Origin: an uncultured delta proteobacterium
GTDB taxonomy: Bacteria > Desulfobacterota > RBG-13-43-22
Length of the DNA stretch: 64,000 bases
NCBI GenBank assembly: GCA_963843145.1
Contig: CAWJJC010000027.1
Coordinates: 352,001-416,000 of the forward strand
Direction: 5' to 3'
A model generated the notes under the pieces. It was not told where the DNA came from. It searched no databases and saw nothing but the letters and a program-made list of their open reading frames with translations. Positions 1-64,000 of this stretch are shown here, one piece after another (position 1 is the first letter of the stretch; each line of letters opens with the position of its first letter). Position numbers and translations under genes: made by a program.

Positions 1-541
1 TCTTGGCGGCTGCTCGGCGTCGGCGAAATGTTAATGCTGGCCGATCCGGTTGATCCCTGAAAGGTGACGTTGATGGACGCGGTACCCGGCGAAAAACCGG
101 CAAAGAAATCGATAAAGGTCCGGCCGTTGCTTAAAACCCTATTGTCCGTGGTAATCGGCTGCCCGTAATCGTACCCGCTGCCGGTGGTTCGGAACCGGAA
201 ACCGAAGGCCCCGTTGGAGCAGGTGATGAAAACGGTGGAATTGGGGGGGCCGGGGTACCCGAGGGATCGGTAACAGTAATCATCACCGTGGTGGTACTCA
301 GCGTCGCCGGGATATCGGAGGAGGTGGAGGCAACGGACTGGAACATGTTCGATTGGGCCGGAGCCACCCCGACCACCCAGTGACCTTCAAAGTTGCCAGT
401 ACCCCCCGAACCGCTTTGGGTCCCGCTGGAGCTGCTGGCGTTCTGGGTGCAGGACGAGAGCCCCAAAACGGTTGCCATCAGTAGCAGCCAGATCGAAAAT
501 AGCGACATGGGGTTGGACGTCCCCCTATTTCTACACCGCAT
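1..541 (-). CDS. Putative lipoprotein with Ig-like beta-rich domain; frameshifted at a G7 run, runs off the window edge
   Basis: Hydrophobic signal with lipobox LSSC and a S/G-rich linker. Adding one base to the G7 run at 243-249 continues the frame as NSTVFITCSNGAFG...GTASINVTFQGSTGSASINI to position 1. Confidence 0.55.
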
Positions 542-692
542 GGTTATACCCTCCTCGATTTCGGATCGTGGTCAAACGGAAAATCGGGTTACCCGGAAGA
601 ATCGCCTGAACCCGCATATATTAATAACTTCTACAGAAATTTATCAAGTTATTTTTCTTCCTGGTCTAATTACCCGATAACGTTTGGAAGTG

Positions 693-1250
693 TCAGGAAA
701 GACGATATTGTTTGAGCCCTTCTTCATACAGATCCCGCCCGAAGGTATCATTGATCACCAACGCCGGGAAATCCTCCACTACCAGGCGGCGAATGGCCTC
801 GGGGCCCAGTTCCTCATAGGCGATTATTTCCGCAGACCGGATCGACCGGGAGATTAAGGCCCCGGCCCCGCCGGTCGCGCCTAGATAGACGGCCTTGTAC
901 CGCGTCATGGCCTCCCGGACGGACGGCGCCCGTTTCCCCTTGCCGATCATTCCCTTAAGGCCGATTTCCATCAATCGCGGCGCATAGGGGTCCATGCGGT
1001 AACTGGTGGTCGGCCCGGCAGCCCCGATGACTCGGCCCGGCCTGGCCGGTGAGGGCCCTACATAATAGATAACCTGCCCTTGCATTTCAAACGGAAGGGC
1101 TTGGCCGGCATCCAATAGCTCGATCAGACGTTTGTGGGCGGCATCGCGGGCGGAGTAGATGATTCCGTTAAGGAACACCTTATCCCCGATTTCCAGCGAA
1201 GAGACCATGTCATCCGTTAGGGGAGTGGATAAGGTCACGGTTTTGGGCAT
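693..1250 (-). CDS. Class I Fe-S fumarate/tartrate hydro-lyase, beta subunit
   Basis: Motifs ARDAAHKR, GPTTSYRMD, MIGKG, YEELGPEA; paired with the alpha subunit. Confidence 0.93.
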   Translation of the reverse strand: MPKTVTLSTPLTDDMVSSLEIGDKVFLNGIIYSARDAAHKRLIELLDAGQALPFEMQGQVIYYVGPSPARPGRVIGAAGPTTSYRMDPYAPRLMEIGLKGMIGKGKRAPSVREAMTRYKAVYLGATGGAGALISRSIRSAEIIAYEELGPEAIRRLVVEDFPALVINDTFGRDLYEEGLKQYRLS

Positions 1251-1286
1251 GGGAAAAACTCCTTGGTGACGTTCATTGCAGAAACC

Positions 1287-1451
1287 TAACCAAAAATATT
1301 TGCATTTTTGGTTAAAATTCGAAATCCGAATATCGAAATCCGAAACAAATTCAAATGATCAAATTTCAAAATTCAAAACGTTTTTGTTTCGATCATTTGG
1401 ATTTTGAACCTTCGTGCTTGTTTCGGATTTCGTGCTTCGAATTTCGAATTT
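1287..1451. repeat. Palindromic intergenic repeat family A (TTCGAAA-type heptamer arms), copy 1
   Basis: TAACCAAAAAT/ATTTTTGGTTA hairpin followed by inverted AAATTCGAAATCCGAA.../...TTCGTGCTTCGAATTTCGAATTT arms; related copies at 5326 and 25218. Confidence 0.8.
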
Positions 1452-1509
1452 ATAAGTTCTCTTATTCAAACGGAAGAGATAACTGCTCAAATTAAAATTA
1501 CCTAAATAA

Positions 1510-2352
1510 CTATATAACGGCTTCTTTATGCCGACTGGCATGGCACTGAACATTGACCGCCACAGGCAGACTGGCAATGTGGCAAGGGAGCAGCCGGATG
1601 TGAACCCCTAAGGAAGTCGTCCTGCCGCCCAGACCCTGGGGACCGATACCCAGTTTATTGATCTCGGTCAGCAATTCCTTTTCCAAGTCATCCAATTCCG
1701 AATCGGGGTTGGGGCTTCCCAAAGGCCTCAACAGGGACTTTTTAGCCTGCAGCGCGGCCTGTTCAAAGGTTCCGCCTATCCCCACCCCGATAATAGTCGG
1801 GGGGCAGGGATTGGGACCGGCGTCTTTAACCGTCTCCAGAACCCGCTCTTTCATTCCGGCCAGACCGGCGGAGGGCGGCAGCATGAACAGCCGGCTCATA
1901 TTCTCGCTTCCCCCTCCCTTAGGCACGACCATAACCTTGACTTGGTCCCCGGGAACAATATCGATATAAATTACCGCCGGCGTGTTGTCCCCGGTATTGG
2001 CCCGGGTAAAAGGATGGCAGGAGGACTTTCGCAAATATCCCTCCCCGTACCCTTCCCGGACCCCCTGATTCACCGCCTCCTTCAAGTCCCCGCCCACCAG
2101 GTGGACCTCCTGCCCGATTTCCAGGAAAATGACCGCCAGGCCGGTATCCTGGCAGATGGGGACATGTTCCTCCCGGGCCAGGCGGGCGTTTTCTATCAAT
2201 TGGGCCAGAATTTCCTTCCCCACGGGTGAAACTTCGTTTTTGAGGGCCTTCTGAAAGCCCAGGAGGACATCTTCACCAAGCTGCTCGTTGGCCTCAATGC
2301 TAAGCCGTTTGACCGCGTCGCTTATTTCTCGGGTATTGATTTCTCTGACCAT
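1510..2352 (-). CDS. Class I Fe-S fumarate/tartrate hydro-lyase, alpha subunit
   Basis: PICQDTG, KGGGSEN, NPCPP, GPQGLGG, PCHIAS, VQCHA; likely ATG at 2352. Confidence 0.93.
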   Translation of the reverse strand: MVREINTREISDAVKRLSIEANEQLGEDVLLGFQKALKNEVSPVGKEILAQLIENARLAREEHVPICQDTGLAVIFLEIGQEVHLVGGDLKEAVNQGVREGYGEGYLRKSSCHPFTRANTGDNTPAVIYIDIVPGDQVKVMVVPKGGGSENMSRLFMLPPSAGLAGMKERVLETVKDAGPNPCPPTIIGVGIGGTFEQAALQAKKSLLRPLGSPNPDSELDDLEKELLTEINKLGIGPQGLGGRTTSLGVHIRLLPCHIASLPVAVNVQCHASRHKEAVI

Positions 2353-2369
2353 GATCGGCAATCCTCATA

Positions 2370-2400
2370 ACCTCGCAAAAAGTCAAAAAACGACTTTCTG
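2370..2400. repeat. Repeat family C, truncated end (ACCTCGCAAAAAGTCAAAAAACGACTTTCTG)
   Basis: Near-identical to 29674-29704 and to the left end of the element at 40766-40883. Confidence 0.75.
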
Positions 2401-2532
2401 TCTTTATGTTTGATGAATTTGATTTATTGTTATAATGTTGGTGAAACCCTGTCAACAGCAAACTACTCGCCAGGCGATCGGCTTGGGGCAAAAGGCCCGA
2501 GAAGCAATGGCAAAGGACGAAATGTAAGGTTG

Positions 2533-3327
2533 ATGAAACCTGATCCCCATAATCCGAACAGCGAAAAACCGTCCGTTTTGGTAACCAATGATGACGGCAT
2601 CCATGCCCGGGGATTGGAAGTTTTGGCCCGGGCGCTGGAAAAGGATTACCGGGTTCTAATCGTCGCTCCGGAGGTGGAGCAAAGCGCCGTGGGGCACGCC
2701 CTCACCTTGACCCAACCCCTCCGGGTCAAAAAGGTTAAGAAAAACGGGAATTTTTTCGGTTACGGGGTAAATGGGACTCCGGCCGACTGCGTAAAGATCG
2801 CTTTGAATGAATTGCTGATCCCTCCCCCTCGGTTACTGGTTTCGGGAATCAATCTGGGAGCCAACGTGGGTATCAATGTCATTTATTCCGGGACGGTCTC
2901 CGCGGCTACCGAGGGGGCCATGATGGGACTCTCCTCCCTGGCCATATCCCTGGATTCCGATCAATCACCGGACTTCCGGGCAGCCGCCGAGATAGGCCGC
3001 CGCTTGGTGAATTATCTCGATCGTAACCCGCTTCCCAGCGGGATTTCCTTAAACTGTAACGTACCGGATCGTCCTCTGGCCGAACTCCGGGGCATCCGCC
3101 TGGTACGCCAGGGGACCTTCCGTTTTTTGGAAAAATTTGATAAACGGGTAGATCCCCGGGAAAACATCTACTACTGGCAGGCCGGAAGTCTCCCCTCGCC
3201 GGACGAAGCTCCGGACACCGACCACGCCCTGCTGGCCGGGGGATACGTCACCCTGACCCCTATTGGGTATGACCTGACCCATTATCCCTCCCTGGAGCTG
3301 CTCCGAGGGTTGGAGGCGCTGGGATAG
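2533..3327 (+). CDS. surE: 5'/3'-nucleotidase SurE
   Basis: LVTNDDG, GTPADCV, SGINLGANVG, YSGTVSAA; likely start 2533. Confidence 0.95.
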   Translation: MKPDPHNPNSEKPSVLVTNDDGIHARGLEVLARALEKDYRVLIVAPEVEQSAVGHALTLTQPLRVKKVKKNGNFFGYGVNGTPADCVKIALNELLIPPPRLLVSGINLGANVGINVIYSGTVSAATEGAMMGLSSLAISLDSDQSPDFRAAAEIGRRLVNYLDRNPLPSGISLNCNVPDRPLAELRGIRLVRQGTFRFLEKFDKRVDPRENIYYWQAGSLPSPDEAPDTDHALLAGGYVTLTPIGYDLTHYPSLELLRGLEALG

Positions 3328-3408
3328 TATGGAACTAAGCGAACCGGTTAATAATTAACAATTGATTATTGATTATTAATAATTTGCCTTTCCAAAGGAC
3401 CTATTGAT

Positions 3409-5328
3409 ATGAAACAGATCATTCTAGGGACTGCCGGACATATCGATCATGGGAAAACCAGCCTGGTCAAAGCCCTGACCGGGATCGATACCGACCGGCT
3501 GAAAGAAGAAAAAGAACGGGGCATCACCATTGAATTGGGCTTCGCCCATTTGGACCTGCCCCATGGCCAGCGTCTGGGAATCATCGATGTTCCGGGTCAC
3601 GAACGCTTCATCAAAAATATGGTGGCCGGGGCCAGCACCATCGATATGGTGACCATGATCATCGCCGCCGATGAGGGGGTCATGCCACAGACCCGGGAAC
3701 ACATGGACATCTGCACCCTCCTGGGAATCAATAAGGGCCTGGTGGCCTTAACCAAAATCGATATGGTCGATGAGGAATGGCTGGAACTGGTCACGGAAGA
3801 TATACGGGAATTCTTAAAAGGGACCTTTCTGGAGGGCGCGCCCATCCTCCCGGTTTCCTCCACTACCGGGCAAGGGGTTCCGGAATTCATCCGGGTACTC
3901 GAGACCCTATCCGCCGAAGTGGAAGAACGGTCGGCCGCCGGAATTTTTCGCCTCCCCGTGGACCGAGTCTTTACCATGAAGGGTTTTGGAACCGTGATTA
4001 CCGGAACCGCCATTTCGGGTTCTTTGGCCGTGGGGGACGCGGTGACCATTTATCCCCAGCAGATTCAGGCCAAAGTCCGAGGCATTCAGGTCCACAATCA
4101 AGAGGCGGAACAGGTTCGAGCCGGGCTGCGGACAGCCATTAACCTCCAGGGTATTGAAAAAACCACGGTCAACCGGGGAGATGTGGTGGCCTCGCTAAAC
4201 GGAATGCTTCCCACCCGGCTGCTTGATATCCGCCTGTCCCTGCTGAAGTCCGCCACTAAACCCCTCAAACACCGAGCCCAGGTCCGTTTTCACAGCGGCA
4301 CCAATGAAATTTTGGGCCGGGTGCTCTTGCTGGAAGGAGACGAGATCAAACCCGGCGAATCCCAATTCTGTCAAATCCGGCTGGATGACCCGGTGGCCGT
4401 CCTGCCCAGCGACCTGGCGGTCATCCGCAGTTATTCTCCGGTCCATACCATCGGCGGCGCTCGGGTCTTGAACGTATCTCCGGGAAAACACAAACGCCTG
4501 AATCCGGAGGTCTTGAACCAATTACAGGTCCTGGAATCGGGATCGGATTTGGATAAAACGGCCCTGCCGGTGCTATTGGCCGGAGCCGCCGGTCTTTCCC
4601 GGTCGAACCTGGGCCGGGGCCTGCCTCTCCCGGCTAAGAAATTGGAGGACCTGCTGAAAGAACTCCTTTCCCAACGGATCCTGATCCAATGGGACAAGGA
4701 AAACCGCATCCTGATTCACCAACAGGAATACGCCAAACTGGTACAATCCATTGAAGCCATGCTGGAGGAATATCACCGGGCCAACCCCTTGAAACCCGGT
4801 TTGCTCAAAGAGGAGTTAAAATCCCGACTCCCGCAGATTAAAGAAACCAAGCTCTTCAATTTCCTCTTGAATCAACTGGCCGACCAGGGGGTCCTGGTCC
4901 AGGAAAAAGAACTGGTCCGCCTTAAATCCCACAAAGTCCAGCTCAAGGAGGACCAAGAGGCGGCCCGGGAGGCCATCGAACAAATCTATTTAAAGAGTGG
5001 GCTCGAACCCCCTTATTTCAAAGACTTGGTCGAAAAATTCCCCAAGGGGAATCCCCGGGAAGTATTGGAATTGATGGTCAAGGAAGGGAAACTGGTCAAG
5101 GTCAAAGAGGACCTCTACTTCCATAGTCAGGCCATTGAGGGAATCAAGAAAAAACTGGTCCTCTGGCTCAAAGAAAAAAGGGAGCTCACCACTCCGGAGT
5201 TCAAGGAAATGACTCAGACCTCGAGGAAATACACCATCCCCCTATTGGAATACTTTGACAGTACACAAGTCACCATTCGGGTAGAGGATAAACGCATCCT
5301 CAGAGAAACTAGGGAAGCCCACGCCTAA
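3409..5328 (+). CDS. selB: Selenocysteine-specific translation elongation factor
   Basis: [38 protein letters not shown]-terminal winged-helix region ending [13 protein letters not shown]. Confidence 0.97.
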
Positions 5329-5478
5329 CCAAAAATTTCTAAATTTTTGGTTAGAAATTCGAAACTCGAAACTCGAAACAAATTCAAATGACCAAATTTC
5401 AAAATTCGAAACGTTTTGATCATTTGTATTTTGGACTTTCGTGCTTGTTTCGAATTTCGTGCTTCGAATTTCGGATTT
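5326..5478. repeat. Palindromic repeat family A, copy 2 (starts in the selB stop codon)
   Basis: Same hairpin plus heptamer inverted arms as 1287-1451. Confidence 0.8.
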
Positions 5479-5540
5479 ATAGATCCTACCTGGGGGCCTC
5501 CAGCAAATGAGTTATCACAAATGACCAGGGATATTTTTTA

Positions 5541-6845
5541 ATGCCTTCCCCCCGCCTGTCTGCGCTTACGGGGAAAGTCAAGAGGCTTAATAACCGTCTC
5601 CGCTTTCTCTTTTCCTCGGACCGGTCCTTCCTAACCCAGGTTTACAGGGAAATCCTTGGCCGTCCGCCGGATGAGGAAGGTCTCAATCATTTTCTCCCTT
5701 TTCTAGAAGGCGGAGAAAGCCGCCTGGAGGTCATCCTGGCGCTGACCCGTTCCGAAGAATTTTATCAAAAATCCCTCCGGGAACTCACCACCGCAGGACA
5801 AAACCTGGCTTTCCTGAAAGAAACCTATCAGCGACTATTTGGACGAACAATTGATGAGGAAGGTCTCAAGAAATACAGTCGTCTCCTGCTGCAAGGAACT
5901 AGAAGGGAAGAGATTATTTTTGAACTGATATCCTCGGAGGAATGGGTCAGTAAAATTTTACAGGACCACATAAGGTTGAAGAATATCAGCATCCTCAAAC
6001 CTTCCCAATATCTCGCGGATATCAACCTGATGACCTCGGAACCCCTGACGACCTTCAAGATTTTGGGCCCACAGGATTTCGATTGGCTGGAAACCATGAT
6101 CCGGCAAAACGATTATTACGAACGTCCAGGGATCTGGGGATATGGATTGGATTCAGATAAACAACGGATCGCCGAGATGGCGGGCGAATTTTCTCCTCAG
6201 CAAGTCTTGGAGATCGGCTGTTCCAGCGGAGCTATTCTGAAGGCTCTTTATGACCGGGGCGTCGAAGGCGAGGGCGTTGAAATCAGCGCCATGGCCATTC
6301 GACGGGCTTTTCCGGAGATCAAAGATAAAATCCATGAAGGGGACCTCCTGGAAATTCAATTGTCCGCCGGCTATGACCTCGTTTTGGGTTTGGATATCTT
6401 CGAACATCTAAACCCTAAAAAGATAAACCAGTATATTCGGGCCCTCATGGATCTATCAAGGAAGGGGGGCTATTTTCTTTGCAACATCCCGGCCTTTGGG
6501 CAGGATTCGGTTTTCGGAACTGTTTTTCCTTTGTACCTCAAGGATTGGGAAGAGTCGGGACACCTTTTTCAAACGCTGCCGGTGGATGAGTCCGGCTACC
6601 CCCTCCATGGACATCTGATCTGGGCCGACACCCACTGGTGGACGGACCAATTTCTACAGGCAGGTCTGGTGCGGGAAATTGAAATCGAAAAAGCCCTTCA
6701 TCAAAAATACGACCCTTATTTTGATCAAACCGCTCCGGCCCGGAGGTCTTTTTATATCTTTTCCAAACAGGGCGACCCGAACCGAAAGCAGGAAATCATC
6801 GAAACCATTCAAACGCGACCATCCCCGGTTCTCGGTGGATCATAA
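5541..6845 (+). CDS. Tandem DUF4214-like repeats fused to a class I SAM methyltransferase
   Basis: Two YxxxLGRxxDEEGL repeats; VLEIGCSSG motif I; DIFEHL. Confidence 0.7.
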   Translation: MPSPRLSALTGKVKRLNNRLRFLFSSDRSFLTQVYREILGRPPDEEGLNHFLPFLEGGESRLEVILALTRSEEFYQKSLRELTTAGQNLAFLKETYQRLFGRTIDEEGLKKYSRLLLQGTRREEIIFELISSEEWVSKILQDHIRLKNISILKPSQYLADINLMTSEPLTTFKILGPQDFDWLETMIRQNDYYERPGIWGYGLDSDKQRIAEMAGEFSPQQVLEIGCSSGAILKALYDRGVEGEGVEISAMAIRRAFPEIKDKIHEGDLLEIQLSAGYDLVLGLDIFEHLNPKKINQYIRALMDLSRKGGYFLCNIPAFGQDSVFGTVFPLYLKDWEESGHLFQTLPVDESGYPLHGHLIWADTHWWTDQFLQAGLVREIEIEKALHQKYDPYFDQTAPARRSFYIFSKQGDPNRKQEIIETIQTRPSPVLGGS

Positions 6846-7039
6846 GCGAGTTTGGAATTAAGGATGGCCATCTTCTGGGGTTCCGAAATAATCAAATCAA
6901 ATTCCCCATTCTCTTGCAGAAGGCGGATAGCCGTCTTCAAAGGGACGGTTGATCTAATACTGGTTCTCTCCCCCAGGATGAAGTAAACGATTTGATAAGC
7001 AGGATCGATATGCAAAATCCTTCTGGTTTTTCTCACCAC
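6809..7039 (-). CDS. Small hypothetical protein, possibly a degenerate receiver-like domain
   Basis: RILHID...FDLIISE pattern; GGGGGA RBS-like sequence upstream. Confidence 0.3.
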   Translation of the reverse strand: MVRKTRRILHIDPAYQIVYFILGERTSIRSTVPLKTAIRLLQENGEFDLIISEPQKMAILNSKLAYDPPRTGDGRV

Positions 7040-7050
7040 AGTGTCCCCCC

Positions 7051-7310
7051 TTACCTTATCATTTGAAAGGCCTTTAATTCTCCTTCCTGCTGTGCAGGCC
7101 GGGTGAGCTGGTTGCGGATACCCACCACCTTGATCGTCTTTTCAATCAGGGCACTGGTATTTTTAACCGCCTCGGCCGCTCGCCTGGCCAGGTTTCGGAC
7201 CTCATCGGCCACTTCGGCAATACCGACGCCGGCCTCTCCGGCCCGGGTCGCTTCCACCGCAGCGTTCAGGGCCAGGAGATTGGTCTGCAAGGCGATCTCA
7301 TCAATAATTG
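7051..7310 (-). pseudogene. Methyl-accepting chemotaxis protein signalling-tip fragment
   Basis: [40 protein letters not shown]; no N-terminal part. Confidence 0.85.
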
Positions 7311-7335
7311 GAAACCTAGACTTTTATTTCTATTA

Positions 7336-7351
7336 TTCAAGAACGGTGCCA
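7336..7351 (-). promoter_or_regulatory. Sigma54-like -24/-12 element
   Basis: Minus strand TGGCAC-CGTTC-TTGAA (consensus TGGCAC-N5-TTGCW, with GA at -12), upstream of the MCP remnant. Confidence 0.45.
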
Positions 7352-7642
7352 TATTATTTATTTAATTAATTTGATTGGTTATAATTCCAATAGAAAAACA
7401 GGCGGGTAAATAGACGGCAAAATATTGACGGAACTGTCAGTTTTTCCTACAGCGTAAGGAGCAGAAAATCGCAGAGAGTTTGACCGAGAGGTCTAAGTGG
7501 ACAGGCTATTTCATCGAGCACCTAATCCCCGGGGGCTTGAGCAATAAAAGACACTTGATGATTAGTCCTACAAAAATTATAGCAGGACAAAGGATTCAGA
7601 TATCGGAAAATAAATTGAAAAAGATGTCGGTCCCGTTACCGT

Positions 7643-8557
7643 TTATCCGATCAGGGTCCCGATCAGGTCGTCTATCTTGGAAATCCCCTGGTCCGTTAAA
7701 AATCGTCTTATTCCCTCGATGATTTCGAGACCCGCGGTGGGGCGGATAAAATTGGCAGTCCCGACCTGAACGGCCTGGGCGCCTACCATGAGAAATTCCA
7801 GGGCATCTTCGGCGGTCCGGATCCCCCCCAGACCGATCACCGGTATTTTCACCGCCTTCGCGGCCAGGTAAACCAGGCGCAGGGCCACCGGCTTGACGGC
7901 CGGCCCGGAAAGCCCCCCGCTGATCCGGCCCAACCTGGATTTTCGGGTTCGGATATCCACGGCCATGGCCGGTAGCGTATTAATCAAGGAAAGGGCATCG
8001 GAGCCGGCCTCCTCCACCGCCCGGGCGATCAAACCGATATCGGTCACCTGAGGGGTCAACTTGGTAATTAAAGGGAGGGTCGTAGCCTGCCGTACGCTGG
8101 AGACCACTTTGGCCGCCAACCGAGGATCGGCTCCGAAGGCCAGCCCCCCCCGGGACACGTTGGGACAGGAAATATTGAGTTCCAGGGCGGCGATACCGGA
8201 CAGCCCGTCCAGGTGCCGGGCCACTTCCGGATATTCTTTCAGGGAATGGCCGAGGATGTTGACGATGACCGGAATATCCAGACCGGCCAAAAAGGGCAGT
8301 TTATCCCGGATAAAGGCTTCCACTCCCACGTTCTCGAGACCGATGGCATTCAACATGCCGCCCGCCGTTTCATAAATCCGGGGCGGCGGATTGCCGGCCA
8401 GGGGCTCCAGCGATATGCCTTTGGTGACCAGGGCGCCCAAACGGTTCAAATCGAAAAAGGGTTGATATTCCCGTCCGTAGCCGAAGGTGCCGGAAGCGGT
8501 CATGACCGGGTTCTTCATTCGGAGTCCGGCGATATTCACCGTCAGGTCGGGGACCAT
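7643..8557 (-). CDS. pyrD: Dihydroorotate dehydrogenase B, catalytic subunit
   Basis: ASGTFG, MLNAIGLEN, ELNISCPNV, INTL, GGLSGPAVKP. Confidence 0.95.
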   Translation of the reverse strand: MVPDLTVNIAGLRMKNPVMTASGTFGYGREYQPFFDLNRLGALVTKGISLEPLAGNPPPRIYETAGGMLNAIGLENVGVEAFIRDKLPFLAGLDIPVIVNILGHSLKEYPEVARHLDGLSGIAALELNISCPNVSRGGLAFGADPRLAAKVVSSVRQATTLPLITKLTPQVTDIGLIARAVEEAGSDALSLINTLPAMAVDIRTRKSRLGRISGGLSGPAVKPVALRLVYLAAKAVKIPVIGLGGIRTAEDALEFLMVGAQAVQVGTANFIRPTAGLEIIEGIRRFLTDQGISKIDDLIGTLIG

Positions 8558-8561
8558 GGAT

Positions 8562-9374
8562 TTACGCATCCCAGGCCACCTCTTGGGCCGCGAAGACCGG
8601 TCCATCCTGGCATACCTTGGCATAGCTCAGTCCGCCGGCAGTTGGGCGGGCCACCGAACAGCCCAAACAGGCCCCCAGTCCGCAGGCCATCCGGGCTTCC
8701 AGGGAAACCTGGCAAGGAACGTTTCTGGCGGCAGCCCAGGAAGCCAGGGCCCGCAGCATCCCTTGGGGACCGCAGGTGTAAATCACGGCTCGATCGAGAC
8801 CTTTGGCCGACACCCCTTTCAACAGGTCGGTGACCAACCCTTGCCGGCCGAAGGACCCGTCTTCCGTGACCGACTGCACCCGGAGGCCCATTTCTTTGAA
8901 TTCCCCGAGAACCAGCAGTTCCTTTTTGGAACCGGCTCCGATCATCACCCGGGGTGGGGCGAAGGTTTTGCCTCTACGCATTTTCATAAGCCGCTGAGCC
9001 AGAAAAAACAGCGGGGCCACGCCGATACCGCCGGCCACCAGGATGGGATCCTTTTCGGGATCCAATACGAACCCCCGGCCCAGGGGACCCTTGATCTCTA
9101 AGACCTCCCCGGGATTCAGTCCGCACAGTTGTCGAGTCCCCGGACCGGAGGCCCGGATCAGGAGATCGATCCGATTCCCTTGAAGGCGATGAATGGAAAT
9201 AGGCCGCGGCAGAAGAGGCTCCGAAAATTTCCTCGGACGGATCATCACAAACTGCCCCGGCTGGGCTTCCCGGGCGATTTCCTTCGATAGAAAACTCACC
9301 CGAAAAACCGCCGAAGTAACGGGTTCTATCTTCTTTATAGGAATTTCCTGGAAGAACATAAAGTCCAAAGACAT
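8562..9374 (-). CDS. pyrK: Dihydroorotate dehydrogenase electron transfer subunit
   Basis: RPISI, GPLGRGF, AGGIGVAP, CGP, MACGLGACLGC...VCQDGPVF. Confidence 0.93.
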   Translation of the reverse strand: MSLDFMFFQEIPIKKIEPVTSAVFRVSFLSKEIAREAQPGQFVMIRPRKFSEPLLPRPISIHRLQGNRIDLLIRASGPGTRQLCGLNPGEVLEIKGPLGRGFVLDPEKDPILVAGGIGVAPLFFLAQRLMKMRRGKTFAPPRVMIGAGSKKELLVLGEFKEMGLRVQSVTEDGSFGRQGLVTDLLKGVSAKGLDRAVIYTCGPQGMLRALASWAAARNVPCQVSLEARMACGLGACLGCSVARPTAGGLSYAKVCQDGPVFAAQEVAWDA

Positions 9375-9549
9375 TTGACAGGATCAACAGGATGGACATG
9401 ATTTTTTGCCCATACATTTAGACAGGATAAATTTTCCTGCGGAGCCGGGCCAAAACTAATAATTCCACCGCCGGAGGCTGATGGCTGTTTTCCTCGTTTC
9501 TTCCGGAAACGGGGAAAAATATCTTGTTCATCCTGTAGATCCTGTCAAA
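9375..9549. repeat. MITE-like inverted-repeat element family B (GACAGGAT...ATCCTGTC), copy 1
   Basis: TTTGACAGGATCAACAGGATG and CATCCTGTAGATCCTGTCAAA ends; related element at 41158. Confidence 0.7.
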
Positions 9550-9576
9550 AAGTCTTTCCTTTCTTTCGATCGCCTA

Positions 9577-10368
9577 TCAAATCTCCAACAACCCGATCAC
9601 ACTCCCGAACCGCCCAGTCACCTTTTCCTTCCGGTAGGAATAGAATTCATCCGTATGGCAGGAGGTACAGATCCCGGCGACGGCAATATTTTCGTTTCTC
9701 ACCCCGGCGGCCAGCAACTGGTCCCGGCTCCACTGCCAGAGATCAAAGTAAAAGGGCCGGACCTGGTACTGCCAGGCCTCTTCCGGCAATTCTTTTCGGT
9801 AATGGATGAATTCAGCGCAACAGGGTCCCAGAGAAGGGCCTACGGCGGCGAGCAGGTCGGCCGGATCGGTCCCAAAAAAAGCCCGCATTTGTTTTATCCC
9901 TTCCGGAATCACCCCCCGGACGTTTCCCCGCCAGCCGCAGTGCATATTGGCCAGGGCTTTATGGCGCGGATCAGAGAGCATGACCGCCTGGCAATCGGCC
10001 TGCTTGATCAGCAGACCGACCCCGGGTCTGTCCGTCAGGAGGATGTCCCCGGATTCGGTTTCCGGAGTTTTCGTCAGGTCCGGCCCCCGGCCGTTGGAAA
10101 TGATAACCGCTTGCGTTCCATGGACCTGCCTCAGGGAAACGATCGACCGCAACGCCAGTGAGTCCCGAACCCGAATTCGGTTGTCGGCCACCTTTTTCGG
10201 CTGATCGCCCACCGAGAAACTCAGATTTAAACCGCGCAGGTCACCCGCGCTCTCCCCGCCTCGGCGGGTGAATACACCATGCACCAGACCGGGGACGGAT
10301 TGAAGCATCGGGAACTGATATAAAACCAGGTTTTCTTTTTCCCGACGAATTAAGGGTGAATTGCCCAT
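9577..10368 (-). CDS. pgeF: PgeF/YfiH family purine nucleoside phosphorylase-like protein
   Basis: HGVFTRRGG, QVHG, ADCQAV, HCGWRG, ICTSC, FYSYR; likely start 10368. Confidence 0.9.
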   Translation of the reverse strand: MGNSPLIRREKENLVLYQFPMLQSVPGLVHGVFTRRGGESAGDLRGLNLSFSVGDQPKKVADNRIRVRDSLALRSIVSLRQVHGTQAVIISNGRGPDLTKTPETESGDILLTDRPGVGLLIKQADCQAVMLSDPRHKALANMHCGWRGNVRGVIPEGIKQMRAFFGTDPADLLAAVGPSLGPCCAEFIHYRKELPEEAWQYQVRPFYFDLWQWSRDQLLAAGVRNENIAVAGICTSCHTDEFYSYRKEKVTGRFGSVIGLLEI

Positions 10369-10773
10369 GGAGTTATTATCTTCCCCTAATGCGGCGCGAT
10401 TGTCAATACACCGCGGATGTCTCCCGGAGGCGGCGCGATTTGCTGATATCAGGGAGCGTCTGGCCCCTTGGATCATGACGCTTTTCACAGGGTGAGTGCC
10501 CAGGCGGTGGGGTTTTGGTATCCGGCGAAGAAAAATAAATTGTCAAGGCAATAGTTAACTCTTATAATTGGATACAAAATTTCTGTGAAGGTGTGTAAGA
10601 CCAAGGGTCGTCAATCCTGAGACAATTGGTTTCTTTTCCTCTCCAGAATCCTGGGTTGAAGGTGTTCTTAGCCGGCCGGGAAACAGGGCCGGGTGGAGCA
10701 AACAAAAGGGTGGTTTCTTTTTAGGTCGGCGATCTGAACGAGCAGGTCCTAACGCAGTTGACGAGGGATAGGA

Positions 10774-13251
10774 ATGAGTGATTATCGACTTTCCGATCTG
10801 CTTGATTTAAGTACCATCCAGAAGATGGCTGATGCGCATTACCGCGCGTCGGGCATGCCGATCGGCATCATTGATGCCATCGATGGTTCGATCTTGGTTA
10901 GGTCCGGCTGGCAGGATATCTGTGTCAAATTTCACCGGGCCCATCCGGTTTCACTTCAGCGCTGCCAGGAGAGTGACCGTTACCTTAAGGACCACCTGGT
11001 CGAAGGCGAGGTCTGTCGGTACAAATGCAAAAACGGGCTCTGGGATATCGGCCTGCCGATTGTGGCCGCCGGACGTCATTTGGCCAGCATGTTCCTGGGG
11101 CAATTTTTTTATGAAGGAGAGGAGGCGGATCGAGAGTTCTTCTCTCAATTGGCGCATGAGTTTGGTTTCGAGGTTAACGACTATCTCGCGGCGCTCGATC
11201 GGGTGCCGGTCTTCAACCGCGAAAAAGTCGATTACATCCTTGAATATAACCGGGCGCTGGTGAAGTTTATCGCTGACCTCGCAGAGAACTCGCTCGCAAA
11301 AATCAAAGCGGACGAAACAATCCGCACCGAGCGCCAGCGGTCGGAGGAGGAGGTCAAGCGGCAGACCGAATTTCTCCAGCTCCTGATTGACACCATGCCC
11401 TACCCGATCTTTTACAAGGATAGTCAGGGCCGGTATCTCGGGTGCAATCGCGCCTTTGAGCAGTTCTATGGGCTATTGAGAAAACAGATCGTCGGCAAGA
11501 CGGTTTACGAGCTGGCCCCGAAGGACCTGGCCGACGCCTACTGCCGGGCCGACGAGGAGCTTTTCTCGCATCCGGGAACGCAGATATACGAAAGTTGTAT
11601 CCAAGATGCTAACGGAGTTCGACACGAGGTCATCTTCCATAAGGCCGCGATTGAGGGACCGGATGGAACGCTGATAGGTATCATCGGCGGGTTAACGGAC
11701 ATCACCGCGCGCAAACGGGCAGAGAGTGCCTTGAGAGAGAGCGAAGCCAAAATACGCAGCATTCTGGATAACATCGGAATCGGCGTGGCCCTTATCAGCC
11801 CCGAGATGGAGATCCTCGACCTGAACCGCCAGATGCGCGAGTGGTTTCCAAACGTCGATCCCGGTCAACGCCCCATCTGTTACCGCTCCTTCAACGACCC
11901 GCCGCGCGAGGAGGTCTGTGACTACTGCCCGACCCGTAAGACCCTCCAGGATGGTTTGGTCCACGAAGCCACGGTGCAAACACCGCGGGCAGGACTCGTC
12001 CGCAATTACCGCATCGTGGCTTCTCCGATCTTTAATGCCTTGGGCGAGGTTACGGCGGCGATCGAGATGGTCGAAGACATCACCGAGAAACTTTCCCTGG
12101 AGTCCCAGATCCGGCAGGCCCAGAAGATGGAGGCCGTCGGCCGGCTGGCAGGCGGCGTGGCCCATGATTTCAACAACATACTCAGCGTGATTCTCGGTTA
12201 TACGGAAATGGCCCTGGGCAAGGTGGACCCGGCCCATCCGCTTCATGCCGACCTCATGGAAATCCTAAATGCCGCCAGGCGTTCCGCGGCCATTATCCGG
12301 CAATTGCTGGCCTTTGCCCGCAAACAGACGATCGACCCCCAGGTGCTCGACCTGAACGAGACGGTGGAGGGCATGCTCAAGATGCTCCGGCGGCTGATCG
12401 GCGAGGACATCGATCTTGTCTGGCTGCCGGCCTCCGGCTTGTGGCCGGTCAAGATGGACCCCACCCAGGTCGAACAGATCCTGGCCAATCTCTGCGTCAA
12501 CGCCCGGGACGCCATTGCCGAAGTCGGCGAGGTCACCATCGAAACGGGAAACATCGTCCTGGACCAGTCCTACTGCGCCGATCATCCGGGTTTTTTGCCG
12601 GGAGAGTATGTGCTGCTGGCCGTTAGCGACAACGGTTGCGGCATGGATAAGGAAACCCTCGGCCAGATTTTTGAACCGTTTTTTACTACCCAGGAGGTGG
12701 GGCAGGGAACCGGTCTGGGGCTGGCCACGGTTTACGGCATCGTCAAGCAGAACAACGGGTTCATCAACGTCTATAGCGAACCGGGGAAAGGAACAACCTT
12801 TAAAGTTTACCTGGCCCGGCACGCGGGCCAGCCCACCGATATCCTGGAGGAAAGCGAGGGCGCGCTCCCTTTAAGCCAAGGCCAGACCGTGCTGGTGGTG
12901 GAGGACGAGGTCTCGCTGCTGAAGCTTACCCGCGAGATCCTCGGCAGGCTGGGCTATCGCGTGCTGACCGCGGGCGCACCGGGGGAGGCCCTGCGTTTGG
13001 TTGAGGAATACACCGGGGAGATTCACCTCCTGATCGCCGACGTTATCCTGCCCGAAATGAACGGCCGGGACTTGGCGGAACAAATTAAAAAGGTCCGGCC
13101 GACGATGAAATGCCTGTTCATGTCCGGCTACACCGCTGAAGTGATCGCCCACCGAGGCATGCTCGACGAGGGCGTACAGTTCATCCCCAAGCCCTTCTCG
13201 GTGAGGGACCTGGCTGCCAAAGTCCGAAAGCTACTGGAAAAAAATGAGTGA
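10774..13251 (+). CDS. Hybrid sensor histidine kinase (PocR-PAS-PAS-HisKA-HATPase-REC)
   Basis: [10 protein letters not shown] / YKCKNGL PocR motif; GGVAHDFNN; GTGLGLA; receiver VVEDE...FMSGY...KPF. Confidence 0.92.
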
Positions 13252-13431
13252 CCCCGGAAATCAGGAGGGAAATCTGCTGGGCAGAGTGGACGACATCGCA
13301 GAACGCAAGCGAGCCGAGGCGGTCTCGGACCAGCGCGCCCGGGAACTGGCAGCGCTCCAGGCCCTGGGTCTCGCGGTCAGTGCTTCCCTCTCGCTGAAGC
13401 AAATCTCGACGGAAGTGAATCCATCGAGCCC
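13244..13431 (+). pseudogene. Truncated PAS-GAF linker fragment of a second sensor
   Basis: DIAERKRAEA...RARELAALQALGLAVSASLSL is cut off where the convergent AOR gene ends. Confidence 0.5.
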
Positions 13432-15282
13432 TTATAAGCCCAGCGCTTCCAGTCGGCGCCGGGTGGGAACGCCGGTCTCGCGGTCCCAGCCCTGTTCGTC
13501 GTAATAATCCCCCACCATCTGCTCCAGGGCTTCTCGGGTGACCGGGACGTCGGTCAGGTAATCCCGAAAACCTTCGGCCCCGAACCATTGCTCCGGAAAA
13601 CCGTCTTCCTTCCGGGAGAATCCCTCCCGAAGGTTGGCCAGCCGCAGCAGGGTCCAGACCCGGTCGGCTCCTTGCCGCAGTGCTTCCAGATCGGTAGCCA
13701 GGCCGGTCACCGCCCGATACAGATCGGCACAAAGGGCGGCGCTGTAGAAACGGTTGACTTGCCCCCGAGCGCAAAGTCCCAGGGACCCGAGGATGGCAAA
13801 CCAGCGGTGGGAATATTTGAGCAGGCGGCCGATCCGGAGGTCCGGTGTTTGATCCGCCTGGCCCAGTCCGGGAAGAATGCGCCCGATGGCCTCCTCCGGC
13901 GCACCCATCCGGTCGAGATGAGAGGGGAAGGCCTCCAGCGGACGTCGGGCGAAATAGGTCGGCGAACCACTAGCGCCCACATGCGGGCCCCGGGGATCCA
14001 ACACCTGCCCGAGTTCCTGAGTCCCGAAAAGGTTCCAGATCATCGGTCCCTGGGGACCGATGTAGGGCTGCATCCCCTTGATCAGCGGCGGGGCGAACCG
14101 CCGGGCCGCTTCCCCGAATTCAGCCACTATCCCCCGAAACCCTTTCCCCAAAATCTTTCCCAGGCCCTCCCTCCGGCTGATTTTCCCGGCCCAAGCCTCC
14201 AGGGAAGCCAATGAGCCCATCCGGATTTCCGGTTCAGCCTGCTCGGCAGGAATGCCCCCTTCCTCTACCAGCTTCCCGGCCAGGGCCAGCACCCCGAAAA
14301 ATTCGAACATGTCCAGCCCATAATCGTCCAGGGTGGTGACGCACTTGACGGCCTCCGCCCGATCCCGAAAACCGTAGATCAGCGGCGTGGCCAGGTTAGC
14401 CGCCGAAGTGGAGCAGAACCGCTGCCCTTGAAACGCACCCTCCTGAAATTCGATCACCTCCTTGTCGCCGATGGGGCAGGAGACGCAGGCCACCCGTCTC
14501 TTCTTGATTCGGAGATAATCTTCTTTGGGCATAAGAGGCAGGGCCTTTAAGAGCCCGAGTTCCTGCCATTCTTTCAACTGGGGATAGTTGCGGATCCGGG
14601 TCAGCAGCTTTTCGTTCAACTCCCGGTACCGTTTCGGATCGGCTACCCGGATGCCCTGGGTTCCCCGGACCCGGATGGCTTTGAGGTTTTTAGACCCCAT
14701 TACCGCGCCGAACCCGCCCCGGCCCAGGGTAGCCAGGTTATCGATCGAGGCCATGGAAAAAACCACCCCGTTTTCCCCACCCGGCCCGATGGCGATGATC
14801 CCGGCGGAACGGCCTTCCCTTTCCCAAAGGGTCTCGCAGGTCTCGGCGATCCCCCGGCCCCACAAGAAGGCGGCCTCTTGGATTTCGACCCGATCGTCCT
14901 CGATGTTCAACCAGACCGGCCGATCGGCCCGTCCCTCGATAATCAAATGATCGAATCCCGAGTTTTTCAGGTTACAGCCCCAGCGCCCCCCTCCCCCACC
15001 GCACCAGCCGATCGTTCCGCTGGTCGGAAATTTGGTGATGCCGTAGACCCGGGAACTGGCAGGGATGCTGGTTCCCACCAGGGGTCCGGCCCCCAAGACC
15101 AGGGGGTTGTCCGGGGAAAGCGGATCCGTACCGGGTTTGATCCGGTCACAGGCCAGCTTGACGCACAAGCCCAGGCCGCCAATAAACTTTTCGGCCAGGC
15201 CGGCGTCCAACGGCAAGATTTCCGACTCTCTCCGGGTCAAGTCCACCCGGAGGACCCGGCCGGCGAATCCCCCCAGCTTCAT
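13432..15282 (-). CDS. Aldehyde:ferredoxin oxidoreductase family (W-pterin), divergent
   Basis: GRVLRVDL, GRGGFGAVMGSKNLKAI, DDYGLD, YYDEQGWD...GVPT; start 15282. Confidence 0.9.
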   Translation of the reverse strand: MKLGGFAGRVLRVDLTRRESEILPLDAGLAEKFIGGLGLCVKLACDRIKPGTDPLSPDNPLVLGAGPLVGTSIPASSRVYGITKFPTSGTIGWCGGGGGRWGCNLKNSGFDHLIIEGRADRPVWLNIEDDRVEIQEAAFLWGRGIAETCETLWEREGRSAGIIAIGPGGENGVVFSMASIDNLATLGRGGFGAVMGSKNLKAIRVRGTQGIRVADPKRYRELNEKLLTRIRNYPQLKEWQELGLLKALPLMPKEDYLRIKKRRVACVSCPIGDKEVIEFQEGAFQGQRFCSTSAANLATPLIYGFRDRAEAVKCVTTLDDYGLDMFEFFGVLALAGKLVEEGGIPAEQAEPEIRMGSLASLEAWAGKISRREGLGKILGKGFRGIVAEFGEAARRFAPPLIKGMQPYIGPQGPMIWNLFGTQELGQVLDPRGPHVGASGSPTYFARRPLEAFPSHLDRMGAPEEAIGRILPGLGQADQTPDLRIGRLLKYSHRWFAILGSLGLCARGQVNRFYSAALCADLYRAVTGLATDLEALRQGADRVWTLLRLANLREGFSRKEDGFPEQWFGAEGFRDYLTDVPVTREALEQMVGDYYDEQGWDRETGVPTRRRLEALGL

Positions 15283-15518
15283 GGTTCGACCTCCAGCGGC
15301 TTTTTCTCGAGGGCCTGGTAAAAACAATGGTCCACGCAGATCCCGCATTGGTTGCAATCCTCGCTAAAGGCAATGGTGCAATCGGCGCCGGAGAGCTCCA
15401 CCCGGATTCGGGCCGCCGAGGGGTTAAAGGCCCGGGTATAAACCTCCGAACAGGCCAATTGGCAGCGCAGGCACCCGGCGCACTTTTCGGGGAAAGTCGA
15501 TACCTGATATTTGGTCAT
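15279..15518 (-). CDS. 2x[4Fe-4S] ferredoxin partner of the AOR
   Basis: CAGCLRCQLAC and CNQCGICVDHC; overlaps the AOR start. Confidence 0.9.
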   Translation of the reverse strand: MTKYQVSTFPEKCAGCLRCQLACSEVYTRAFNPSAARIRVELSGADCTIAFSEDCNQCGICVDHCFYQALEKKPLEVEP

Positions 15519-15866
15519 GGCGGGTCGGCTCTTTAACTGAAGTTCAATAATAGCTTTGGGTTCAGCCGCGGGACTTAATTCCTGGAATGCTGATGTCAGA
15601 ATCTATTTATGGACCATTCGGATCGAAAAATCAAGATAGCAATCTGTCAATCCAGGATTTGACATTTTTGATGATTTGTTTGGGCTAGATTTTTACATCA
15701 TCGTTCTGAGAATTTGTCTCTAACAATGGATGTAAAAATCTAAAAATTCAATAATGGCTTTTAGCTCATCCGCGGAACCGAACCCAGGCCGTTGAATAGG
15801 TATCCGAATTAATAACGAAAATAAGTATATTGCTATTTCCGTCGCGCTGTTGATATAATTCTGCCA

Positions 15867-16070
15867 CTAGAGACATTGCGATTTCTGGCGACAACCGATT
15901 GACTCACCGGCCTCTATAACAGAAGGCATTTCAATAAACTCGCCGAGGATGAGATCAGCAGGGCTCTCCGCTACTCACGTCCTCTGTCGGTTATGATGTT
16001 CGATATTGACTTCTTCAAGCGCGTCAACGATACCCTCGGGCATACTACCGGAGATACGGTGCTTAAAGGG
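15867..16070 (+). pseudogene. GGDEF (diguanylate cyclase) N-terminal fragment
   Basis: LATTD*LTGLYNRRHF...LSVMMFDIDFFKRVNDTLGHTTGDTVLK with in-frame TGA at 15900-15902; stops before the GGDEF motif. Confidence 0.85.
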
Positions 16071-16126
16071 AGAAGAATGCCCGACAGGGGAATCGAGGGC
16101 CATCGTCCTCACCCACTGAGGATCAA

Positions 16127-16729
16127 ATGGCTATGAAGGAAAGAGAAAAAAACGACCTGCTCCGGTCAGTGTTTGATGCGCTGCCCTCACTGGTTTTTGT
16201 AGTCGACCAAGACGTGAGGATTCAAGAGTACAATGCGGCAGCGGCCGATATTCTGATGGCCGGGAGAAAGACCGTCCTTAGACAGCGAGCCGGGGATATA
16301 TTACATTGTATACATTCGATTGAAGTGCCGGAGGGTTGCGGTAGATCTCCGGCCTGTAAGGACTGCGTTATCAGGAATTCCGTCCGGGAAGCCTTCCGGG
16401 GAAACCGTATTGGTCGCCGTCGCGCCAGATTGGAGTTCACCCGAGATACGAACAAAATAGAGTTTTACGCACTGATCACCGCTTCTCCCTTTTCCTTCCA
16501 GGATAGGCCGCTGGCGTTACTGGTGATTGAAGATATCAGCGAGATCGCCGAGCTTTATCGCCTGATACCTATTTGTTCCGTCTGCAAAAAAGTGCGCGAC
16601 GATAAGGAATCCTGGATGCGAGTCGAAACCTATTTCAGGAATAATTGGGGCGTCGACTTCACTCATGGTCTTTGTCCGGACTGCTATAAGAACGAGTTGG
16701 ACCAACTGAAGCAATTACCCAAAAAATAG
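16127..16729 (+). CDS. PAS-domain protein with C-terminal Cys-rich IPICxxCKK...HGLCPDC module
   Basis: PAS-like N-terminus with CxH...CG...CxxC; C-terminal CSVC and THGLCPDC. Confidence 0.75.
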   Translation: MAMKEREKNDLLRSVFDALPSLVFVVDQDVRIQEYNAAAADILMAGRKTVLRQRAGDILHCIHSIEVPEGCGRSPACKDCVIRNSVREAFRGNRIGRRRARLEFTRDTNKIEFYALITASPFSFQDRPLALLVIEDISEIAELYRLIPICSVCKKVRDDKESWMRVETYFRNNWGVDFTHGLCPDCYKNELDQLKQLPKK

Positions 16730-16802
16730 CAAGGCACTCTAACAGACCCATACCAGCCACTTCGCAGAAAAATATGTGGAAGATAATTATAAAGGAGCGA
16801 CC

Positions 16803-17852
16803 ATGAATTTCGAGACGATCGTCAAAGAAACCGTTATATCCGACCCTCAAAAGGATGGGACCGAACGGCGTATCCCCAGTGAAATCCGCACCGATCCCCT
16901 GACCGGGCGAACCGCCCGGATCTGCCATTTCATGAAGCTGCAATGGGAAAAGCCCGATTTCGATACCCTGGTCGCGGGAACCGAAGCCTGGTGCCCGTTC
17001 TGCCCGGAAAAGGTATTGGAGGTGACCCCCTGCTTTCCCCGAGATCTCATCCCGGAAGGCCGCCTGCAAAAAAACGATATGGTGCTCTTCCCGAATATCG
17101 CCCCCTACGACAGCATCGGGGCCGTGGCCACCTTCGGCGCCCGCCATTATATCCCCATGACCGCTTTCGAGCCGGCGCAGATGGCGTCCACCTTCGCCTT
17201 TGCCTTGGAATTTTTCCGGCGGGTCGAGGCCAGCGGCCATCCCGAATCCGTCTACCACCTCATCAATTGGAATTACATGCCGCCGGCCGGAAGCACGCTC
17301 ATCCATCCTCACCTGCAGGTTTTCTCCTCCTCCTCCGCGCCCAACCTGATGCGTCAGGAGCTGGAGGCCTCAAAGCGTTACCAGGAGAATCACGGATCCA
17401 ACTACTGGGATGATCTGCTGACGGCCGAGAGGAAATCAGGCGAACGGTATTTGGGGAAAATAGGCCGAACCCACTGGACGACGGCCTTTGCCCCTATGGG
17501 CGTTGCCGGGGACGTGCTGGCGGTCGTGGAAGACGCCCGGAGCACGCTGGAACTTACCGATCAGGATCTTCTGGACATTGCCGCCGGCCTGACCAAGGTC
17601 ATGGCCGCCTACGACCGGATGGGAATTTACAGTTTCAACATGAACTTTTTCACCGGGACGAAAACCGACGCCCACTTCCGATTTCACCTGCTCTTCTCAC
17701 CTCGCACCTTTTTCAGCCAGAAATTGGGGACCCCGGACATCGGCGCCCTGCGCAACCTGTTTAATGAAACCCTGTGTATGGCCTATCCGGAGGAAATCAA
17801 CCAATTGCTGAAACCTTATTTTCTTGACACCACGCAGCCTGATTCACTATAA
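16803..17852 (+). CDS. Galactose-1-phosphate uridylyltransferase-like (GalT/HIT) protein
   Basis: EIRTDPLTG, CPFC, NWNYMPPAGSTLIHPHLQ. Confidence 0.85.
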   Translation: MNFETIVKETVISDPQKDGTERRIPSEIRTDPLTGRTARICHFMKLQWEKPDFDTLVAGTEAWCPFCPEKVLEVTPCFPRDLIPEGRLQKNDMVLFPNIAPYDSIGAVATFGARHYIPMTAFEPAQMASTFAFALEFFRRVEASGHPESVYHLINWNYMPPAGSTLIHPHLQVFSSSSAPNLMRQELEASKRYQENHGSNYWDDLLTAERKSGERYLGKIGRTHWTTAFAPMGVAGDVLAVVEDARSTLELTDQDLLDIAAGLTKVMAAYDRMGIYSFNMNFFTGTKTDAHFRFHLLFSPRTFFSQKLGTPDIGALRNLFNETLCMAYPEEINQLLKPYFLDTTQPDSL

Positions 17853-17924
17853 AATTAAACAGAATACGGCAGCCATTGGAAGGATTAAAAAAATACTCAA
17901 AAAAGAGGCTATTCTAAATACTCC

Positions 17925-19058
17925 GTGCCCGACCATCAACTCCTAGCAAAAATCCAGGCTGAAATCGAAGCCTTCACCTCCAGAGACTATAAGGACCTGG
18001 GGGCCGCATTGCCCGCCAATCGGCCCGCCATCGGCACCTTCTGCCCCTTCGTTCCGGAAGAAATGATTCTGGCCGGCGGCGGCCATCCCTTCCGCCTGGT
18101 GGATACCCCGGTCAAAATCAACCAGGCCCAGGCCTTTCTTCCGGCTTACTGCTGCCATCCGGTTAAATCCTATTTGCAGCATTTGTTGGCCGGAGACTTG
18201 GATTTCCTGAAAGGGGTGGTCTTTTCTCATAGCTGCGACGCCCATAAGGGTCTCTCTGAAATCTGGATCAGACAGGGGCGCCTTCCTTTTCATTATAACT
18301 TGATGATCCCTACCCGGCTGGATTCCCCCCTGGCCCGCACTTTTCTGCGAGCGGAGTTCGATTGCTTTCGGACGGAACTGGAAAAGCATCTGGGACCGAT
18401 TTCGGACGCCAAAATTAAAGAAGCCCTGGCCCTCTCTAAGGCTATTCGCGATCAACTGGCCGGGTTGTATACGCTCCGGTCAAACTATTGGCATGAACTT
18501 CCGGCGGATTTTTTCGCCCGGCTGATACGGGCCGGTTTCTGGATGGATCGAGAAGCCTACCTCCGGCTTCTTAATGACCTCACCGAAGCGCTCCCGGAAA
18601 CTCCCGAGTCCGGCACGCGGCCGATCCCGGTTTTTGTCACCGGGAACATGAACCACGAACCTTACTGGCAGACACTTATTGAAGACAGCGGGGCCCAAAT
18701 CGTCTGGGACGACCTGTGCAGCGGGGCCCGGACCTTTCGACTGAAATCCTCGGATTTCGACGATCCCCTGGACACCCTGACCGACCGCTACTTCAGCAGC
18801 TTCTTCTGCCCCACCAAATACTACGGTCCCCAGGCCCGGCAAGAAACCCTGGCTCAGGAAGTGAAAAGCTCCGGAGCCCAAGGGGTTATTTTTTTACTCT
18901 ATAAATATTGTGAGCCCCACTTTTTTGATTATCCGGACCTGAAAACTTTTTTTGAGGCGCAGGGGATTCCCACCTTGCTGCTCGAAGTCGAGGACCCCTC
19001 GCAATCCCGGGAACAGAATAAAATTCGGATTCAGGCCTTTGTGGAGATGCTGGGATAA
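17925..19058 (+). CDS. 2-hydroxyacyl-CoA dehydratase / benzoyl-CoA reductase family subunit
   Basis: VPEEMILAGG, HSCD, DDLCSGAR, KYCEPH, RIQAFVEM. Confidence 0.85.
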   Translation: MPDHQLLAKIQAEIEAFTSRDYKDLGAALPANRPAIGTFCPFVPEEMILAGGGHPFRLVDTPVKINQAQAFLPAYCCHPVKSYLQHLLAGDLDFLKGVVFSHSCDAHKGLSEIWIRQGRLPFHYNLMIPTRLDSPLARTFLRAEFDCFRTELEKHLGPISDAKIKEALALSKAIRDQLAGLYTLRSNYWHELPADFFARLIRAGFWMDREAYLRLLNDLTEALPETPESGTRPIPVFVTGNMNHEPYWQTLIEDSGAQIVWDDLCSGARTFRLKSSDFDDPLDTLTDRYFSSFFCPTKYYGPQARQETLAQEVKSSGAQGVIFLLYKYCEPHFFDYPDLKTFFEAQGIPTLLLEVEDPSQSREQNKIRIQAFVEMLG

Positions 19059-19065
19059 GACCAGG

Positions 19066-19142
19066 GGCGCGAGGCGCTGAGCGCGGGGCGAAAAACGCGG
19101 GGCGCAAAGCGCAAAGGGCATAGAGCAGAGGGCCATTGGCAT
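19066..19142. repeat. Short degenerate GGCGC/AGCGC heptamer tract
   Basis: ggcgcgaggcgctgagcgcggggcg...gcgcaaagcgcaaagggcatagagcagagggc between the two dehydratase genes. Confidence 0.5.
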
Positions 19143-19151
19143 AAAAAGACC

Positions 19152-20378
19152 ATGACGGAACAATCCAAAGAATCGAAGAACTATCGCGAAATCAAGTCCG
19201 TTTCGGCCTATCGGCGGCTGATGAAGGGCTATTACCTGATCGCCAAAAATCCGCGCTGGTTCGGCAAAAAGGTGGCCTGGATCACCAGCGGCGGGCCGGT
19301 GGAACCTCTGTACGCCATGGGGGTCCTGCCCTTTTATCCTGAAAATTACGGGGCCATGTGCGGGGCCAGCCGGACGGCGGTGGGCCTCTGTGAAATCGCC
19401 GAGCAGCAGGGCTACTCCCGCGACCTTTGTTCCTATGCTCGCTGCGATATCGGCAGTTCCTTAAGCGGCCAAGGGCCTTTGGGCGCCCTGCCCCGGCCCG
19501 ACTTCTTAGTATGCGGAAACAATATTTGCGGGACCGTCATTAAATGGTATGAAATCCAGGCCCGCAAATACCAGGTTCCGCTATTTTTCTTGGACACCCC
19601 CTTCATCCACGACGAAATACCGGACCATGCCTTAACCTTCGTCCAGGACCAATTGAAGGAATTCGTCGTCTTCCTGGAAACCCACCTGAAGAAATCGTTC
19701 TCCGTAAAACGCTTTGAAAGGGTTTCCGCCCGGTCGTTGGAGGCCATCACCCTTTGGAAGGATATCCTGGACCTCTCCCGCCATCGCCCGGCCCCCTTTG
19801 CCGCCTTCGACGCCTTTATCCATATGGCCCCGATCGTTACCCTGCGGGGGACCCGCTGGGCCGTCGCTTACTACCAAAAGCTCAAAAAAGAACTGGAAGA
19901 AAGGGTCCGCCGAGGAGAAGGGGCCTTCGCCCGGGAAGAGATCCGGCTGATTTGGGATAATATTCCCATCTGGTATGACATCCGGAATCTGTCCAAAATG
20001 CTCTCCAGCCAGGGAGCGGTCCTGGTGGCCGACACCTATACCTCGGCCTGGACCTTAAAAGGGTTGGACCTGGAACGGCCTCTGGAAAGTCTGGCTCGCA
20101 CCTATGCCACCGTTCACTTGAACCTGGGCTTGGACCATAAGATTCGTAAAATGGCTGCCTTGCTACAAGACTATCAGGCGGACGGCTTTATCATGCATTC
20201 CAACCGCAGTTGCAAAACCTACTCCCTGGGGCAATTCGATATCAAACGAAAGGTCTCGGAGATTACCGGCAAACCCGGTTTGATCATCGAAGCCGACCAC
20301 ACCGATGCTCGAAGCTATGCCCCCCAGCAGACGGAAAATCAGATTCAGACCTTCATGGAAATGGTTAAAAAGAATTGA
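19152..20378 (+). CDS. 2-hydroxyacyl-CoA dehydratase / benzoyl-CoA reductase family subunit
   Basis: YPEN, DLCSYAR, NICGTVIKWYE, HSNRSCK, IEADHTDAR. Confidence 0.88.
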   Translation: MTEQSKESKNYREIKSVSAYRRLMKGYYLIAKNPRWFGKKVAWITSGGPVEPLYAMGVLPFYPENYGAMCGASRTAVGLCEIAEQQGYSRDLCSYARCDIGSSLSGQGPLGALPRPDFLVCGNNICGTVIKWYEIQARKYQVPLFFLDTPFIHDEIPDHALTFVQDQLKEFVVFLETHLKKSFSVKRFERVSARSLEAITLWKDILDLSRHRPAPFAAFDAFIHMAPIVTLRGTRWAVAYYQKLKKELEERVRRGEGAFAREEIRLIWDNIPIWYDIRNLSKMLSSQGAVLVADTYTSAWTLKGLDLERPLESLARTYATVHLNLGLDHKIRKMAALLQDYQADGFIMHSNRSCKTYSLGQFDIKRKVSEITGKPGLIIEADHTDARSYAPQQTENQIQTFMEMVKKN

Positions 20379-20593
20379 CAGACCAAGGGACGGTTGGTAT
20401 TTAGTTAGAAGTCTTGGCCTTGGATTAAGCCAGGAAATCTGATCTCGCACTATTTCAGCCAAACATTGTTGGGGCACCCCTCCGCGGTTGCCCGCTCCAA
20501 AGAAGGGAGGGATGATTAAAACACGCCTGAGCCTCTTTCAAAAGTACTTAGTCGTTAATCATCATTAACCCCAATCCATTTAAGGAGAAAAAT

Positions 20594-21793
20594 ATGATCA
20601 GGAAAGCCGGTTGGATCGGAATAGTTAGTCTGGTGCTGTTACTGGGTTTTGTTTTTTCAACTCAGGCCGCCTCGGTATCAGGTGTGACGGACACGGAAGT
20701 GACCGTCGGTATGACCACTCCCCTGTCGGGACCGGCCGCCCTCTGGGGTACCACGGCCCTTGGGGCTAAAGCCTGGGCCGACTATATTAACGATCAAGGC
20801 GGGGTTCACGGTCGCAAGATCAAAGTCATCATGAAGGACGATGGCTATAACCCGGCCCGGGCCATGGCCAACCTGACCGAAATGAAGGGTCAGGTCTTTG
20901 CCGTCAATGCCCTGCTGGGCACGGCGATCATCAATGCCACCAAAGATTTCTTCGCGGAAAACAAAATCCCTTTGATTAATGCCTATGCCGATGTCCGCAT
21001 CTGGGCCAAATATCCCAAGGACAAATTAAGATACGTTTTTATCGGTTACCCGGACTATGAAAATGAAGCCGAGTACTTGACTACCTATGCCATCCAGCAC
21101 CTGGGTGCTAAAAAAATCGCCCTTTTTTATCAGAATGATGATTATGGGAAAATGGCCATGACGGGGGTTAACCTGGGGCTGAAGAAACTGTCCGGGCAGG
21201 CCAGTCTGGTAGGCGCCGTTCCCTATGAAGTAACGGAAAGGGCCTTAGCCACTCAGGCCCAAAAGCTCAAAGAAACGGGTGCCGATACCCTGATAATGTA
21301 TCCCACCATGACGCACGGGGCCCTGATCCTGAAGGAGATGGCCAAACTGGGCTACAAACCCAAAGTCCTGGTCACCTTTACCCTGGGCGATCCGATCATG
21401 TACAAAATCGCCGGACCGGAGGTCTGGGAAGGGGTCTATCCGGCCAGTCCGGCCAACTCCGGTGTCCCGGGGGAAAAAGAGGTGGATCGGGTGATCGAAA
21501 TCCTGAAAAAATATGATCCCAAGCTGGCCGGAAAGGAATACCTGGCGGTTTTTGGGGCCACCTCCATGATGTACCTGGTGGAGGGCCTGAAGAATGCCGG
21601 CCGGAATCTGACCCCGGAGACCATGATCAAGGGTATGGAAATGATCAAAAACTGGAAACCGGAAGGGATCGGGGCCCCGGTGACTTTCGCACCGGACCGT
21701 CACCATGGGGTCAACGGTTCCCGAGTGATGCGAGCCGAAAAAGGCAAGCACGTCCCGATTACGGATTATACGCTTTTTAAACCGTTGTTTTAA
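20594..21793 (+). CDS. Liv-type ABC transporter substrate-binding protein
   Basis: Signal peptide; PLSGPAA, INDQGGVHGRKI, DDGYNP, QNDDYG. Confidence 0.9.
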   Translation: MIRKAGWIGIVSLVLLLGFVFSTQAASVSGVTDTEVTVGMTTPLSGPAALWGTTALGAKAWADYINDQGGVHGRKIKVIMKDDGYNPARAMANLTEMKGQVFAVNALLGTAIINATKDFFAENKIPLINAYADVRIWAKYPKDKLRYVFIGYPDYENEAEYLTTYAIQHLGAKKIALFYQNDDYGKMAMTGVNLGLKKLSGQASLVGAVPYEVTERALATQAQKLKETGADTLIMYPTMTHGALILKEMAKLGYKPKVLVTFTLGDPIMYKIAGPEVWEGVYPASPANSGVPGEKEVDRVIEILKKYDPKLAGKEYLAVFGATSMMYLVEGLKNAGRNLTPETMIKGMEMIKNWKPEGIGAPVTFAPDRHHGVNGSRVMRAEKGKHVPITDYTLFKPLF

Positions 21794-21808
21794 TGCCGAA
21801 TTGAATGG

Positions 21809-21835
21809 CAGGGGCGGGGTTCCATCCCCGCCCCC
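21809..21835 (+). terminator. GC stem-loop after the SBP gene (stabiliser or attenuator)
   Basis: AGGGGCGGGG-ttccat-CCCCGCCCC. Confidence 0.5.
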
Positions 21836-21871
21836 TACAAAAAATCTATTCGTGGGCCAAATATTTTTCCG

Positions 21872-22624
21872 ATGTCTCTTTTAGAAATTAACGATCTATC
21901 GATCAGTTTCGGAGGAATCATGGCCCTGAGCGGGGTGAATCTCTCCGTCAAGGAAAATTCCATCCTGGGGATCATCGGCCCTAACGGTTCGGGTAAAACC
22001 ACTCTCTTTAATTGTTTGACCGGCATCTACCATCCCAACCGGGGAGACATCCTCTTCCAGGGAAAAAGCGTTCGCCGGCTTTCTCCGGACCGTATCGCCG
22101 CCCGGGGGATGGCCCGCACCTTTCAGAACTTACGGTTGTTCATGAACATGAGCGTCCTGGATAATCTTTTGGTGGGACGGCATCTTCGCTTTAAGAAAAA
22201 CCCGCTCTATCCCCTGTTCCGGATCCGTAAGGAGGAAATCCGCCACCGGGAGTGGGTGGAGGAGATTATCGACTTCCTGGATCTCCAGGCCTATCGCAGC
22301 GCCCGGGTGTCCGACTGCCCTTACGGCGTGCAGAAGCGGGTGGAGTTGGGGCGGGCCCTGGCCCTGGAGCCCAAGGTGCTCCTGCTCGATGAGCCCATCT
22401 CCGGGTTGACCTCTGAGGAAAAGGAGGAATCGGCCTACCGGATCAATGAAATCCGGGGGCGGTATCAGATGACCATCCTGCTGGTGGAACATGATCTGCG
22501 GATTGCATCCCGTTTGTCCGATTCCATGGTCGCCCTCTACTATGGACAAAAAATGGCCGAGGGAACTCCCGCGGAGGTCCAGCGCAATCCCGAAGTGATC
22601 CGGGCCTACCTGGGGGATGACTGA
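21872..22624 (+). CDS. Liv-type ABC ATPase (LivG-like)
   Basis: GPNGSGKTT, RTFQN, LLDEP, VEHD, AYLG. Confidence 0.92.
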   Translation: MSLLEINDLSISFGGIMALSGVNLSVKENSILGIIGPNGSGKTTLFNCLTGIYHPNRGDILFQGKSVRRLSPDRIAARGMARTFQNLRLFMNMSVLDNLLVGRHLRFKKNPLYPLFRIRKEEIRHREWVEEIIDFLDLQAYRSARVSDCPYGVQKRVELGRALALEPKVLLLDEPISGLTSEEKEESAYRINEIRGRYQMTILLVEHDLRIASRLSDSMVALYYGQKMAEGTPAEVQRNPEVIRAYLGDD

Positions 22625-23397
22625 TGGGCTTCCTGCAGATCGCCAATATCGAAACCCTTTATTTCGACCGGATTTACGCCCTGCACGGCCTGACCCTGGA
22701 AATCAAGGAAAAAGAAATCTTCGCCGTCCTCGGGCCGAACGGCGCCGGAAAGACCACCCTGCTCAAGACGGTAGCCGGACTGCTTAAAGACCAGCCCAAG
22801 AAAGGGAGCATTGAATTCGACGGGCATCGTATTCACCGGCTTCCGCCGGAAAAAGTCTCCTCCCTGGGAATCGTTTACGTGCCGGAAGACCGGGGCCTTT
22901 TCCGGGAATTGACCGTTCGGGAAAACCTGGAACTTGGCTGCTGGGGCCGACACGACAAGGGGATCAAGGACGATCTGGATTTTATTTACACCCTTTTCCC
23001 TATCTTAAAGGAACGGACCCACCAGCAATCGGAAACGCTGTCCGGCGGGGAACAACAGATGCTGGCCATCGCCCGGGCCATCCTGCGCAGACCGCGGCTG
23101 CTGATGTTGGATGAACCCTCCCTGGGCCTGGCCCCTTTAGTGGCCCGCACGGTCTACGACGCCCTGGTTAAAATCAGCGAGTTGGGGACCACCATTCTGC
23201 TGGTCGAACAGAACGCCAAGCTGGCCCTGAAGATCGCCCATTACGGCTACATCCTCGAGGCCGGCCGAATCGTGCTTAAAGGGACCGCGGAAGAACTCAA
23301 GAGCAACGAAGACGTGCAGGAATTGTATCTGGGCCTGGGCGGTCAAACGGATTCTTCCAAAGGCTGGCGCCTGTACAAAAAAAGGAGGCGCTGGTAA
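22624..23397 (+). CDS. Liv-type ABC ATPase (LivF-like)
   Basis: GPNGAGKTT, LSGGEQQM, DEPSLGLAP, VEQN. Confidence 0.92.
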   Translation: MGFLQIANIETLYFDRIYALHGLTLEIKEKEIFAVLGPNGAGKTTLLKTVAGLLKDQPKKGSIEFDGHRIHRLPPEKVSSLGIVYVPEDRGLFRELTVRENLELGCWGRHDKGIKDDLDFIYTLFPILKERTHQQSETLSGGEQQMLAIARAILRRPRLLMLDEPSLGLAPLVARTVYDALVKISELGTTILLVEQNAKLALKIAHYGYILEAGRIVLKGTAEELKSNEDVQELYLGLGGQTDSSKGWRLYKKRRRW

Positions 23398-25205
23398 TGG
23401 CCGCAGGGAACGGCAATTTTCCGGACCTTTTTTTCAGCCAGGTGGCCCGTTATCAGGACCGGGTGGCCCTGCGCCACAAAGATTACGGCATCTGGAAACG
23501 GATCTCCTGGAAAGAGTACGGGGCCATGGTCCGCACCGTAGCCGCCGGGCTGATTTCCCTGGGGGTGCAGCGGGGTGATAAAGTTTCCATCTTAGGGGAG
23601 AACCGCCCCGAATGGCTCTTCTGCGATCTGGGGAATATGAGTATCGGGGGGGTCTCGGTCGGGGTCTATCCGACTTCCGCCCCCGACCAGGTGGCCTATG
23701 TGGTGGGCCACTCGGAGTCCCAGGTCCTCTTTATCGAAAACGAGGAGCAGGTCGACAAAGTCCTGCAAATCCTTCCCGAACTGCAGGTGAAGCAAGTCAT
23801 TATCTGGGACCCTAAAGGCCTCTGGGGGTTTTCCCAGGAACGGATTATCTTCTTCGACGAATTCCTTAAAAGGTCCCAAGCCTACCTGGAAGAAAACCCC
23901 GACTGTGTGGACCGGCGTTTGGCGGAAATCCAGCCGGAGGACACGGCGATGATCATTTACACCTCGGGCACCACCGGAAGGCCCAAGGGCGCCATGATCA
24001 GCCATCACAACATCCTGAGCATGACCGAATCGTATCTCCAGGCCAACCCCGGGTATGACACCGATGAAGCCTTGTCCTATCTGCCCCTGGCCCATATTTA
24101 CGAAAACCTGATCTCCCTTTTCCAGGCCATCAAGGCCGGCGGCACGGTCAACTTTGTGGAAAGCATGGATACCCTGCCCCACAATCTGAAAGAAGTCTCC
24201 CCCACCATCTTTGCCAGCGTACCCCGGATCTGGGAAAAATTTGCTTCCCTGATCGCCATCCGCATGGCCGATTCCACCCCTACCAAAAAATTGCTTTACC
24301 AATTAAGCATCGGGGTGGGCCTGAAGTACGTCCAGACCCCCGAGGGCTCCAGCCGGCGATTCTGGTGGAGCCTGCTTTACTGGCCCTTTTATGGGCTGGT
24401 CCTTTACCATTTAAAAAAACAACTGGGATTGGAGCGGGTCCGGGTGGCCATCTGCGGGGCTGCACCGGCATCCCCGGAACTCTTTCAATACTACAATGCC
24501 ATCGGGGTCCCTCTCCGGGAAGGGTACGGTCAGACCGAATCCACCGGGGTTATCGCTCTCCAGCGTCTGGCTCGCCCTCGGTGGGGTTATGTGGGTGAGG
24601 TAGTGCCCGGCGTGGAAGTCAAAATTGCCGAGGACGGGGAGATCCTGGCCAAGGGGGCCAACGTTTTCAAAGGATATTTCAAAAACCCGGAACTCACGGC
24701 CGAAACCGTGAAAGATGGCTGGCTCTATACCGGTGATGTGGGGACCCTGGAGGACGGCTTCCTCAAAATCATGGATCGTAAAAAAGATATTCTCATCACA
24801 GCCGGGGGCAAAAATATCACCCCGGCCTTTATTGAAAACAAGCTCAAGTTCAGTTCCTATATCCAGGACGCCGTAGTCATCGGGGACGGGAGAAAATTTC
24901 TGTCGGCCCTGGTCCTGATCGACGAGGACAACGTCACCAAATATGCCCAGGACAACCGCATCCCCTATACCACCTTTGAAGATCTGACCCAGAATCCGGA
25001 TATCCTGAAATTGATCGATCAGGAGGTGGTCAAGGTCAACAAAACCCTTTCCCAGGTAGAGTCGATTAAAAAGTTTGCCCTCCTCCCGCGGAGGTTTTAC
25101 GAGGAAGACGGAGATGTCACCCCCACCAAGAAAGTAAAAAGGCGATTCCTGGAAAAGCGCTATGCGGAGTTAATCGAATCGTTGTATAAAGGGGGAAGAG
25201 GATAG
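23397..25205 (+). CDS. AMP-forming long-chain acyl-CoA synthetase
   Basis: YTSGTTGRPKG, LPLAH, EGYGQTE, TGD, DRKKD. Confidence 0.9.
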   Translation: MAAGNGNFPDLFFSQVARYQDRVALRHKDYGIWKRISWKEYGAMVRTVAAGLISLGVQRGDKVSILGENRPEWLFCDLGNMSIGGVSVGVYPTSAPDQVAYVVGHSESQVLFIENEEQVDKVLQILPELQVKQVIIWDPKGLWGFSQERIIFFDEFLKRSQAYLEENPDCVDRRLAEIQPEDTAMIIYTSGTTGRPKGAMISHHNILSMTESYLQANPGYDTDEALSYLPLAHIYENLISLFQAIKAGGTVNFVESMDTLPHNLKEVSPTIFASVPRIWEKFASLIAIRMADSTPTKKLLYQLSIGVGLKYVQTPEGSSRRFWWSLLYWPFYGLVLYHLKKQLGLERVRVAICGAAPASPELFQYYNAIGVPLREGYGQTESTGVIALQRLARPRWGYVGEVVPGVEVKIAEDGEILAKGANVFKGYFKNPELTAETVKDGWLYTGDVGTLEDGFLKIMDRKKDILITAGGKNITPAFIENKLKFSSYIQDAVVIGDGRKFLSALVLIDEDNVTKYAQDNRIPYTTFEDLTQNPDILKLIDQEVVKVNKTLSQVESIKKFALLPRRFYEEDGDVTPTKKVKRRFLEKRYAELIESLYKGGRG

Positions 25206-25217
25206 ACTAAGAACAGC

Positions 25218-25382
25218 TAAATTCGAAATTCGAAGCACGAAATTCGAAACAAACAGCAATGTCCAAAATTCAAATGACCAAAACAACGTACCTTACCGGA
25301 TCGGCAGGATTCTGAGTTCTGGCATGGGGGTGTTTTGAATTTTGGATTTCGGTCATTTGGATTTGTTTCGGATTTCGGATTT
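25218..25382. repeat. Palindromic repeat family A, copy 3
   Basis: AAATTCGAAATTCGAAGCACGAAATTCGAAAC...TTTGTTTCGGATTTCGGATTT. Confidence 0.75.
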
Positions 25383-25421
25383 TAAAGAAAGTATCCAACA
25401 TTTGGGATAGATTTAATAGAT

Positions 25422-26402
25422 ATGGATTTAATCGAAAGCTACAAACAAGAATTGCGGCTGATCCGCAAACCCTGGACGGGGTTTTGGATAGGCCTGCTGG
25501 GGGTTGCCCTGATCCTCCTGCCCTGGTACGGCAAAGAGCACTGGGTCTACATCCTGACCCTGATCTTTATCTTTTCCATCGGTGTCCAGGGGCAGAATCT
25601 GCTCATCGGCTATACCGGCCAGATCTCCTTCGGCCAGGCCGGGTTCCTGGCTCTGGGGGCCTTTACTTTCGGGCATTTGGTGCGCCTGGGGGTGCCGGTA
25701 CTCATTTCCCTGCTCGGTGCCGGTCTGTTGGCCGGCCTTTTCGGCCTCTTGGTGGGGTTTCCCTCGCTTCGCCTGAAAGGACCTTACCTGGCTATCGCCA
25801 CCTTGGGTTTCGGTATCGCGGTCTATCAGGTCTTTGTCAACTCGGAAGTACTTTCCGGGGGGCGCATGGGCCTGACGGTTCAAAAACTTCCCGCCCTTTT
25901 CGGGTTGAGCCAGGGGAACACCTATTATTATTTCAATCTGCTGCTGGCCACCCTTTTTACCCTGGCCTCCTACAACCTGGTTTCTTCTTTTCTAGGCCGG
26001 GCCTTCATTGCCATCCGCGACAACGACATCTCGGCGCAGGCCATGGGGATCAATCTTACCATTTACAAACTGCTGGCTTTCGCCATCAGCTCCTTCTATA
26101 CCGGAATTCAGGGAGGGCTCTATGCCCTGCTCCTGGGCTACCTGGAACCCAACATGTTCACCTTTCTGGAAACGATCGGCCTTTTTGTAGCGGTCATCGT
26201 CGGCGGGCTGGCCTCAATAGAGGGATCCATCCTGGGCGCCGCCTTTGTGATCCTGATTCCTCAAGTTTTCAGCAACGCCAAAAATCTGGTCCCGGTGGTT
26301 TATGGGGTGGCCATCCTGATCATCCTCATCTTTGAACCCTTAGGGCTGGCGGGCCGCTGGTTGAAATTCCGATTGTATTTGAGAATGTGGCCCTTTCGGT
26401 AA
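25422..26402 (+). CDS. Liv-type ABC permease (LivM-like)
   Basis: GYTGQISFGQAGF, LRLKGPYLAIATL, GRAFIAIRDN. Confidence 0.92.
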   Translation: MDLIESYKQELRLIRKPWTGFWIGLLGVALILLPWYGKEHWVYILTLIFIFSIGVQGQNLLIGYTGQISFGQAGFLALGAFTFGHLVRLGVPVLISLLGAGLLAGLFGLLVGFPSLRLKGPYLAIATLGFGIAVYQVFVNSEVLSGGRMGLTVQKLPALFGLSQGNTYYYFNLLLATLFTLASYNLVSSFLGRAFIAIRDNDISAQAMGINLTIYKLLAFAISSFYTGIQGGLYALLLGYLEPNMFTFLETIGLFVAVIVGGLASIEGSILGAAFVILIPQVFSNAKNLVPVVYGVAILIILIFEPLGLAGRWLKFRLYLRMWPFR

Positions 26403-26411
26403 GGAACTAAA

Positions 26412-27296
26412 ATGAGCCAATTTCTGCAATACGCCGTATCCGGTTTGTCCATTGGGGCCTTGTACGCCCTGGTGGCCCTGGGGCTGGTCCTCATCTATCG
26501 CTCCACCCGCATCTTGAATTTCGCGCATGGGGACCTGGCCACGATCGGAACCTTTTTCGCTTTTACCCTTTTAACTCATAATGTTTCCGGGATCGTCGCC
26601 TTTCCCCTGGCCCTGGTCATCGGCGCGGTCCTGGCCATGGTCTTTTATTTTGTCATTCTGATCCCGGCCCAGCGGCGCAATGCCACCCTGCTCGGCCAGA
26701 TCATCCTTACCGTGGGCTTGAGCCTGATCATCCAGGGATCGGTATCCCATTTTTGGGGCACTGAACCGCAGTCCTTTCCCTTTCCCCTTTCCGATACCAA
26801 GACCTGGAAGGTTTACCGGGACGTGGTCATCAGCGAACTCAGCTTGGGGGCCTTGGGCATAGGCCTTTTGGGCAGCCTGGCTCTCTTCCTCTTGGTTCAG
26901 AAAACCCGACTGGGCCTGGCCATGCGGGCTACTTCGGAAAACCTTACGGCGGCCCAGACCCTGGGTATTCCCACCCGCCGGGTTCTTTCCCTCTCCTGGG
27001 GCTTGGCCGCGCTCTTAGGCGTGCTGGCCGGGCTCTTCCTGGCCCCGGCCCTGCTGCTTGATCCTTTCTTTATGATGGAACCCTTCCTGAAAGGGTTTGC
27101 CGCCGCCATCTTGGGAGGCTTGAACAGCCTTCCCGGAGCTATTGTGGGGGGTCTCATTTTAGGGGTAGCGGAGAGTTTAGCCGGAGGGTACATTACCGTG
27201 GCCTTTAAGAATACCCTGGCCTTTGTGGTGATCATTGTGGTTCTGCTCATCCGCCCGGAGGGCCTCCTGGGCAAAGAATTTGTCGAACGGGTTTAA
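26412..27296 (+). CDS. Liv-type ABC permease (LivH-like)
   Basis: NFAHG, GLAMRA, RPEGLLG. Confidence 0.92.
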   Translation: MSQFLQYAVSGLSIGALYALVALGLVLIYRSTRILNFAHGDLATIGTFFAFTLLTHNVSGIVAFPLALVIGAVLAMVFYFVILIPAQRRNATLLGQIILTVGLSLIIQGSVSHFWGTEPQSFPFPLSDTKTWKVYRDVVISELSLGALGIGLLGSLALFLLVQKTRLGLAMRATSENLTAAQTLGIPTRRVLSLSWGLAALLGVLAGLFLAPALLLDPFFMMEPFLKGFAAAILGGLNSLPGAIVGGLILGVAESLAGGYITVAFKNTLAFVVIIVVLLIRPEGLLGKEFVERV

Positions 27297-27342
27297 CTTT
27301 TCTTAACTTTTCCGGAAAAAATTCGATATACTGACAAGGACT

Positions 27343-28176
27343 ATGAGAAAACCCGTTCCCATTAAGAATTTTTTAATTTCGAGACCTATGTTGCCCGGAA
27401 AACTTCGTCCTCTCATCTGGCTTCTTTTTTGGGTTTTGGCCTTTGGGGGCCTCTTTCCATCGGCCGTCGCCCAGGCAGCCATCGGCAAAAATAAATTGAC
27501 CATCGTCAACCAGTCCGGGGAAGATACCGCCATTAAGCTAATCGGTCCACGGGAATGGCTTATCGAAATCCCGGCCGGCCAGGAACGGACCGTCCTTTTG
27601 CCCAGCGGAGATTATAGCTATGTGACCCGCTACGGCCAGGACTCGAATTTCCGGTATTCCCGCGGCACCCCCTTTCAGATTGAACAATCACGGATCGGCT
27701 TCACCGAAGCCACCTTAACCCTCATTTCCGCACCCGGCTCCACCTATATAGACCCGGCCCTGGTGGAACAATTCAACCGGCCGGTGACACCCCCTCTCGA
27801 GTCCCCGGACGATAAACCACCCCAGGCAGAGAAGGCGCCGCCTGTACCGGCCTCTCCCAAAGACAAGCCCAAAGAAGATTTTATCCTTCACCGGGTGTCC
27901 GGAGGGGAAACCCTGCCTGACATTTCCGAGTATTACTCGGGAGAAGCCGACTACTGGCCCGAAATAGCCAAGTATAATTCCAACCTGGACCCCTTCCGCT
28001 TGAAGCCCGGCACGACGGTTAAGGTCCCTATTTACCTGGCCATAATCCACAAAACCCCACCCGAGGCCAAACCTTCGCCCCCCTCGCCAAAGGCTCCCAA
28101 GAAAAAAACCGCTAAGCCAATGTCCCCTCCCCCTGCTTTACCTAAGGCCCCAGAGGGCGGGTTTGGGCCGAAATAA
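27343..28176 (+). CDS. Secreted LysM-domain protein with Pro-rich linkers
   Basis: Signal-like segment; HRVSGGETLPDISEYYSG...WPEIAKYN...LKPGTTVKVP. Confidence 0.75.
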   Translation: MRKPVPIKNFLISRPMLPGKLRPLIWLLFWVLAFGGLFPSAVAQAAIGKNKLTIVNQSGEDTAIKLIGPREWLIEIPAGQERTVLLPSGDYSYVTRYGQDSNFRYSRGTPFQIEQSRIGFTEATLTLISAPGSTYIDPALVEQFNRPVTPPLESPDDKPPQAEKAPPVPASPKDKPKEDFILHRVSGGETLPDISEYYSGEADYWPEIAKYNSNLDPFRLKPGTTVKVPIYLAIIHKTPPEAKPSPPSPKAPKKKTAKPMSPPPALPKAPEGGFGPK

Positions 28177-28181
28177 ACGGA

Positions 28182-29669
28182 TTATCCGCGAAAGGAGGGC
28201 CCCGGCCGGAAGCCCGGGACTTTTTTACTTTCAGGAGTGGGTTTAGGCTTTTCTTCTTTGGAGGGGACCAGTTTTTTGACTTCTTTTTCCACCGTGTCTT
28301 TTAGGTCCGGATTCTTATCTAAATATTTCAAGGCGGTCTTAAAATGGAAAAGCGCTTTATCGGTTTGACCCCGTCTTTGAAAAAAGCGTCCTAAATTGTA
28401 ATGGGCCGGTCCCAGCTCACCCAGGTTTCCGTAGACCATCCCTAAATATTGGTAGACCTCATCGTTTTCGGCACCCATATTCAAGGCTCGCTGAAAATTC
28501 TCTAAGGCCAAGGGGTTATCGCCCTTTTCCAGGTAGGACCGCCCCAAATAAAAGGCGGCATTGGAATCCCGGGGATTCATCAGGGAGGCCTGACTCAAAT
28601 ATTGGATGGCTGAATTCAGGTCGTTTTTTAGCAGGTAGGTCTGCCCAAGATCCCTCAAGACATAGGGGTCGTGTGGTTTCAGGCTCAGCGCCTTTTGAAA
28701 TTCGTTGACGGCTCCCTCCAGGTTTTTTTCCCGGAGGTCCACCCATCCCCAGGCATAGTGGATCAAGAAGGGCGGGGCGTTCTCCTGCTCCATTTGTCGA
28801 AAACGATTCCGGGCCCTCTGAAGATCCCCGTATTGGGCCAAAATGAGAATCTGGAAGCGCCGAAAATCTTCGGAGCTGCCCCGGGTCCAGGGTCCCTGAT
28901 CTTTATACCGTTTCTCCAGTGACTCGATTTGGGCAATCCGGTCGCCGGTGCCGGGATGGGTCAACATATAGGCCGGGATTAGATCGGAACCGAAAGACCC
29001 CCATTTTCGCAGCTTGTTCAGTAATTCTATCATTCCCTCCGGATTAAAATCGGCTCGAGTCATGGTTTTGAACCCGTAGTTATCCGCCTCCGTTTCATCT
29101 TCCCGGCTATATTTCAAGCCAAGCGATATCCCCGTGGCCAGGGAACCGGTAATCACCGCGCTGGCAATCCGGGGGTCCCCGGCAAAGATACTGGCCAGAA
29201 CAGCCGCAACGGTTGCCAGGCTGATCTTCTTCTGTTGCTCCATCCGCTTGGCAATATGGTGGGAGGTCACGTGCGCGATTTCATGCCCCAGCAACCCGGC
29301 CAGTTCCGCTTCCGAATCCATAATCTCCAGAATACCCGTGGTAACGAAAACATGGCCCCCCGGTACCGAAAAGGCATTTAATTGGGGGTCCTTGATCAGG
29401 TAGAAGTGGAAGGGGTAAGCTATGGGGTGGGCGTCGCGCACCATTTCCTGGCCGATCCGATTCAAATAGTCCAGGAGCAACGGATCGTGGATTAGGGTAA
29501 AATGAGCCTCTACTTCCCGGAGCACCTGGTCCCCGAGCTTCTGTTCATCCTCCAGGGTGAGGGCGTAAACCGGATCGGCGCCGTTAAAGACCGGCACCCA
29601 AGAGGACACCCCGAAGAGGATCAGGAATAGAATCCCCAGTCGTAAACAGAAAAAAAACTTGGAGAACAT
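28182..29669 (-). CDS. M48 zinc metalloprotease with TPR repeats (BepA-like)
   Basis: NAFSVPGG, HEIAH, YSREDETEAD, LTHP; TPR C-terminus. Confidence 0.9.
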   Translation of the reverse strand: MFSKFFFCLRLGILFLILFGVSSWVPVFNGADPVYALTLEDEQKLGDQVLREVEAHFTLIHDPLLLDYLNRIGQEMVRDAHPIAYPFHFYLIKDPQLNAFSVPGGHVFVTTGILEIMDSEAELAGLLGHEIAHVTSHHIAKRMEQQKKISLATVAAVLASIFAGDPRIASAVITGSLATGISLGLKYSREDETEADNYGFKTMTRADFNPEGMIELLNKLRKWGSFGSDLIPAYMLTHPGTGDRIAQIESLEKRYKDQGPWTRGSSEDFRRFQILILAQYGDLQRARNRFRQMEQENAPPFLIHYAWGWVDLREKNLEGAVNEFQKALSLKPHDPYVLRDLGQTYLLKNDLNSAIQYLSQASLMNPRDSNAAFYLGRSYLEKGDNPLALENFQRALNMGAENDEVYQYLGMVYGNLGELGPAHYNLGRFFQRRGQTDKALFHFKTALKYLDKNPDLKDTVEKEVKKLVPSKEEKPKPTPESKKVPGFRPGPSFRG

Positions 29670-29673
29670 TATT

Positions 29674-29704
29674 ACCTCGCAAAAAGTCCAAAAACGACTT
29701 TCTG
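29674..29704. repeat. Repeat family C, truncated end
   Basis: ACCTCGCAAAAAGTCCAAAAACGACTTTCTG, 4 bp upstream of the M48 start codon. Confidence 0.75.
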
Positions 29705-29742
29705 CACGGACTTAAGACGCGCCCGTCAATTATTACCTCGCC

Positions 29743-30144
29743 TTAAAGCTCGCCTTCGCCGGGAAAGGATCCGGCCGGCAGGTCCAGCCGCGGGGCATCG
29801 ATCCAGAGACCCTCGACATCGTAAAATTCCCGGACGGTCTCCAGAAAAATATGGACGATCACTTCGTCGTAGTCCATAAGAATCCATTGCCCGGGTTCCT
29901 CTCCCTCCACCCCCAGGGGACGAATACCCGTTTTCCCCAAGGCCGTTCGCAGGTGCTCGGCTAAGGCCTGGGTCTGCCGGGTAGAATTCCCGCTTAAAAT
30001 CAGAAAGTATTCGGAAAAGGAGCAAAAGCCCTCCACCTGCAGCGCAATCGGGTTAACCGGTTTCTTTTGCAGAGCGGTTTGGATAATTATCTGGGCCTTT
30101 TCACGGGCCGAGAGATTACTTCGCGGTTTTTTCTTGGGTTCCAT
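29743..30144 (-). CDS. rsfS: Ribosome silencing factor
   Basis: SGNSTRQTQAL, WILMDYDEVIVHIF, REFYDVEGLW; real start 30144. Confidence 0.92.
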   Translation of the reverse strand: MEPKKKPRSNLSAREKAQIIIQTALQKKPVNPIALQVEGFCSFSEYFLILSGNSTRQTQALAEHLRTALGKTGIRPLGVEGEEPGQWILMDYDEVIVHIFLETVREFYDVEGLWIDAPRLDLPAGSFPGEGEL

Positions 30145-30781
30145 AGAGCCTTTTCTGGAGGATATATTCCTCCACGGCCTCCGGGAGGAGGTAGGTGATG
30201 CTTTTCCCTTGCCGGCACAGTCCGCGGATGAAGGTGGATGAAATGTCCAGCCGGGTAATCGGTGCCCAGTGGACCGAAAATCCAGCGGGGTGGAGGAAAC
30301 GATGTTCCCGAGGATAGGGAACGAAACCCGGGAATATTTCCCGATTGAGAAATTCCGGTAAGCGCCGTCGCGAAACTCCCTGTCGGTCCAGGATGATGAA
30401 ATGACAAAGTTCGAAAAGTTGGAGATAATCCTTCCAGGAGGAAATTTCCAGGAAGGCATCCAAGCCGAGGATAAAAAAGAGCTCCACTCCTTGGGGGAAG
30501 GTCCGGTGAAAATGGCGCACGGTTTGGATGGAATAGGATTTTCCGCGACGCTTAATTTCCGCATCCGAGGCCTTTAAACGGGGTTGGCCCGCCACGGCCA
30601 ACCGGACCATCTTCAGACGGTGGGCGAACGAGAGGATCTCCCGGCTCGTCTTATGCGGCGGGATGGCGGCCGGAAGGTAGAGGACCCGGTCCAAGTTAAA
30701 ATGTTCCTGGATCTCCAACCCGGCCCGGAGATGTCCGTGATGAATCGGATTAAAGGTCCCGCCGAAAAGTCCCAGTCGCAT
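30116..30781 (-). CDS. nadD: Nicotinate-nucleotide adenylyltransferase
   Basis: GLFGGTFNPIHHGH, PPHK, ISSTFIR. Confidence 0.95.
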   Translation of the reverse strand: MRLGLFGGTFNPIHHGHLRAGLEIQEHFNLDRVLYLPAAIPPHKTSREILSFAHRLKMVRLAVAGQPRLKASDAEIKRRGKSYSIQTVRHFHRTFPQGVELFFILGLDAFLEISSWKDYLQLFELCHFIILDRQGVSRRRLPEFLNREIFPGFVPYPREHRFLHPAGFSVHWAPITRLDISSTFIRGLCRQGKSITYLLPEAVEEYILQKRLYGTQEKTAK

Positions 30782-30785
30782 CCAA

Positions 30786-32051
30786 CTAACTCCGGATTTG
30801 TCCCTGACCGAAGACAATGAACTTGGTGGTGGTTAATTCATTCAGTCCCATGGGGCCGAAGGCGTGCAGCTTGGACGTGCTGATGCCGATCTCGGCCCCT
30901 AAGCCTAATTGATTCCCGTCATTAAAACGGGTGGAGGCGTTCACCAGGACCACCGAGGAATTAACCGCCTGGAGAAACTGCCGCGCCCGGGTATAATCCT
31001 GGGTGATGATGGCCTCCGTGTGTTGTGAACCGTAGCGCTGGATATGCCGGACGGCCTCGTCCAGATCCTTAACCACTCGAACGGCTAAAATCAAATCCAG
31101 GTACTCCGCGGACCAGTCCGCTTCCCGGGCCGGGATGATCCCCTTCCCCCCGCCCACTATCTTCAGAGTGGCCGGGCAGCCCCGGATCTCCACGCCCGCT
31201 TCCCGAAAGCGTTTGATCATCTGCGGTAGAAACTTCGGAGCCGCTTGTCGATGAACCAGCAGGGTTTCCATGGCGTTGCAGACGCCCGGCCGCTGCACCT
31301 TGGCATTGAGGCTGACGTTTTCCGCCAAAGCCAGGTCGGCGCCCTGGTCCACGAAAATATGACAAACCCCCTTGTAGTGTTTTAATACCGGGATCCGGGA
31401 TTGGGCGGTCACCGTCCGGATCAGTCCCTCTCCGCCCCGGGGAATGATCAGGTCGATATACTCCTCCAGTTTGAGCAGCTCCGTGGTGGCCTCCCGGTCG
31501 GTGATCGGGACGAGCTGAATGGCGCCCGGATGGACCTCCTCCCGGATCAGCACTTCCTGGAGAATTTGAGCCAATATCCGATTGGATCGCAGGGCTTCGC
31601 TGCCCCCCTTGAGGATCACGGCGTTGCCCGATTTTAAACAGAGTCCGGCGGCATCCACCGTCACATTGGGCCGAGCTTCATAAATAAAGCCGATGACCCC
31701 TAAAGGGATGCGCATCCGCCCCACCTGCAATCCGTTGGGCCGAAGCCGCAAGCCGGTAACTTCTCCGACCGGATCGGGCAGTCGAACCACTTCCCGCAGC
31801 CCCTGAGCCATTTCAGCCAAGGTTTTTTCGGTAAGCTGCAGTCGATCTAAAAAAGCCCGGGGCCGGCCGGCCCGGTGCGCCAGGGTGAGGTCTTCTTTGT
31901 TCTCCTTGAGGATGCTCTTGGTTTTTTTCTCCAAGGCCTCGGCCATGGCCGAAAGGCAACGATTCTTTTGGCTGGTGTTCAGGAGAGGCAGGGTATGCGC
32001 GGCCGCCTTGGCTTTTTCAGCCAGTTCCAGGACCATTTTTTGAATATCCAT
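30786..32051 (-). CDS. proA: Gamma-glutamyl phosphate reductase
   Basis: [43 protein letters not shown]. Confidence 0.97.
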
Positions 32052-32099
32052 ATGAAGATCCTTATCTGTTTGGAGCCGTGATTACAAAAAAAGGTTAAA

Positions 32100-33257
32100 T
32101 TAGAGATCATCCGAGATCAGCACCAGATTGTCCCGGTGGATGGCTTCGTCGGACTGTTTGAACTCTAAGCGCTTTTCAATTTCAGAAGACTTCAGCCCTT
32201 TGATCTTCTCCAGATCGGAAGAGGAGTAATTCACCAGGCCCTTGGCCACCCGTCTACCCTCCTGATCCAGACAACCGACACAGGAGCCTACCCCAAAACG
32301 GCCTCGCACCGTGACGATACCGGAAGGCAAGAGACTCTTTCCTTTTTCGACCAGTGCTTTTCGGGCCCCGTCATCAAGAATAATTTCGCCCCGAGGTTTA
32401 AGGGTATAGGCAATCCAATGTTTCTTGCGACTTAACGATTGTTTCTGGGGGAGGAAAAGGGTACCCCAGGGCTTGCCTTTAATGATCTCCTTCAAAACCC
32501 CTTCCCGGCGCCCATTGGCAATGATGACCGGAGTACCTTGGAAGGTTACCTTTCGGGCGGCCTTGATTTTGGTCCGCATTCCCCCCAGGCCCCATTCGCC
32601 GGAACTAAGGGAGGTAAAGCGTATGACCTGGCTGTCCACCTTCTCTACCACCGGGACCAATTCAGCCTGGGGATACTGCCGGGGGTCCCGGCTGTAAAGC
32701 CCGTCCATATCGGTCAGGATGATCAACAAATCTCCATCAATGAGATGGGTAATCAGGGCTGAGAGATTGTCGTTGTCGCCGAATTTGATCTCCTCCACGG
32801 CCACGGTATCGTTCTCGTTGATGATGGGGATGATCCCCCAGTTCAGCAAGGTAGTCAGGGTATTGCGGGCATTGAGGTATCTGCCCCGATGGGTCAGATC
32901 GTCCCGGGTAAGCAGGATCTGAGCGACTTTCAGGTCGAAACGGTCGAAGGCTTCCTCGTAGACCTGAATCAAACGGCCTTGGCCGATGGCGGCCACGGCC
33001 TGTTTCTCGGGAATGGTTTCCGGTTTTTTCTTGATCCCCAGCTTTCCCATCCCGGAGGCGATCGCCCCGGAAGAAACCAGGGTCACCTTCAACCCCTTTT
33101 TCTCCAGGAAGGCCATTTCTTCGGAGAGTCGAAGAATGGTCGGCCGGTGTAAGGCCCCATTTTCCGTGAGGACCGCGCTCCCCACCTTGATGACTACCCG
33201 ATTGACTCCTTTAAGAAGTTCTTTCCGTTGTACCGTCAGTGATTCCTGGGGAGTCAT
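32100..33257 (-). CDS. proB: Glutamate 5-kinase with PUA domain
   Basis: VIKVGS, SSGAI, INENDTV, FGDNDNLSA, SLLPSGI. Confidence 0.97.
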   Translation of the reverse strand: MTPQESLTVQRKELLKGVNRVVIKVGSAVLTENGALHRPTILRLSEEMAFLEKKGLKVTLVSSGAIASGMGKLGIKKKPETIPEKQAVAAIGQGRLIQVYEEAFDRFDLKVAQILLTRDDLTHRGRYLNARNTLTTLLNWGIIPIINENDTVAVEEIKFGDNDNLSALITHLIDGDLLIILTDMDGLYSRDPRQYPQAELVPVVEKVDSQVIRFTSLSSGEWGLGGMRTKIKAARKVTFQGTPVIIANGRREGVLKEIIKGKPWGTLFLPQKQSLSRKKHWIAYTLKPRGEIILDDGARKALVEKGKSLLPSGIVTVRGRFGVGSCVGCLDQEGRRVAKGLVNYSSSDLEKIKGLKSSEIEKRLEFKQSDEAIHRDNLVLISDDL

Positions 33258-34248
33258 TTTGGATTTCAACCTTTTGAAAAATTTGGGCGACCAACTCTTC
33301 CAACCCCTCTCCGGTCAGCGCTGATATCCCCAAGGGGGCAGCGCCCTGTTCCCGAAAGCGCGCTGCCGTTTTCAGAAACTCCTTCCGGACCGGAGGTAAA
33401 TCTATTTTGTTGACCACCACCAGGGAGGGCTTCTCCAGTATCCTGGGGTTAAAAGCTTGTATTTCCTGCCTAATGATCTGCCATGATCTTAGGGGATGGG
33501 CATCGGCTCCGTCAACCAAATAAATAAGCAGCCGGGTCCTTTCAATGTGGCGTAGAAATTTCAACCCCAACCCGGAACCCGAACCGGCCCCCTCGATGAG
33601 CCCGGGTATGTCGGCCAGGGTCAATCGTCGACCGCGCGGGTCTTCAACGACTCCCAGATTGGGGGTTAAGGTGGTAAAGGGATAATCGGCGATTTTTGGT
33701 TTAGCCGCGGAGATCTTCGAAAGCAGTGTGGATTTTCCGGCATTGGGGAGGCCGATCAGTCCCACCTGGGCTAAAAGTTTCAGTTCCAGGCGCAGCCATC
33801 GTTCTATTGCGGGTTCCCCGTCCTGGGCAAATCGGGGTGTCCGCTGGGTGGCCGAGGCGAAATGTCTATTCCCCTTTCCGCCACGTCCCCCTGCTGCGGC
33901 AACCCAGATCTGGCCGTCCGCAACCAAATCCGCAAAAATTTCTCCGGATTCGGGATCCCGAACCAGGGTCCCCAGAGGAACCGGTATCCGAATGTCCTCG
34001 CCGTTCTTGCCGTGGCGGTCATTTCCCTGGCCTTGTCCGCCCTTGGCGGCCTTAAAATGTTGCTGGTATTGAAAATCAAGAAGGGAATGGATCTTCGAAG
34101 AAGCAATGAAGAGCACGTCTCCCCCTCGGCCGCCGTCCCCGCCATCAGGGCCGCCAAAGGGTTTAAACCGCTCCCGCCGGAAACTGACACAGCCCTTCCC
34201 CCCGGCACCGGAGCGAACAAATATTTTGGCCTCATCAACAAACTTCAA
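33211..34248 (-). CDS. obgE: GTPase ObgE/CgtA
   Basis: FVDEAKI, GGPDGGDGGRGG, GLPNAGKST, DIPG, NKID. Confidence 0.97.
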   Translation of the reverse strand: MKFVDEAKIFVRSGAGGKGCVSFRRERFKPFGGPDGGDGGRGGDVLFIASSKIHSLLDFQYQQHFKAAKGGQGQGNDRHGKNGEDIRIPVPLGTLVRDPESGEIFADLVADGQIWVAAAGGRGGKGNRHFASATQRTPRFAQDGEPAIERWLRLELKLLAQVGLIGLPNAGKSTLLSKISAAKPKIADYPFTTLTPNLGVVEDPRGRRLTLADIPGLIEGAGSGSGLGLKFLRHIERTRLLIYLVDGADAHPLRSWQIIRQEIQAFNPRILEKPSLVVVNKIDLPPVRKEFLKTAARFREQGAAPLGISALTGEGLEELVAQIFQKVEIQNDSPGITDGTTERTS

Positions 34249-34351
34249 CGATGACCAGGATTGACGGGCGTCGACCGCCCTGGAGGGCGGCCGACGGGCG
34301 CTTTATTTTAGAGGATTGGTTGTTCGTGAGATCAACGATTGGGTCGGCAAA

Positions 34352-34600
34352 TTAGCGGATGCTTATTCTTTTCCGGTCCTGGCCGAAGGCTTCAAAGGAC
34401 ACGACCCCCTCCACCTTGGCAAAAAGGGTATAGTCTTTGCCCATGCCCACATTTTCACCGGGGTGAAACTTGGTCCCAATCTGGCGGACGAGGATATTCC
34501 CCGCTTTAACCCGCTGCCCGGAATAGCGCTTGACCCCCAGCCGCTGTCCGCCGCTGTCTCGACCGTTTCGAGAGCTGCCTCCCGCTTTCTTATGTGCCAT
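34352..34600 (-). CDS. rpmA: 50S ribosomal protein L27
   Basis: [16 protein letters not shown]. Confidence 0.98.
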
Positions 34601-34626
34601 ATTCGTTACTCCTTTTAACCAAAAAT

Positions 34627-34953
34627 CTAACTATTTTCGGTTAGGCCTTGGATGGCCTTGATCTTTAGCGCCGTGAAAGGCTGGCGGTGCCCCACCATCT
34701 TTCGATAGCCCTTGCGGCGTTTATGCTTAAATATTAATACCTTTCGTTGGCGTCCCTGCCGGAGGATTTCGCCCTCCACCGAGACCTCTTCCAAAAAAGG
34801 ATGTCCCACCAAGACCTTTTCATCCTGGGCAATAAACAAGACCTGCGGGAGTACCACGTTTTCCCCCACCTGCCCGCTTAATTGCTCCACCTGAATGATA
34901 TCGCCCGGAGCTACCTGATACTGTTTTCCGCCGGTTTGGATGATGGCATACAT
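34627..34953 (-). CDS. rplU: 50S ribosomal protein L21
   Basis: [12 protein letters not shown]...GHRQ. Confidence 0.98.
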
Positions 34954-35011
34954 AAGCTTTTCCTTTGATAAAAATTATAAAAGGAGTATTAAACCACAAT
35001 TTTATTTTTTG

Positions 35012-36544
35012 TCAACTATAAATTTCAAATTGCTCGATATGAATATTCTCTCTCGATTCCACCGAAATGCGCTTATTGATCCGCTCTTCGAGTTCCTCCA
35101 TGGCCGGTCGTTCCTCGTCCAAAAGCAGGTGGGCGATATCCGGGTGAACCCGCGCGACGACGTTCTCCCGATTCGACTCCCAGGCCTCCCTTTCAATCTG
35201 GCGCAGGACCTGGTAGCAGATGGAATTGCGTGACTTCAACCACCCTTCCCCCTCGCAATAGAAGCAGGGTTCCCGGAAAATGCGATTCAAGTTTTCTCGG
35301 GTCCGTTTTCGGGTCATCTCGATCAAACCCAATTCGGACATTTTCAGCACGTTGGTCTTGCTTTTATCCCTTTTCAGGGCCTCTCTCAGGGCGTTGAAGA
35401 CCTTTTCGCGATCATTCTTTTTTTCCATATCGATGAAATCGATGACCACCAGCCCTCCGATGTTACGCAGGCGCAACTGATAGGCGATCTCCTTGACCGC
35501 CTCCAGGTTGGTCTTGAGGATGGTTTCCTCCAGGTTGCGCTTCCCCACGTATCGGCCGGTATTCACGTCGATGGAAGTCAAGGCCTCGGTCATTTCGATG
35601 ACAATATAACCGCCGGATTTCAGCCAGACCTTTCTTCCCAAGGCCCGTCCTAATTCCATCTCGATCCCGTGGGCGTCAAAGAGGGGCTCCGGCTCCTCAT
35701 ATAAATGAACCAGATTCTTGAGCTTGGGATTGAAGGTATCAATAAAATTGAGGATCTGCTCGTATTCCTTTTTTCCGTCGATCACCAGGCGGTCCACTTC
35801 CTTGGTGAACAGGTCCCGGACCGAACGGAGGGTGACGTTTAAGTCCTGATAAATCAAACTGGAGACCGGTGCCCGGGACATCTTCTGTTGGATGTTATTC
35901 CAAAGTTTGATCAGGAAATCCATCTCGGTTTTGATCTTGTCTTTGGGCGCGCCTTCCCCGGCCGTCCGGGCAATCAAACCAAACCCGTTGGGTTTGATAC
36001 CGGTTAACAAGTCCCGAAGGTTCCGTCGTTCCTCTTCGTCTTCAATCCGTCGGGAAACTCCCACGTGATCCATGGTGGGCATCAAGACCAGGTGCCTCCC
36101 GGGAAGGGAAATGTGGGTGGTGATCCGCGCGCCTTTGGAGCCGATCGGTTCCCGCATGATCTGAACCAGAAGTTCCTGGCCTTCCTTCAAGAGGTCTTCG
36201 ATATTGTTGAAGTAAAGGGGGCGAACCTTTTCTTCCAACTCCTCAGAGGCGTCGCCGAAAGTCTCTTCCAGGTCGCCCTCTTCTTCATCCTGCATCAGGG
36301 CTTCAAATTCTTCATAATTATCGGCCACGTCACTCACATATAAAAAACCGGCCCTTTCCAGCCCGATATCCACAAAAGCCGCCTGCATCCCGGGCAAGAC
36401 CCGGACCACTCGTCCTTTGTAAATATTGCCCGCCAGGCTGTTTCGCTGAGGCCGTTCCAAATGGAACTCGGTTAAGATGTTATTCTCAACCAGAGCAACA
36501 CGGGTTTCATAGGAGCGGGCGTTGATGAGTAGTTCAATGGACAT
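35012..36544 (-). CDS. rng: Ribonuclease G (Rne/Rng family)
   Basis: GNIYKGRVVRVLPGMQAAFVDIG, DVNTG, IDFIDM, CFYCEGEG. Confidence 0.95.
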   Translation of the reverse strand: MSIELLINARSYETRVALVENNILTEFHLERPQRNSLAGNIYKGRVVRVLPGMQAAFVDIGLERAGFLYVSDVADNYEEFEALMQDEEEGDLEETFGDASEELEEKVRPLYFNNIEDLLKEGQELLVQIMREPIGSKGARITTHISLPGRHLVLMPTMDHVGVSRRIEDEEERRNLRDLLTGIKPNGFGLIARTAGEGAPKDKIKTEMDFLIKLWNNIQQKMSRAPVSSLIYQDLNVTLRSVRDLFTKEVDRLVIDGKKEYEQILNFIDTFNPKLKNLVHLYEEPEPLFDAHGIEMELGRALGRKVWLKSGGYIVIEMTEALTSIDVNTGRYVGKRNLEETILKTNLEAVKEIAYQLRLRNIGGLVVIDFIDMEKKNDREKVFNALREALKRDKSKTNVLKMSELGLIEMTRKRTRENLNRIFREPCFYCEGEGWLKSRNSICYQVLRQIEREAWESNRENVVARVHPDIAHLLLDEERPAMEELEERINKRISVESRENIHIEQFEIYS

Positions 36545-36643
36545 GCCGTATTTTCCTTTGACCGACGGTTAAAGGAACCGTATCCGGAAAATTAGTTTTT
36601 ATTTGAATTTATTACTAATCTAGTTTACACCATTGATGGGTCC

Positions 36644-38350
36644 ATGTCAAAAATGAAACTGGTTCTAATACAACCTCCGATCGAAGATTTCTATCATACC
36701 CCGGTACGGTTGGTCCCCCTGGGCTTAGGATATTTAAAAGCGACGGTTAAAAAATACCTGCCCCAAGTGGAAGTGGTCATCAAAGATTACCACCAGGGTT
36801 GGGGTCGCCGAACCATCCCCCTCCCCCACGACCTGGCTTATTTGAAGGAGTATTACGCCTGGCCGGACCAGAGCCCCTTTTCCACTTTTTTTCACTATTA
36901 CCATTTCGGGGCTGACTATAAAACCCTGACCTCGGAAATCGTCCGGGAAAAACCTGATCTTGTCGGAATTTCTTCCCTATTTACTCCCTACCATCGTGAA
37001 GTCTGGCAAAGCGCCGAGGCCCTGAAGAAAAGGCTGAACATCCCGATTTTATTGGGCGGGGCACATGTTTCCGCCGCCCCGGAGTTGATGCTCGCTCATC
37101 CCGCGGTGGATTGGGTTATCCGGGGAGAGGGCGAAAAACCACTGGTCGAATTGCTCCGGGCCATCCTTGAGGGACGAGCCTTATCCGGAATCCCGAACTT
37201 GGGATTTAAACAAGAAGGGCGGATAATCCTCAATCCCATCGAGGAGAACTATCCCCTGGAAGAGATCCCCTGTCCGGATCTCTCGGACCTGCCGCCGGAT
37301 TATTATTTATACGATCGAAAACCCCTCTGTTTCCTGATGACCTCCAGAGGGTGCCCTCACCGTTGCGCTTTTTGCTCGGTTCATCTGACCTTCGGCCGAA
37401 GGCATCGTCGCCGCCGACCCGAGGCCGTTTTTGAAGAGATCCAAGAAAGGTATCGCCAGGGTTACCGGATTTTTGATTTTGAAGACGACAACCTGACCTT
37501 CTCCCGGGAGGACATGATCACCCTGGCCGAACACCTCAGCCGGACCTTTGCCCCGGGGGAAGTGCAGTGTCTGGCCATGAATGGGATTTCCTATATGAGT
37601 TTGGATCCGGAGCTGTTGGCGGTAATGAAAAAGGCTCATTTCACCCAGCTAAACTTATCCTTGGTCAGCCTGGATCGTGAAACCCGGAATCGCGCCCAGC
37701 GGCCCCATACCTTGAACCGCTATATCACCGTGGTCCAAGAGGCCCATCGATTGGGTTTCAAACTGGTTTCCTACCAGATTTTAGGCCTGCCCGGGGAATC
37801 CCTGGAGTCCATGATCCGGACCCTGGTCCTGGCCGCCGGCCTGCCCGTCCTGATCGGGGCCTCACCCTTTTACTTGTCCCCCCGAACCCCTTTATCCCTG
37901 AATTTTCCCGCGCCTGAAGCCAGCGATCTATTTCGCGCCCGGCTTACCGCGCTGGCCCTGGAGACCGACTCCTGTAAACGGGAGGACCTCTACACCCTTT
38001 GGGTGGCCACCCGAATCATCAATTTCATGAAGGGCCTGCACTTCAGCCCGGCCTGCATTTCTTTTTCCGAAGCCCTGGACCTGGCCCTTAAGCAAGGCCG
38101 CCGGGCCGCCTCGGGAGTGGAGATCCTCTCCCGCCTGCTGACGGAAAAAACGTTTTACGCCGCCACCCCGGACGGTTTAAGGCCCCTGCCCAAATTTCGC
38201 GCCCCCCTCTTTTTCAAACTCTGGACTCAATTGAGACAAATTGTGACTACGGAAGGGAAAGGAATAACTTTAGATAAATTTGATCTTAAAAAAAACGTTC
38301 TGCAGGTACTGGGCGTAGAGGTCGGCCATTTCGGTATCGAGAACCCATAA
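36644..38350 (+). CDS. B12-binding-domain radical SAM protein
   Basis: PLGLGYL, GGAHVS, GEGE, TSRGCPHRCAFC, EDDNLT. Confidence 0.88.
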   Translation: MSKMKLVLIQPPIEDFYHTPVRLVPLGLGYLKATVKKYLPQVEVVIKDYHQGWGRRTIPLPHDLAYLKEYYAWPDQSPFSTFFHYYHFGADYKTLTSEIVREKPDLVGISSLFTPYHREVWQSAEALKKRLNIPILLGGAHVSAAPELMLAHPAVDWVIRGEGEKPLVELLRAILEGRALSGIPNLGFKQEGRIILNPIEENYPLEEIPCPDLSDLPPDYYLYDRKPLCFLMTSRGCPHRCAFCSVHLTFGRRHRRRRPEAVFEEIQERYRQGYRIFDFEDDNLTFSREDMITLAEHLSRTFAPGEVQCLAMNGISYMSLDPELLAVMKKAHFTQLNLSLVSLDRETRNRAQRPHTLNRYITVVQEAHRLGFKLVSYQILGLPGESLESMIRTLVLAAGLPVLIGASPFYLSPRTPLSLNFPAPEASDLFRARLTALALETDSCKREDLYTLWVATRIINFMKGLHFSPACISFSEALDLALKQGRRAASGVEILSRLLTEKTFYAATPDGLRPLPKFRAPLFFKLWTQLRQIVTTEGKGITLDKFDLKKNVLQVLGVEVGHFGIENP

Positions 38351-40435
38351 GTTATAAATTCGATCATAGGGAAAATTATTGTTTTTGAGGTAATCGGAGG
38401 GAAGGACCATAATAGGCATTTGCTGCACCGGATAATGGCTGCCCAACCAGGTCAGGACCTTAAGAAAAACATCAAAAGGCAAATGCTGATGGTCCAGGAT
38501 GAACAGGCTGGCCGAATTGGTTAATTCCGAGAGGTTCAACCCCATATTGGTCCTGGTGATGGACAGCACGAGGTAGAGATCTTTATTTCTTCTTAGGGCG
38601 AGAACATCTCTCTCCCGATAGAGACCGGCTCGGGTGTACGATTGGCTCAGCGTATCCACGCCGATCCGGGAAGGCTTCAAGTCCAGGGCTTCCAAAAGCA
38701 ACCCTCCGGAATAATCCTGGTAAAATTCAGCCAATCTTTCCATATCCTCGGGTTCGGCCTTTTCAATCACCCACGGGTCCGGCAGGGGTTCCGGTCTTAT
38801 GTAGGAGGGGTAGTTCAAAAAAGCCAGGCCGTCTTGAGATATGGCGGCCTGGTTTTTAATTTTTCTGACCGCACCCCCGAAAATCAGGTTGGAAAATTTA
38901 TTGGTGGACTGGAAATAGCAGATGATGTATTTCATCCGCGATTGAGTTAAATTCAAGGAGTCGTTGATATACCGGTGTAGTTGGTAGAGCAGGGTCAAAC
39001 CAACTTTTTTATATCGAAATTCAGGGTCGGCCGCATAATGATGGATCATCCAGGCATTCTCATACACCCGCAACATCCCGATGTGGCCCTGAATTTCTCC
39101 ATGCTCCTGGTAGGTGAAATGGCGGGCGATTTCGGGGTGATTCATATAAACGTTTTTATAAATCTCCGGCAGGTGCTGCTTGTTCTTTAAAATCTGTTGA
39201 TATTTCTGGGGGTAAATAAAACCCGACCGAAAAAACAAAGACCATAAGGATTCAAAATCGATCGGGCCACCCATCTCCACGTTTTGGTTGACGGTCTTAT
39301 TTAAAAGACTGGACAGCCTTAAATGGTCCTCCGTGGAAATGTCCAGGATAAAAAAACCGAATTGCACCCTGGTCCCTTGGACTTGTTTGCGGTAAATAAT
39401 CTGCCCTCGACATTTCAGGCAGGATAAATCGGGAAATTCAATTTTAATCTCCGGGAGGATCAGACCGGGAATCAGGTTGGCGTTTTCCGTCTCTTCTTGC
39501 TCCACCGAAAACCCGGTGATGGATATATCCTGGGCCGGGAATTTAATCAGTTTTTTAATGAGGGGATGCTGAAAGATGATGTTGGGCGGCGGGGACAGTC
39601 TGAAGCGATCGGTTCGGAGTTCCCTTTTTTTTACCCGCTCGAAACCATCCTCTAAAAGCTGCAAGACCACGACCCGGTCCCGCTGCTGATCCCATTCCTT
39701 TAAAAGGGTGGCCCTACCCGAATAAACGACCTCACCCTCTTCGGTGCTGAGCTGGATAGTCAACGGCTTGTCGGGATTGATCCAATTCCATTGGGCTAGT
39801 TCGGCTTCGGAGATCAACATCCGCAGGCTGGTGATACTGAATTCGTTTAAGCGACCCCGGCAACTGAACCCGTCTTGAAAGAAGTGGGCCCGGATCGACT
39901 GGCAGACAAAACGCCGGTTTTTTCGGGAGGCGACCTCAACCCCTTTAAGGGGAATTTTCAATAGTAGATGGTCCTCTTCTAGCCGGATATCCTCCGGTTT
40001 GGCGATGACCACCGACCGGCCTTCATCGATCAAAAAACAAACCAGACGGGCATCCTGGGGAATGGCCGGGGATCCCTGGCTTCTTTCAAGGAGACAATCG
40101 ACTCGATCATTTTGGACGGGAGAGGGTTTGACCGGGAACAAAAGAAGTTCTTTAGATCTCGGGTGACTGAAGACTAAGAAAACATCCTTTTCAAAAAAAT
40201 TATTAAAATTGACCAGGTTAACCAACTGGCTATGATGAAGGATTTTGATATTGGCCGGCAGGTTGTGGCCTTCCGGCCCCGCCTCCTGCAGCCACTCTTC
40301 CGTTAAATCCAAGAGACTCAGCAGGTCCTTATATTGCAAGGGCTCCCTTTCCGAATGAGGGTCTTCCCTCCCGTTGGGTATCGGTTTCTCTTCCTTGGAA
40401 TTAGGAATTAAAAAAGGGTGGATGGAATCCGGCAT
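38270..40435 (-). CDS. Tandem PilZ-domain protein with C-terminal acyltransferase(GNAT)-like region
   Basis: RKNRRF, RTDRF...DISITGF PilZ-like motifs; C-terminal LWSLFFRSGFIYP...GHIGMLR...WMIHH. Confidence 0.6.
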   Translation of the reverse strand: MPDSIHPFLIPNSKEEKPIPNGREDPHSEREPLQYKDLLSLLDLTEEWLQEAGPEGHNLPANIKILHHSQLVNLVNFNNFFEKDVFLVFSHPRSKELLLFPVKPSPVQNDRVDCLLERSQGSPAIPQDARLVCFLIDEGRSVVIAKPEDIRLEEDHLLLKIPLKGVEVASRKNRRFVCQSIRAHFFQDGFSCRGRLNEFSITSLRMLISEAELAQWNWINPDKPLTIQLSTEEGEVVYSGRATLLKEWDQQRDRVVVLQLLEDGFERVKKRELRTDRFRLSPPPNIIFQHPLIKKLIKFPAQDISITGFSVEQEETENANLIPGLILPEIKIEFPDLSCLKCRGQIIYRKQVQGTRVQFGFFILDISTEDHLRLSSLLNKTVNQNVEMGGPIDFESLWSLFFRSGFIYPQKYQQILKNKQHLPEIYKNVYMNHPEIARHFTYQEHGEIQGHIGMLRVYENAWMIHHYAADPEFRYKKVGLTLLYQLHRYINDSLNLTQSRMKYIICYFQSTNKFSNLIFGGAVRKIKNQAAISQDGLAFLNYPSYIRPEPLPDPWVIEKAEPEDMERLAEFYQDYSGGLLLEALDLKPSRIGVDTLSQSYTRAGLYRERDVLALRRNKDLYLVLSITRTNMGLNLSELTNSASLFILDHQHLPFDVFLKVLTWLGSHYPVQQMPIMVLPSDYLKNNNFPYDRIYNLWVLDTEMADLYAQYLQNVFFKIKFI

Positions 40436-40491
40436 GGCCTCTTCTTTATGACGTTTCGCCCTTTTCGTTGTGTACCCTCCCAAATTGGCCT

Positions 40492-40712
40492 GGCCGCCGG
40501 TTCTCGGCCAAAGGGTTTTCCAAAGGTACTCCGGACTTCGAATACGGATTTAACTCACTAAATTTACTAAAAGACCTCCTAAACTCAGACACTTACAATC
40601 CCTCCCGGTCCAGACCTGCCTCCCGAAAGACTTAATAACGCGGGCGTCGGCTTAGAACCTTAAAAGGCCCGCCGCGGTGGGCGGATAACCCTTGGGCCGA
40701 GAACCGACGGCC
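40492..40712. repeat. 26-30 bp inverted repeat pair flanking about 160 bp
   Basis: GGCCGCCGGTTCTCGGCCAAAGGGTT (40492-40517) vs AACCCTTGGGCCGAGAACCGACGGCC (40687-40712), 2 mismatches. Confidence 0.8.
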
Positions 40713-40765
40713 GCGAGGGCCCGATTTCAGACTAAGCTATCACCTATTTATGGCCACCCAATTAA

Positions 40766-40883
40766 GATGACCTCGCAAAAAGTCAAAAAACGACTTTCTG
40801 CTCGGCGGGGAAGGGCTTCCCCTATCCCCCAGCCCGGCGCTTAATCGCGCTCGGGCTGCTGACGGACTTTCTACGAGTCCGTC
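40766..40883. mobile_element. MITE-like element family C, full copy
   Basis: Imperfect terminal inverted repeats GATGACCTCGCAAAAAGTC / GACTTTCTACGAGTCCGTC; no transposase. Confidence 0.65.
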
Positions 40884-41157
40884 AAATAAAAGGGCGAACA
40901 ACCTTCTTTATAATAATTCAGAGAACGGATTGGGATGAAAATGGATATTGACGCCAGAGTGTAATGAGGAATTACAAGTATGTCAATAAAAATTTACCAC
41001 TACATCTTGTATATTTTATAAAAAACAAGGCGGCCGCGGTGGAGGCGGGAATTACTTAAAAATTCACCCATAAAATAGCAATCCGGCCCTGCTCCATCCT
41101 GGGGACCCGGTCGGTGATCCGCCGCTTTTTGCCCCATATCCTGCGGCGCCGCTTTTT

Positions 41158-41307
41158 TTTAGACAGGATTTGCAGGATCGACCGGGATTATTGACCCGGC
41201 CGGATGCCGGGACAAAAGAAGTCCTCTCCGCCTCCGGCGGATAAAGGTTGCTCCCTGCCCTCCGGGAAGGGAGTGAAAATCAAGTATATCCTGTTGATCC
41301 TGTCTGT
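41158..41307. repeat. MITE-like element family B, copy 2
   Basis: AGACAGGATTTGCAGGAT...ATCCTGTTGATCCTGTCT. Confidence 0.7.
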
Positions 41308-41442
41308 CAGGAGATTTGTTGACAATTTCAATAAATTAAGTAGGATATAAGCAGTTTGGTAACCGAAAGAGGGATGGCATTTTCTTTTTTGGACCCCTGG
41401 AAATCATCTGGTTGTTGTAGTTCAAAATAAACAACAGAATAA

Positions 41443-41526
41443 TTTGATGGGCCGGCGGCCCATCCCCAGGCTACGGAGCGCAAAATTAACGGGTGACTAT
41501 GGCTTGCGAAAGCCCGGCCCATCAAA
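41443..41526. repeat. Small element with 13-bp perfect inverted ends
   Basis: TTTGATGGGCCGG / CCGGCCCATCAAA; abuts the attC-like site. Confidence 0.6.
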
Positions 41527-41575
41527 CGGATTGAGCAGACGCGCCATGCCGCGCTCCTCATCCTGGGCGTTAGTC
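41517..41575 (+). mobile_element. attC-like site (left end degraded)
   Basis: GGATTGAG...CTCATCC stem with an extra base, inner CGCG/CGCG, then GTTAGTC (R'-like), RBS and ATG. Confidence 0.6.
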
Positions 41576-41589
41576 GCCAGGAGATAACT

Positions 41590-42455
41590 ATGAAGCATGT
41601 AGCTTTTTGTTTGGTAGTCGGCATACTTGCTTTTGCCACAGGGTGCTGGTCGATTCAGACACAGGCAAAGATCGATCAGGCAAGGCCCAAATTCCGACAG
41701 GGGCACCTCTCGAAACTGATAGCACCGGGAGGGCGGCAGAGGCAGCGCAGAAAGGGGTTACCAGGGTCATTTGTCGCCCTACGTCCTTTGGCGGCACTGG
41801 TTTCCTGCATAAGAGTGGCTTCGTTATAACCGCAGCTCACGTGGTCGCTAACTGCGCGCCGGGAGATCTATTGATTCTTGCTGCCTCTGGAAAACAGACA
41901 GGAGTAGCGTCTGTGTCCGCTGATGATGTCAAAGACTTGGCAATCTTGCGGCCAAGTTCGCCCCTGTCTCGACTCCTCTCCCCATCGCTTCGATATCTGA
42001 GCCTCGGCTCGGCACACAAGTGACTACATGGGGCTATCCAGGTGGATATACAGGGCTTTCCCTCTCCTCAGCGTTGGTTATTTTGCTGGAATCCAAGACT
42101 TCGATTTAGAGACACCCTCCCGCGCTACCCGGCGTTGGGTCATCAATGCCGCTTTTAATGGAGGCAACTCGGGCGGCCACGGTCCTATCAGTGGAAGACG
42201 GCCAGGTCATCGGCGTTGTCAGCAGTAAGCTTCGCGCCTCTGCCCGTGGCCATCGCAAAGATCATAGAAGGCCTTAAGAATGACAAAAGCGGGGTTTACT
42301 CTGGCTGGGTCCATTAACGGCCAATCCGTAAGCCAGGCTCAACTTGCCGGTCACATCTTGGACTATCTTCGTACGCAGGTTCAACTTTAGTTGGTTACGC
42401 GGTCACAACAAAGGACCTTAACGACTTTCTCAAGGCACAGGGTATCGAGCGGTGA
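41590..42455 (+). pseudogene. Trypsin-like serine protease gene cassette with multiple frameshifts
   Basis: Signal peptide, GTGF, ITAAHVV, DLAIL, GYP, NGGNSGG lie in different frames. Confidence 0.75.
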
Positions 42456-42494
42456 ATTGAAATCGCGCTAATGGAACTATTGAACGTGAAAAAC

Positions 42495-43128
42495 GCATAA
42501 TCGGGTAAGGGGGAGTTTTTCTCTCCCCCTCCCCCCACCGCCTAGCATGCGGGTCCGCACTAGGCGGTTCCCACGAGTTACCGAGCCGTAGCCGGGTAAT
42601 GGATGTTTACCCAAAGATCTTTGACAGACAGCAAACCTTGATCCTTGAGTCACGCCAAGGGGTGATCATGCTCGTCTGGATTGCCCGTGTACGTGAGAGT
42701 CGCCAGGGGCCTTTCCGGCTCATCGCGACCGAGATAGCAGTCCGCGGGCTTTCATTAGGATTGGTCTTGTCGGCCTCGCGCTTCCCGGATGGGTTCATGG
42801 CAAAGGTCGAGCTTACCGGTGCCATGTTGTTCTGACTTGCCCGAAGACTGGGCCTTGTTTGCCATTTCTGTACCCCGGATCAAATCCGGGGCAGGCTTGG
42901 CTCATAGCTTTGCGCTCCAGCTTCTTTCGGACGATCCCGCGAGATCGCCCTTGCTTTCGGCTAGTATTTATGTTCCTGTCTCATGACAGTAACGGGTTTA
43001 CATACAGGGGACTTCCTTGACCTGAGCAGGGTCGAAGGTCACCCCATAAGATCACGCCCATGCCGGGTGTACACAACCGGCTCCACCGGATCGCCAATAA
43101 ATCCGGCTCCCGGTGAGCCGCATTAGAT
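42495..43128 (+). mobile_element. attC site interrupted by the intron
   Basis: Removing the intron gives GCATAAC-AACCGGCTCCACCGGATCGCC...GGCTCCCGGTGAGCCGC-ATTAGAT. Confidence 0.75.
42500..43072 (-). mobile_element. ORF-less group IIC (attC-type) intron, 573 nt
   Basis: Minus strand starts GTACACCCGGCATGGGCGTGA and ends with DV GAACCGCCTAGTGCGGACCCGCATGCTAGGCGGT plus DVI ...CCCCCTTACCCGAT; flanks are TTGT / T. Confidence 0.88.
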
Positions 43129-43144
43129 CGCGAATCGAGGTACC

Positions 43145-44080
43145 ATGGACGAGCCTACTGCTCAGAAAATCAAAGACAACCTGGTGGACGTGGCTTTGGG
43201 CGCCGTCCGAACCGGAATGTTGTCCTCGACCGAGCCACCGGTACTGTACCACTTCACTGACTGCCAGGGGATCATTGGCATTTTAAAGAATCATTGCCTC
43301 TGGGCCTCGCTAGCTGTTGGAATGACCGATTACTCTGAGGTTCGATATTGCGTGGCGCGTGCTCAACGTATGTTGCGAGATGGTGAGCCTGGAGACGTTG
43401 ACCCAGCATTCCTCGCGAGAGTCGATCATTTCTTGGATCCAGCCAATACGATCCTGGGGATTCAATTTGAGTTCGATCCGTACGTCATCTCCTTTTGCGC
43501 CCGCGCCGATCTCAGCGTCCACTGGCTTCACTATGGCAGGGCAGGCAGAGGGTGCACAATCGCATTCGACGTCAAGGGATTAATTCAAAAGCCATTCGAC
43601 TTGGTACCTGTCCTTTATAAGGAGGAGGACCAGGACGGGCTTATTGCGTCTGTCGTGCAGAGCGTGTGACGACAGGTTAGGACATTCGAAATCGAAAAGC
43701 GTGATTTGACTGAGGCGAAAATGTTGTTCGAGGTAGCTGCGAACGCTACGGCGGCGGGCATCCGAATAGCAGCGCCCGGTATAAAGAGCATCGCATTTGC
43801 CAACGAAGAGGAATGGCGTCTCATCACCTATGAGGTGAATGTAAACCATAACTATCCGAAGGCGGCGATTATGCCGCTGAACAGAAACTTTCGCGCAACT
43901 AATGATCGAGTCATTCCATACCTTGAATACTCTCTCCCGTTGGCACCCGTGACTGAGATTGTATTGGGCGCCAGTTCGCCTATGAAGGTCGAGGAGCCGG
44001 CGCTTGCGATTCTACTACGCGAAACCGCGCCCGGCCAAAGTGTCAGCATCTCTCGATCGACTGTGCCAATACGCCCGTGA
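43145..44080 (+). pseudogene. DUF2971-like cassette protein with one in-frame TGA
   Basis: LYHFTD...GILKNHCLWAS...D.SE, ISFC...DLSVHWLHYG, K..AFANEEEWR, EIVLG; the two ORFs share a frame, split by TGA 43667-43669. Confidence 0.75.
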
Positions 44081-44611
44081 CTAACTTCGCACGGAATCCG
44101 ATCTTACCGGCACTTTGCAGCATGTACTCGCTGCGGTTGAGTGGGTAATGCCAAACGTGACTGGAAACCAAAAAGCTACACTCGGAAGTCTAGATATGGA
44201 ATCGGGGTCGTCCCAGACGAACTAATTCAATTTTCAACAGATCATATTGAATTAGATAGGAAAACGAGGCCTTAAAGTGCACTTTTTACCTCCAAAAAGA
44301 AGCTTCTAAGCGGCAAAGATCGAGAGGCCATTCCCAAGTCCATGCCATTAGTGGCCGGAGGGAGGACCGGTGGACGGAAAGCCTGGTGGAGGGTGGTCTG
44401 GTCCGCCCCCAATTTCCAGCCGGCAAAAGGTAATGGTCGGCTATAAAAGGAGAAAGACATGGGAAAGGCGATTAAAATCTACATCGCGATATGGAAGCCC
44501 GAAAAACCAACGGGTCCACTATCCTGATCCCCTGAACCGGCCTAACATGAACTATCAAATACGGCTCTTGCCTCCCGGTGATGGCCCTTCCCAAAAGAAA
44601 GGATCTTACTT

Positions 44612-45166
44612 ATGCTGAGAACACGAATTTTGTTGGTTGTCGTTTTTTGCTTGGCCTCCACGGTAGTCTACGCGGGCGCCTTCACCCTTACCAGTCCAAC
44701 CATTAAATCCGGGGCTCTTCTTACCGAGGAACAGGTGTTTAATGGATTCGGGTGCACAGGGAAGAATCAATCCCCAGCGCTTCAATGGACGGCAGGTCCA
44801 ACGGGAACGAAAAGCTATGCGCTTACTGTTTATGATCCTGACGCGCCGACGGGGTCGGGTTGGTGGCATTGGGTCGTCTACAATATCCCCGCTAATGTTA
44901 CCGAACTCCCGGTGGGCGCCGGCGATCAAACTGGGAAGCTGTTGCCTCCGGGTGCCGTTCAAGGTCGAACGGATTTTGGGATCCACGCTTTTGGTGGTGC
45001 CTGCCCGCCACAAGGAGATAAGCCCCACCGCTATATTTTTACGGTTTATTCGCTCAAGATCGAAAAAATAGACGTTCCCGCTGATTCGACCGCTGCCTTA
45101 ATCGGCTTCATGATAAATGCCAACTCCCTGGGGAAAGCAAGCTTTACGGCCAGGTATGGTCGCTAA
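44612..45166 (+). CDS. YbhB/YbcL family (PEBP / Raf kinase inhibitor-like) exported protein
   Basis: GKNQSPALQW, YDPDAPTGSGWWHW, GGACPP, HRYIFTVY. Confidence 0.93.
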   Translation: MLRTRILLVVVFCLASTVVYAGAFTLTSPTIKSGALLTEEQVFNGFGCTGKNQSPALQWTAGPTGTKSYALTVYDPDAPTGSGWWHWVVYNIPANVTELPVGAGDQTGKLLPPGAVQGRTDFGIHAFGGACPPQGDKPHRYIFTVYSLKIEKIDVPADSTAALIGFMINANSLGKASFTARYGR

Positions 45167-45267
45167 CCACGGTGGCGAACTATTTTTGCCCAAATATAGG
45201 CCTGAACGATGAACAGAAAACCTGACGGTGGGCGGAGCGGCTTTTCGAAAAATAAGGAGGAAAAACA

Positions 45268-45789
45268 ATGATCGATATTCTAAGGTCCCGGCGGAGCATC
45301 CGAAAATACGAGAAGAGACCCATCGACGAAAGGTCTTTGGAGACGTTAAAAGAAGCCTTGCTGCGCTGTCCGTCTTCCCGGGGGATCAACCCCTGGACAT
45401 TTATATTCGTTGACGAGGTTGATCTGCTCGCCGGGCTTTCCAAGGCTAAGGAACACGGTTCGGGCTTTCTCAAAAATGCCGCCCTGGCCATTGTGGTCTG
45501 CGGTGACGAGTCCGATTCCGATGTCTGGGTGGAAGATTGTTCCATAGCCGCCATCGTGGCCCATCTTACCGCCCACTCCCTGGGGCTCGGAAGCTGCTGG
45601 ATCCAGATCAGAAAGAGGGCCCATTCCACCGAAAAGACCGCCGAAGAGTATGTCCGGGACCTTCTCGGCCTTCCTTCGAACCTGAGGGTGGAATCGATCA
45701 TCAGTATCGGTTTTCCCGGAGAGACCAAGACGCCGGTTCCAGCGGAAAAACTTCAGTATGAAAAGATAAAGGTCAATCGTTACGAATAA
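45268..45789 (+). CDS. Nitroreductase family protein
   Basis: RRSIRKY, PSS, GLGSCWIQ; AAGGAGG RBS. Confidence 0.92.
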   Translation: MIDILRSRRSIRKYEKRPIDERSLETLKEALLRCPSSRGINPWTFIFVDEVDLLAGLSKAKEHGSGFLKNAALAIVVCGDESDSDVWVEDCSIAAIVAHLTAHSLGLGSCWIQIRKRAHSTEKTAEEYVRDLLGLPSNLRVESIISIGFPGETKTPVPAEKLQYEKIKVNRYE

Positions 45790-45850
45790 AGGGATACAGA
45801 CCAGCCTGGCACTCCCCTATGAATGGAATGGAAAGTCGATCGACAGTGGG

Positions 45851-45979
45851 GCCAGCATCGGCGTCGTCATGAACCTAACCGGACATGAACAGACAGATGA
45901 CATCATCCGGGATGCCGATACCGCCATGTATCGCGCCAAGGGCGACGGCGGTAATGCGTTTAGGGTATTTGAAGATTGA
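45851..45979 (+). pseudogene. GGDEF C-terminal fragment
   Basis: ASIGV...DIIRDADTAMYRAKGDGGNAFRVFED*. Confidence 0.8.
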
Positions 45980-46091
45980 TCTCACGACTCGGGGAGGTCC
46001 TCCGGGGGCAAGCCTATGAAGACAGACTATGGATCAATCGATCATTATTGACAGTCTCACAATTGTGCTTACACGGAGTGTTTTCTTTTTG

Positions 46092-46299
46092 TCTCTCGCC
46101 CGCTTCGCTCGAGTTCGCCGAGGGCGCAGAGAAAGACCAAGTTATTTTTTGAAAAATCGTTGAGACGCCGATTTTTCAAAAGAACTCACGCCTCCGGCGG
46201 GTCTTATTCGCGGAGCGGCAGATTTTTTTTGATTGCCGGCCTCTCAGCGGCAATCAAAAATCATATATTCTCTGCGGTCTCTGTGTGCTCTGTGAGAGA
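46092..46299. repeat. Palindromic MITE-like element with nested hairpins
   Basis: CGCAGAGA / TCTCTGCG arms; inner TTTTGAAAAATCG...CGATTTTTCAAAA and TTTTGATTGCCG...CGGCAATCAAAA. Confidence 0.65.
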
Positions 46300-46583
46300 T
46301 CGTCTTTTGTCTTTGGTCGTGACTGGTGACGTCAAGAAATCCGTTCAATATTATTTGAGACCGTTAATATACTCGCGATTTTCCAATTTCCGATTGATCA
46401 GCCTATGCCACTCGATCTCATTAAAAAAATCGTAAAATTCCGAGTTGAAGAAAACTCGGCGAAGGCAAAAAAGAAATGAAAGCGAAGGCAACAAACAAAA
46501 TGTTTAGACAGGTGGCCGGGTCAAGCTCGGCCACGGTTTACCCTCGGGTTACGGGGGATGGGGCCTGAAAGCAGGTCCGGCGA

Positions 46584-47234
46584 TTAGGCGGCGATCCGGC
46601 CTTGTTCGATCCGAATGACCCGGTCGGTGATCCGCTTCACCTGCTCCATATCATGGGTGGCCATGATCACCATGGTCCGAGCCTGCCTTCTGAGCTTCAA
46701 AATGATCTCCTCGATCACCGCGGTGTTTTGGGGATCGATGGAGGCCGTGGGTTCATCCAAGAAGAGGACTTCCGGTTCCACCACCAAAGCCCGGGCCAGG
46801 CCCAGACGCTGGGTTTCACCGCTGGAAAGGGTCAGCGCATTCTGGTCTTTCTTATGGGCTATCCCCACATAGTCCAGGGCCTCCGAGACTTTATCTTTGA
46901 TCAGACGGGCTGCCCCGCCCCTGACCTTCAGACCGAAGGCCACATTCTTGAAAACCGAGCTATTAAAAACCCCCACCTTGGGCAGCACCAGGGTGATTCG
47001 CCTCCTGAGTTCCATGTCTGGGGTGATCACCCGGCCCGCGGACTCATAGACAACGGCTCCCTGGTCAGGACTTTCCAAGAGAGCGCAGATTCTCAAAAAA
47101 GTGGACTTCCCTCCCCCATTCGGTCCGATCAAACCATAAATCCCGGCCTGCCCGAAGGAATAGGAACAATCCCTGAGAATATACTTCCCTTCATATTGCT
47201 TGGAGACGTTGCTTAGACCCAGGGAAAGGCTCAT
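46584..47234 (-). CDS. tupC: Tungstate ABC transporter ATPase
   Basis: GPNGGGKST, LSSGETQR, LDEPTA; operon context. Confidence 0.85.
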   Translation of the reverse strand: MSLSLGLSNVSKQYEGKYILRDCSYSFGQAGIYGLIGPNGGGKSTFLRICALLESPDQGAVVYESAGRVITPDMELRRRITLVLPKVGVFNSSVFKNVAFGLKVRGGAARLIKDKVSEALDYVGIAHKKDQNALTLSSGETQRLGLARALVVEPEVLFLDEPTASIDPQNTAVIEEIILKLRRQARTMVIMATHDMEQVKRITDRVIRIEQGRIAA

Positions 47235-47938
47235 CCTTTGCCCCCTAAATCCCCGCGTTTCTGAATCAACCGCAACGCGAAATTGATCAGCAGGGAGATG
47301 GTCAGCAGAATAATCCCCAGGGCCAAGGCCAGCTCGAAGTTCCCTTTGTCGGTTTCCAGGGCGATAGTGGTGGTCATGACCCGGGTATAGCCGGCGATAT
47401 TCCCGCCCACCATCAGGATCGCGCCTACCTCGGCCATTACACGCCCGAAACCCGCGATAATCCCGGCCATGATTCCGTAGCGGGCTTCCCTGACCACTAA
47501 GATCGCCTCCTGGGAAGGGGTGGCGCCCAGGGTCTTGGCTGCCTGCCGGATCACTCCGGGGACATTGACAATAGCCGAGTGGCAGAGGGCGCTGACGATG
47601 GGAAAGGCCAGGATGGTCTGGGCAATCACCATCGCTGAGGGAGTGTAGAGCAGCCCCAGGAACCCGAAAGGTCCTCTGCGGGATAAAAGCAGATAAACAA
47701 AAAGGCCCACCACCACCGGCGGCAGGCCCATAAAGGTATTCAAGAGGTTGATCATCAGGCCCCGGCCGAAAAACCGTTTCAGCCCCAACAAGGCTGCCAA
47801 GGGGAGCCCCAGCAGCGTGGCGATCAGCAAAGCCGATCCGGAGACCCTGAGGGACATCATGATGATCCGCAAGAGTTCCCGGTCCATCGCTCCGATCAGG
47901 GTCAAGGCCGCCGAAAAACTATTAAGAATGGAGTCCAC
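47231..47938 (-). CDS. tupB: Tungstate ABC transporter permease
   Basis: MGLPPVVVGL, FGRVMAEVGA, GGNI...TRVMTTTIALET. Confidence 0.92.
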   Translation of the reverse strand: MDSILNSFSAALTLIGAMDRELLRIIMMSLRVSGSALLIATLLGLPLAALLGLKRFFGRGLMINLLNTFMGLPPVVVGLFVYLLLSRRGPFGFLGLLYTPSAMVIAQTILAFPIVSALCHSAIVNVPGVIRQAAKTLGATPSQEAILVVREARYGIMAGIIAGFGRVMAEVGAILMVGGNIAGYTRVMTTTIALETDKGNFELALALGIILLTISLLINFALRLIQKRGDLGGKG

Positions 47939-47997
47939 TCTTGCCTATCACCCTGAACAGAGACCCGACATTGAAAAAAGAGAGATCCGAAAAATTC

Positions 47998-48837
47998 CTA
48001 TTTCGTTTGACCGGCGTTGGGGAAGAAGAGCACGTTCCCGAACTTGTCCTTATAGGAGCCGATGGCCTGCTGTCCTTCTTTGGAGATCATCCAGTTGACA
48101 AATTCCATCGCTTCTTTAAATTTGGTGTGCTTATATTTTTCGGGGTTGACCGCCATGACGCCATACTGATTGAAGAGCGCCGGGTCCCCCTCCAGGACGA
48201 TGGTCATTTCCAGTTTGTCTTTGTCTTTGGTGGCCAGCCAGGTGCCCCGGTCGGTCAGCGTATAGCCCTTCTTTTCATTGGCGATCCGCTGCGTCTTTTC
48301 CATCCCCTGTCCGACCTCCAGGTACCAGGCCTGGCCTTTGGGGTCCAAGCCCACCTTTTTCCAGAGGGAAAGCTCCTTGGTGTTGGTCCCGGATTTATCC
48401 CCCCGGGAGACAAACGGTCCTTTGCCGGCGGCAATTTTGGAGAAGGCCTCGGTGGCCTGCTTCAACCCCTTTATTTTCAAAGGGTCATCAGCCGGTCCGA
48501 TGAGGACAAAATCGTTGTACATGACGTCATGCCGGTTGACGAAATAGCCTTCGGCCACCGCCTTGAGCTCCAATTCCTTGGCGTGAACCAGGACCACGTC
48601 GCAGTCGCCCCGTTTGCCGATTTCAATGGCCGCTCCGGTACCCACGGCTACCACATCGACTTTGATCCCGGTCTTTTTCTCAAACAAGGGCAGCAGGTAG
48701 TCGAACAATCCGGAATTCTGGGTGCTGGTGGTCGAGGCGCAACGGATGCGCGTCTGGGCCTGGGCGGTACCATTCAGCAGCAGGAAGCCCATCATAAAAA
48801 CAGATAAAAACAAAATCATCGCTTTTCTCATCTTCAT
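47998..48837 (-). CDS. tupA: Tungstate-binding periplasmic protein
   Basis: Signal peptide; ASTTSTQNSGL, GTG, LVHA, MYNDF, SRGDKSGT, DRGT. Confidence 0.93.
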   Translation of the reverse strand: MKMRKAMILFLSVFMMGFLLLNGTAQAQTRIRCASTTSTQNSGLFDYLLPLFEKKTGIKVDVVAVGTGAAIEIGKRGDCDVVLVHAKELELKAVAEGYFVNRHDVMYNDFVLIGPADDPLKIKGLKQATEAFSKIAAGKGPFVSRGDKSGTNTKELSLWKKVGLDPKGQAWYLEVGQGMEKTQRIANEKKGYTLTDRGTWLATKDKDKLEMTIVLEGDPALFNQYGVMAVNPEKYKHTKFKEAMEFVNWMISKEGQQAIGSYKDKFGNVLFFPNAGQTK

Positions 48838-48874
48838 ACCTCCTTAATCAGAAGACCCTTTGACCGAAGAAAAT

Positions 48875-48907
48875 ACCAAGGCGGGGAGTGGGATTACCCG
48901 GCCTTGG
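48875..48907 (-). terminator. Stem-loop between porin and tupA
   Basis: CCAAGGCGGG...CCCGGCCTTGG. Confidence 0.45.
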
Positions 48908-48940
48908 CATTTTTTCAGGAAATAGTAAACAGAACCCGGG

Positions 48941-50377
48941 CTACCAGACTATTTCAAAGCGGGTCAGAATGGCCTGTTCATTATCCATTTTTTTACCGCT
49001 GACGGTGATGGGGTCATCGAACTTGGTATAATAATAATTGACCATGAAGCGCAGCATGTCGTTCGGGTACCAGGTCAGACCCAGGGTATAGCCGGAGGCT
49101 TTGGCGGTGTATTTTTTGGAATCGGCAAATCCCATTTTCAGGATGTCCGGGTCCATATCGATCCATTCATATCGGCCCAGGAGCTGGAAGGCGCCGCAAT
49201 ATCCTGACTTCCCTAAGGCAAAGGGTTTTTTGGGGGTGATTTGCCCCGGCAGCCCGTTCCGCCAGGGTTCCTCTTCACCGGTCAGAAACCATCCCAGGGA
49301 AGCGTAGCCGGCCGTGTTGTCAAAACTGGCCTTTGTCTTGTTGTAGGTCAAATCATTCAACTGCATTTTCATATATTCGGACTTCAGGGAAACCGGACCG
49401 ACCATCCAGGCCAGTTCACCTCCGAAACGGTTGCGGCTGCCGTCCTGGGTCACCGTATCATTAAACTGCAGGAAGGTCGTTCCGCTTTCGGTTTTGTATT
49501 GATACCGCCACCAGTCTGTTGCCGGGGCGGTGGTATGCTGGATCCCGGTGGTGAAGGCCCCGCCAATATGGAAGCCTTTTAAGAACTTATTGTCCACCTT
49601 GGAGAAGGGCGCCAGGGTAACCCGTCCGGCCACGTCTTTCTGGTCGTCCACATCGCTGGAATTGATCTTCCGGCCGTTGAAGACCCCCAACTGATAATAG
49701 AGGAAATCTTTGCTGATATTGCCGTGAAGCATGACGCCCAAGTCCCTAGAGGGAGCAAAATTGTCGGACAGGGAGCGTTCCACGAAATCGATCCAGTTGT
49801 CCGAACTCAATTCTTCCAGACTGAAAGGAACCTTGTATTGCCCGAACATCAATTGGGCATAAGGAAAGTAATTGATATTCAAAAAGGCATCGTTGAGCTG
49901 GGCGTTCCCCTGGCCCATCTCGTATTCCACGCTGAAATTATAGTGTTTATAGAAAGTACCGATGGCGGCCAGTCGAGCGCGCCGGATCAGGAAGGTGTCG
50001 TTGTTGGGATTGTCGTTCAGAAACTGTCGGTAGTCGGCATGCAGCCGCCCGGAAAGTCGGAGCTTATTGTCGCCGTCCTCCGACTCCATGGTAAAACCCT
50101 TCTTGAAATCCACCTTGGCATTCCCCGCCGGGGCCTTTTCTTCCTTGACCTTCTTCTCCAGAGCCCGCAGCCGGGTCAATTCCGCCTCTTCGGCCTCGGC
50201 CTGCTTCTTCATTTCCTGGTACTTTTCCGGTGTAACCATCTTGCTGTTCAGCAGAATTTCCAGGATCTGTTCATTGAGCGATTTGGCCTGGGCCCCTTGG
50301 GGCAGAGCCCAGATGAAAATTCCGGTCAGCAATAAGAATCCAATAGACCTGCCAAAGGTTCGTCCTTTCACCCTCAT
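48941..50377 (-). CDS. OprO/OprP-type oxyanion-selective porin
   Basis: Signal peptide, coiled-coil, IRRARL, GQYKVPFSLEEL, RDLGVM, LTWYPN, C-terminal aromatic W. Confidence 0.85.
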   Translation of the reverse strand: MRVKGRTFGRSIGFLLLTGIFIWALPQGAQAKSLNEQILEILLNSKMVTPEKYQEMKKQAEAEEAELTRLRALEKKVKEEKAPAGNAKVDFKKGFTMESEDGDNKLRLSGRLHADYRQFLNDNPNNDTFLIRRARLAAIGTFYKHYNFSVEYEMGQGNAQLNDAFLNINYFPYAQLMFGQYKVPFSLEELSSDNWIDFVERSLSDNFAPSRDLGVMLHGNISKDFLYYQLGVFNGRKINSSDVDDQKDVAGRVTLAPFSKVDNKFLKGFHIGGAFTTGIQHTTAPATDWWRYQYKTESGTTFLQFNDTVTQDGSRNRFGGELAWMVGPVSLKSEYMKMQLNDLTYNKTKASFDNTAGYASLGWFLTGEEEPWRNGLPGQITPKKPFALGKSGYCGAFQLLGRYEWIDMDPDILKMGFADSKKYTAKASGYTLGLTWYPNDMLRFMVNYYYTKFDDPITVSGKKMDNEQAILTRFEIVW

Positions 50378-50402
50378 GTCTCCCTCCTTTTATGTAATTT
50401 CT

Positions 50403-50436
50403 TTGCCATATATGTCAACAAAGGCATATCTGTCAA
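50403..50436 (-). promoter_or_regulatory. Palindromic operator (13-8-13) overlapping TTGACA -35 of porin-tupABC
   Basis: TTGCCATATATGT-CAACAAAG-GCATATCTGTCAA; 27/34 identical to 61282-61315. Confidence 0.7.
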
Positions 50437-50539
50437 GTTATTTTTCGATTTCCAGGAATATGAGGGGACTGGATCTTGGGGAGTCGTTGGGAGGAAGGGA
50501 AAAGCAAGGTCAGATGAGCAACTCCGACCGAGGAAGTTA

Positions 50540-51012
50540 TAAAATCAGGAGTATCCGGAATCGTCTCCCCGGGAGAAAAACCGGGCCTTCCGCAAGGCAA
50601 TCCGCCGGAAGGCTTCCTTGGCGGTGGCGGAGCCGGCGGTTTCGGCCGGGTCGCCGAGGCGGCCCCACCAAGTAAAATTCATTATACCCGATTAAAGTCC
50701 TTTGGGTGGCCCAGCCTTCCTGAACGGCCTTCTCTTCCCCTTCCGGGGCATGGACCATGATGACATCCACCTTCTTGTTCTTCAGGAGACGCAACGACTC
50801 ACCGGAACCGGCTTTGATCCAGCAAAGGGAGGCCCCCGCCTCTGGCAAAGGCCTCCGGACTTTCAACCCTAATTCACCGGGGCTTCCGGTGGCTACGAAA
50901 ATACGATTGCCGGAGCAAATTCCTTAGTACAGACCGCTTGTGCCAATGGCTGAGGCCAAGCGGTAGCCAGGATCAGAAATACCCAAAGCGTTAGACCGCC
51001 TATTCGACGCAT
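50540..51012 (-). pseudogene. Decayed TupA-like binding protein (ATGSPGELG type)
   Basis: Signal peptide MRRIGGLTLWVF..., ATGSPGELG, KAGSGESL, MVHAP, GYNEF, SRGDDSG across several frames; truncated. Confidence 0.75.
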
Positions 51013-51021
51013 TTCCCGCTA

Positions 51022-51801
51022 TCACTTGCCTTTGATAACCGAGGGTATGGCCTCGGGATAAAACAGGTTGGTCCCATGCTTTTTGTAGCCGGCAATCAGC
51101 TTTTGTCCTTCCACGGAGGTGACGAAGGCGATAAATTCCATGGCCGCCAGGTAATTGGCTTGGGGAAATTTGTCCGGACAAACCGCCATAACGCTGTAAT
51201 AATTCAACAGCAAAGGATCTCCCTTGAAAAGGATCTTCAAACTCAGCTTTGGTTCATATTTCAGAAAAGTCCCCATATCGGTCAAAGTGTAGGCCCCCTG
51301 ACGATCCGCCGCGATCAGGGTATCGGCCATATTGGCCCCGGCCTCCTGATACCAGCTCTTGCCTTTCGGAGTCAGCCCGGCATCGTCCCAGAGATCCAAC
51401 TCCCGGATGTTGGTCCCTGAATCATCCCCCCGAGAGACGAAAAGGCTGCCTTTCTCCGCAATCTCTTCCAAGGCTTCAATGACGGTGCGGGCCTTTTTCA
51501 CCTTGGCCGGGTCCTTGGCCGGTCCAACAATGGCAAACTCATTGTACATCACTTCCCGGCGATTGACTCCATACCCTTCGGCAATGAATTTTTCTTCCCG
51601 GAAAGGATCATGGACAAAAAGTACATCGGCTTCTCCTTTTTTAGCCAGCCGAATAGCCTTGCCCGTACCGACGGAAATAACCTCCACCTTGACCTGGTAT
51701 TTTGAAAATTTCTCATAGGCCGGAATCAAAATGTCAAAAAGACCTGAGTTCTGGGTACTGGTGGTTGAGGCAATGATCAGCTTGTTTTTCGCTTTGGCCA
51801 T
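51022..51801 (-). CDS. TupA-like tungstate-binding protein lacking a signal peptide
   Basis: ASTTSTQNSGL, GTG, MYNEF, SRGDDSGT; AAGGAG RBS; in-frame TAA 8 codons upstream. Confidence 0.85.
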   Translation of the reverse strand: MAKAKNKLIIASTTSTQNSGLFDILIPAYEKFSKYQVKVEVISVGTGKAIRLAKKGEADVLFVHDPFREEKFIAEGYGVNRREVMYNEFAIVGPAKDPAKVKKARTVIEALEEIAEKGSLFVSRGDDSGTNIRELDLWDDAGLTPKGKSWYQEAGANMADTLIAADRQGAYTLTDMGTFLKYEPKLSLKILFKGDPLLLNYYSVMAVCPDKFPQANYLAAMEFIAFVTSVEGQKLIAGYKKHGTNLFYPEAIPSVIKGK

Positions 51802-51889
51802 GGGGATCTCCTTTTTTGTAGGTTAAGTTAATAATATTAATCTTTTTAAATTAATACTTTAACTTGGATTGTCAATGGTCCCCCGGTGG

Positions 51890-52813
51890 TTATTTCCCCC
51901 CCGGGTCATCCCCGTGTTGTTGTTTGATGAACTTCTGGTGAGTGGCCGTGCCCTCTTTTCGGGCCTGCCCGACGCTCAGGAACTTGCCCACCATGAGCAT
52001 GTGCATTTCCGGAGGCAAATTCTGATAATCCACCTCTTTTAGAAACCGGCCGACCGTGCTGCGGATGACTTGCTGTTTCTCCCGGTCGCCGGCATAGGTG
52101 ACTACCGCCACCGGGGTGTCCTGAGGATAGTTCTTCTTAAGCTGGCTGAACAGTTGGGGGTAATCCAGCTTCATGGTATAGAAAACCATGCTGGTTTTAT
52201 GGGTCATCAATTCCTGGTTTTTGTCCTGCCGGCCGGGCCAATCGGTCATGGTCAGGATGACCGAACTGGTGTCCCAGCCATAGGGCGGACTCATCTTGAC
52301 CGCAGCGCTGGAGGCCTGAAAGGCCCCTATCCCGGGAATGATCTCGGAAGGGAAATCCTTGGGCAACATCTCCAGATAAAAGGTGGTTCCATACATCATG
52401 GGGTCCCCCCACTGGAGGGCCGCTACTTTTTTCCCCTGGGCCACCGCTTCTTTGATCTTGCCGATCATCGACTTTCGGGCTTCGGCGTTCCGGATGGCCT
52501 TGGCCCTGGCCTCGGGGTCTTTTAAGGTCTGCGGATCGATCCCATAATACACCCGGGCGACATGTCCCAGGTACCAGACCGGTTTGTCGCCGATCCACTG
52601 TTTCCAAGCCTCCAGATCCGGCCGGTCTTCCAGGATGAAGATATCGGCCTGCTTAACCGTCTCGAGCCCCCGGAGGGTAATCAAATCCGGGCTGCTGCCC
52701 ATGCCGACGATGTAGAATTTCCCCTGATCGGCCCAAAGAGCCGTGGGAAGGGCGATCAGGATTACCGCCCAAAGTGTTAGTAGTGCAATCCTCCAGTCCT
52801 TGGTGATGAACAT
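51890..52813 (-). CDS. Tetrapyrrole methylase (CobM/CbiF-like fold) with N-terminal signal peptide
   Basis: Hydrophobic leader ending ALWA; IVGMGSSPDLITLRG, GDPMMYG, IIPGIGAF. Confidence 0.8.
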   Translation of the reverse strand: MFITKDWRIALLTLWAVILIALPTALWADQGKFYIVGMGSSPDLITLRGLETVKQADIFILEDRPDLEAWKQWIGDKPVWYLGHVARVYYGIDPQTLKDPEARAKAIRNAEARKSMIGKIKEAVAQGKKVAALQWGDPMMYGTTFYLEMLPKDFPSEIIPGIGAFQASSAAVKMSPPYGWDTSSVILTMTDWPGRQDKNQELMTHKTSMVFYTMKLDYPQLFSQLKKNYPQDTPVAVVTYAGDREKQQVIRSTVGRFLKEVDYQNLPPEMHMLMVGKFLSVGQARKEGTATHQKFIKQQHGDDPGGK

Positions 52814-52827
52814 AACTCGCTTCCTTT

Positions 52828-53601
52828 CTAATTTAGTCGATAGACCACTGGGATCTTGATCTGGGCCTCCACGGGTGGATGGGGGAAAGGAACGCTTTCC
52901 TTCAGGGCCTCCAGCGCACCCTGGTCCAGAACCTCGTACCCGGACCCCCTAACCACCTGGGCTTCTTTGATCGATCCGCTCAGGGTGATTACAAAGGAGA
53001 GGACCACCCGGCCCTCCCAGCCCAGACGCCGGGCTAGGGACGGATAGCTGACGTTTTTCAGAATCTTGTCCCGAATATAAGCGAATTGTTCGGCCAGGTA
53101 GCGGTTTTTGGCCTTTTCAGCGCCACCGCTTTCCAAACCCCCTTCCCCGCCGGTACCGCCCTTTCCGGAGGCCGGTCCACTGCCGGAGATCCCGGACTTC
53201 CCTGTTCCCCCGGCTGGCCCGTCTGTCTTTCCCAACCCTCCCGGCACATTCGGCAGGCCGGGCTGTTCCACGGGAACGGTCATGTCTGAAGTGGATTGAA
53301 TCCAGGTCGGGGCGGTTTCCTGGATTTTCGGTGGCGCCGGAGGGGGGAGGCGTTTGTTCTCTTCCCGGGGAACCGGGGCGGGAGCGGCCTGAGGTACTTT
53401 TTTCGATGCCGGCCGAAATGATTTTATTGGAGTGGGCTCCCGGATCTTTTGAACCGGAGCGGGAGTTGGTTTTTCCAGGTCAAAGTCGATGATCATCGGG
53501 TGATGTTTTTTTACTTCCAGCGTGCCGAGACCCAGCACCCCGGCAATCACCGCCGCGTGAATGATCAAAGAATATTGGAGCCCTCTGGCTTGCGGTTTCA
53601 T
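52828..53601 (-). CDS. tonB: Energy transducer TonB
   Basis: SxxxH TM anchor, Pro-rich linker, YPSLARRLGWEG, GSGYEVLD. Confidence 0.9.
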   Translation of the reverse strand: MKPQARGLQYSLIIHAAVIAGVLGLGTLEVKKHHPMIIDFDLEKPTPAPVQKIREPTPIKSFRPASKKVPQAAPAPVPREENKRLPPPAPPKIQETAPTWIQSTSDMTVPVEQPGLPNVPGGLGKTDGPAGGTGKSGISGSGPASGKGGTGGEGGLESGGAEKAKNRYLAEQFAYIRDKILKNVSYPSLARRLGWEGRVVLSFVITLSGSIKEAQVVRGSGYEVLDQGALEALKESVPFPHPPVEAQIKIPVVYRLN

Positions 53602-53978
53602 GGGCGTTCTTCGGTCTGGAGACTGACCCGTTTAAACTGGAGCCTTTTGACCAGATCCAGGACGTCGACGAACCCCTGCAAAGCGATCTGCCGATCTGCC
53701 CGGATCAGGATTGGGATATTCCGATTCAGCCCCTCCAGCCCCTGTTTCAAGCCATCCAGGGCCACCGCTTTGGCGTTCAGGAACAGGTCCCCCCGGCGAT
53801 TAATCTCAATGGTCTGGGTCCGCAGCATCTCCCCCTGGCTTCTAACCACCTTAGGCAGATCGAGAGGAATCATCCCGGTGGCGATAAAGGAAGAAGTGGT
53901 CAGAACGATGGTCAACAGGACCAACATGACGTCCACCAGAGGAATTACATTGATATAATCAAACTCCTTTTCTTCCAT
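53598..53978 (-). CDS. exbD: ExbD/TolR
   Basis: INVIPLVDVMLVLL, IRAD. Confidence 0.92.
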   Translation of the reverse strand: MEEKEFDYINVIPLVDVMLVLLTIVLTTSSFIATGMIPLDLPKVVRSQGEMLRTQTIEINRRGDLFLNAKAVALDGLKQGLEGLNRNIPILIRADRQIALQGFVDVLDLVKRLQFKRVSLQTEERP

Positions 53979-54393
53979 TCAGCACATCCCAATCCAGGAG
54001 CAACACCTTAACCCGGCGAAGCAGGAAATTGTACAAGGTCACCGAGGGAATGGCCACCAGCAATCCCACGGCTGTGGCCTTCAGGGCCAGGGCCAGGCCC
54101 ACCATGATCTTGCCCGTATCCATGAACCCTTCCTGTCCGATGGTATAAAAAGTCAGCATAATCCCTAAAACGGTCCCGAGCAGGCCGATATAGGGCGCAT
54201 TGCTTCCAATGGTGGCAATCAGGTGAAGCTTTCTGGTCAGTTCCTTTTCCAGCGCGGGTTTGTTAGGGAAGTCCTCTAAGCGAAGGCGCCGAAAAACCAA
54301 GTGGCGTTCCAGGGCCACGCTCAAGGCCATGATGCTCAGCAGGATCAGGAACCCGATGATCCCGTAATCGACGGCAATTTTTAACCATTCCAT
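53959..54393 (-). CDS. exbB: ExbB (short form)
   Basis: IATIGSNAPYIGLLGTVLGIM, ALKATAVGLLVAIPS; likely start 54393. Confidence 0.92.
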   Translation of the reverse strand: MEWLKIAVDYGIIGFLILLSIMALSVALERHLVFRRLRLEDFPNKPALEKELTRKLHLIATIGSNAPYIGLLGTVLGIMLTFYTIGQEGFMDTGKIMVGLALALKATAVGLLVAIPSVTLYNFLLRRVKVLLLDWDVLNGRKGV

Positions 54394-54415
54394 AATGTTT
54401 TTCCAAAATAAAGGC

Positions 54416-54460
54416 GCCCCTCCCGTCATCTCGTTATTCTACGGAATGACGAGAGAGGGC
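54416..54460 (-). terminator. Stem-loop after the TonB receptor gene
   Basis: GCCCCTCCCGTCAT...ATGACGAGAGAGGGC. Confidence 0.5.
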
Positions 54461-54483
54461 TTTATTTATCTGCAGGGGGTTCG

Positions 54484-56554
54484 TTAAAACTTACCGGTAA
54501 GACCTGTCCAGAAAGCCCGTCCGGGACCGGGAAACCCGTATTCCGGCTCGTAGTTGATGTCAAAAATATTGTTTACCGCCACATACACTTCGAACCATTT
54601 GAGGATCGGCTGGGTAACTTTGAAGTTGGTCAGGAAATAGTCCCCGGTCTTCAGGGTCTCCAGGTTTTTGTTCTGGGGCGTTGGGAGCTGGGAAAAGGCC
54701 TCGCCGACATACAGCCCGGTCAGATCCAACTTGGTTTTAACCTGAGGGAGGACATATTGTACCCCGAGGTCCAACTTGTGCTGGGGGGAGAAGGTTACGT
54801 CGTCGGTGACCCGTCCGTCACTTTCATTCTTAGAATCGATGTAGGTGTAATCCCCCCGCAGAAGCAGCCCGTCCAGAGGATAGACCGACCCGCCCAACTC
54901 GAAACCCATCCGCTTCACGTTCCCGTAGTTTAGATAGGTGCCGAGAGTACCGGGGGCGTCGCGGGAGATCAGATCGGTGACGTCATGATAGAATAAGGCG
55001 AACTCCAATTGGCCCACCTTGCCCAGGGCCTGATCCACACCCACCGTGTAGTTGAGGCTTTTTTCCGAGGCCAGATCGGTGTTGCCGCCCTTGCTGGAGT
55101 AAAGCTGTTGCAGGGTCGGGAAGCGGGATTTGCGGGCGATGGAGCCGAAGAGCTTGGTCCCATCAACCACCTGGTAATTCAACCCAGCCATGGGATTGAA
55201 TTCGCTGGTGTTGGGCTGGGGGTTGGAGATCTGCTGCACAAAATTACCCGTTTTGGAATCCGTCACATTTTTCTGGGCCTGGGTCACATCAAACCAGTCG
55301 TAGCTGACTCCACCCACCAGAGAAAGATTTTTTACCAGCGTGAATTCGTCTTCCAGACCCCAGGATCCAGTGTAAGACTTGGACTCCGCAAAGGGCAGAT
55401 AGGCATCGTCCCGCTCCTTGTGGTTGTCCTCCTTGTAATGCAAAGACATACGCAGGTTGTTCCATTTCACCGGCTGGTAATCGACAAAATAGGAGCCGCC
55501 CATGATATAATCCTCATAGCGGCTGATGGCGATCTGTTTGGTCAGGGCCGAATCGGCATAAGAAACGTAATCGTCGTTATGATGGTGATAAAAGAGCTTG
55601 GCCTTCATATTCCACTGGTCGTTCAACCGGTGCCTCCCGTCCAGGTCGACCCCCCAATCCTCATAATTCTGGATCCGGACGTTGGCCGTAGAAAAGGCCG
55701 GACGGTTAAGAAACACCGAGTTAGCATCGGTGGAGGCCGGCGCCCCTTTGTCTTTGTTCAGGTAATGGAAATTGACGAAAAATTCTGAATCCTTTAAGGG
55801 GGTCGCCCCGAATTTGGCCCAGAAATTTTTGCTGGTGATGTCCGAATTGTCCCGTTTTCCCCCGTCTTCAAAAACGACGGTGCTTTTCCCGCCCGGGCTA
55901 CGGGTCAGAGTCCCTTTTCTGGGCTGATAATCGTCCGAGAGATTCCAGCCATCCGAGTTCAGGTAGCTGGCATTCAGCCACCAGTTCCAGATCCCTTTCT
56001 TCATGCCGTGGGAGGCCGAAAGGCGGTAGGTGTTGTTCTCGCTGAATTCCACCGTGGCGCTGGTAAAAGGCTTTTCCGAGGGTTGTTTGGTGATAATGTT
56101 GACCACCCCGGCCAGGGCATTGGCCCCGTAGAGGACCGAGGCGCCACCCTTGATGACCTCGATGCGGGCCACGTTGTCGGTGGGAATCTGATTCAGGTCC
56201 AGTTTCCCGAAATTGGTTTCGTAATAGGGGACCCCGTCGATCAGGATCAGGGCCTGGGACTGATCGAAATTTCGAATCGAGACATTGGGTTCGTTTTTTC
56301 GACCGGTGGTGACCTTGACGCCCGGGGCATAACTCAGGGCCTCGGCCACGGTTTTGCTGTTGGTGGCCGCAATGTCTTCGGCGGTGACCTCGGTGATCAC
56401 CGTCGTTTCCCGGACCTTGTCCCCCGAGCACCACGATCTCACCCAGGTTGTAGGTCTCGAATTCCTTGGCCTTCTTTCCCTCGGCCCAGACCAGTCCGGT
56501 CCCCAAGAAAAAGAACAGCGTTAACAGTACACCCATCTTCTCTCTCTTCCTCAT
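54484..56554 (-). CDS. TonB-dependent outer-membrane receptor (one frameshift near 56421-56430)
   Basis: Signal peptide and TonB box LGEIVV in one frame; plug ILIDGVP, RIEVIKGGASVLYGANALAGVVNIIT and C-terminal PGPGRAFWTGLTGKF in the next. Confidence 0.9.
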
Positions 56555-56564
56555 CTTCTCCTCC

Positions 56565-57887
56565 TTATATTTTATTTGCCGGGTTCTTTAATTTTCGGGC
56601 CCAAAAAAAATAAAACGGCAACCCCGATAAGGCGATGATCAGCCCCAACAGCGAGGTCTGGGGCTTCTCCCAGGAAATCTGCCAGGCAATCCAACCGTAG
56701 GCTCCCACAAACACCAGCGGCGTCAGGGGATAACCCCAGGTCCGGTAAGGTCGGAATAGGGCCGGCCTCCTGGCCCGAAGAGTCAAGTGCGCCAGACCCG
56801 TCGCCATCGAGGACACCAGCATGATGAGCACCACATAGCTCAAAAGCTGGTCGAAGCTTCCCCAAAGGACCATACCGGCCGCCAGCAGCCCCTGGGTCAA
56901 AATCGATCCGTAGGGCGTCCGGTGCCGGGGATGAAGCTTTTTCAAAAAGGACCAAAATAGGCCGTCCTCGGCCATGGCGTAAAAAATCCGAGAGCAGGCC
57001 AGGAGCGTGGCATTGATCCCGGAGGCGATGGCCAGTACGATCACCAGGGAGATCAGTCCGGCGTAAGGGCCGCTGAACAAACTTTCCGCCGCCAGTTGGC
57101 CTACATTGACCACCCCCTGAAGCTTCAAGATCGGGACGGCATACAGGTAGGTAATGTTCATTAAGGCATACAATACAGTTACGATCAGGGTTCCCCAGAG
57201 CAGCGATCGGGGAACGTTTTTCTCCGGGTCCCTGACTTCACTGCCCACATACGCCGAGGCGAACCAGCCGCTGTAGGTAAAAATGACGGCGATCATCGGC
57301 GAGGCGAAGAGTTTGGTCCAGGATAGGGGCCCCCCCGTATTCCCTGAAAAATGCTGCCAGCTCCCCTTTCCCCATAGTATTCCTCCCGAGACGAACAGAC
57401 CGATGAGCAACAGGGCGCCCAGGGTAAGAATATCCTGGGTAGTGCTACCCCAGCGTATCCCGCGGTAATTGATCCAGGTAAACAAGGCGATCACCGCCAG
57501 GGCCAGGGCCTTTTCCGAACCCGTGCCGACCCCCGGCAGAAACGGTTTCAGGTAACTGACCAGCGCCAGGGTCAAGGCGGCCATCGAACCCGGAATAATG
57601 ATCCAAAAGTTGACCCAGCCCAGCAAAAATCCGGCCCAGGACCCGTAGGCCTCCTTGAGGAACTGGTAGTCCCCGCCGGCTCGGGGAAACAAACCGGCCA
57701 GTTCGGCATAGGTCAGGGCCCCGCAAAGCGTGAGCACCCCCCCGATGATCCAGATGCCGACAAACCAGAAAGGCTGGGGCAGCTCACCGGCCAGAAAACC
57801 GCTGGTGGTGAAGATGCCGGCGCCCACCACGTTGCCCACCACCAGCAGAATGGCATCCGAAAGTTTAAGACTTCGATTGAGCGGCAA
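56565..57887 (-). CDS. APC-family amino acid/polyamine permease
   Basis: GNVVGAGIF, YAEL...PRAGGDY, YSGW, RIFYAMAEDG, RPYRTWGYP. Confidence 0.9.
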   Translation of the reverse strand: MPLNRSLKLSDAILLVVGNVVGAGIFTTSGFLAGELPQPFWFVGIWIIGGVLTLCGALTYAELAGLFPRAGGDYQFLKEAYGSWAGFLLGWVNFWIIIPGSMAALTLALVSYLKPFLPGVGTGSEKALALAVIALFTWINYRGIRWGSTTQDILTLGALLLIGLFVSGGILWGKGSWQHFSGNTGGPLSWTKLFASPMIAVIFTYSGWFASAYVGSEVRDPEKNVPRSLLWGTLIVTVLYALMNITYLYAVPILKLQGVVNVGQLAAESLFSGPYAGLISLVIVLAIASGINATLLACSRIFYAMAEDGLFWSFLKKLHPRHRTPYGSILTQGLLAAGMVLWGSFDQLLSYVVLIMLVSSMATGLAHLTLRARRPALFRPYRTWGYPLTPLVFVGAYGWIAWQISWEKPQTSLLGLIIALSGLPFYFFWARKLKNPANKI

Positions 57888-57907
57888 AGATCGGTTTCCA
57901 GTTCAGG

Positions 57908-59693
57908 TTAATGATGGCGGTCCAACGTCTGAGACTCCAGGCAAGCCCCGATGTAAATCATGCCCAGCCACTTTTCTTTTTCGTCCCAGGCGATGGACAG
58001 GGCCTTATCCAGCGTGGTCTTCACCAGACGTTCGCTGTCGGCAAAACCCACCCGGTAGGCAAAATAAACCGGGGTGGAAGGCGGGTAATAGCCGCCCAAC
58101 AGATCCACCAGACTCTTCAGTTCCTTCAATCCCATGAACAGGGCCAGGGTGTCTCCCTTCTCAACCGCCGCCTTAAGCAACGCCGGGTTATCTTTCAACG
58201 CCCAGGAGGTGGATAGGACAATCGACCCTCCCCGGCAGGCCAGTTCCTTCCCGATGAGCGCGTTGGCGGCGTTGAAGGCGCTGATCCCCGGGATGAACTC
58301 CTTTTCCTGATCACCCAATCGGGCGGCGATCTCGCGCAGACTCCCATAGATAAAGGGATCCCCGTATTCCAGCAGGGCCACGTTCTTCCCCCGCCGGAGT
58401 TCCGCCTGGATCAGTTCCACTGCTTCCACGATCTTTTTTTCCAGCAGGGCCTTTTTTTCCTCCGGTGACAGCTTGCCCAGCTCCTTTCCATAAATGGGCT
58501 CCGGCATTAAATACTTAAAGGGATCAAACAGGACCGGGCGTCCTCCGATGTAGGCGGCCAGCCGTTTTTTCAGATCGTCGCTGCAGACGAAGACATCGAC
58601 CCGCCCCAGGGCCGATAAGGCCTGCTGGGTTAACAGGTCCGGATCGGCGCAACCCACACTGATCAGGTAGGCCTTGGGCTTCCGGATCAGGTTGATGACC
58701 TCGATCCGAGAAACGGCCATCACCCAGCGGTCGGCCGACAAGTCATCGGGAATCACCAGCTTGAACTTGCCGCTCGTCCTCCTGGAGGGGCTTTCCTTCT
58801 TTCCGGTCGGCGATGATGATCCGCCGGCCCAGGGGATTGAGCACCAGCTCCCCCATGGAAATCAGGGATCGGTACCCGTCCGGGGCCGAAATGACAACGG
58901 CCGAATCCAGGTCCTGGGTTGCCCCGGCCCGGGTGAGCAGGTCCGTTAGGGGGGTCCCTTCGAAACGAAACAAACCGTGATAACCCCTCCCCTCGCCTGC
59001 GACCTTGCCCATCACTTCCAGTCGGGGATAAGCCGATAAATTAGTTACGGTCAGCAGCGTTTTGCTATCCTGACCCACCGTCAGCTCGGGGGCAAAAAGC
59101 TCCTTCATCCGTTTCACCGGCATTTTGAAATGCAGGTCGACCACCTCGATACTGGCCACGTTTTCCAGGGACCGTTCGGTATAAAAATCGTTGGCCACCA
59201 CCAGCCTGGGTAAGCCCACCTTTCGCTTCAAGGGATCTTGCCAGACCCGGTAAACCTCCGGGGTGTGACAGGCGGCGCAGTCTCTGTGGGGCATGACGGG
59301 CTCCGCCTGGAAGGCCACGATCAATTCCGCCGGATTGCGGTAAAAAACTTCCCCCCAGGAAAGGACGGTCTCGCGGCCCTCGCGATTGCGGACCACGATA
59401 GCCAGGTCATCCGGTTTGCCAAACGCGGATTCCCCCTTCTGCACCACCGCGGTCTCCAGCAACTCCCTCAACGGCACCCCGCGGTAGTTGAAAACACCGT
59501 GAAAGGTTTTGTCCCGGGTCAGTTCATTCAGACGCACTGAAACCGATTGAAAGCGAGCCAGGTCGGAGAGGCTGAATTGAAGCGGTTGTTTGACGGCGCC
59601 CATGATGTGCAGGCTTTCCAAGGTACCGGCCTGCACCCCGGAACCGATCAACAGGAGACTCAGACCATAAACGACCCATTTCATCTTCTTCAT
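57908..59693 (-). CDS. Exported fusion: two molybdopterin-oxidoreductase-like domains with CxxCH + tetrapyrrole-methylase domain (frameshift near 58772)
   Basis: Signal peptide; YRGVPLRELL and FEGTPLTDLL...APDGY repeats; CAACH; a shifted frame continues SGKFKLVIPDDLSADRWV into ISVGCADPDLLT...GDPFIYG...IPGISAF. Confidence 0.7.
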
Positions 59694-59711
59694 AAAACAA
59701 TACTCCTTTTA

Positions 59712-60470
59712 TTAAACGGATTTTCGCTGCGGAAAATACCAGACCAGGGCCAGAATCAGGACAATGAACCCCCAGAAAATGAAGGGCCGGCCGGGGTCCC
59801 GTTTGATAACCACCTTCAACTCTTGACCCGGCTGGGCCTTTTTGGCCAAGTCCAGATGAAAGGTATATCCCTTCCAAGAGACCGGTTGCATGATCTGGAG
59901 CTCCCGGGATTCCAGGCTGCCGGCGGCGTCAAGCAGCAGAACCGCCCGGCATTGCTGTACCATCCCCCGGATAGGCTCCGGCCCCGGATAGCGCTGACAG
60001 TCTTGATTGATCACCCGGACCATCCCGGCGCCCGGAAGACGGATACCGCTTTCCGGGTTGTTCGGAATGACCCCATTGAAGCCCACGACCAGGCTGATCC
60101 AGTGCCCGGAAAGGATGACCAGGAAACATAAATGGATCAAGGAAGGGCTGAGTCGGATGGAAAAAGTTCGGGCCCCGATCTGTCTCCTTAAAGGCCATAA
60201 ATGGATCAGTCGTTTCAAAGCGCAGACCACGGTATTGATGCCCAAAAAGAACAGCAGGAGAAAAAGACTCCCCAGCCACCAGAGTTGGTTGACCTGGGAA
60301 CGACCCACTTGCTGCACCCACTCTTGAATCAACATCTGGTTCAGCGAATTGAAGAAAGTAAAATTAAACTTCAAATAATAGGAACCGATCCCCAGGTTGG
60401 CGGAAATCAACAACAGCAACCAGAAGTTGACCTTGACCTCGCCGCAGAAATCCCAAATCTTTTTAAGCAT
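59712..60470 (-). CDS. CcsB/ResB-like cytochrome c biogenesis protein (short)
   Basis: Three N-terminal TMs with INTVVC and LIHLCFLVILSGH, periplasmic domain, DPG plus final TM. Confidence 0.65.
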   Translation of the reverse strand: MLKKIWDFCGEVKVNFWLLLLISANLGIGSYYLKFNFTFFNSLNQMLIQEWVQQVGRSQVNQLWWLGSLFLLLFFLGINTVVCALKRLIHLWPLRRQIGARTFSIRLSPSLIHLCFLVILSGHWISLVVGFNGVIPNNPESGIRLPGAGMVRVINQDCQRYPGPEPIRGMVQQCRAVLLLDAAGSLESRELQIMQPVSWKGYTFHLDLAKKAQPGQELKVVIKRDPGRPFIFWGFIVLILALVWYFPQRKSV

Positions 60471-60474
60471 TCCT

Positions 60475-61233
60475 CTATCCCCCGATCCGTGGCGGTAGGT
60501 TGGTTTCGGTCAAGAACCCTAAGTAGCCGTAAAGCAGGATCATTGCCGGCCCGACCAGCGAGAAGCGGGCCTCGGTCCGCAGATTCCAGACCGGAAGATA
60601 GCGAAGATGCAGCAAAGCCGCATAAAAACACCAGAGTGAAGCGGATTGCAGGTGACGGGCGCTCCAATGTAAGGGGGTGGCCCAACCCAGATAGGCCCAG
60701 TAGGCACCCACCACCTGGGCGCCGCTGAAAAAGATAAACCCCCAGACCAGGAAGGAATGGAAAAGACGGGCCGTTTCATCCTGTCGCAAGTAGATCAGGC
60801 CCAACATGCTCCCCGCGATAAAACAGGCGTGGCTGAAAACCTCCAGCATAAAGAACAGCCAAGAAAAAAAGGTCTGGGTTTTCGGATTGGGCGGAACCAC
60901 CCCCAGGGGAAAAAGAAAAGCCAATACCGAGAAGACCACCAGGGGGATCAGTAGCCCGCCGGCGAGAGAGGCTTTCCCGGGAATGAATCTGAAGCCCAAA
61001 GCCAACGCCGCCAAGCACCAGGGAAGAAAAAAACTCTCTTCAAAAAGGGCATAGGGGGACCAAATCCCGACAAGCCCTCCCCGGTTGATCAGAAAGATGG
61101 TGTGTCCCAGGAAACCGAGCACCAGGCAGACGAAGGGAATGTATCTCCGCCGGAATAGCCAGGCGACCATTGAAGCGGCATAAAAACCCGTTACGAGCGA
61201 AAAGCCGTTATTTATTGCTATCGAGATCATCAA
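60475..61233 (-). CDS. CcsA/ResC-like cytochrome c assembly protein, divergent WWD motif
   Basis: GHT, GAYWAYLGWATPLHWSARH, YAALLHLR; multi-TM. Confidence 0.75.
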   Translation of the reverse strand: MMISIAINNGFSLVTGFYAASMVAWLFRRRYIPFVCLVLGFLGHTIFLINRGGLVGIWSPYALFEESFFLPWCLAALALGFRFIPGKASLAGGLLIPLVVFSVLAFLFPLGVVPPNPKTQTFFSWLFFMLEVFSHACFIAGSMLGLIYLRQDETARLFHSFLVWGFIFFSGAQVVGAYWAYLGWATPLHWSARHLQSASLWCFYAALLHLRYLPVWNLRTEARFSLVGPAMILLYGYLGFLTETNLPPRIGG

Positions 61234-61281
61234 TTAAAATTTTTTTCGGAAACGGGATGAGCGAGAAGAACTATGTCTTTT

Positions 61282-61315
61282 TTGACATGTATGCCAAGAC
61301 AAGCATATATGTCAA
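61282..61315 (-). promoter_or_regulatory. Palindromic operator (13-8-13) overlapping TTGACA -35 of the ccs/TonB operon
   Basis: TTGACATGTATGC-CAAGACAA-GCATATATGTCAA. Confidence 0.72.
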
Positions 61316-61348
61316 GAATATTTTCCGGGGATCACTAAAAAATTAATT

Positions 61349-63553
61349 TTACTGAAATCGAGCTTGGAGGGCCTTATAGTTCCAGCCGAAGGAAACCAGC
61401 AGCTCCTCCCCGGCCTTGAGGAGCAGTTCGAGGTATTTTTTTTGGTCGTAGGGTTCTTGGCCGCTCAGGAAGGGGGCGGGGACCACCCGCTCCTCGGGCC
61501 GGGTCGCCCCGCTGTCTCGCAGGAGAAAGGACACCCGTTGGCCGGGCTGGAGGGTCAGCCCCTCGGCCTCCAGTTGCTGGAGGGTCAGGGCCGACTGGGT
61601 AGCCACCCGGTACTGGTCCAGGGGACGGCTGGATCGGCGGGTGATGATCAGTTCCGTGGGGTGGACCCGTCCGTCTTTCAGCAGTCCGGCGTATTCGCCC
61701 AGACGGGTCAGCATTTCCGGCACCTGTTTTTCCAGAGCTTGCCGGTCTCCGGCCCGGGCCATCCAGCCCAGAAGTTCCTCCTGCACCTCCCGGACGAAGC
61801 GGGGGACGTCCTTGCGGCAGCGGGCGATCCCCCGGGTCTTGAGGGTCCCGTTTTGAAAGGCCCCGAAGTAGCGGTTGGCCACCGGACGGCGCGGCTGGAC
61901 CTTGGAAGGCAGGAAGACGATCCAATGATAAATTCCCTCCAGACTTATGGGAACCTGAGTCTTTCGCTCGATTTCCTCAAGCAAAATCTTAAGGTCCACT
62001 TCCGTCAGCCGCTCCCCCTGGAGCCAGAGGGAATCGGTCAGCCCGTGGAGGACCTGGTAGCCCCGGGCCTCGGCGCACTCCTTGGCGATCAGCAGCTTGT
62101 CCCGGCCGAAGGCGGTGATGGCCTCGTGGGCCTCGATCCGACCGAAGCGGGCGTTCTTGTAGCCCAGGTAGCCGAAGCAGGTGACCAGCACCCACTTCAA
62201 CCCTTTCTGCAGGGCCTGATAAACGGCCATCCGCGGATGCCCGGCCTTGATCCGGGCCTTGAGCTCGGTCCGCAGCTTCAGGATCGGCTCCAATGTTTCA
62301 GGCACCAGTCCCCGACGGCGCCGACAAATATTGTAGCCCGCCTCCGGGACCACCGGTTCCGGGCAGCAGGAACATAGCATGGTTTCGGGCGAGATATTGT
62401 GCCGGACCATGATGGTGGGATACATGGAGGCATAGTCGATCTCGGCCACCCGCTCTCGGAGTCCGATCGGCGGCTGGAAGACCAGCCCTCCCTTGTCCGC
62501 AACCAGGAGGTCCCAGGCGGTCTTGAAGTCCTCGGGCCGCCCCTTTTTCCAGGGGATCAGGATCCCTTTCTGTACCGCCCGGTCGAGCTGCATGGAGGTG
62601 ATGGCCGTGCCCGGCGAGGTCCGGGCCAGGGTCTGGACCGGGATTTTGGTCAGTCGGGCCAGGGAAATGGTTCCCTCCAGGCCGCACTCGCCTTGGGTGA
62701 AGAAAAAGGAATTGTTCCGGTCGATGTGGAAGCGTCCGAAGAGGGGGAAGGCCGCGCCCTGGTAGGCGATCTGACCGTAAGTGAAGTAAGAGCGCCCTTC
62801 CCCCACCCGCCGCCGCGCCGGAGGGTGGGGGTCCCGATCCAGGACCAAAGGAATTCTTTCCTTCTCCGCCCAGCGCCAGAGACAGGGAAAGATGCGGCCG
62901 TCCCCCTGCTGGGAAAGGAGGCAGTCCGGATCCAGACGGGCGATCAGCCGGTTGAACTCGGTCAGGAACTCCGCGGGAGTCAGGCCGTCCAGTTCGAAGA
63001 CCCGGTCCTCGTAAATGACCCGCAGGCTGTTGCCCCGGTCCAAAGGAATCTGGGGGTGTTTCGCCAGGGTGAGCTCGACAACTTTCAGAGAGGGGATCGG
63101 AGCATCCGGGTCCCAGGGAGAATGGAGGACCTTGAGGCCCCGGAGCTGATTGCGCTCCCATTCGAACTCGCAGAAGGCCAGGGGGAAGACGCCCCGCTCG
63201 TAGGCGTAGTACTGGGGGACGGCCAAATCGCAGTTATAAAAGGTGATCCCGCCGGCCCAGTCGGCCAGGCGCCGCTGGATCTCCGGAAGCTTCTGCAGGG
63301 CCCGGACCTCCAGCTCAAAAACCGGCATTGCCTTGCCGCTCCAGAATTCGGTCCGCTTAGTCCAGCCCGTGCGCCGCAGATACCGACCGAGCCCTCTTTC
63401 CAGGGCGCTCAGAGCGGACCGGGTCCCCTGGGCGTAAAAGCGGTAGCCGAAATAGTCGGTCAGGCAGAGCATCTCCCCGCCCGTTAATCGAAACCAGAGG
63501 ACCATCACGTCCTCCCGCACATAGAGGTCGAAGAGCCAGCCTTTGGCGATCAT
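61349..63553 (-). CDS. Family B DNA polymerase, PolB2-like
   Basis: DYASMYP, NISPET, LKWVLVTCFGYLG, HGLTDSLW, NRYFG, RGI; no clear Exo motifs. Confidence 0.85.
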   Translation of the reverse strand: MIAKGWLFDLYVREDVMVLWFRLTGGEMLCLTDYFGYRFYAQGTRSALSALERGLGRYLRRTGWTKRTEFWSGKAMPVFELEVRALQKLPEIQRRLADWAGGITFYNCDLAVPQYYAYERGVFPLAFCEFEWERNQLRGLKVLHSPWDPDAPIPSLKVVELTLAKHPQIPLDRGNSLRVIYEDRVFELDGLTPAEFLTEFNRLIARLDPDCLLSQQGDGRIFPCLWRWAEKERIPLVLDRDPHPPARRRVGEGRSYFTYGQIAYQGAAFPLFGRFHIDRNNSFFFTQGECGLEGTISLARLTKIPVQTLARTSPGTAITSMQLDRAVQKGILIPWKKGRPEDFKTAWDLLVADKGGLVFQPPIGLRERVAEIDYASMYPTIMVRHNISPETMLCSCCPEPVVPEAGYNICRRRRGLVPETLEPILKLRTELKARIKAGHPRMAVYQALQKGLKWVLVTCFGYLGYKNARFGRIEAHEAITAFGRDKLLIAKECAEARGYQVLHGLTDSLWLQGERLTEVDLKILLEEIERKTQVPISLEGIYHWIVFLPSKVQPRRPVANRYFGAFQNGTLKTRGIARCRKDVPRFVREVQEELLGWMARAGDRQALEKQVPEMLTRLGEYAGLLKDGRVHPTELIITRRSSRPLDQYRVATQSALTLQQLEAEGLTLQPGQRVSFLLRDSGATRPEERVVPAPFLSGQEPYDQKKYLELLLKAGEELLVSFGWNYKALQARFQ

Positions 63554-63681
63554 GGGATATTTTTCGGGACTTATCAATTTGTTGCCAATCGGAAGTTAAT
63601 CTTCCAATGAACAAGGATAGGTTTCGCGACGTCTGATGTATTTAAAAGGTTTTGGGTGGACCTGAAGGATCATAAGACCGG

Positions 63682-63940
63682 CTAATTCATTTTTACCGGC
63701 TGCCGAATAACGGTCTTCAGCTTTTCCGAGGCGGTCCTACGGGGATCGCTCAAATAAATCTCGTTAGGACAGGCGGTACAAGGCATCTACCGCCGCCTGG
63801 AAATCCGGTGCAGTATTGGGATCTCCGACCCCATCGGCCATGAGGAAGTTCATGTCCGGCACCTCGACCAGCGTTACTTCTTTGGCGGAAGGGGCGTAAG
63901 AGATGTTATTGTTCTTTTTCAGGTCGATTTTACCCATCAT
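63682..63940 (-). pseudogene. GyrI-like small-molecule-binding protein with internal deletion
   Basis: N-terminus KIDLKK...YAPS...VPDMNFLMADGVGDPN...ALY joined out of frame to C-terminus EIYLSDPRRT...KLKTVIRQP. Confidence 0.75.
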
Positions 63941-64000
63941 GCCCTGTATAACTCAACTTTTCTCAAACGCCCGAGAAATCATCCCGAGAAATTCCAGCTT

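Follow-up and report, generated by a model that had tools for sequence, protein, structure and literature searches.

Relation to described systems

TonB-dependent operons for the uptake of siderophore, heme, or B12 chelates combine a plug-and-barrel receptor that carries a TonB box with their own exbB-exbD-tonB genes, under an operator overlapping the promoter. An operon with all of these features lies in the DNA analyzed here, a stretch of 64,000 nucleotides from an uncultured delta proteobacterium (the window). However, its TonB-dependent receptor (TBDR) reaches no receptor subfamily cutoff, scoring 164.8 bits against 316.85 for the TonB-hemin subfamily and 138.4 against 599.7 for the B12 model. 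The operon also lacks a binding protein or ABC importer of the Fhu/Btu/Hmu type and codes instead for an APC permease, two exported methylase-fold proteins (MT1 and MT2), and a CcsA/ResB-like pair, while the Fur box and the B12 riboswitch are absent here. No described B12 or heme uptake system matched the cluster, which is a conserved, uncharacterized operon and not one of those systems.

The methylases resemble CbiF/CobM and the class-III SAM methyltransferases in their fold, their match to TP_methylase, and the GDPxxYG and PG(I/V)(G/S)AF motifs; the nearest folds are those of CbiF (2cbf, Z 15.4), CobM, and CysG. They differ from CbiF/CobM in being Sec-exported, in having an insert of ~45 residues between motifs I and II, and in belonging to a transport context rather than to cobalamin synthesis. 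In addition, MT2 lacks the Asp of motif I (canonical GAGPGDP), and the NCBIfam CobM/CbiF scores of the window methylases (80-83 bits) are about one-third of the cutoff (259.65). The same genome carries canonical cobalamin methylases on another contig (C20). JGI annotations label the proteins of the type described here "precorrin-4 methylase." The relocation of a tetrapyrrole-pathway fold to the periplasm, next to transport genes, has a precedent in Desulfovibrio vulgaris CbiK(P), which binds heme, is exported, and is paralogous to a cytoplasmic tetrapyrrole enzyme, but this protein has a chelatase fold, with neither a methylase nor a W/Mo link.

Tungstate uptake by TupABC is the described system represented next to the operon. 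Downstream, where a tungstate locus had been predicted, we confirmed a TupA-like binding protein without signal peptide (51022..51801; this and all features below are on the minus strand), a third binding-protein gene, broken or truncated, with a signal peptide (50537..51012), an anion-selective porin (Porin_O_P, 48941..50377), and a tungstate-type ABC transporter composed of tupA, with signal peptide, tupB, and tupC (46584..48837). These genes match the TupA model, BPD_transp_1, and ABC_tran and have their operator in common with the operon. In contrast to described TupA, one of the TupA-like copies is leaderless, and their scores against NCBIfam TupA (227 and 255 bits) are under the equivalog cutoff of 400. 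The leaderless form is also found in two related loci (L006 and L008), in the second of which the counterpart of the broken gene is intact (287 aa). We know of no described tup locus with a TBDR or methylases.

Gene content of the operon and its exported proteins

All nine co-oriented genes of the original prediction were recovered in place, in a tight series between 51890 and 61233 with intergenic gaps of -20 to +54 nt. The series starts with a divergent CcsA/ResC-like heme-handling membrane protein of 252 aa (60475..61233; Pfam Cytochrom_C_asm, 40.8 bits, cutoff 29.9) and a short ResB/CcsB-like membrane protein, also of 252 aa (59712..60470), with weak ResB likeness and without any Pfam family above the threshold. 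They are followed by the fusion gene (57908..59693), coding for ~590 aa with a predicted Sec signal peptide, two SUOX domains, the first with a CAACH motif, and MT1. Next come the APC-superfamily permease of 440 aa (56565..57887; Pfam AA_permease_2, E 4e-58), the TBDR of ~690 aa, which includes a signal peptide and a TonB box (54484..56554; Plug and TonB_dep_Rec), ExbB of type 2 (53959..54429; TIGR02805, 160.4 bits, cutoff 135.35), ExbD (53598..53978; Pfam ExbD), TonB (52828..53601; Pfam TonB_C), and MT2, a class-III methyltransferase-fold protein of 307 aa with an N-terminal signal peptide (51890..52813; Pfam TP_methylase).

As assembled in the window, two of these genes are interrupted. The fusion is split into two ORFs in different frames, one with Oxidored_molyb, the CAACH motif, and the Sec-type signal peptide (58743-59693) and the other with the TP_methylase domain of MT1 (57908-58756), and the TBDR into a main ORF with the Plug and TonB_dep_Rec barrel (54484-56442) and an N-terminal ORF in a separate frame with the signal peptide and TonB box (55898-56554). 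Short-read contigs lack one base at each break. At 58774/58776 this is seen in the independent runs X2 and X1, the latter with a contig that otherwise agrees over 278 nt without a mismatch, and at 56429, within a G5 run, in X3 and X7; hence, both frameshifts are assembly errors. The exported oxidoreductase-like/methylase fusion had therefore been called correctly, and it is a single ORF of 582 to 635 aa in 8/8 aligned relative loci.

The TBDR, the fusion, and MT2 all bear Sec-type leaders, as judged from their sequences. Export of both methylases, as proposed originally, is supported by the N-terminal hydrophobic leaders in 120/120 fusion and 108/120 MT2 homologs examined; among aligned MT2 proteins, signal leaders are kept in 21/21. 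The GDP motif was retained in all 120 MT2 homologs.

Both N-terminal domains of the fusion are SUOX folds without the conserved Cys, the CAACH motif of domain 1 being a heme c site. In structural comparisons they scored Z 16.3 with SorA and, by VIA, Z 14.8 (7kp2) and 14.3 (7rkb, a neopterin complex) with PruR, described as a periplasmic pterin-binding protein from a Cys-less branch of the SUOX family (PMC11194511). Each domain resembles PruR in being a small exported SUOX fold without the conserved Cys, but here the domains are duplicated, one has CxxCH, and they are joined to a methylase; the pruR-dcpA signaling operon is absent, and a sequence-level match between PruR and the fusion domains was sought and not found. 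Fold likeness alone suggests that these domains bind a pterin, unexpected support for one of the ligands named in the original prediction.

The CcsA/ResB-like pair recalls the System II proteins CcsBA/ResBC. Cytochrom_C_asm was detected in 8/8 members of the CcsA-like family, and the window protein has the W-rich motif GAYWAYLGWATPLHWSARH, with flanking His, and an invariant HLR. In its membrane partner His113 and His123 are invariant, and 6/7 family members gave weak ResB matches that miss the Pfam cutoff, the best with E 1.7e-4; the adjacent gene provides a CxxCH client. However, each of the two is about half as large as usual, no sequence match to the solved CcsBA was found, and the genome has two further CcsA copies, both canonical, the operon copy being a third and divergent one. 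The prediction that the operon has its own heme lyase is borne out only in part: it fits the presence of CxxCH in 104/120 fusion homologs among the matches listed, but not the retention of the CcsA-like gene in four Smithella-type clusters and in L066, where no called protein has CxxCH. The ResB-like gene is also kept in these clusters where ORF calls found it.

Regulation and conservation

A single promoter with a phased-repeat operator is predicted for the nine genes, with a common operator for porin-tupABC. At 61270..61320, three GACATAtaTG-type repeats, phased at 18 nt, lie over a sigma-70-like promoter (TTGGCA-16-CATAGT), and a second copy is located 5' of the porin (50400..50440). Matches to the TGACATATATG-type repeat number 5, where 0.28 would be expected, and fall at these two sites (61283-61314 and 50404-50435); in the whole 5.3-Mb genome double sites occur only at these two promoters, so that the operator proposed to be shared with the tungstate locus is real. 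The motif also precedes the CcsA-like gene in L006, L008, L012, L014, L015, and L045 and the porin in L006 to L008. We infer responsiveness of the operator to W/Mo only from its target genes; in Smithella genomes the motif also stands ahead of hydrogenase genes of the [FeFe] and [NiFe] types, and hence the signal sensed could differ from W/Mo. The elements that the original prediction had named as arguing against it did not appear over the cluster: neither the window nor 14 loci gave a cobalamin riboswitch, a search allowing up to 3 mismatches gave no Fur box, and no Moco riboswitch was found for the operon.

The gene neighborhoods bear out a conserved unit, with the complete architecture in 7/80 related loci; in L080, a locus from Spirochaetota, the same parts are reordered and accompanied by tupABC. 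Besides the operator, the proposed link to W/Mo uptake is backed by colocalization with mod/tup: in 27/80 loci, from several phyla, a transporter or regulator gene for Mo/W is found no farther than 9 kb from MT2, and in the other 53 there is none. With stricter sets the figures are 19/49 (loci extending 5 kb or more to each side) and 14/75 (same co-directional run). Molybdopterin enzymes of the FDH type adjoin the cluster in L013, L014, and L045.

Proposed function and alternatives

The operon points to an undescribed route for acquiring the trace metals W/Mo, and the original interpretation is supported in part. Our tentative reading, to which we give a probability of about 0.45, is a W/Mo-regulated TonB-dependent acquisition operon acting with the adjacent tungstate ABC transporter. 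When W/Mo is scarce, a repressor would leave the operator, and the TBDR, driven by ExbB-ExbD-TonB, would import W/Mo bound in an organic complex whose size or scarcity keeps it from using the porin. Since the periplasmic capture domains resemble the pterin-binding PruR, the ligand would most likely be of the pterin type. The two exported enzymes with the class-III methylase fold, together with the c-heme that the CcsA/ResB-like pair would mature, might then modify the ligand and free the oxyanion, to be passed to TupA and on to TupBC, and the APC permease may carry an amino-acid-type partner over the inner membrane, whether to supply SAM, to remove SAH, or to move the ligand once modified. We know of no periplasmic source of SAM, which counts against methylase-type processing in this compartment.

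A generic metallophore-processing module, concerned with neither W/Mo nor pterins, is a possible but rather doubtful alternative. Here, a metal bound to an amino-acid-derived chelator would enter through the TBDR, methylation of the chelator by the exported enzymes would lower its affinity for the metal, a capture protein (TupA in the window, DUF4198 elsewhere) would take the metal, and the APC permease would import the modified apo-ligand. MT2-like domains are indeed found fused to DUF4198, rhodanese, SBP_bac_6, or a single SUOX domain, of which the DUF4198 and SBP_bac_6 fusions favor such a module. Among 50 metagenome loci from the DUF4198 branch, which has neither tup nor mod genes, 24 carry the TBDR, 23 carry DUF4198, and 18 carry an APC permease; the APC permease of this branch is 38% identical to that of the window. 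The triad of exported methylase, TBDR, and APC permease with DUF4198, described as a periplasmic zinc-capture family (PMC12663993), implies that the design is wider than W/Mo. However, chelator-biosynthesis genes were not found in the window cluster or in recurrent neighbor clusters, and the module accounts neither for the two PruR-like SUOX domains nor for SAM in the periplasm. Uptake or handling of a tetrapyrrole (heme or corrinoid), imported by the TBDR, bound or modified by the methylase folds in the periplasm and moved over the inner membrane by the CcsA/ResB-like pair, with a purely regulatory tungstate link, would suit the CbiF/CobM/CysG-like fold, the TonB-hemin and B12 matches of the TBDR, and a CcsA-like gene kept without any CxxCH, as if for free tetrapyrrole. 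Yet it is improbable, given how far those matches fall under their cutoffs, the lack of riboswitch and Fur box noted above, the absence of Btu/Hmu-type ABC transporters and cob/cbi genes among recurrent neighbors, and a mod/tup linkage across phyla that it does not explain.

It is equally hard to favor a periplasmic conversion of thiotungstate or thiomolybdate, in sulfidic habitats, to oxyanions that TupA/ModA can bind, by S-methylation and heme-dependent oxidation. Small anions need no TBDR, the PruR-like domains would have no role, the base is one rhodanese fusion (the MT2-like relative P0362), and to our knowledge such chemistry has no precedent. In its favor are the minimal mod operons with MT2 and no TBDR (L010 and L084), the cytochrome c7-like (15/80 loci) and CCP/MauG-like (6/80) neighbors, carrier records titled with anaerobe lineages (Syntrophaceae, Smithella, Desulfatiglandales, Acidobacteriota, and Spirochaetota), and near-identical pieces in runs labeled soil, sediment, marsh, and wetland metagenomes. 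Finally, a chance adjacency of a TonB system, a permease, and misannotated cytoplasmic cobalamin methylases without joint function, as the JGI annotations might be taken to indicate, is very improbable and already contradicted by the conservation data: operator and gene order are kept in 7 loci, the canonical cobalamin methylases sit elsewhere and the window proteins score far below the CobM/CbiF cutoff, the methylase signal peptides are conserved, and the triad of exported methylase, TBDR, and APC permease appears again in a distant branch.

Layout and integrity of the operon

The original prediction described a run of tightly packed, co-oriented genes, and that observation was confirmed: nine minus-strand genes with matching families occupy 51890-61233, read from 61233 to 51890 with inter-gene spacing of -20 to +54 nt. 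The first codes for a divergent Cytochrom_C_asm protein (CcsA-like; 60475-61233; Pfam 40.8 bits versus a cutoff of 29.9) and is followed by the gene of a 252-aa membrane protein (ResB-like; 59712-60470) with no Pfam or NCBIfam family above threshold. Next comes the fusion, made up of an Oxidored_molyb-type part (58743-59693; 43.4 bits versus 24) with a Sec-type leader and a CAACH motif, and the TP_methylase domain MT1 (57908-58756; 131.4 bits versus 27.8). The genes that follow code for an APC permease (56565-57887), a TonB-dependent receptor (TBDR; 54484-56442), ExbB (53959-54429), ExbD (53598-53978), and TonB (52828-53601), all assigned by Pfam/NCBIfam, with ExbB passing its equivalog cutoff (160.4 versus 135.35). 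The last gene codes for MT2 (51890-52813), a second TP_methylase protein with an N-terminal leader (121.2 bits versus 27.8).

The tungstate locus follows on the same strand; in a scan of the window, no clear terminator emerged between MT2 and tupA2. It starts with a TupA-like binding protein without a leader (51022-51801; N-terminus MAKAKNKLIIASTTSTQ), which has a good ribosome-binding site, and continues with a third binding-protein gene, broken or truncated but with a signal peptide (50537-51012), a Porin_O_P porin (48941-50377), and tupA, tupB, and tupC (46584-48837). Against the TupA model NF041772, scores of 227.2 and 254.8 bits were obtained, below the equivalog cutoff of 400, together with a Pfam PBP_like_2 match above threshold. 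The leaderless form is also kept in two related loci, L006 and L008, and might bind or sense tungstate in the cytoplasm. The third binding-protein gene is intact in L008 (11729-12592, 287 aa), and further assembly indels may be the cause of its break in the window.

As assembled, the oxidoreductase-like ORF is out of frame with MT1, and the leader and TonB box of the TBDR lie in a separate ORF. Eight related loci carry the oxidoreductase-like part and the methylase as a single ORF (582-635 aa as called, ~580-610 aa when counted from the leader). The window was compared over 54400-59800 with Logan contigs of four public runs (X1, X2, X3, and X7; word share of the runs with matching pieces at most 0.17), and these contigs were used for the two indel sites only. 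No RNA run was among those listed with matching pieces. One base is missing at 58774/58776 in contigs of X2 and X1 (the latter otherwise identical over 278 nt), another at 56429, inside a G5 run, in contigs of X3 and X7, and within the compared range the indels are confined to these two sites. Since the short-read contigs omit one base exactly at both breaks, the frameshifts are not real, and both the fusion (~590 aa), rightly named as one in the original prediction, and the TBDR (~690 aa) were treated as intact. The nearest relative, L006 (~92% DNA identity), shows 58 gaps in 7 kb against the window and contains several broken genes. Indels seem to be common in both assemblies, so other short ORF breaks in the genome need cautious reading.

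Conservation, molybdenum and tungsten genes, and the operator

Homologs of MT2 are 58 to 87% identical and come nearly all from MAGs, spread over Thermodesulfobacteriota-type Deltaproteobacteria, Acidobacteriota, Armatimonadota, Planctomycetota, Spirochaetota, and Myxococcota. Within the order of the source genome, the distribution of MT2 is patchy (7 of 21 genomes). The full nine-gene order is found in 7 of 80 loci (L006, L008, L012, L013, L014, L015, and L045), while a spirochaetotal locus (L080) combines tupCBA, a TBDR, three methylases, CcsA-like and ResB-like genes, and a CxxCH fusion in a different order.

All genes within 9 kb of MT2 in the 80 loci were clustered and annotated. The most frequent neighbor was a TBDR (22 loci, plus seven with a second type), followed by a ModC-like ATPase with TOBE (18), ModA and a cytochrome c7-like protein (15 each), an APC permease (11), ModB/TupB and an HTH_3+PBP_like regulator (10 each), and TupA (7); XdhC, AOR, and molybdopterin oxidoreductases were among the rarer ones. 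Within this distance, 27 loci have a Mo/W transport or regulator gene and 53 have none. The proportion was 19/49 among loci extending 5 kb or more to either side and 14/75 inside the tight co-directional run containing MT2, against ~1% expected from random placement, a value that is our own estimate and not a computed control. Conservation of the cluster and linkage to tup/mod genes, which the original prediction had named as a check, are supported, with the full order in 7 and Mo/W neighbors in 27 of the 80 loci. In L013 and L014, a molybdopterin oxidoreductase with TAT export follows the cluster and is split in the way a selenocysteine codon would cause, and in L045 the cluster is preceded by formate dehydrogenase beta- and gamma-like genes. 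Among other features of these regions, L012, from a related MAG, has a group II intron domain (RF02001) downstream of the cluster (L012:16941-17112), and two fluoride riboswitches flank the region downstream of an MT2 homolog in a Solibacteraceae MAG (L062; 10926-10992, plus strand, and 16857-16925, minus strand).

The CcsA-like gene and the porin gene are each preceded by an array of GACATAtaTG-type repeats with an 18-nt phase, and the arrays overlap a promoter-like TTGGCA-16-CATAGT; a general promoter scan of the window stayed at background level (9 found versus 7.9 expected). The core motif has five matches at the two sites versus 0.28 expected for the whole window, and a whole-genome scan found double sites at these two places only, which agrees with the operator that had been proposed as common to the operon and the tungstate locus. 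Like arrays precede the CcsA-like gene in L006, L008, L012, L014, L015, and L045 and the porin in L006 to L008. Immediately upstream of the operator of the operon is the end of a family-B DNA polymerase gene (742 aa; 61349-63577).

The motif recurs in Smithella genomes ahead of an [FeFe]-hydrogenase gene that is divergent from the cluster, and two perfect copies stand before an [NiFe]-hydrogenase small-subunit gene. These hydrogenase operators ([FeFe] large subunit, [NiFe] small subunit) lie in L102 (G002:C192), L014:258-1034, and L096:1680-2906 (G004:C142). Their position before two hydrogenase genes counts against a simple W/Mo reading of the operator, and metal uptake may be coupled, through the regulon, to which hydrogenase or formate dehydrogenase is used. 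The single palindrome on contig C8 of the source genome (C8:49266) precedes an unrelated small ORF, and the TOBE/mod locus on contig C19 has no double site. The HTH_3+PBP_like regulator, whose architecture we take to be that of the tungstate regulator TunR, is absent from the source genome, where the sole PBP_like candidate is a 640-aa ORF on contig C17. A literature search for TunR returned unrelated uses of the word only.

Exported methylases, SUOX-like domains, and the CcsA/ResB-like pair

Structure comparison of the models placed MT1 and MT2 among the class-III methyltransferase folds, nearest to CbiF, with its two-domain alpha/beta architecture (VIA Z 15.4, 224 residues aligned to 2cbf; Foldseek E 5.5e-16 for the MT2 model, which is of moderate confidence, pLDDT 74.2). 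Among the 120 MT2 homologs listed, the GD(P/A) motif is kept in 120, as is GDPxxYG, and the PG motif in 114. Motif I of MT2 is shortened, GMG(T/S)APDLIT without Asp, and that of MT1 reads GCADPDLLT. Neither is a CobM/CbiF precorrin-4 C11-methyltransferase ortholog (79.7 and 82.6 bits with TIGR01465 versus 259.65). A cytoplasmic methylase of cob/cbi context was also rejected, given the conserved leaders and the transport genes around them; the ordinary cobalamin methylases of the source genome are on contig C20. The predicted export of MT2 is supported by a cleavable-looking leader in all 21 aligned members and an N-terminal hydrophobic run in 108 of the 120 listed homologs. The clade is large, with 584 homologs of MT2 (E<=1e-10) and 651 of the fusion (E<=1e-5), and an atlas search with MT2 returned its own TP_methylase clusters only. 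We know of no SAM supply in the periplasm, where this SAM-type fold would reside. The cell may export SAM, for which the APC permease is a candidate, or else the class-III methylase fold has acquired a new use.

The N-terminal domains of the fusion (residues 23-187 and 194-333; model pLDDT 81.8) match the sulfite oxidase (SUOX) fold of SorA (2blf, Z 16.3) and SoxC (2xts, Z 16.0), although a sequence search against PDB with the SUOX-like domain alone gave no match. The fold and the Oxidored_molyb match would suit a SUOX-family molybdoenzyme, yet the Mo-ligand Cys and a twin-arginine signal are absent: across residues 1-335 of 27 fusion homologs no Cys is invariant or near-invariant, the variable CxxCH being the only Cys motif, and Pfam found no TAT_signal in the fusion. 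The leaders are Sec-type (MKKMKWVVYGLSLLLIGSGVQAG), so the fusion cannot be exported with Moco already bound. The domains also match PruR (7kp2, Z 14.8, 121 residues aligned; 7rkb, a neopterin complex, Z 14.3, 123 aligned), which PMC11194511 describes as an exported SUOX fold without the Mo-ligand Cys that binds non-Moco pterins. Those of the fusion are likewise small, exported, and Cys-less. The pterin site of PruR consists of a conserved Tyr and Trp sandwich and an Asn hydrogen bond (Y104, W160, and N102 in At), to which the invariant D-G-Y of domain 2 may correspond. Unlike pruR-dcpA operons, this one has no GGDEF/EAL partner. The modeled domains would extend periplasmic pterin binding beyond c-di-GMP signaling.

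The CxxCH motif (CAACH in the window) is present in 104 of the 120 listed fusion homologs and lost from L058 and the Smithella group. All eight members of the CcsA-like family match Cytochrom_C_asm (best E 2.3e-15), and the protein has a W-rich motif with flanking His, His194 and His209 being invariant. The ResB-like protein matches PF05140 below cutoff in 6/7 members (best E 1.7e-4; 0.34 for the window copy). Sequence searches against PDB with both profiles gave no match, and two canonical Cytochrom_C_asm copies exist elsewhere in the source genome. No CxxCH protein was called in L013, L014, L015, L045, or L066. Of these, L013 begins downstream of both genes; the CcsA-like gene is kept in the other four and the ResB-like gene in L015, L045, and L066. 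Heme attachment to the fusion may therefore not be the only role of the pair. Accordingly, the proposal that the operon carries its own heme lyase stands only in part: the frequent CxxCH favors it, but the four loci with a CcsA-like gene and no CxxCH protein do not.

Proposed metal acquisition, rival readings, and the wider family

We read the operon as an uncharacterized form of TonB-dependent metal acquisition that is widespread. Three of its components, namely the miniature CcsA/ResB pair, the class-III methylases with export signals, and the fusion of PruR-like domains to a methylase, are without a described counterpart in uptake systems, and a literature search, with subscription-only papers and supplements outside its scope, found no paper describing such a system. 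Syntrophic and fermentative anaerobes of soils, wetlands, and digesters run their electron flow through W/Mo enzymes (formate dehydrogenases and aldehyde oxidoreductases). To our knowledge, W and Mo are taken up only by porin diffusion and ABC transporters of the Mod/Tup/Wtp kinds; import powered by TonB and followed by processing in the periplasm, if true, would explain how these organisms are supplied when the metals are scarce or organically bound. The uptake and processing system originally envisaged is partly supported, by conservation, W/Mo linkage, and export signals, and less so in its heme-lyase component. In outline, an organic W/Mo complex, most likely pterin-type, would be imported by the TBDR and modified by the exported methylase-fold enzymes and c-heme, the oxyanion would be handed to TupA-TupBC, and the APC permease would carry an amino-acid-type co-substrate or product.

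A more specific reading is that periplasmic SAM-dependent methylation serves trace-metal acquisition, here the salvage of W/Mo from environmental molybdopterin-type cofactors; we consider it unlikely as it stands, with a probability of about 0.15. A W/Mo-pterin would enter through the TBDR and be held by the PruR-like domains, the exported methylases would methylate its dithiolene sulfurs, heme c would oxidize the ligand, and the freed oxyanion would pass to TupABC, with the dedicated APC permease exporting SAM or recovering SAH. The methylation step would be the bacterial counterpart of urothione formation, a methyltransferase-dependent catabolism of Moco in humans according to PMC9607355. 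By this analogy an S-methylation route is chemically conceivable here.

Tetrapyrrole handling is a rival to the import of an organic W/Mo complex outlined above. A described B12 (BtuB) or heme (Hmu/Chu) uptake system was rejected, as riboswitch, Fur box, receptor equivalog, and ABC importer are all missing. Rfam searches of the window and of 14 related loci returned neither a cobalamin nor a Moco riboswitch, and a Fur-box consensus gave no match with up to three mismatches. The operon has no BtuFCD or HmuTUV genes, and neither Btu/Hmu-type importers nor cob/cbi genes occur among the recurrent neighbors. The TBDR scores 134.7-138.4 bits with BtuB models versus cutoffs of 599.7-836 and is also far below those of heme receptors. 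The operon does not correspond to a described system of this kind, a match that would have counted against the original prediction. Conversion of thiometallates and a generic metallophore-processing module are the other rivals.

For the wider family of these methylases, a profile search of 1.84 billion representatives gave 67 at E<=1e-30, and the census of fusions was limited to relatives scoring well above CbiF level. MT2-like domains are fused to DUF4198 in three proteins and to rhodanese, SBP_bac_6, and a single SUOX domain in one each; methylase copies are in tandem in four proteins, plus P0266. A word search for longer fused forms gave a tandem MT2-MT2 protein only, the informative fusions coming from the profile search. 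Nearly all relatives have leaders, and many have the full canonical GxGPGDPDL motif. Tandem MT2-type fusions include P0266, P0267, P0273, and P0274. The first copy of P0266 has a degenerate GDP motif (ADDP), which suggests that paired methylase genes might form heterodimers with one non-catalytic subunit.

DUF4198 takes in the periplasmic zinc-capture protein Zcp, according to PMC12663993. The branch was sampled with an alignment query in 50 metagenome loci of at least 4 kb (a single-fusion query gave no match), of which 24 have a TBDR, 23 a DUF4198 protein, and 18 an APC permease; the permease of this branch is 38% identical to that of the window (E 1e-97). From these counts and the permease identity, a TBDR with an exported methylase and an APC permease forms a design that recurs, and the window carries its W/Mo and SUOX-like variant. 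Stand-alone FmdE was found in 3/50 loci and exported nucleoside hydrolase-FmdE fusions in 5/50, four of the five being near-identical; under the salvage reading, these fusions would fit periplasmic SAH disposal. They join an inosine-uridine nucleoside hydrolase to an FmdE domain, bear a signal peptide (L112:3334-4830, L146:2904-4400, L149, L151, and L178), and adjoin exported methylases, DUF4198 proteins, and an APC permease.
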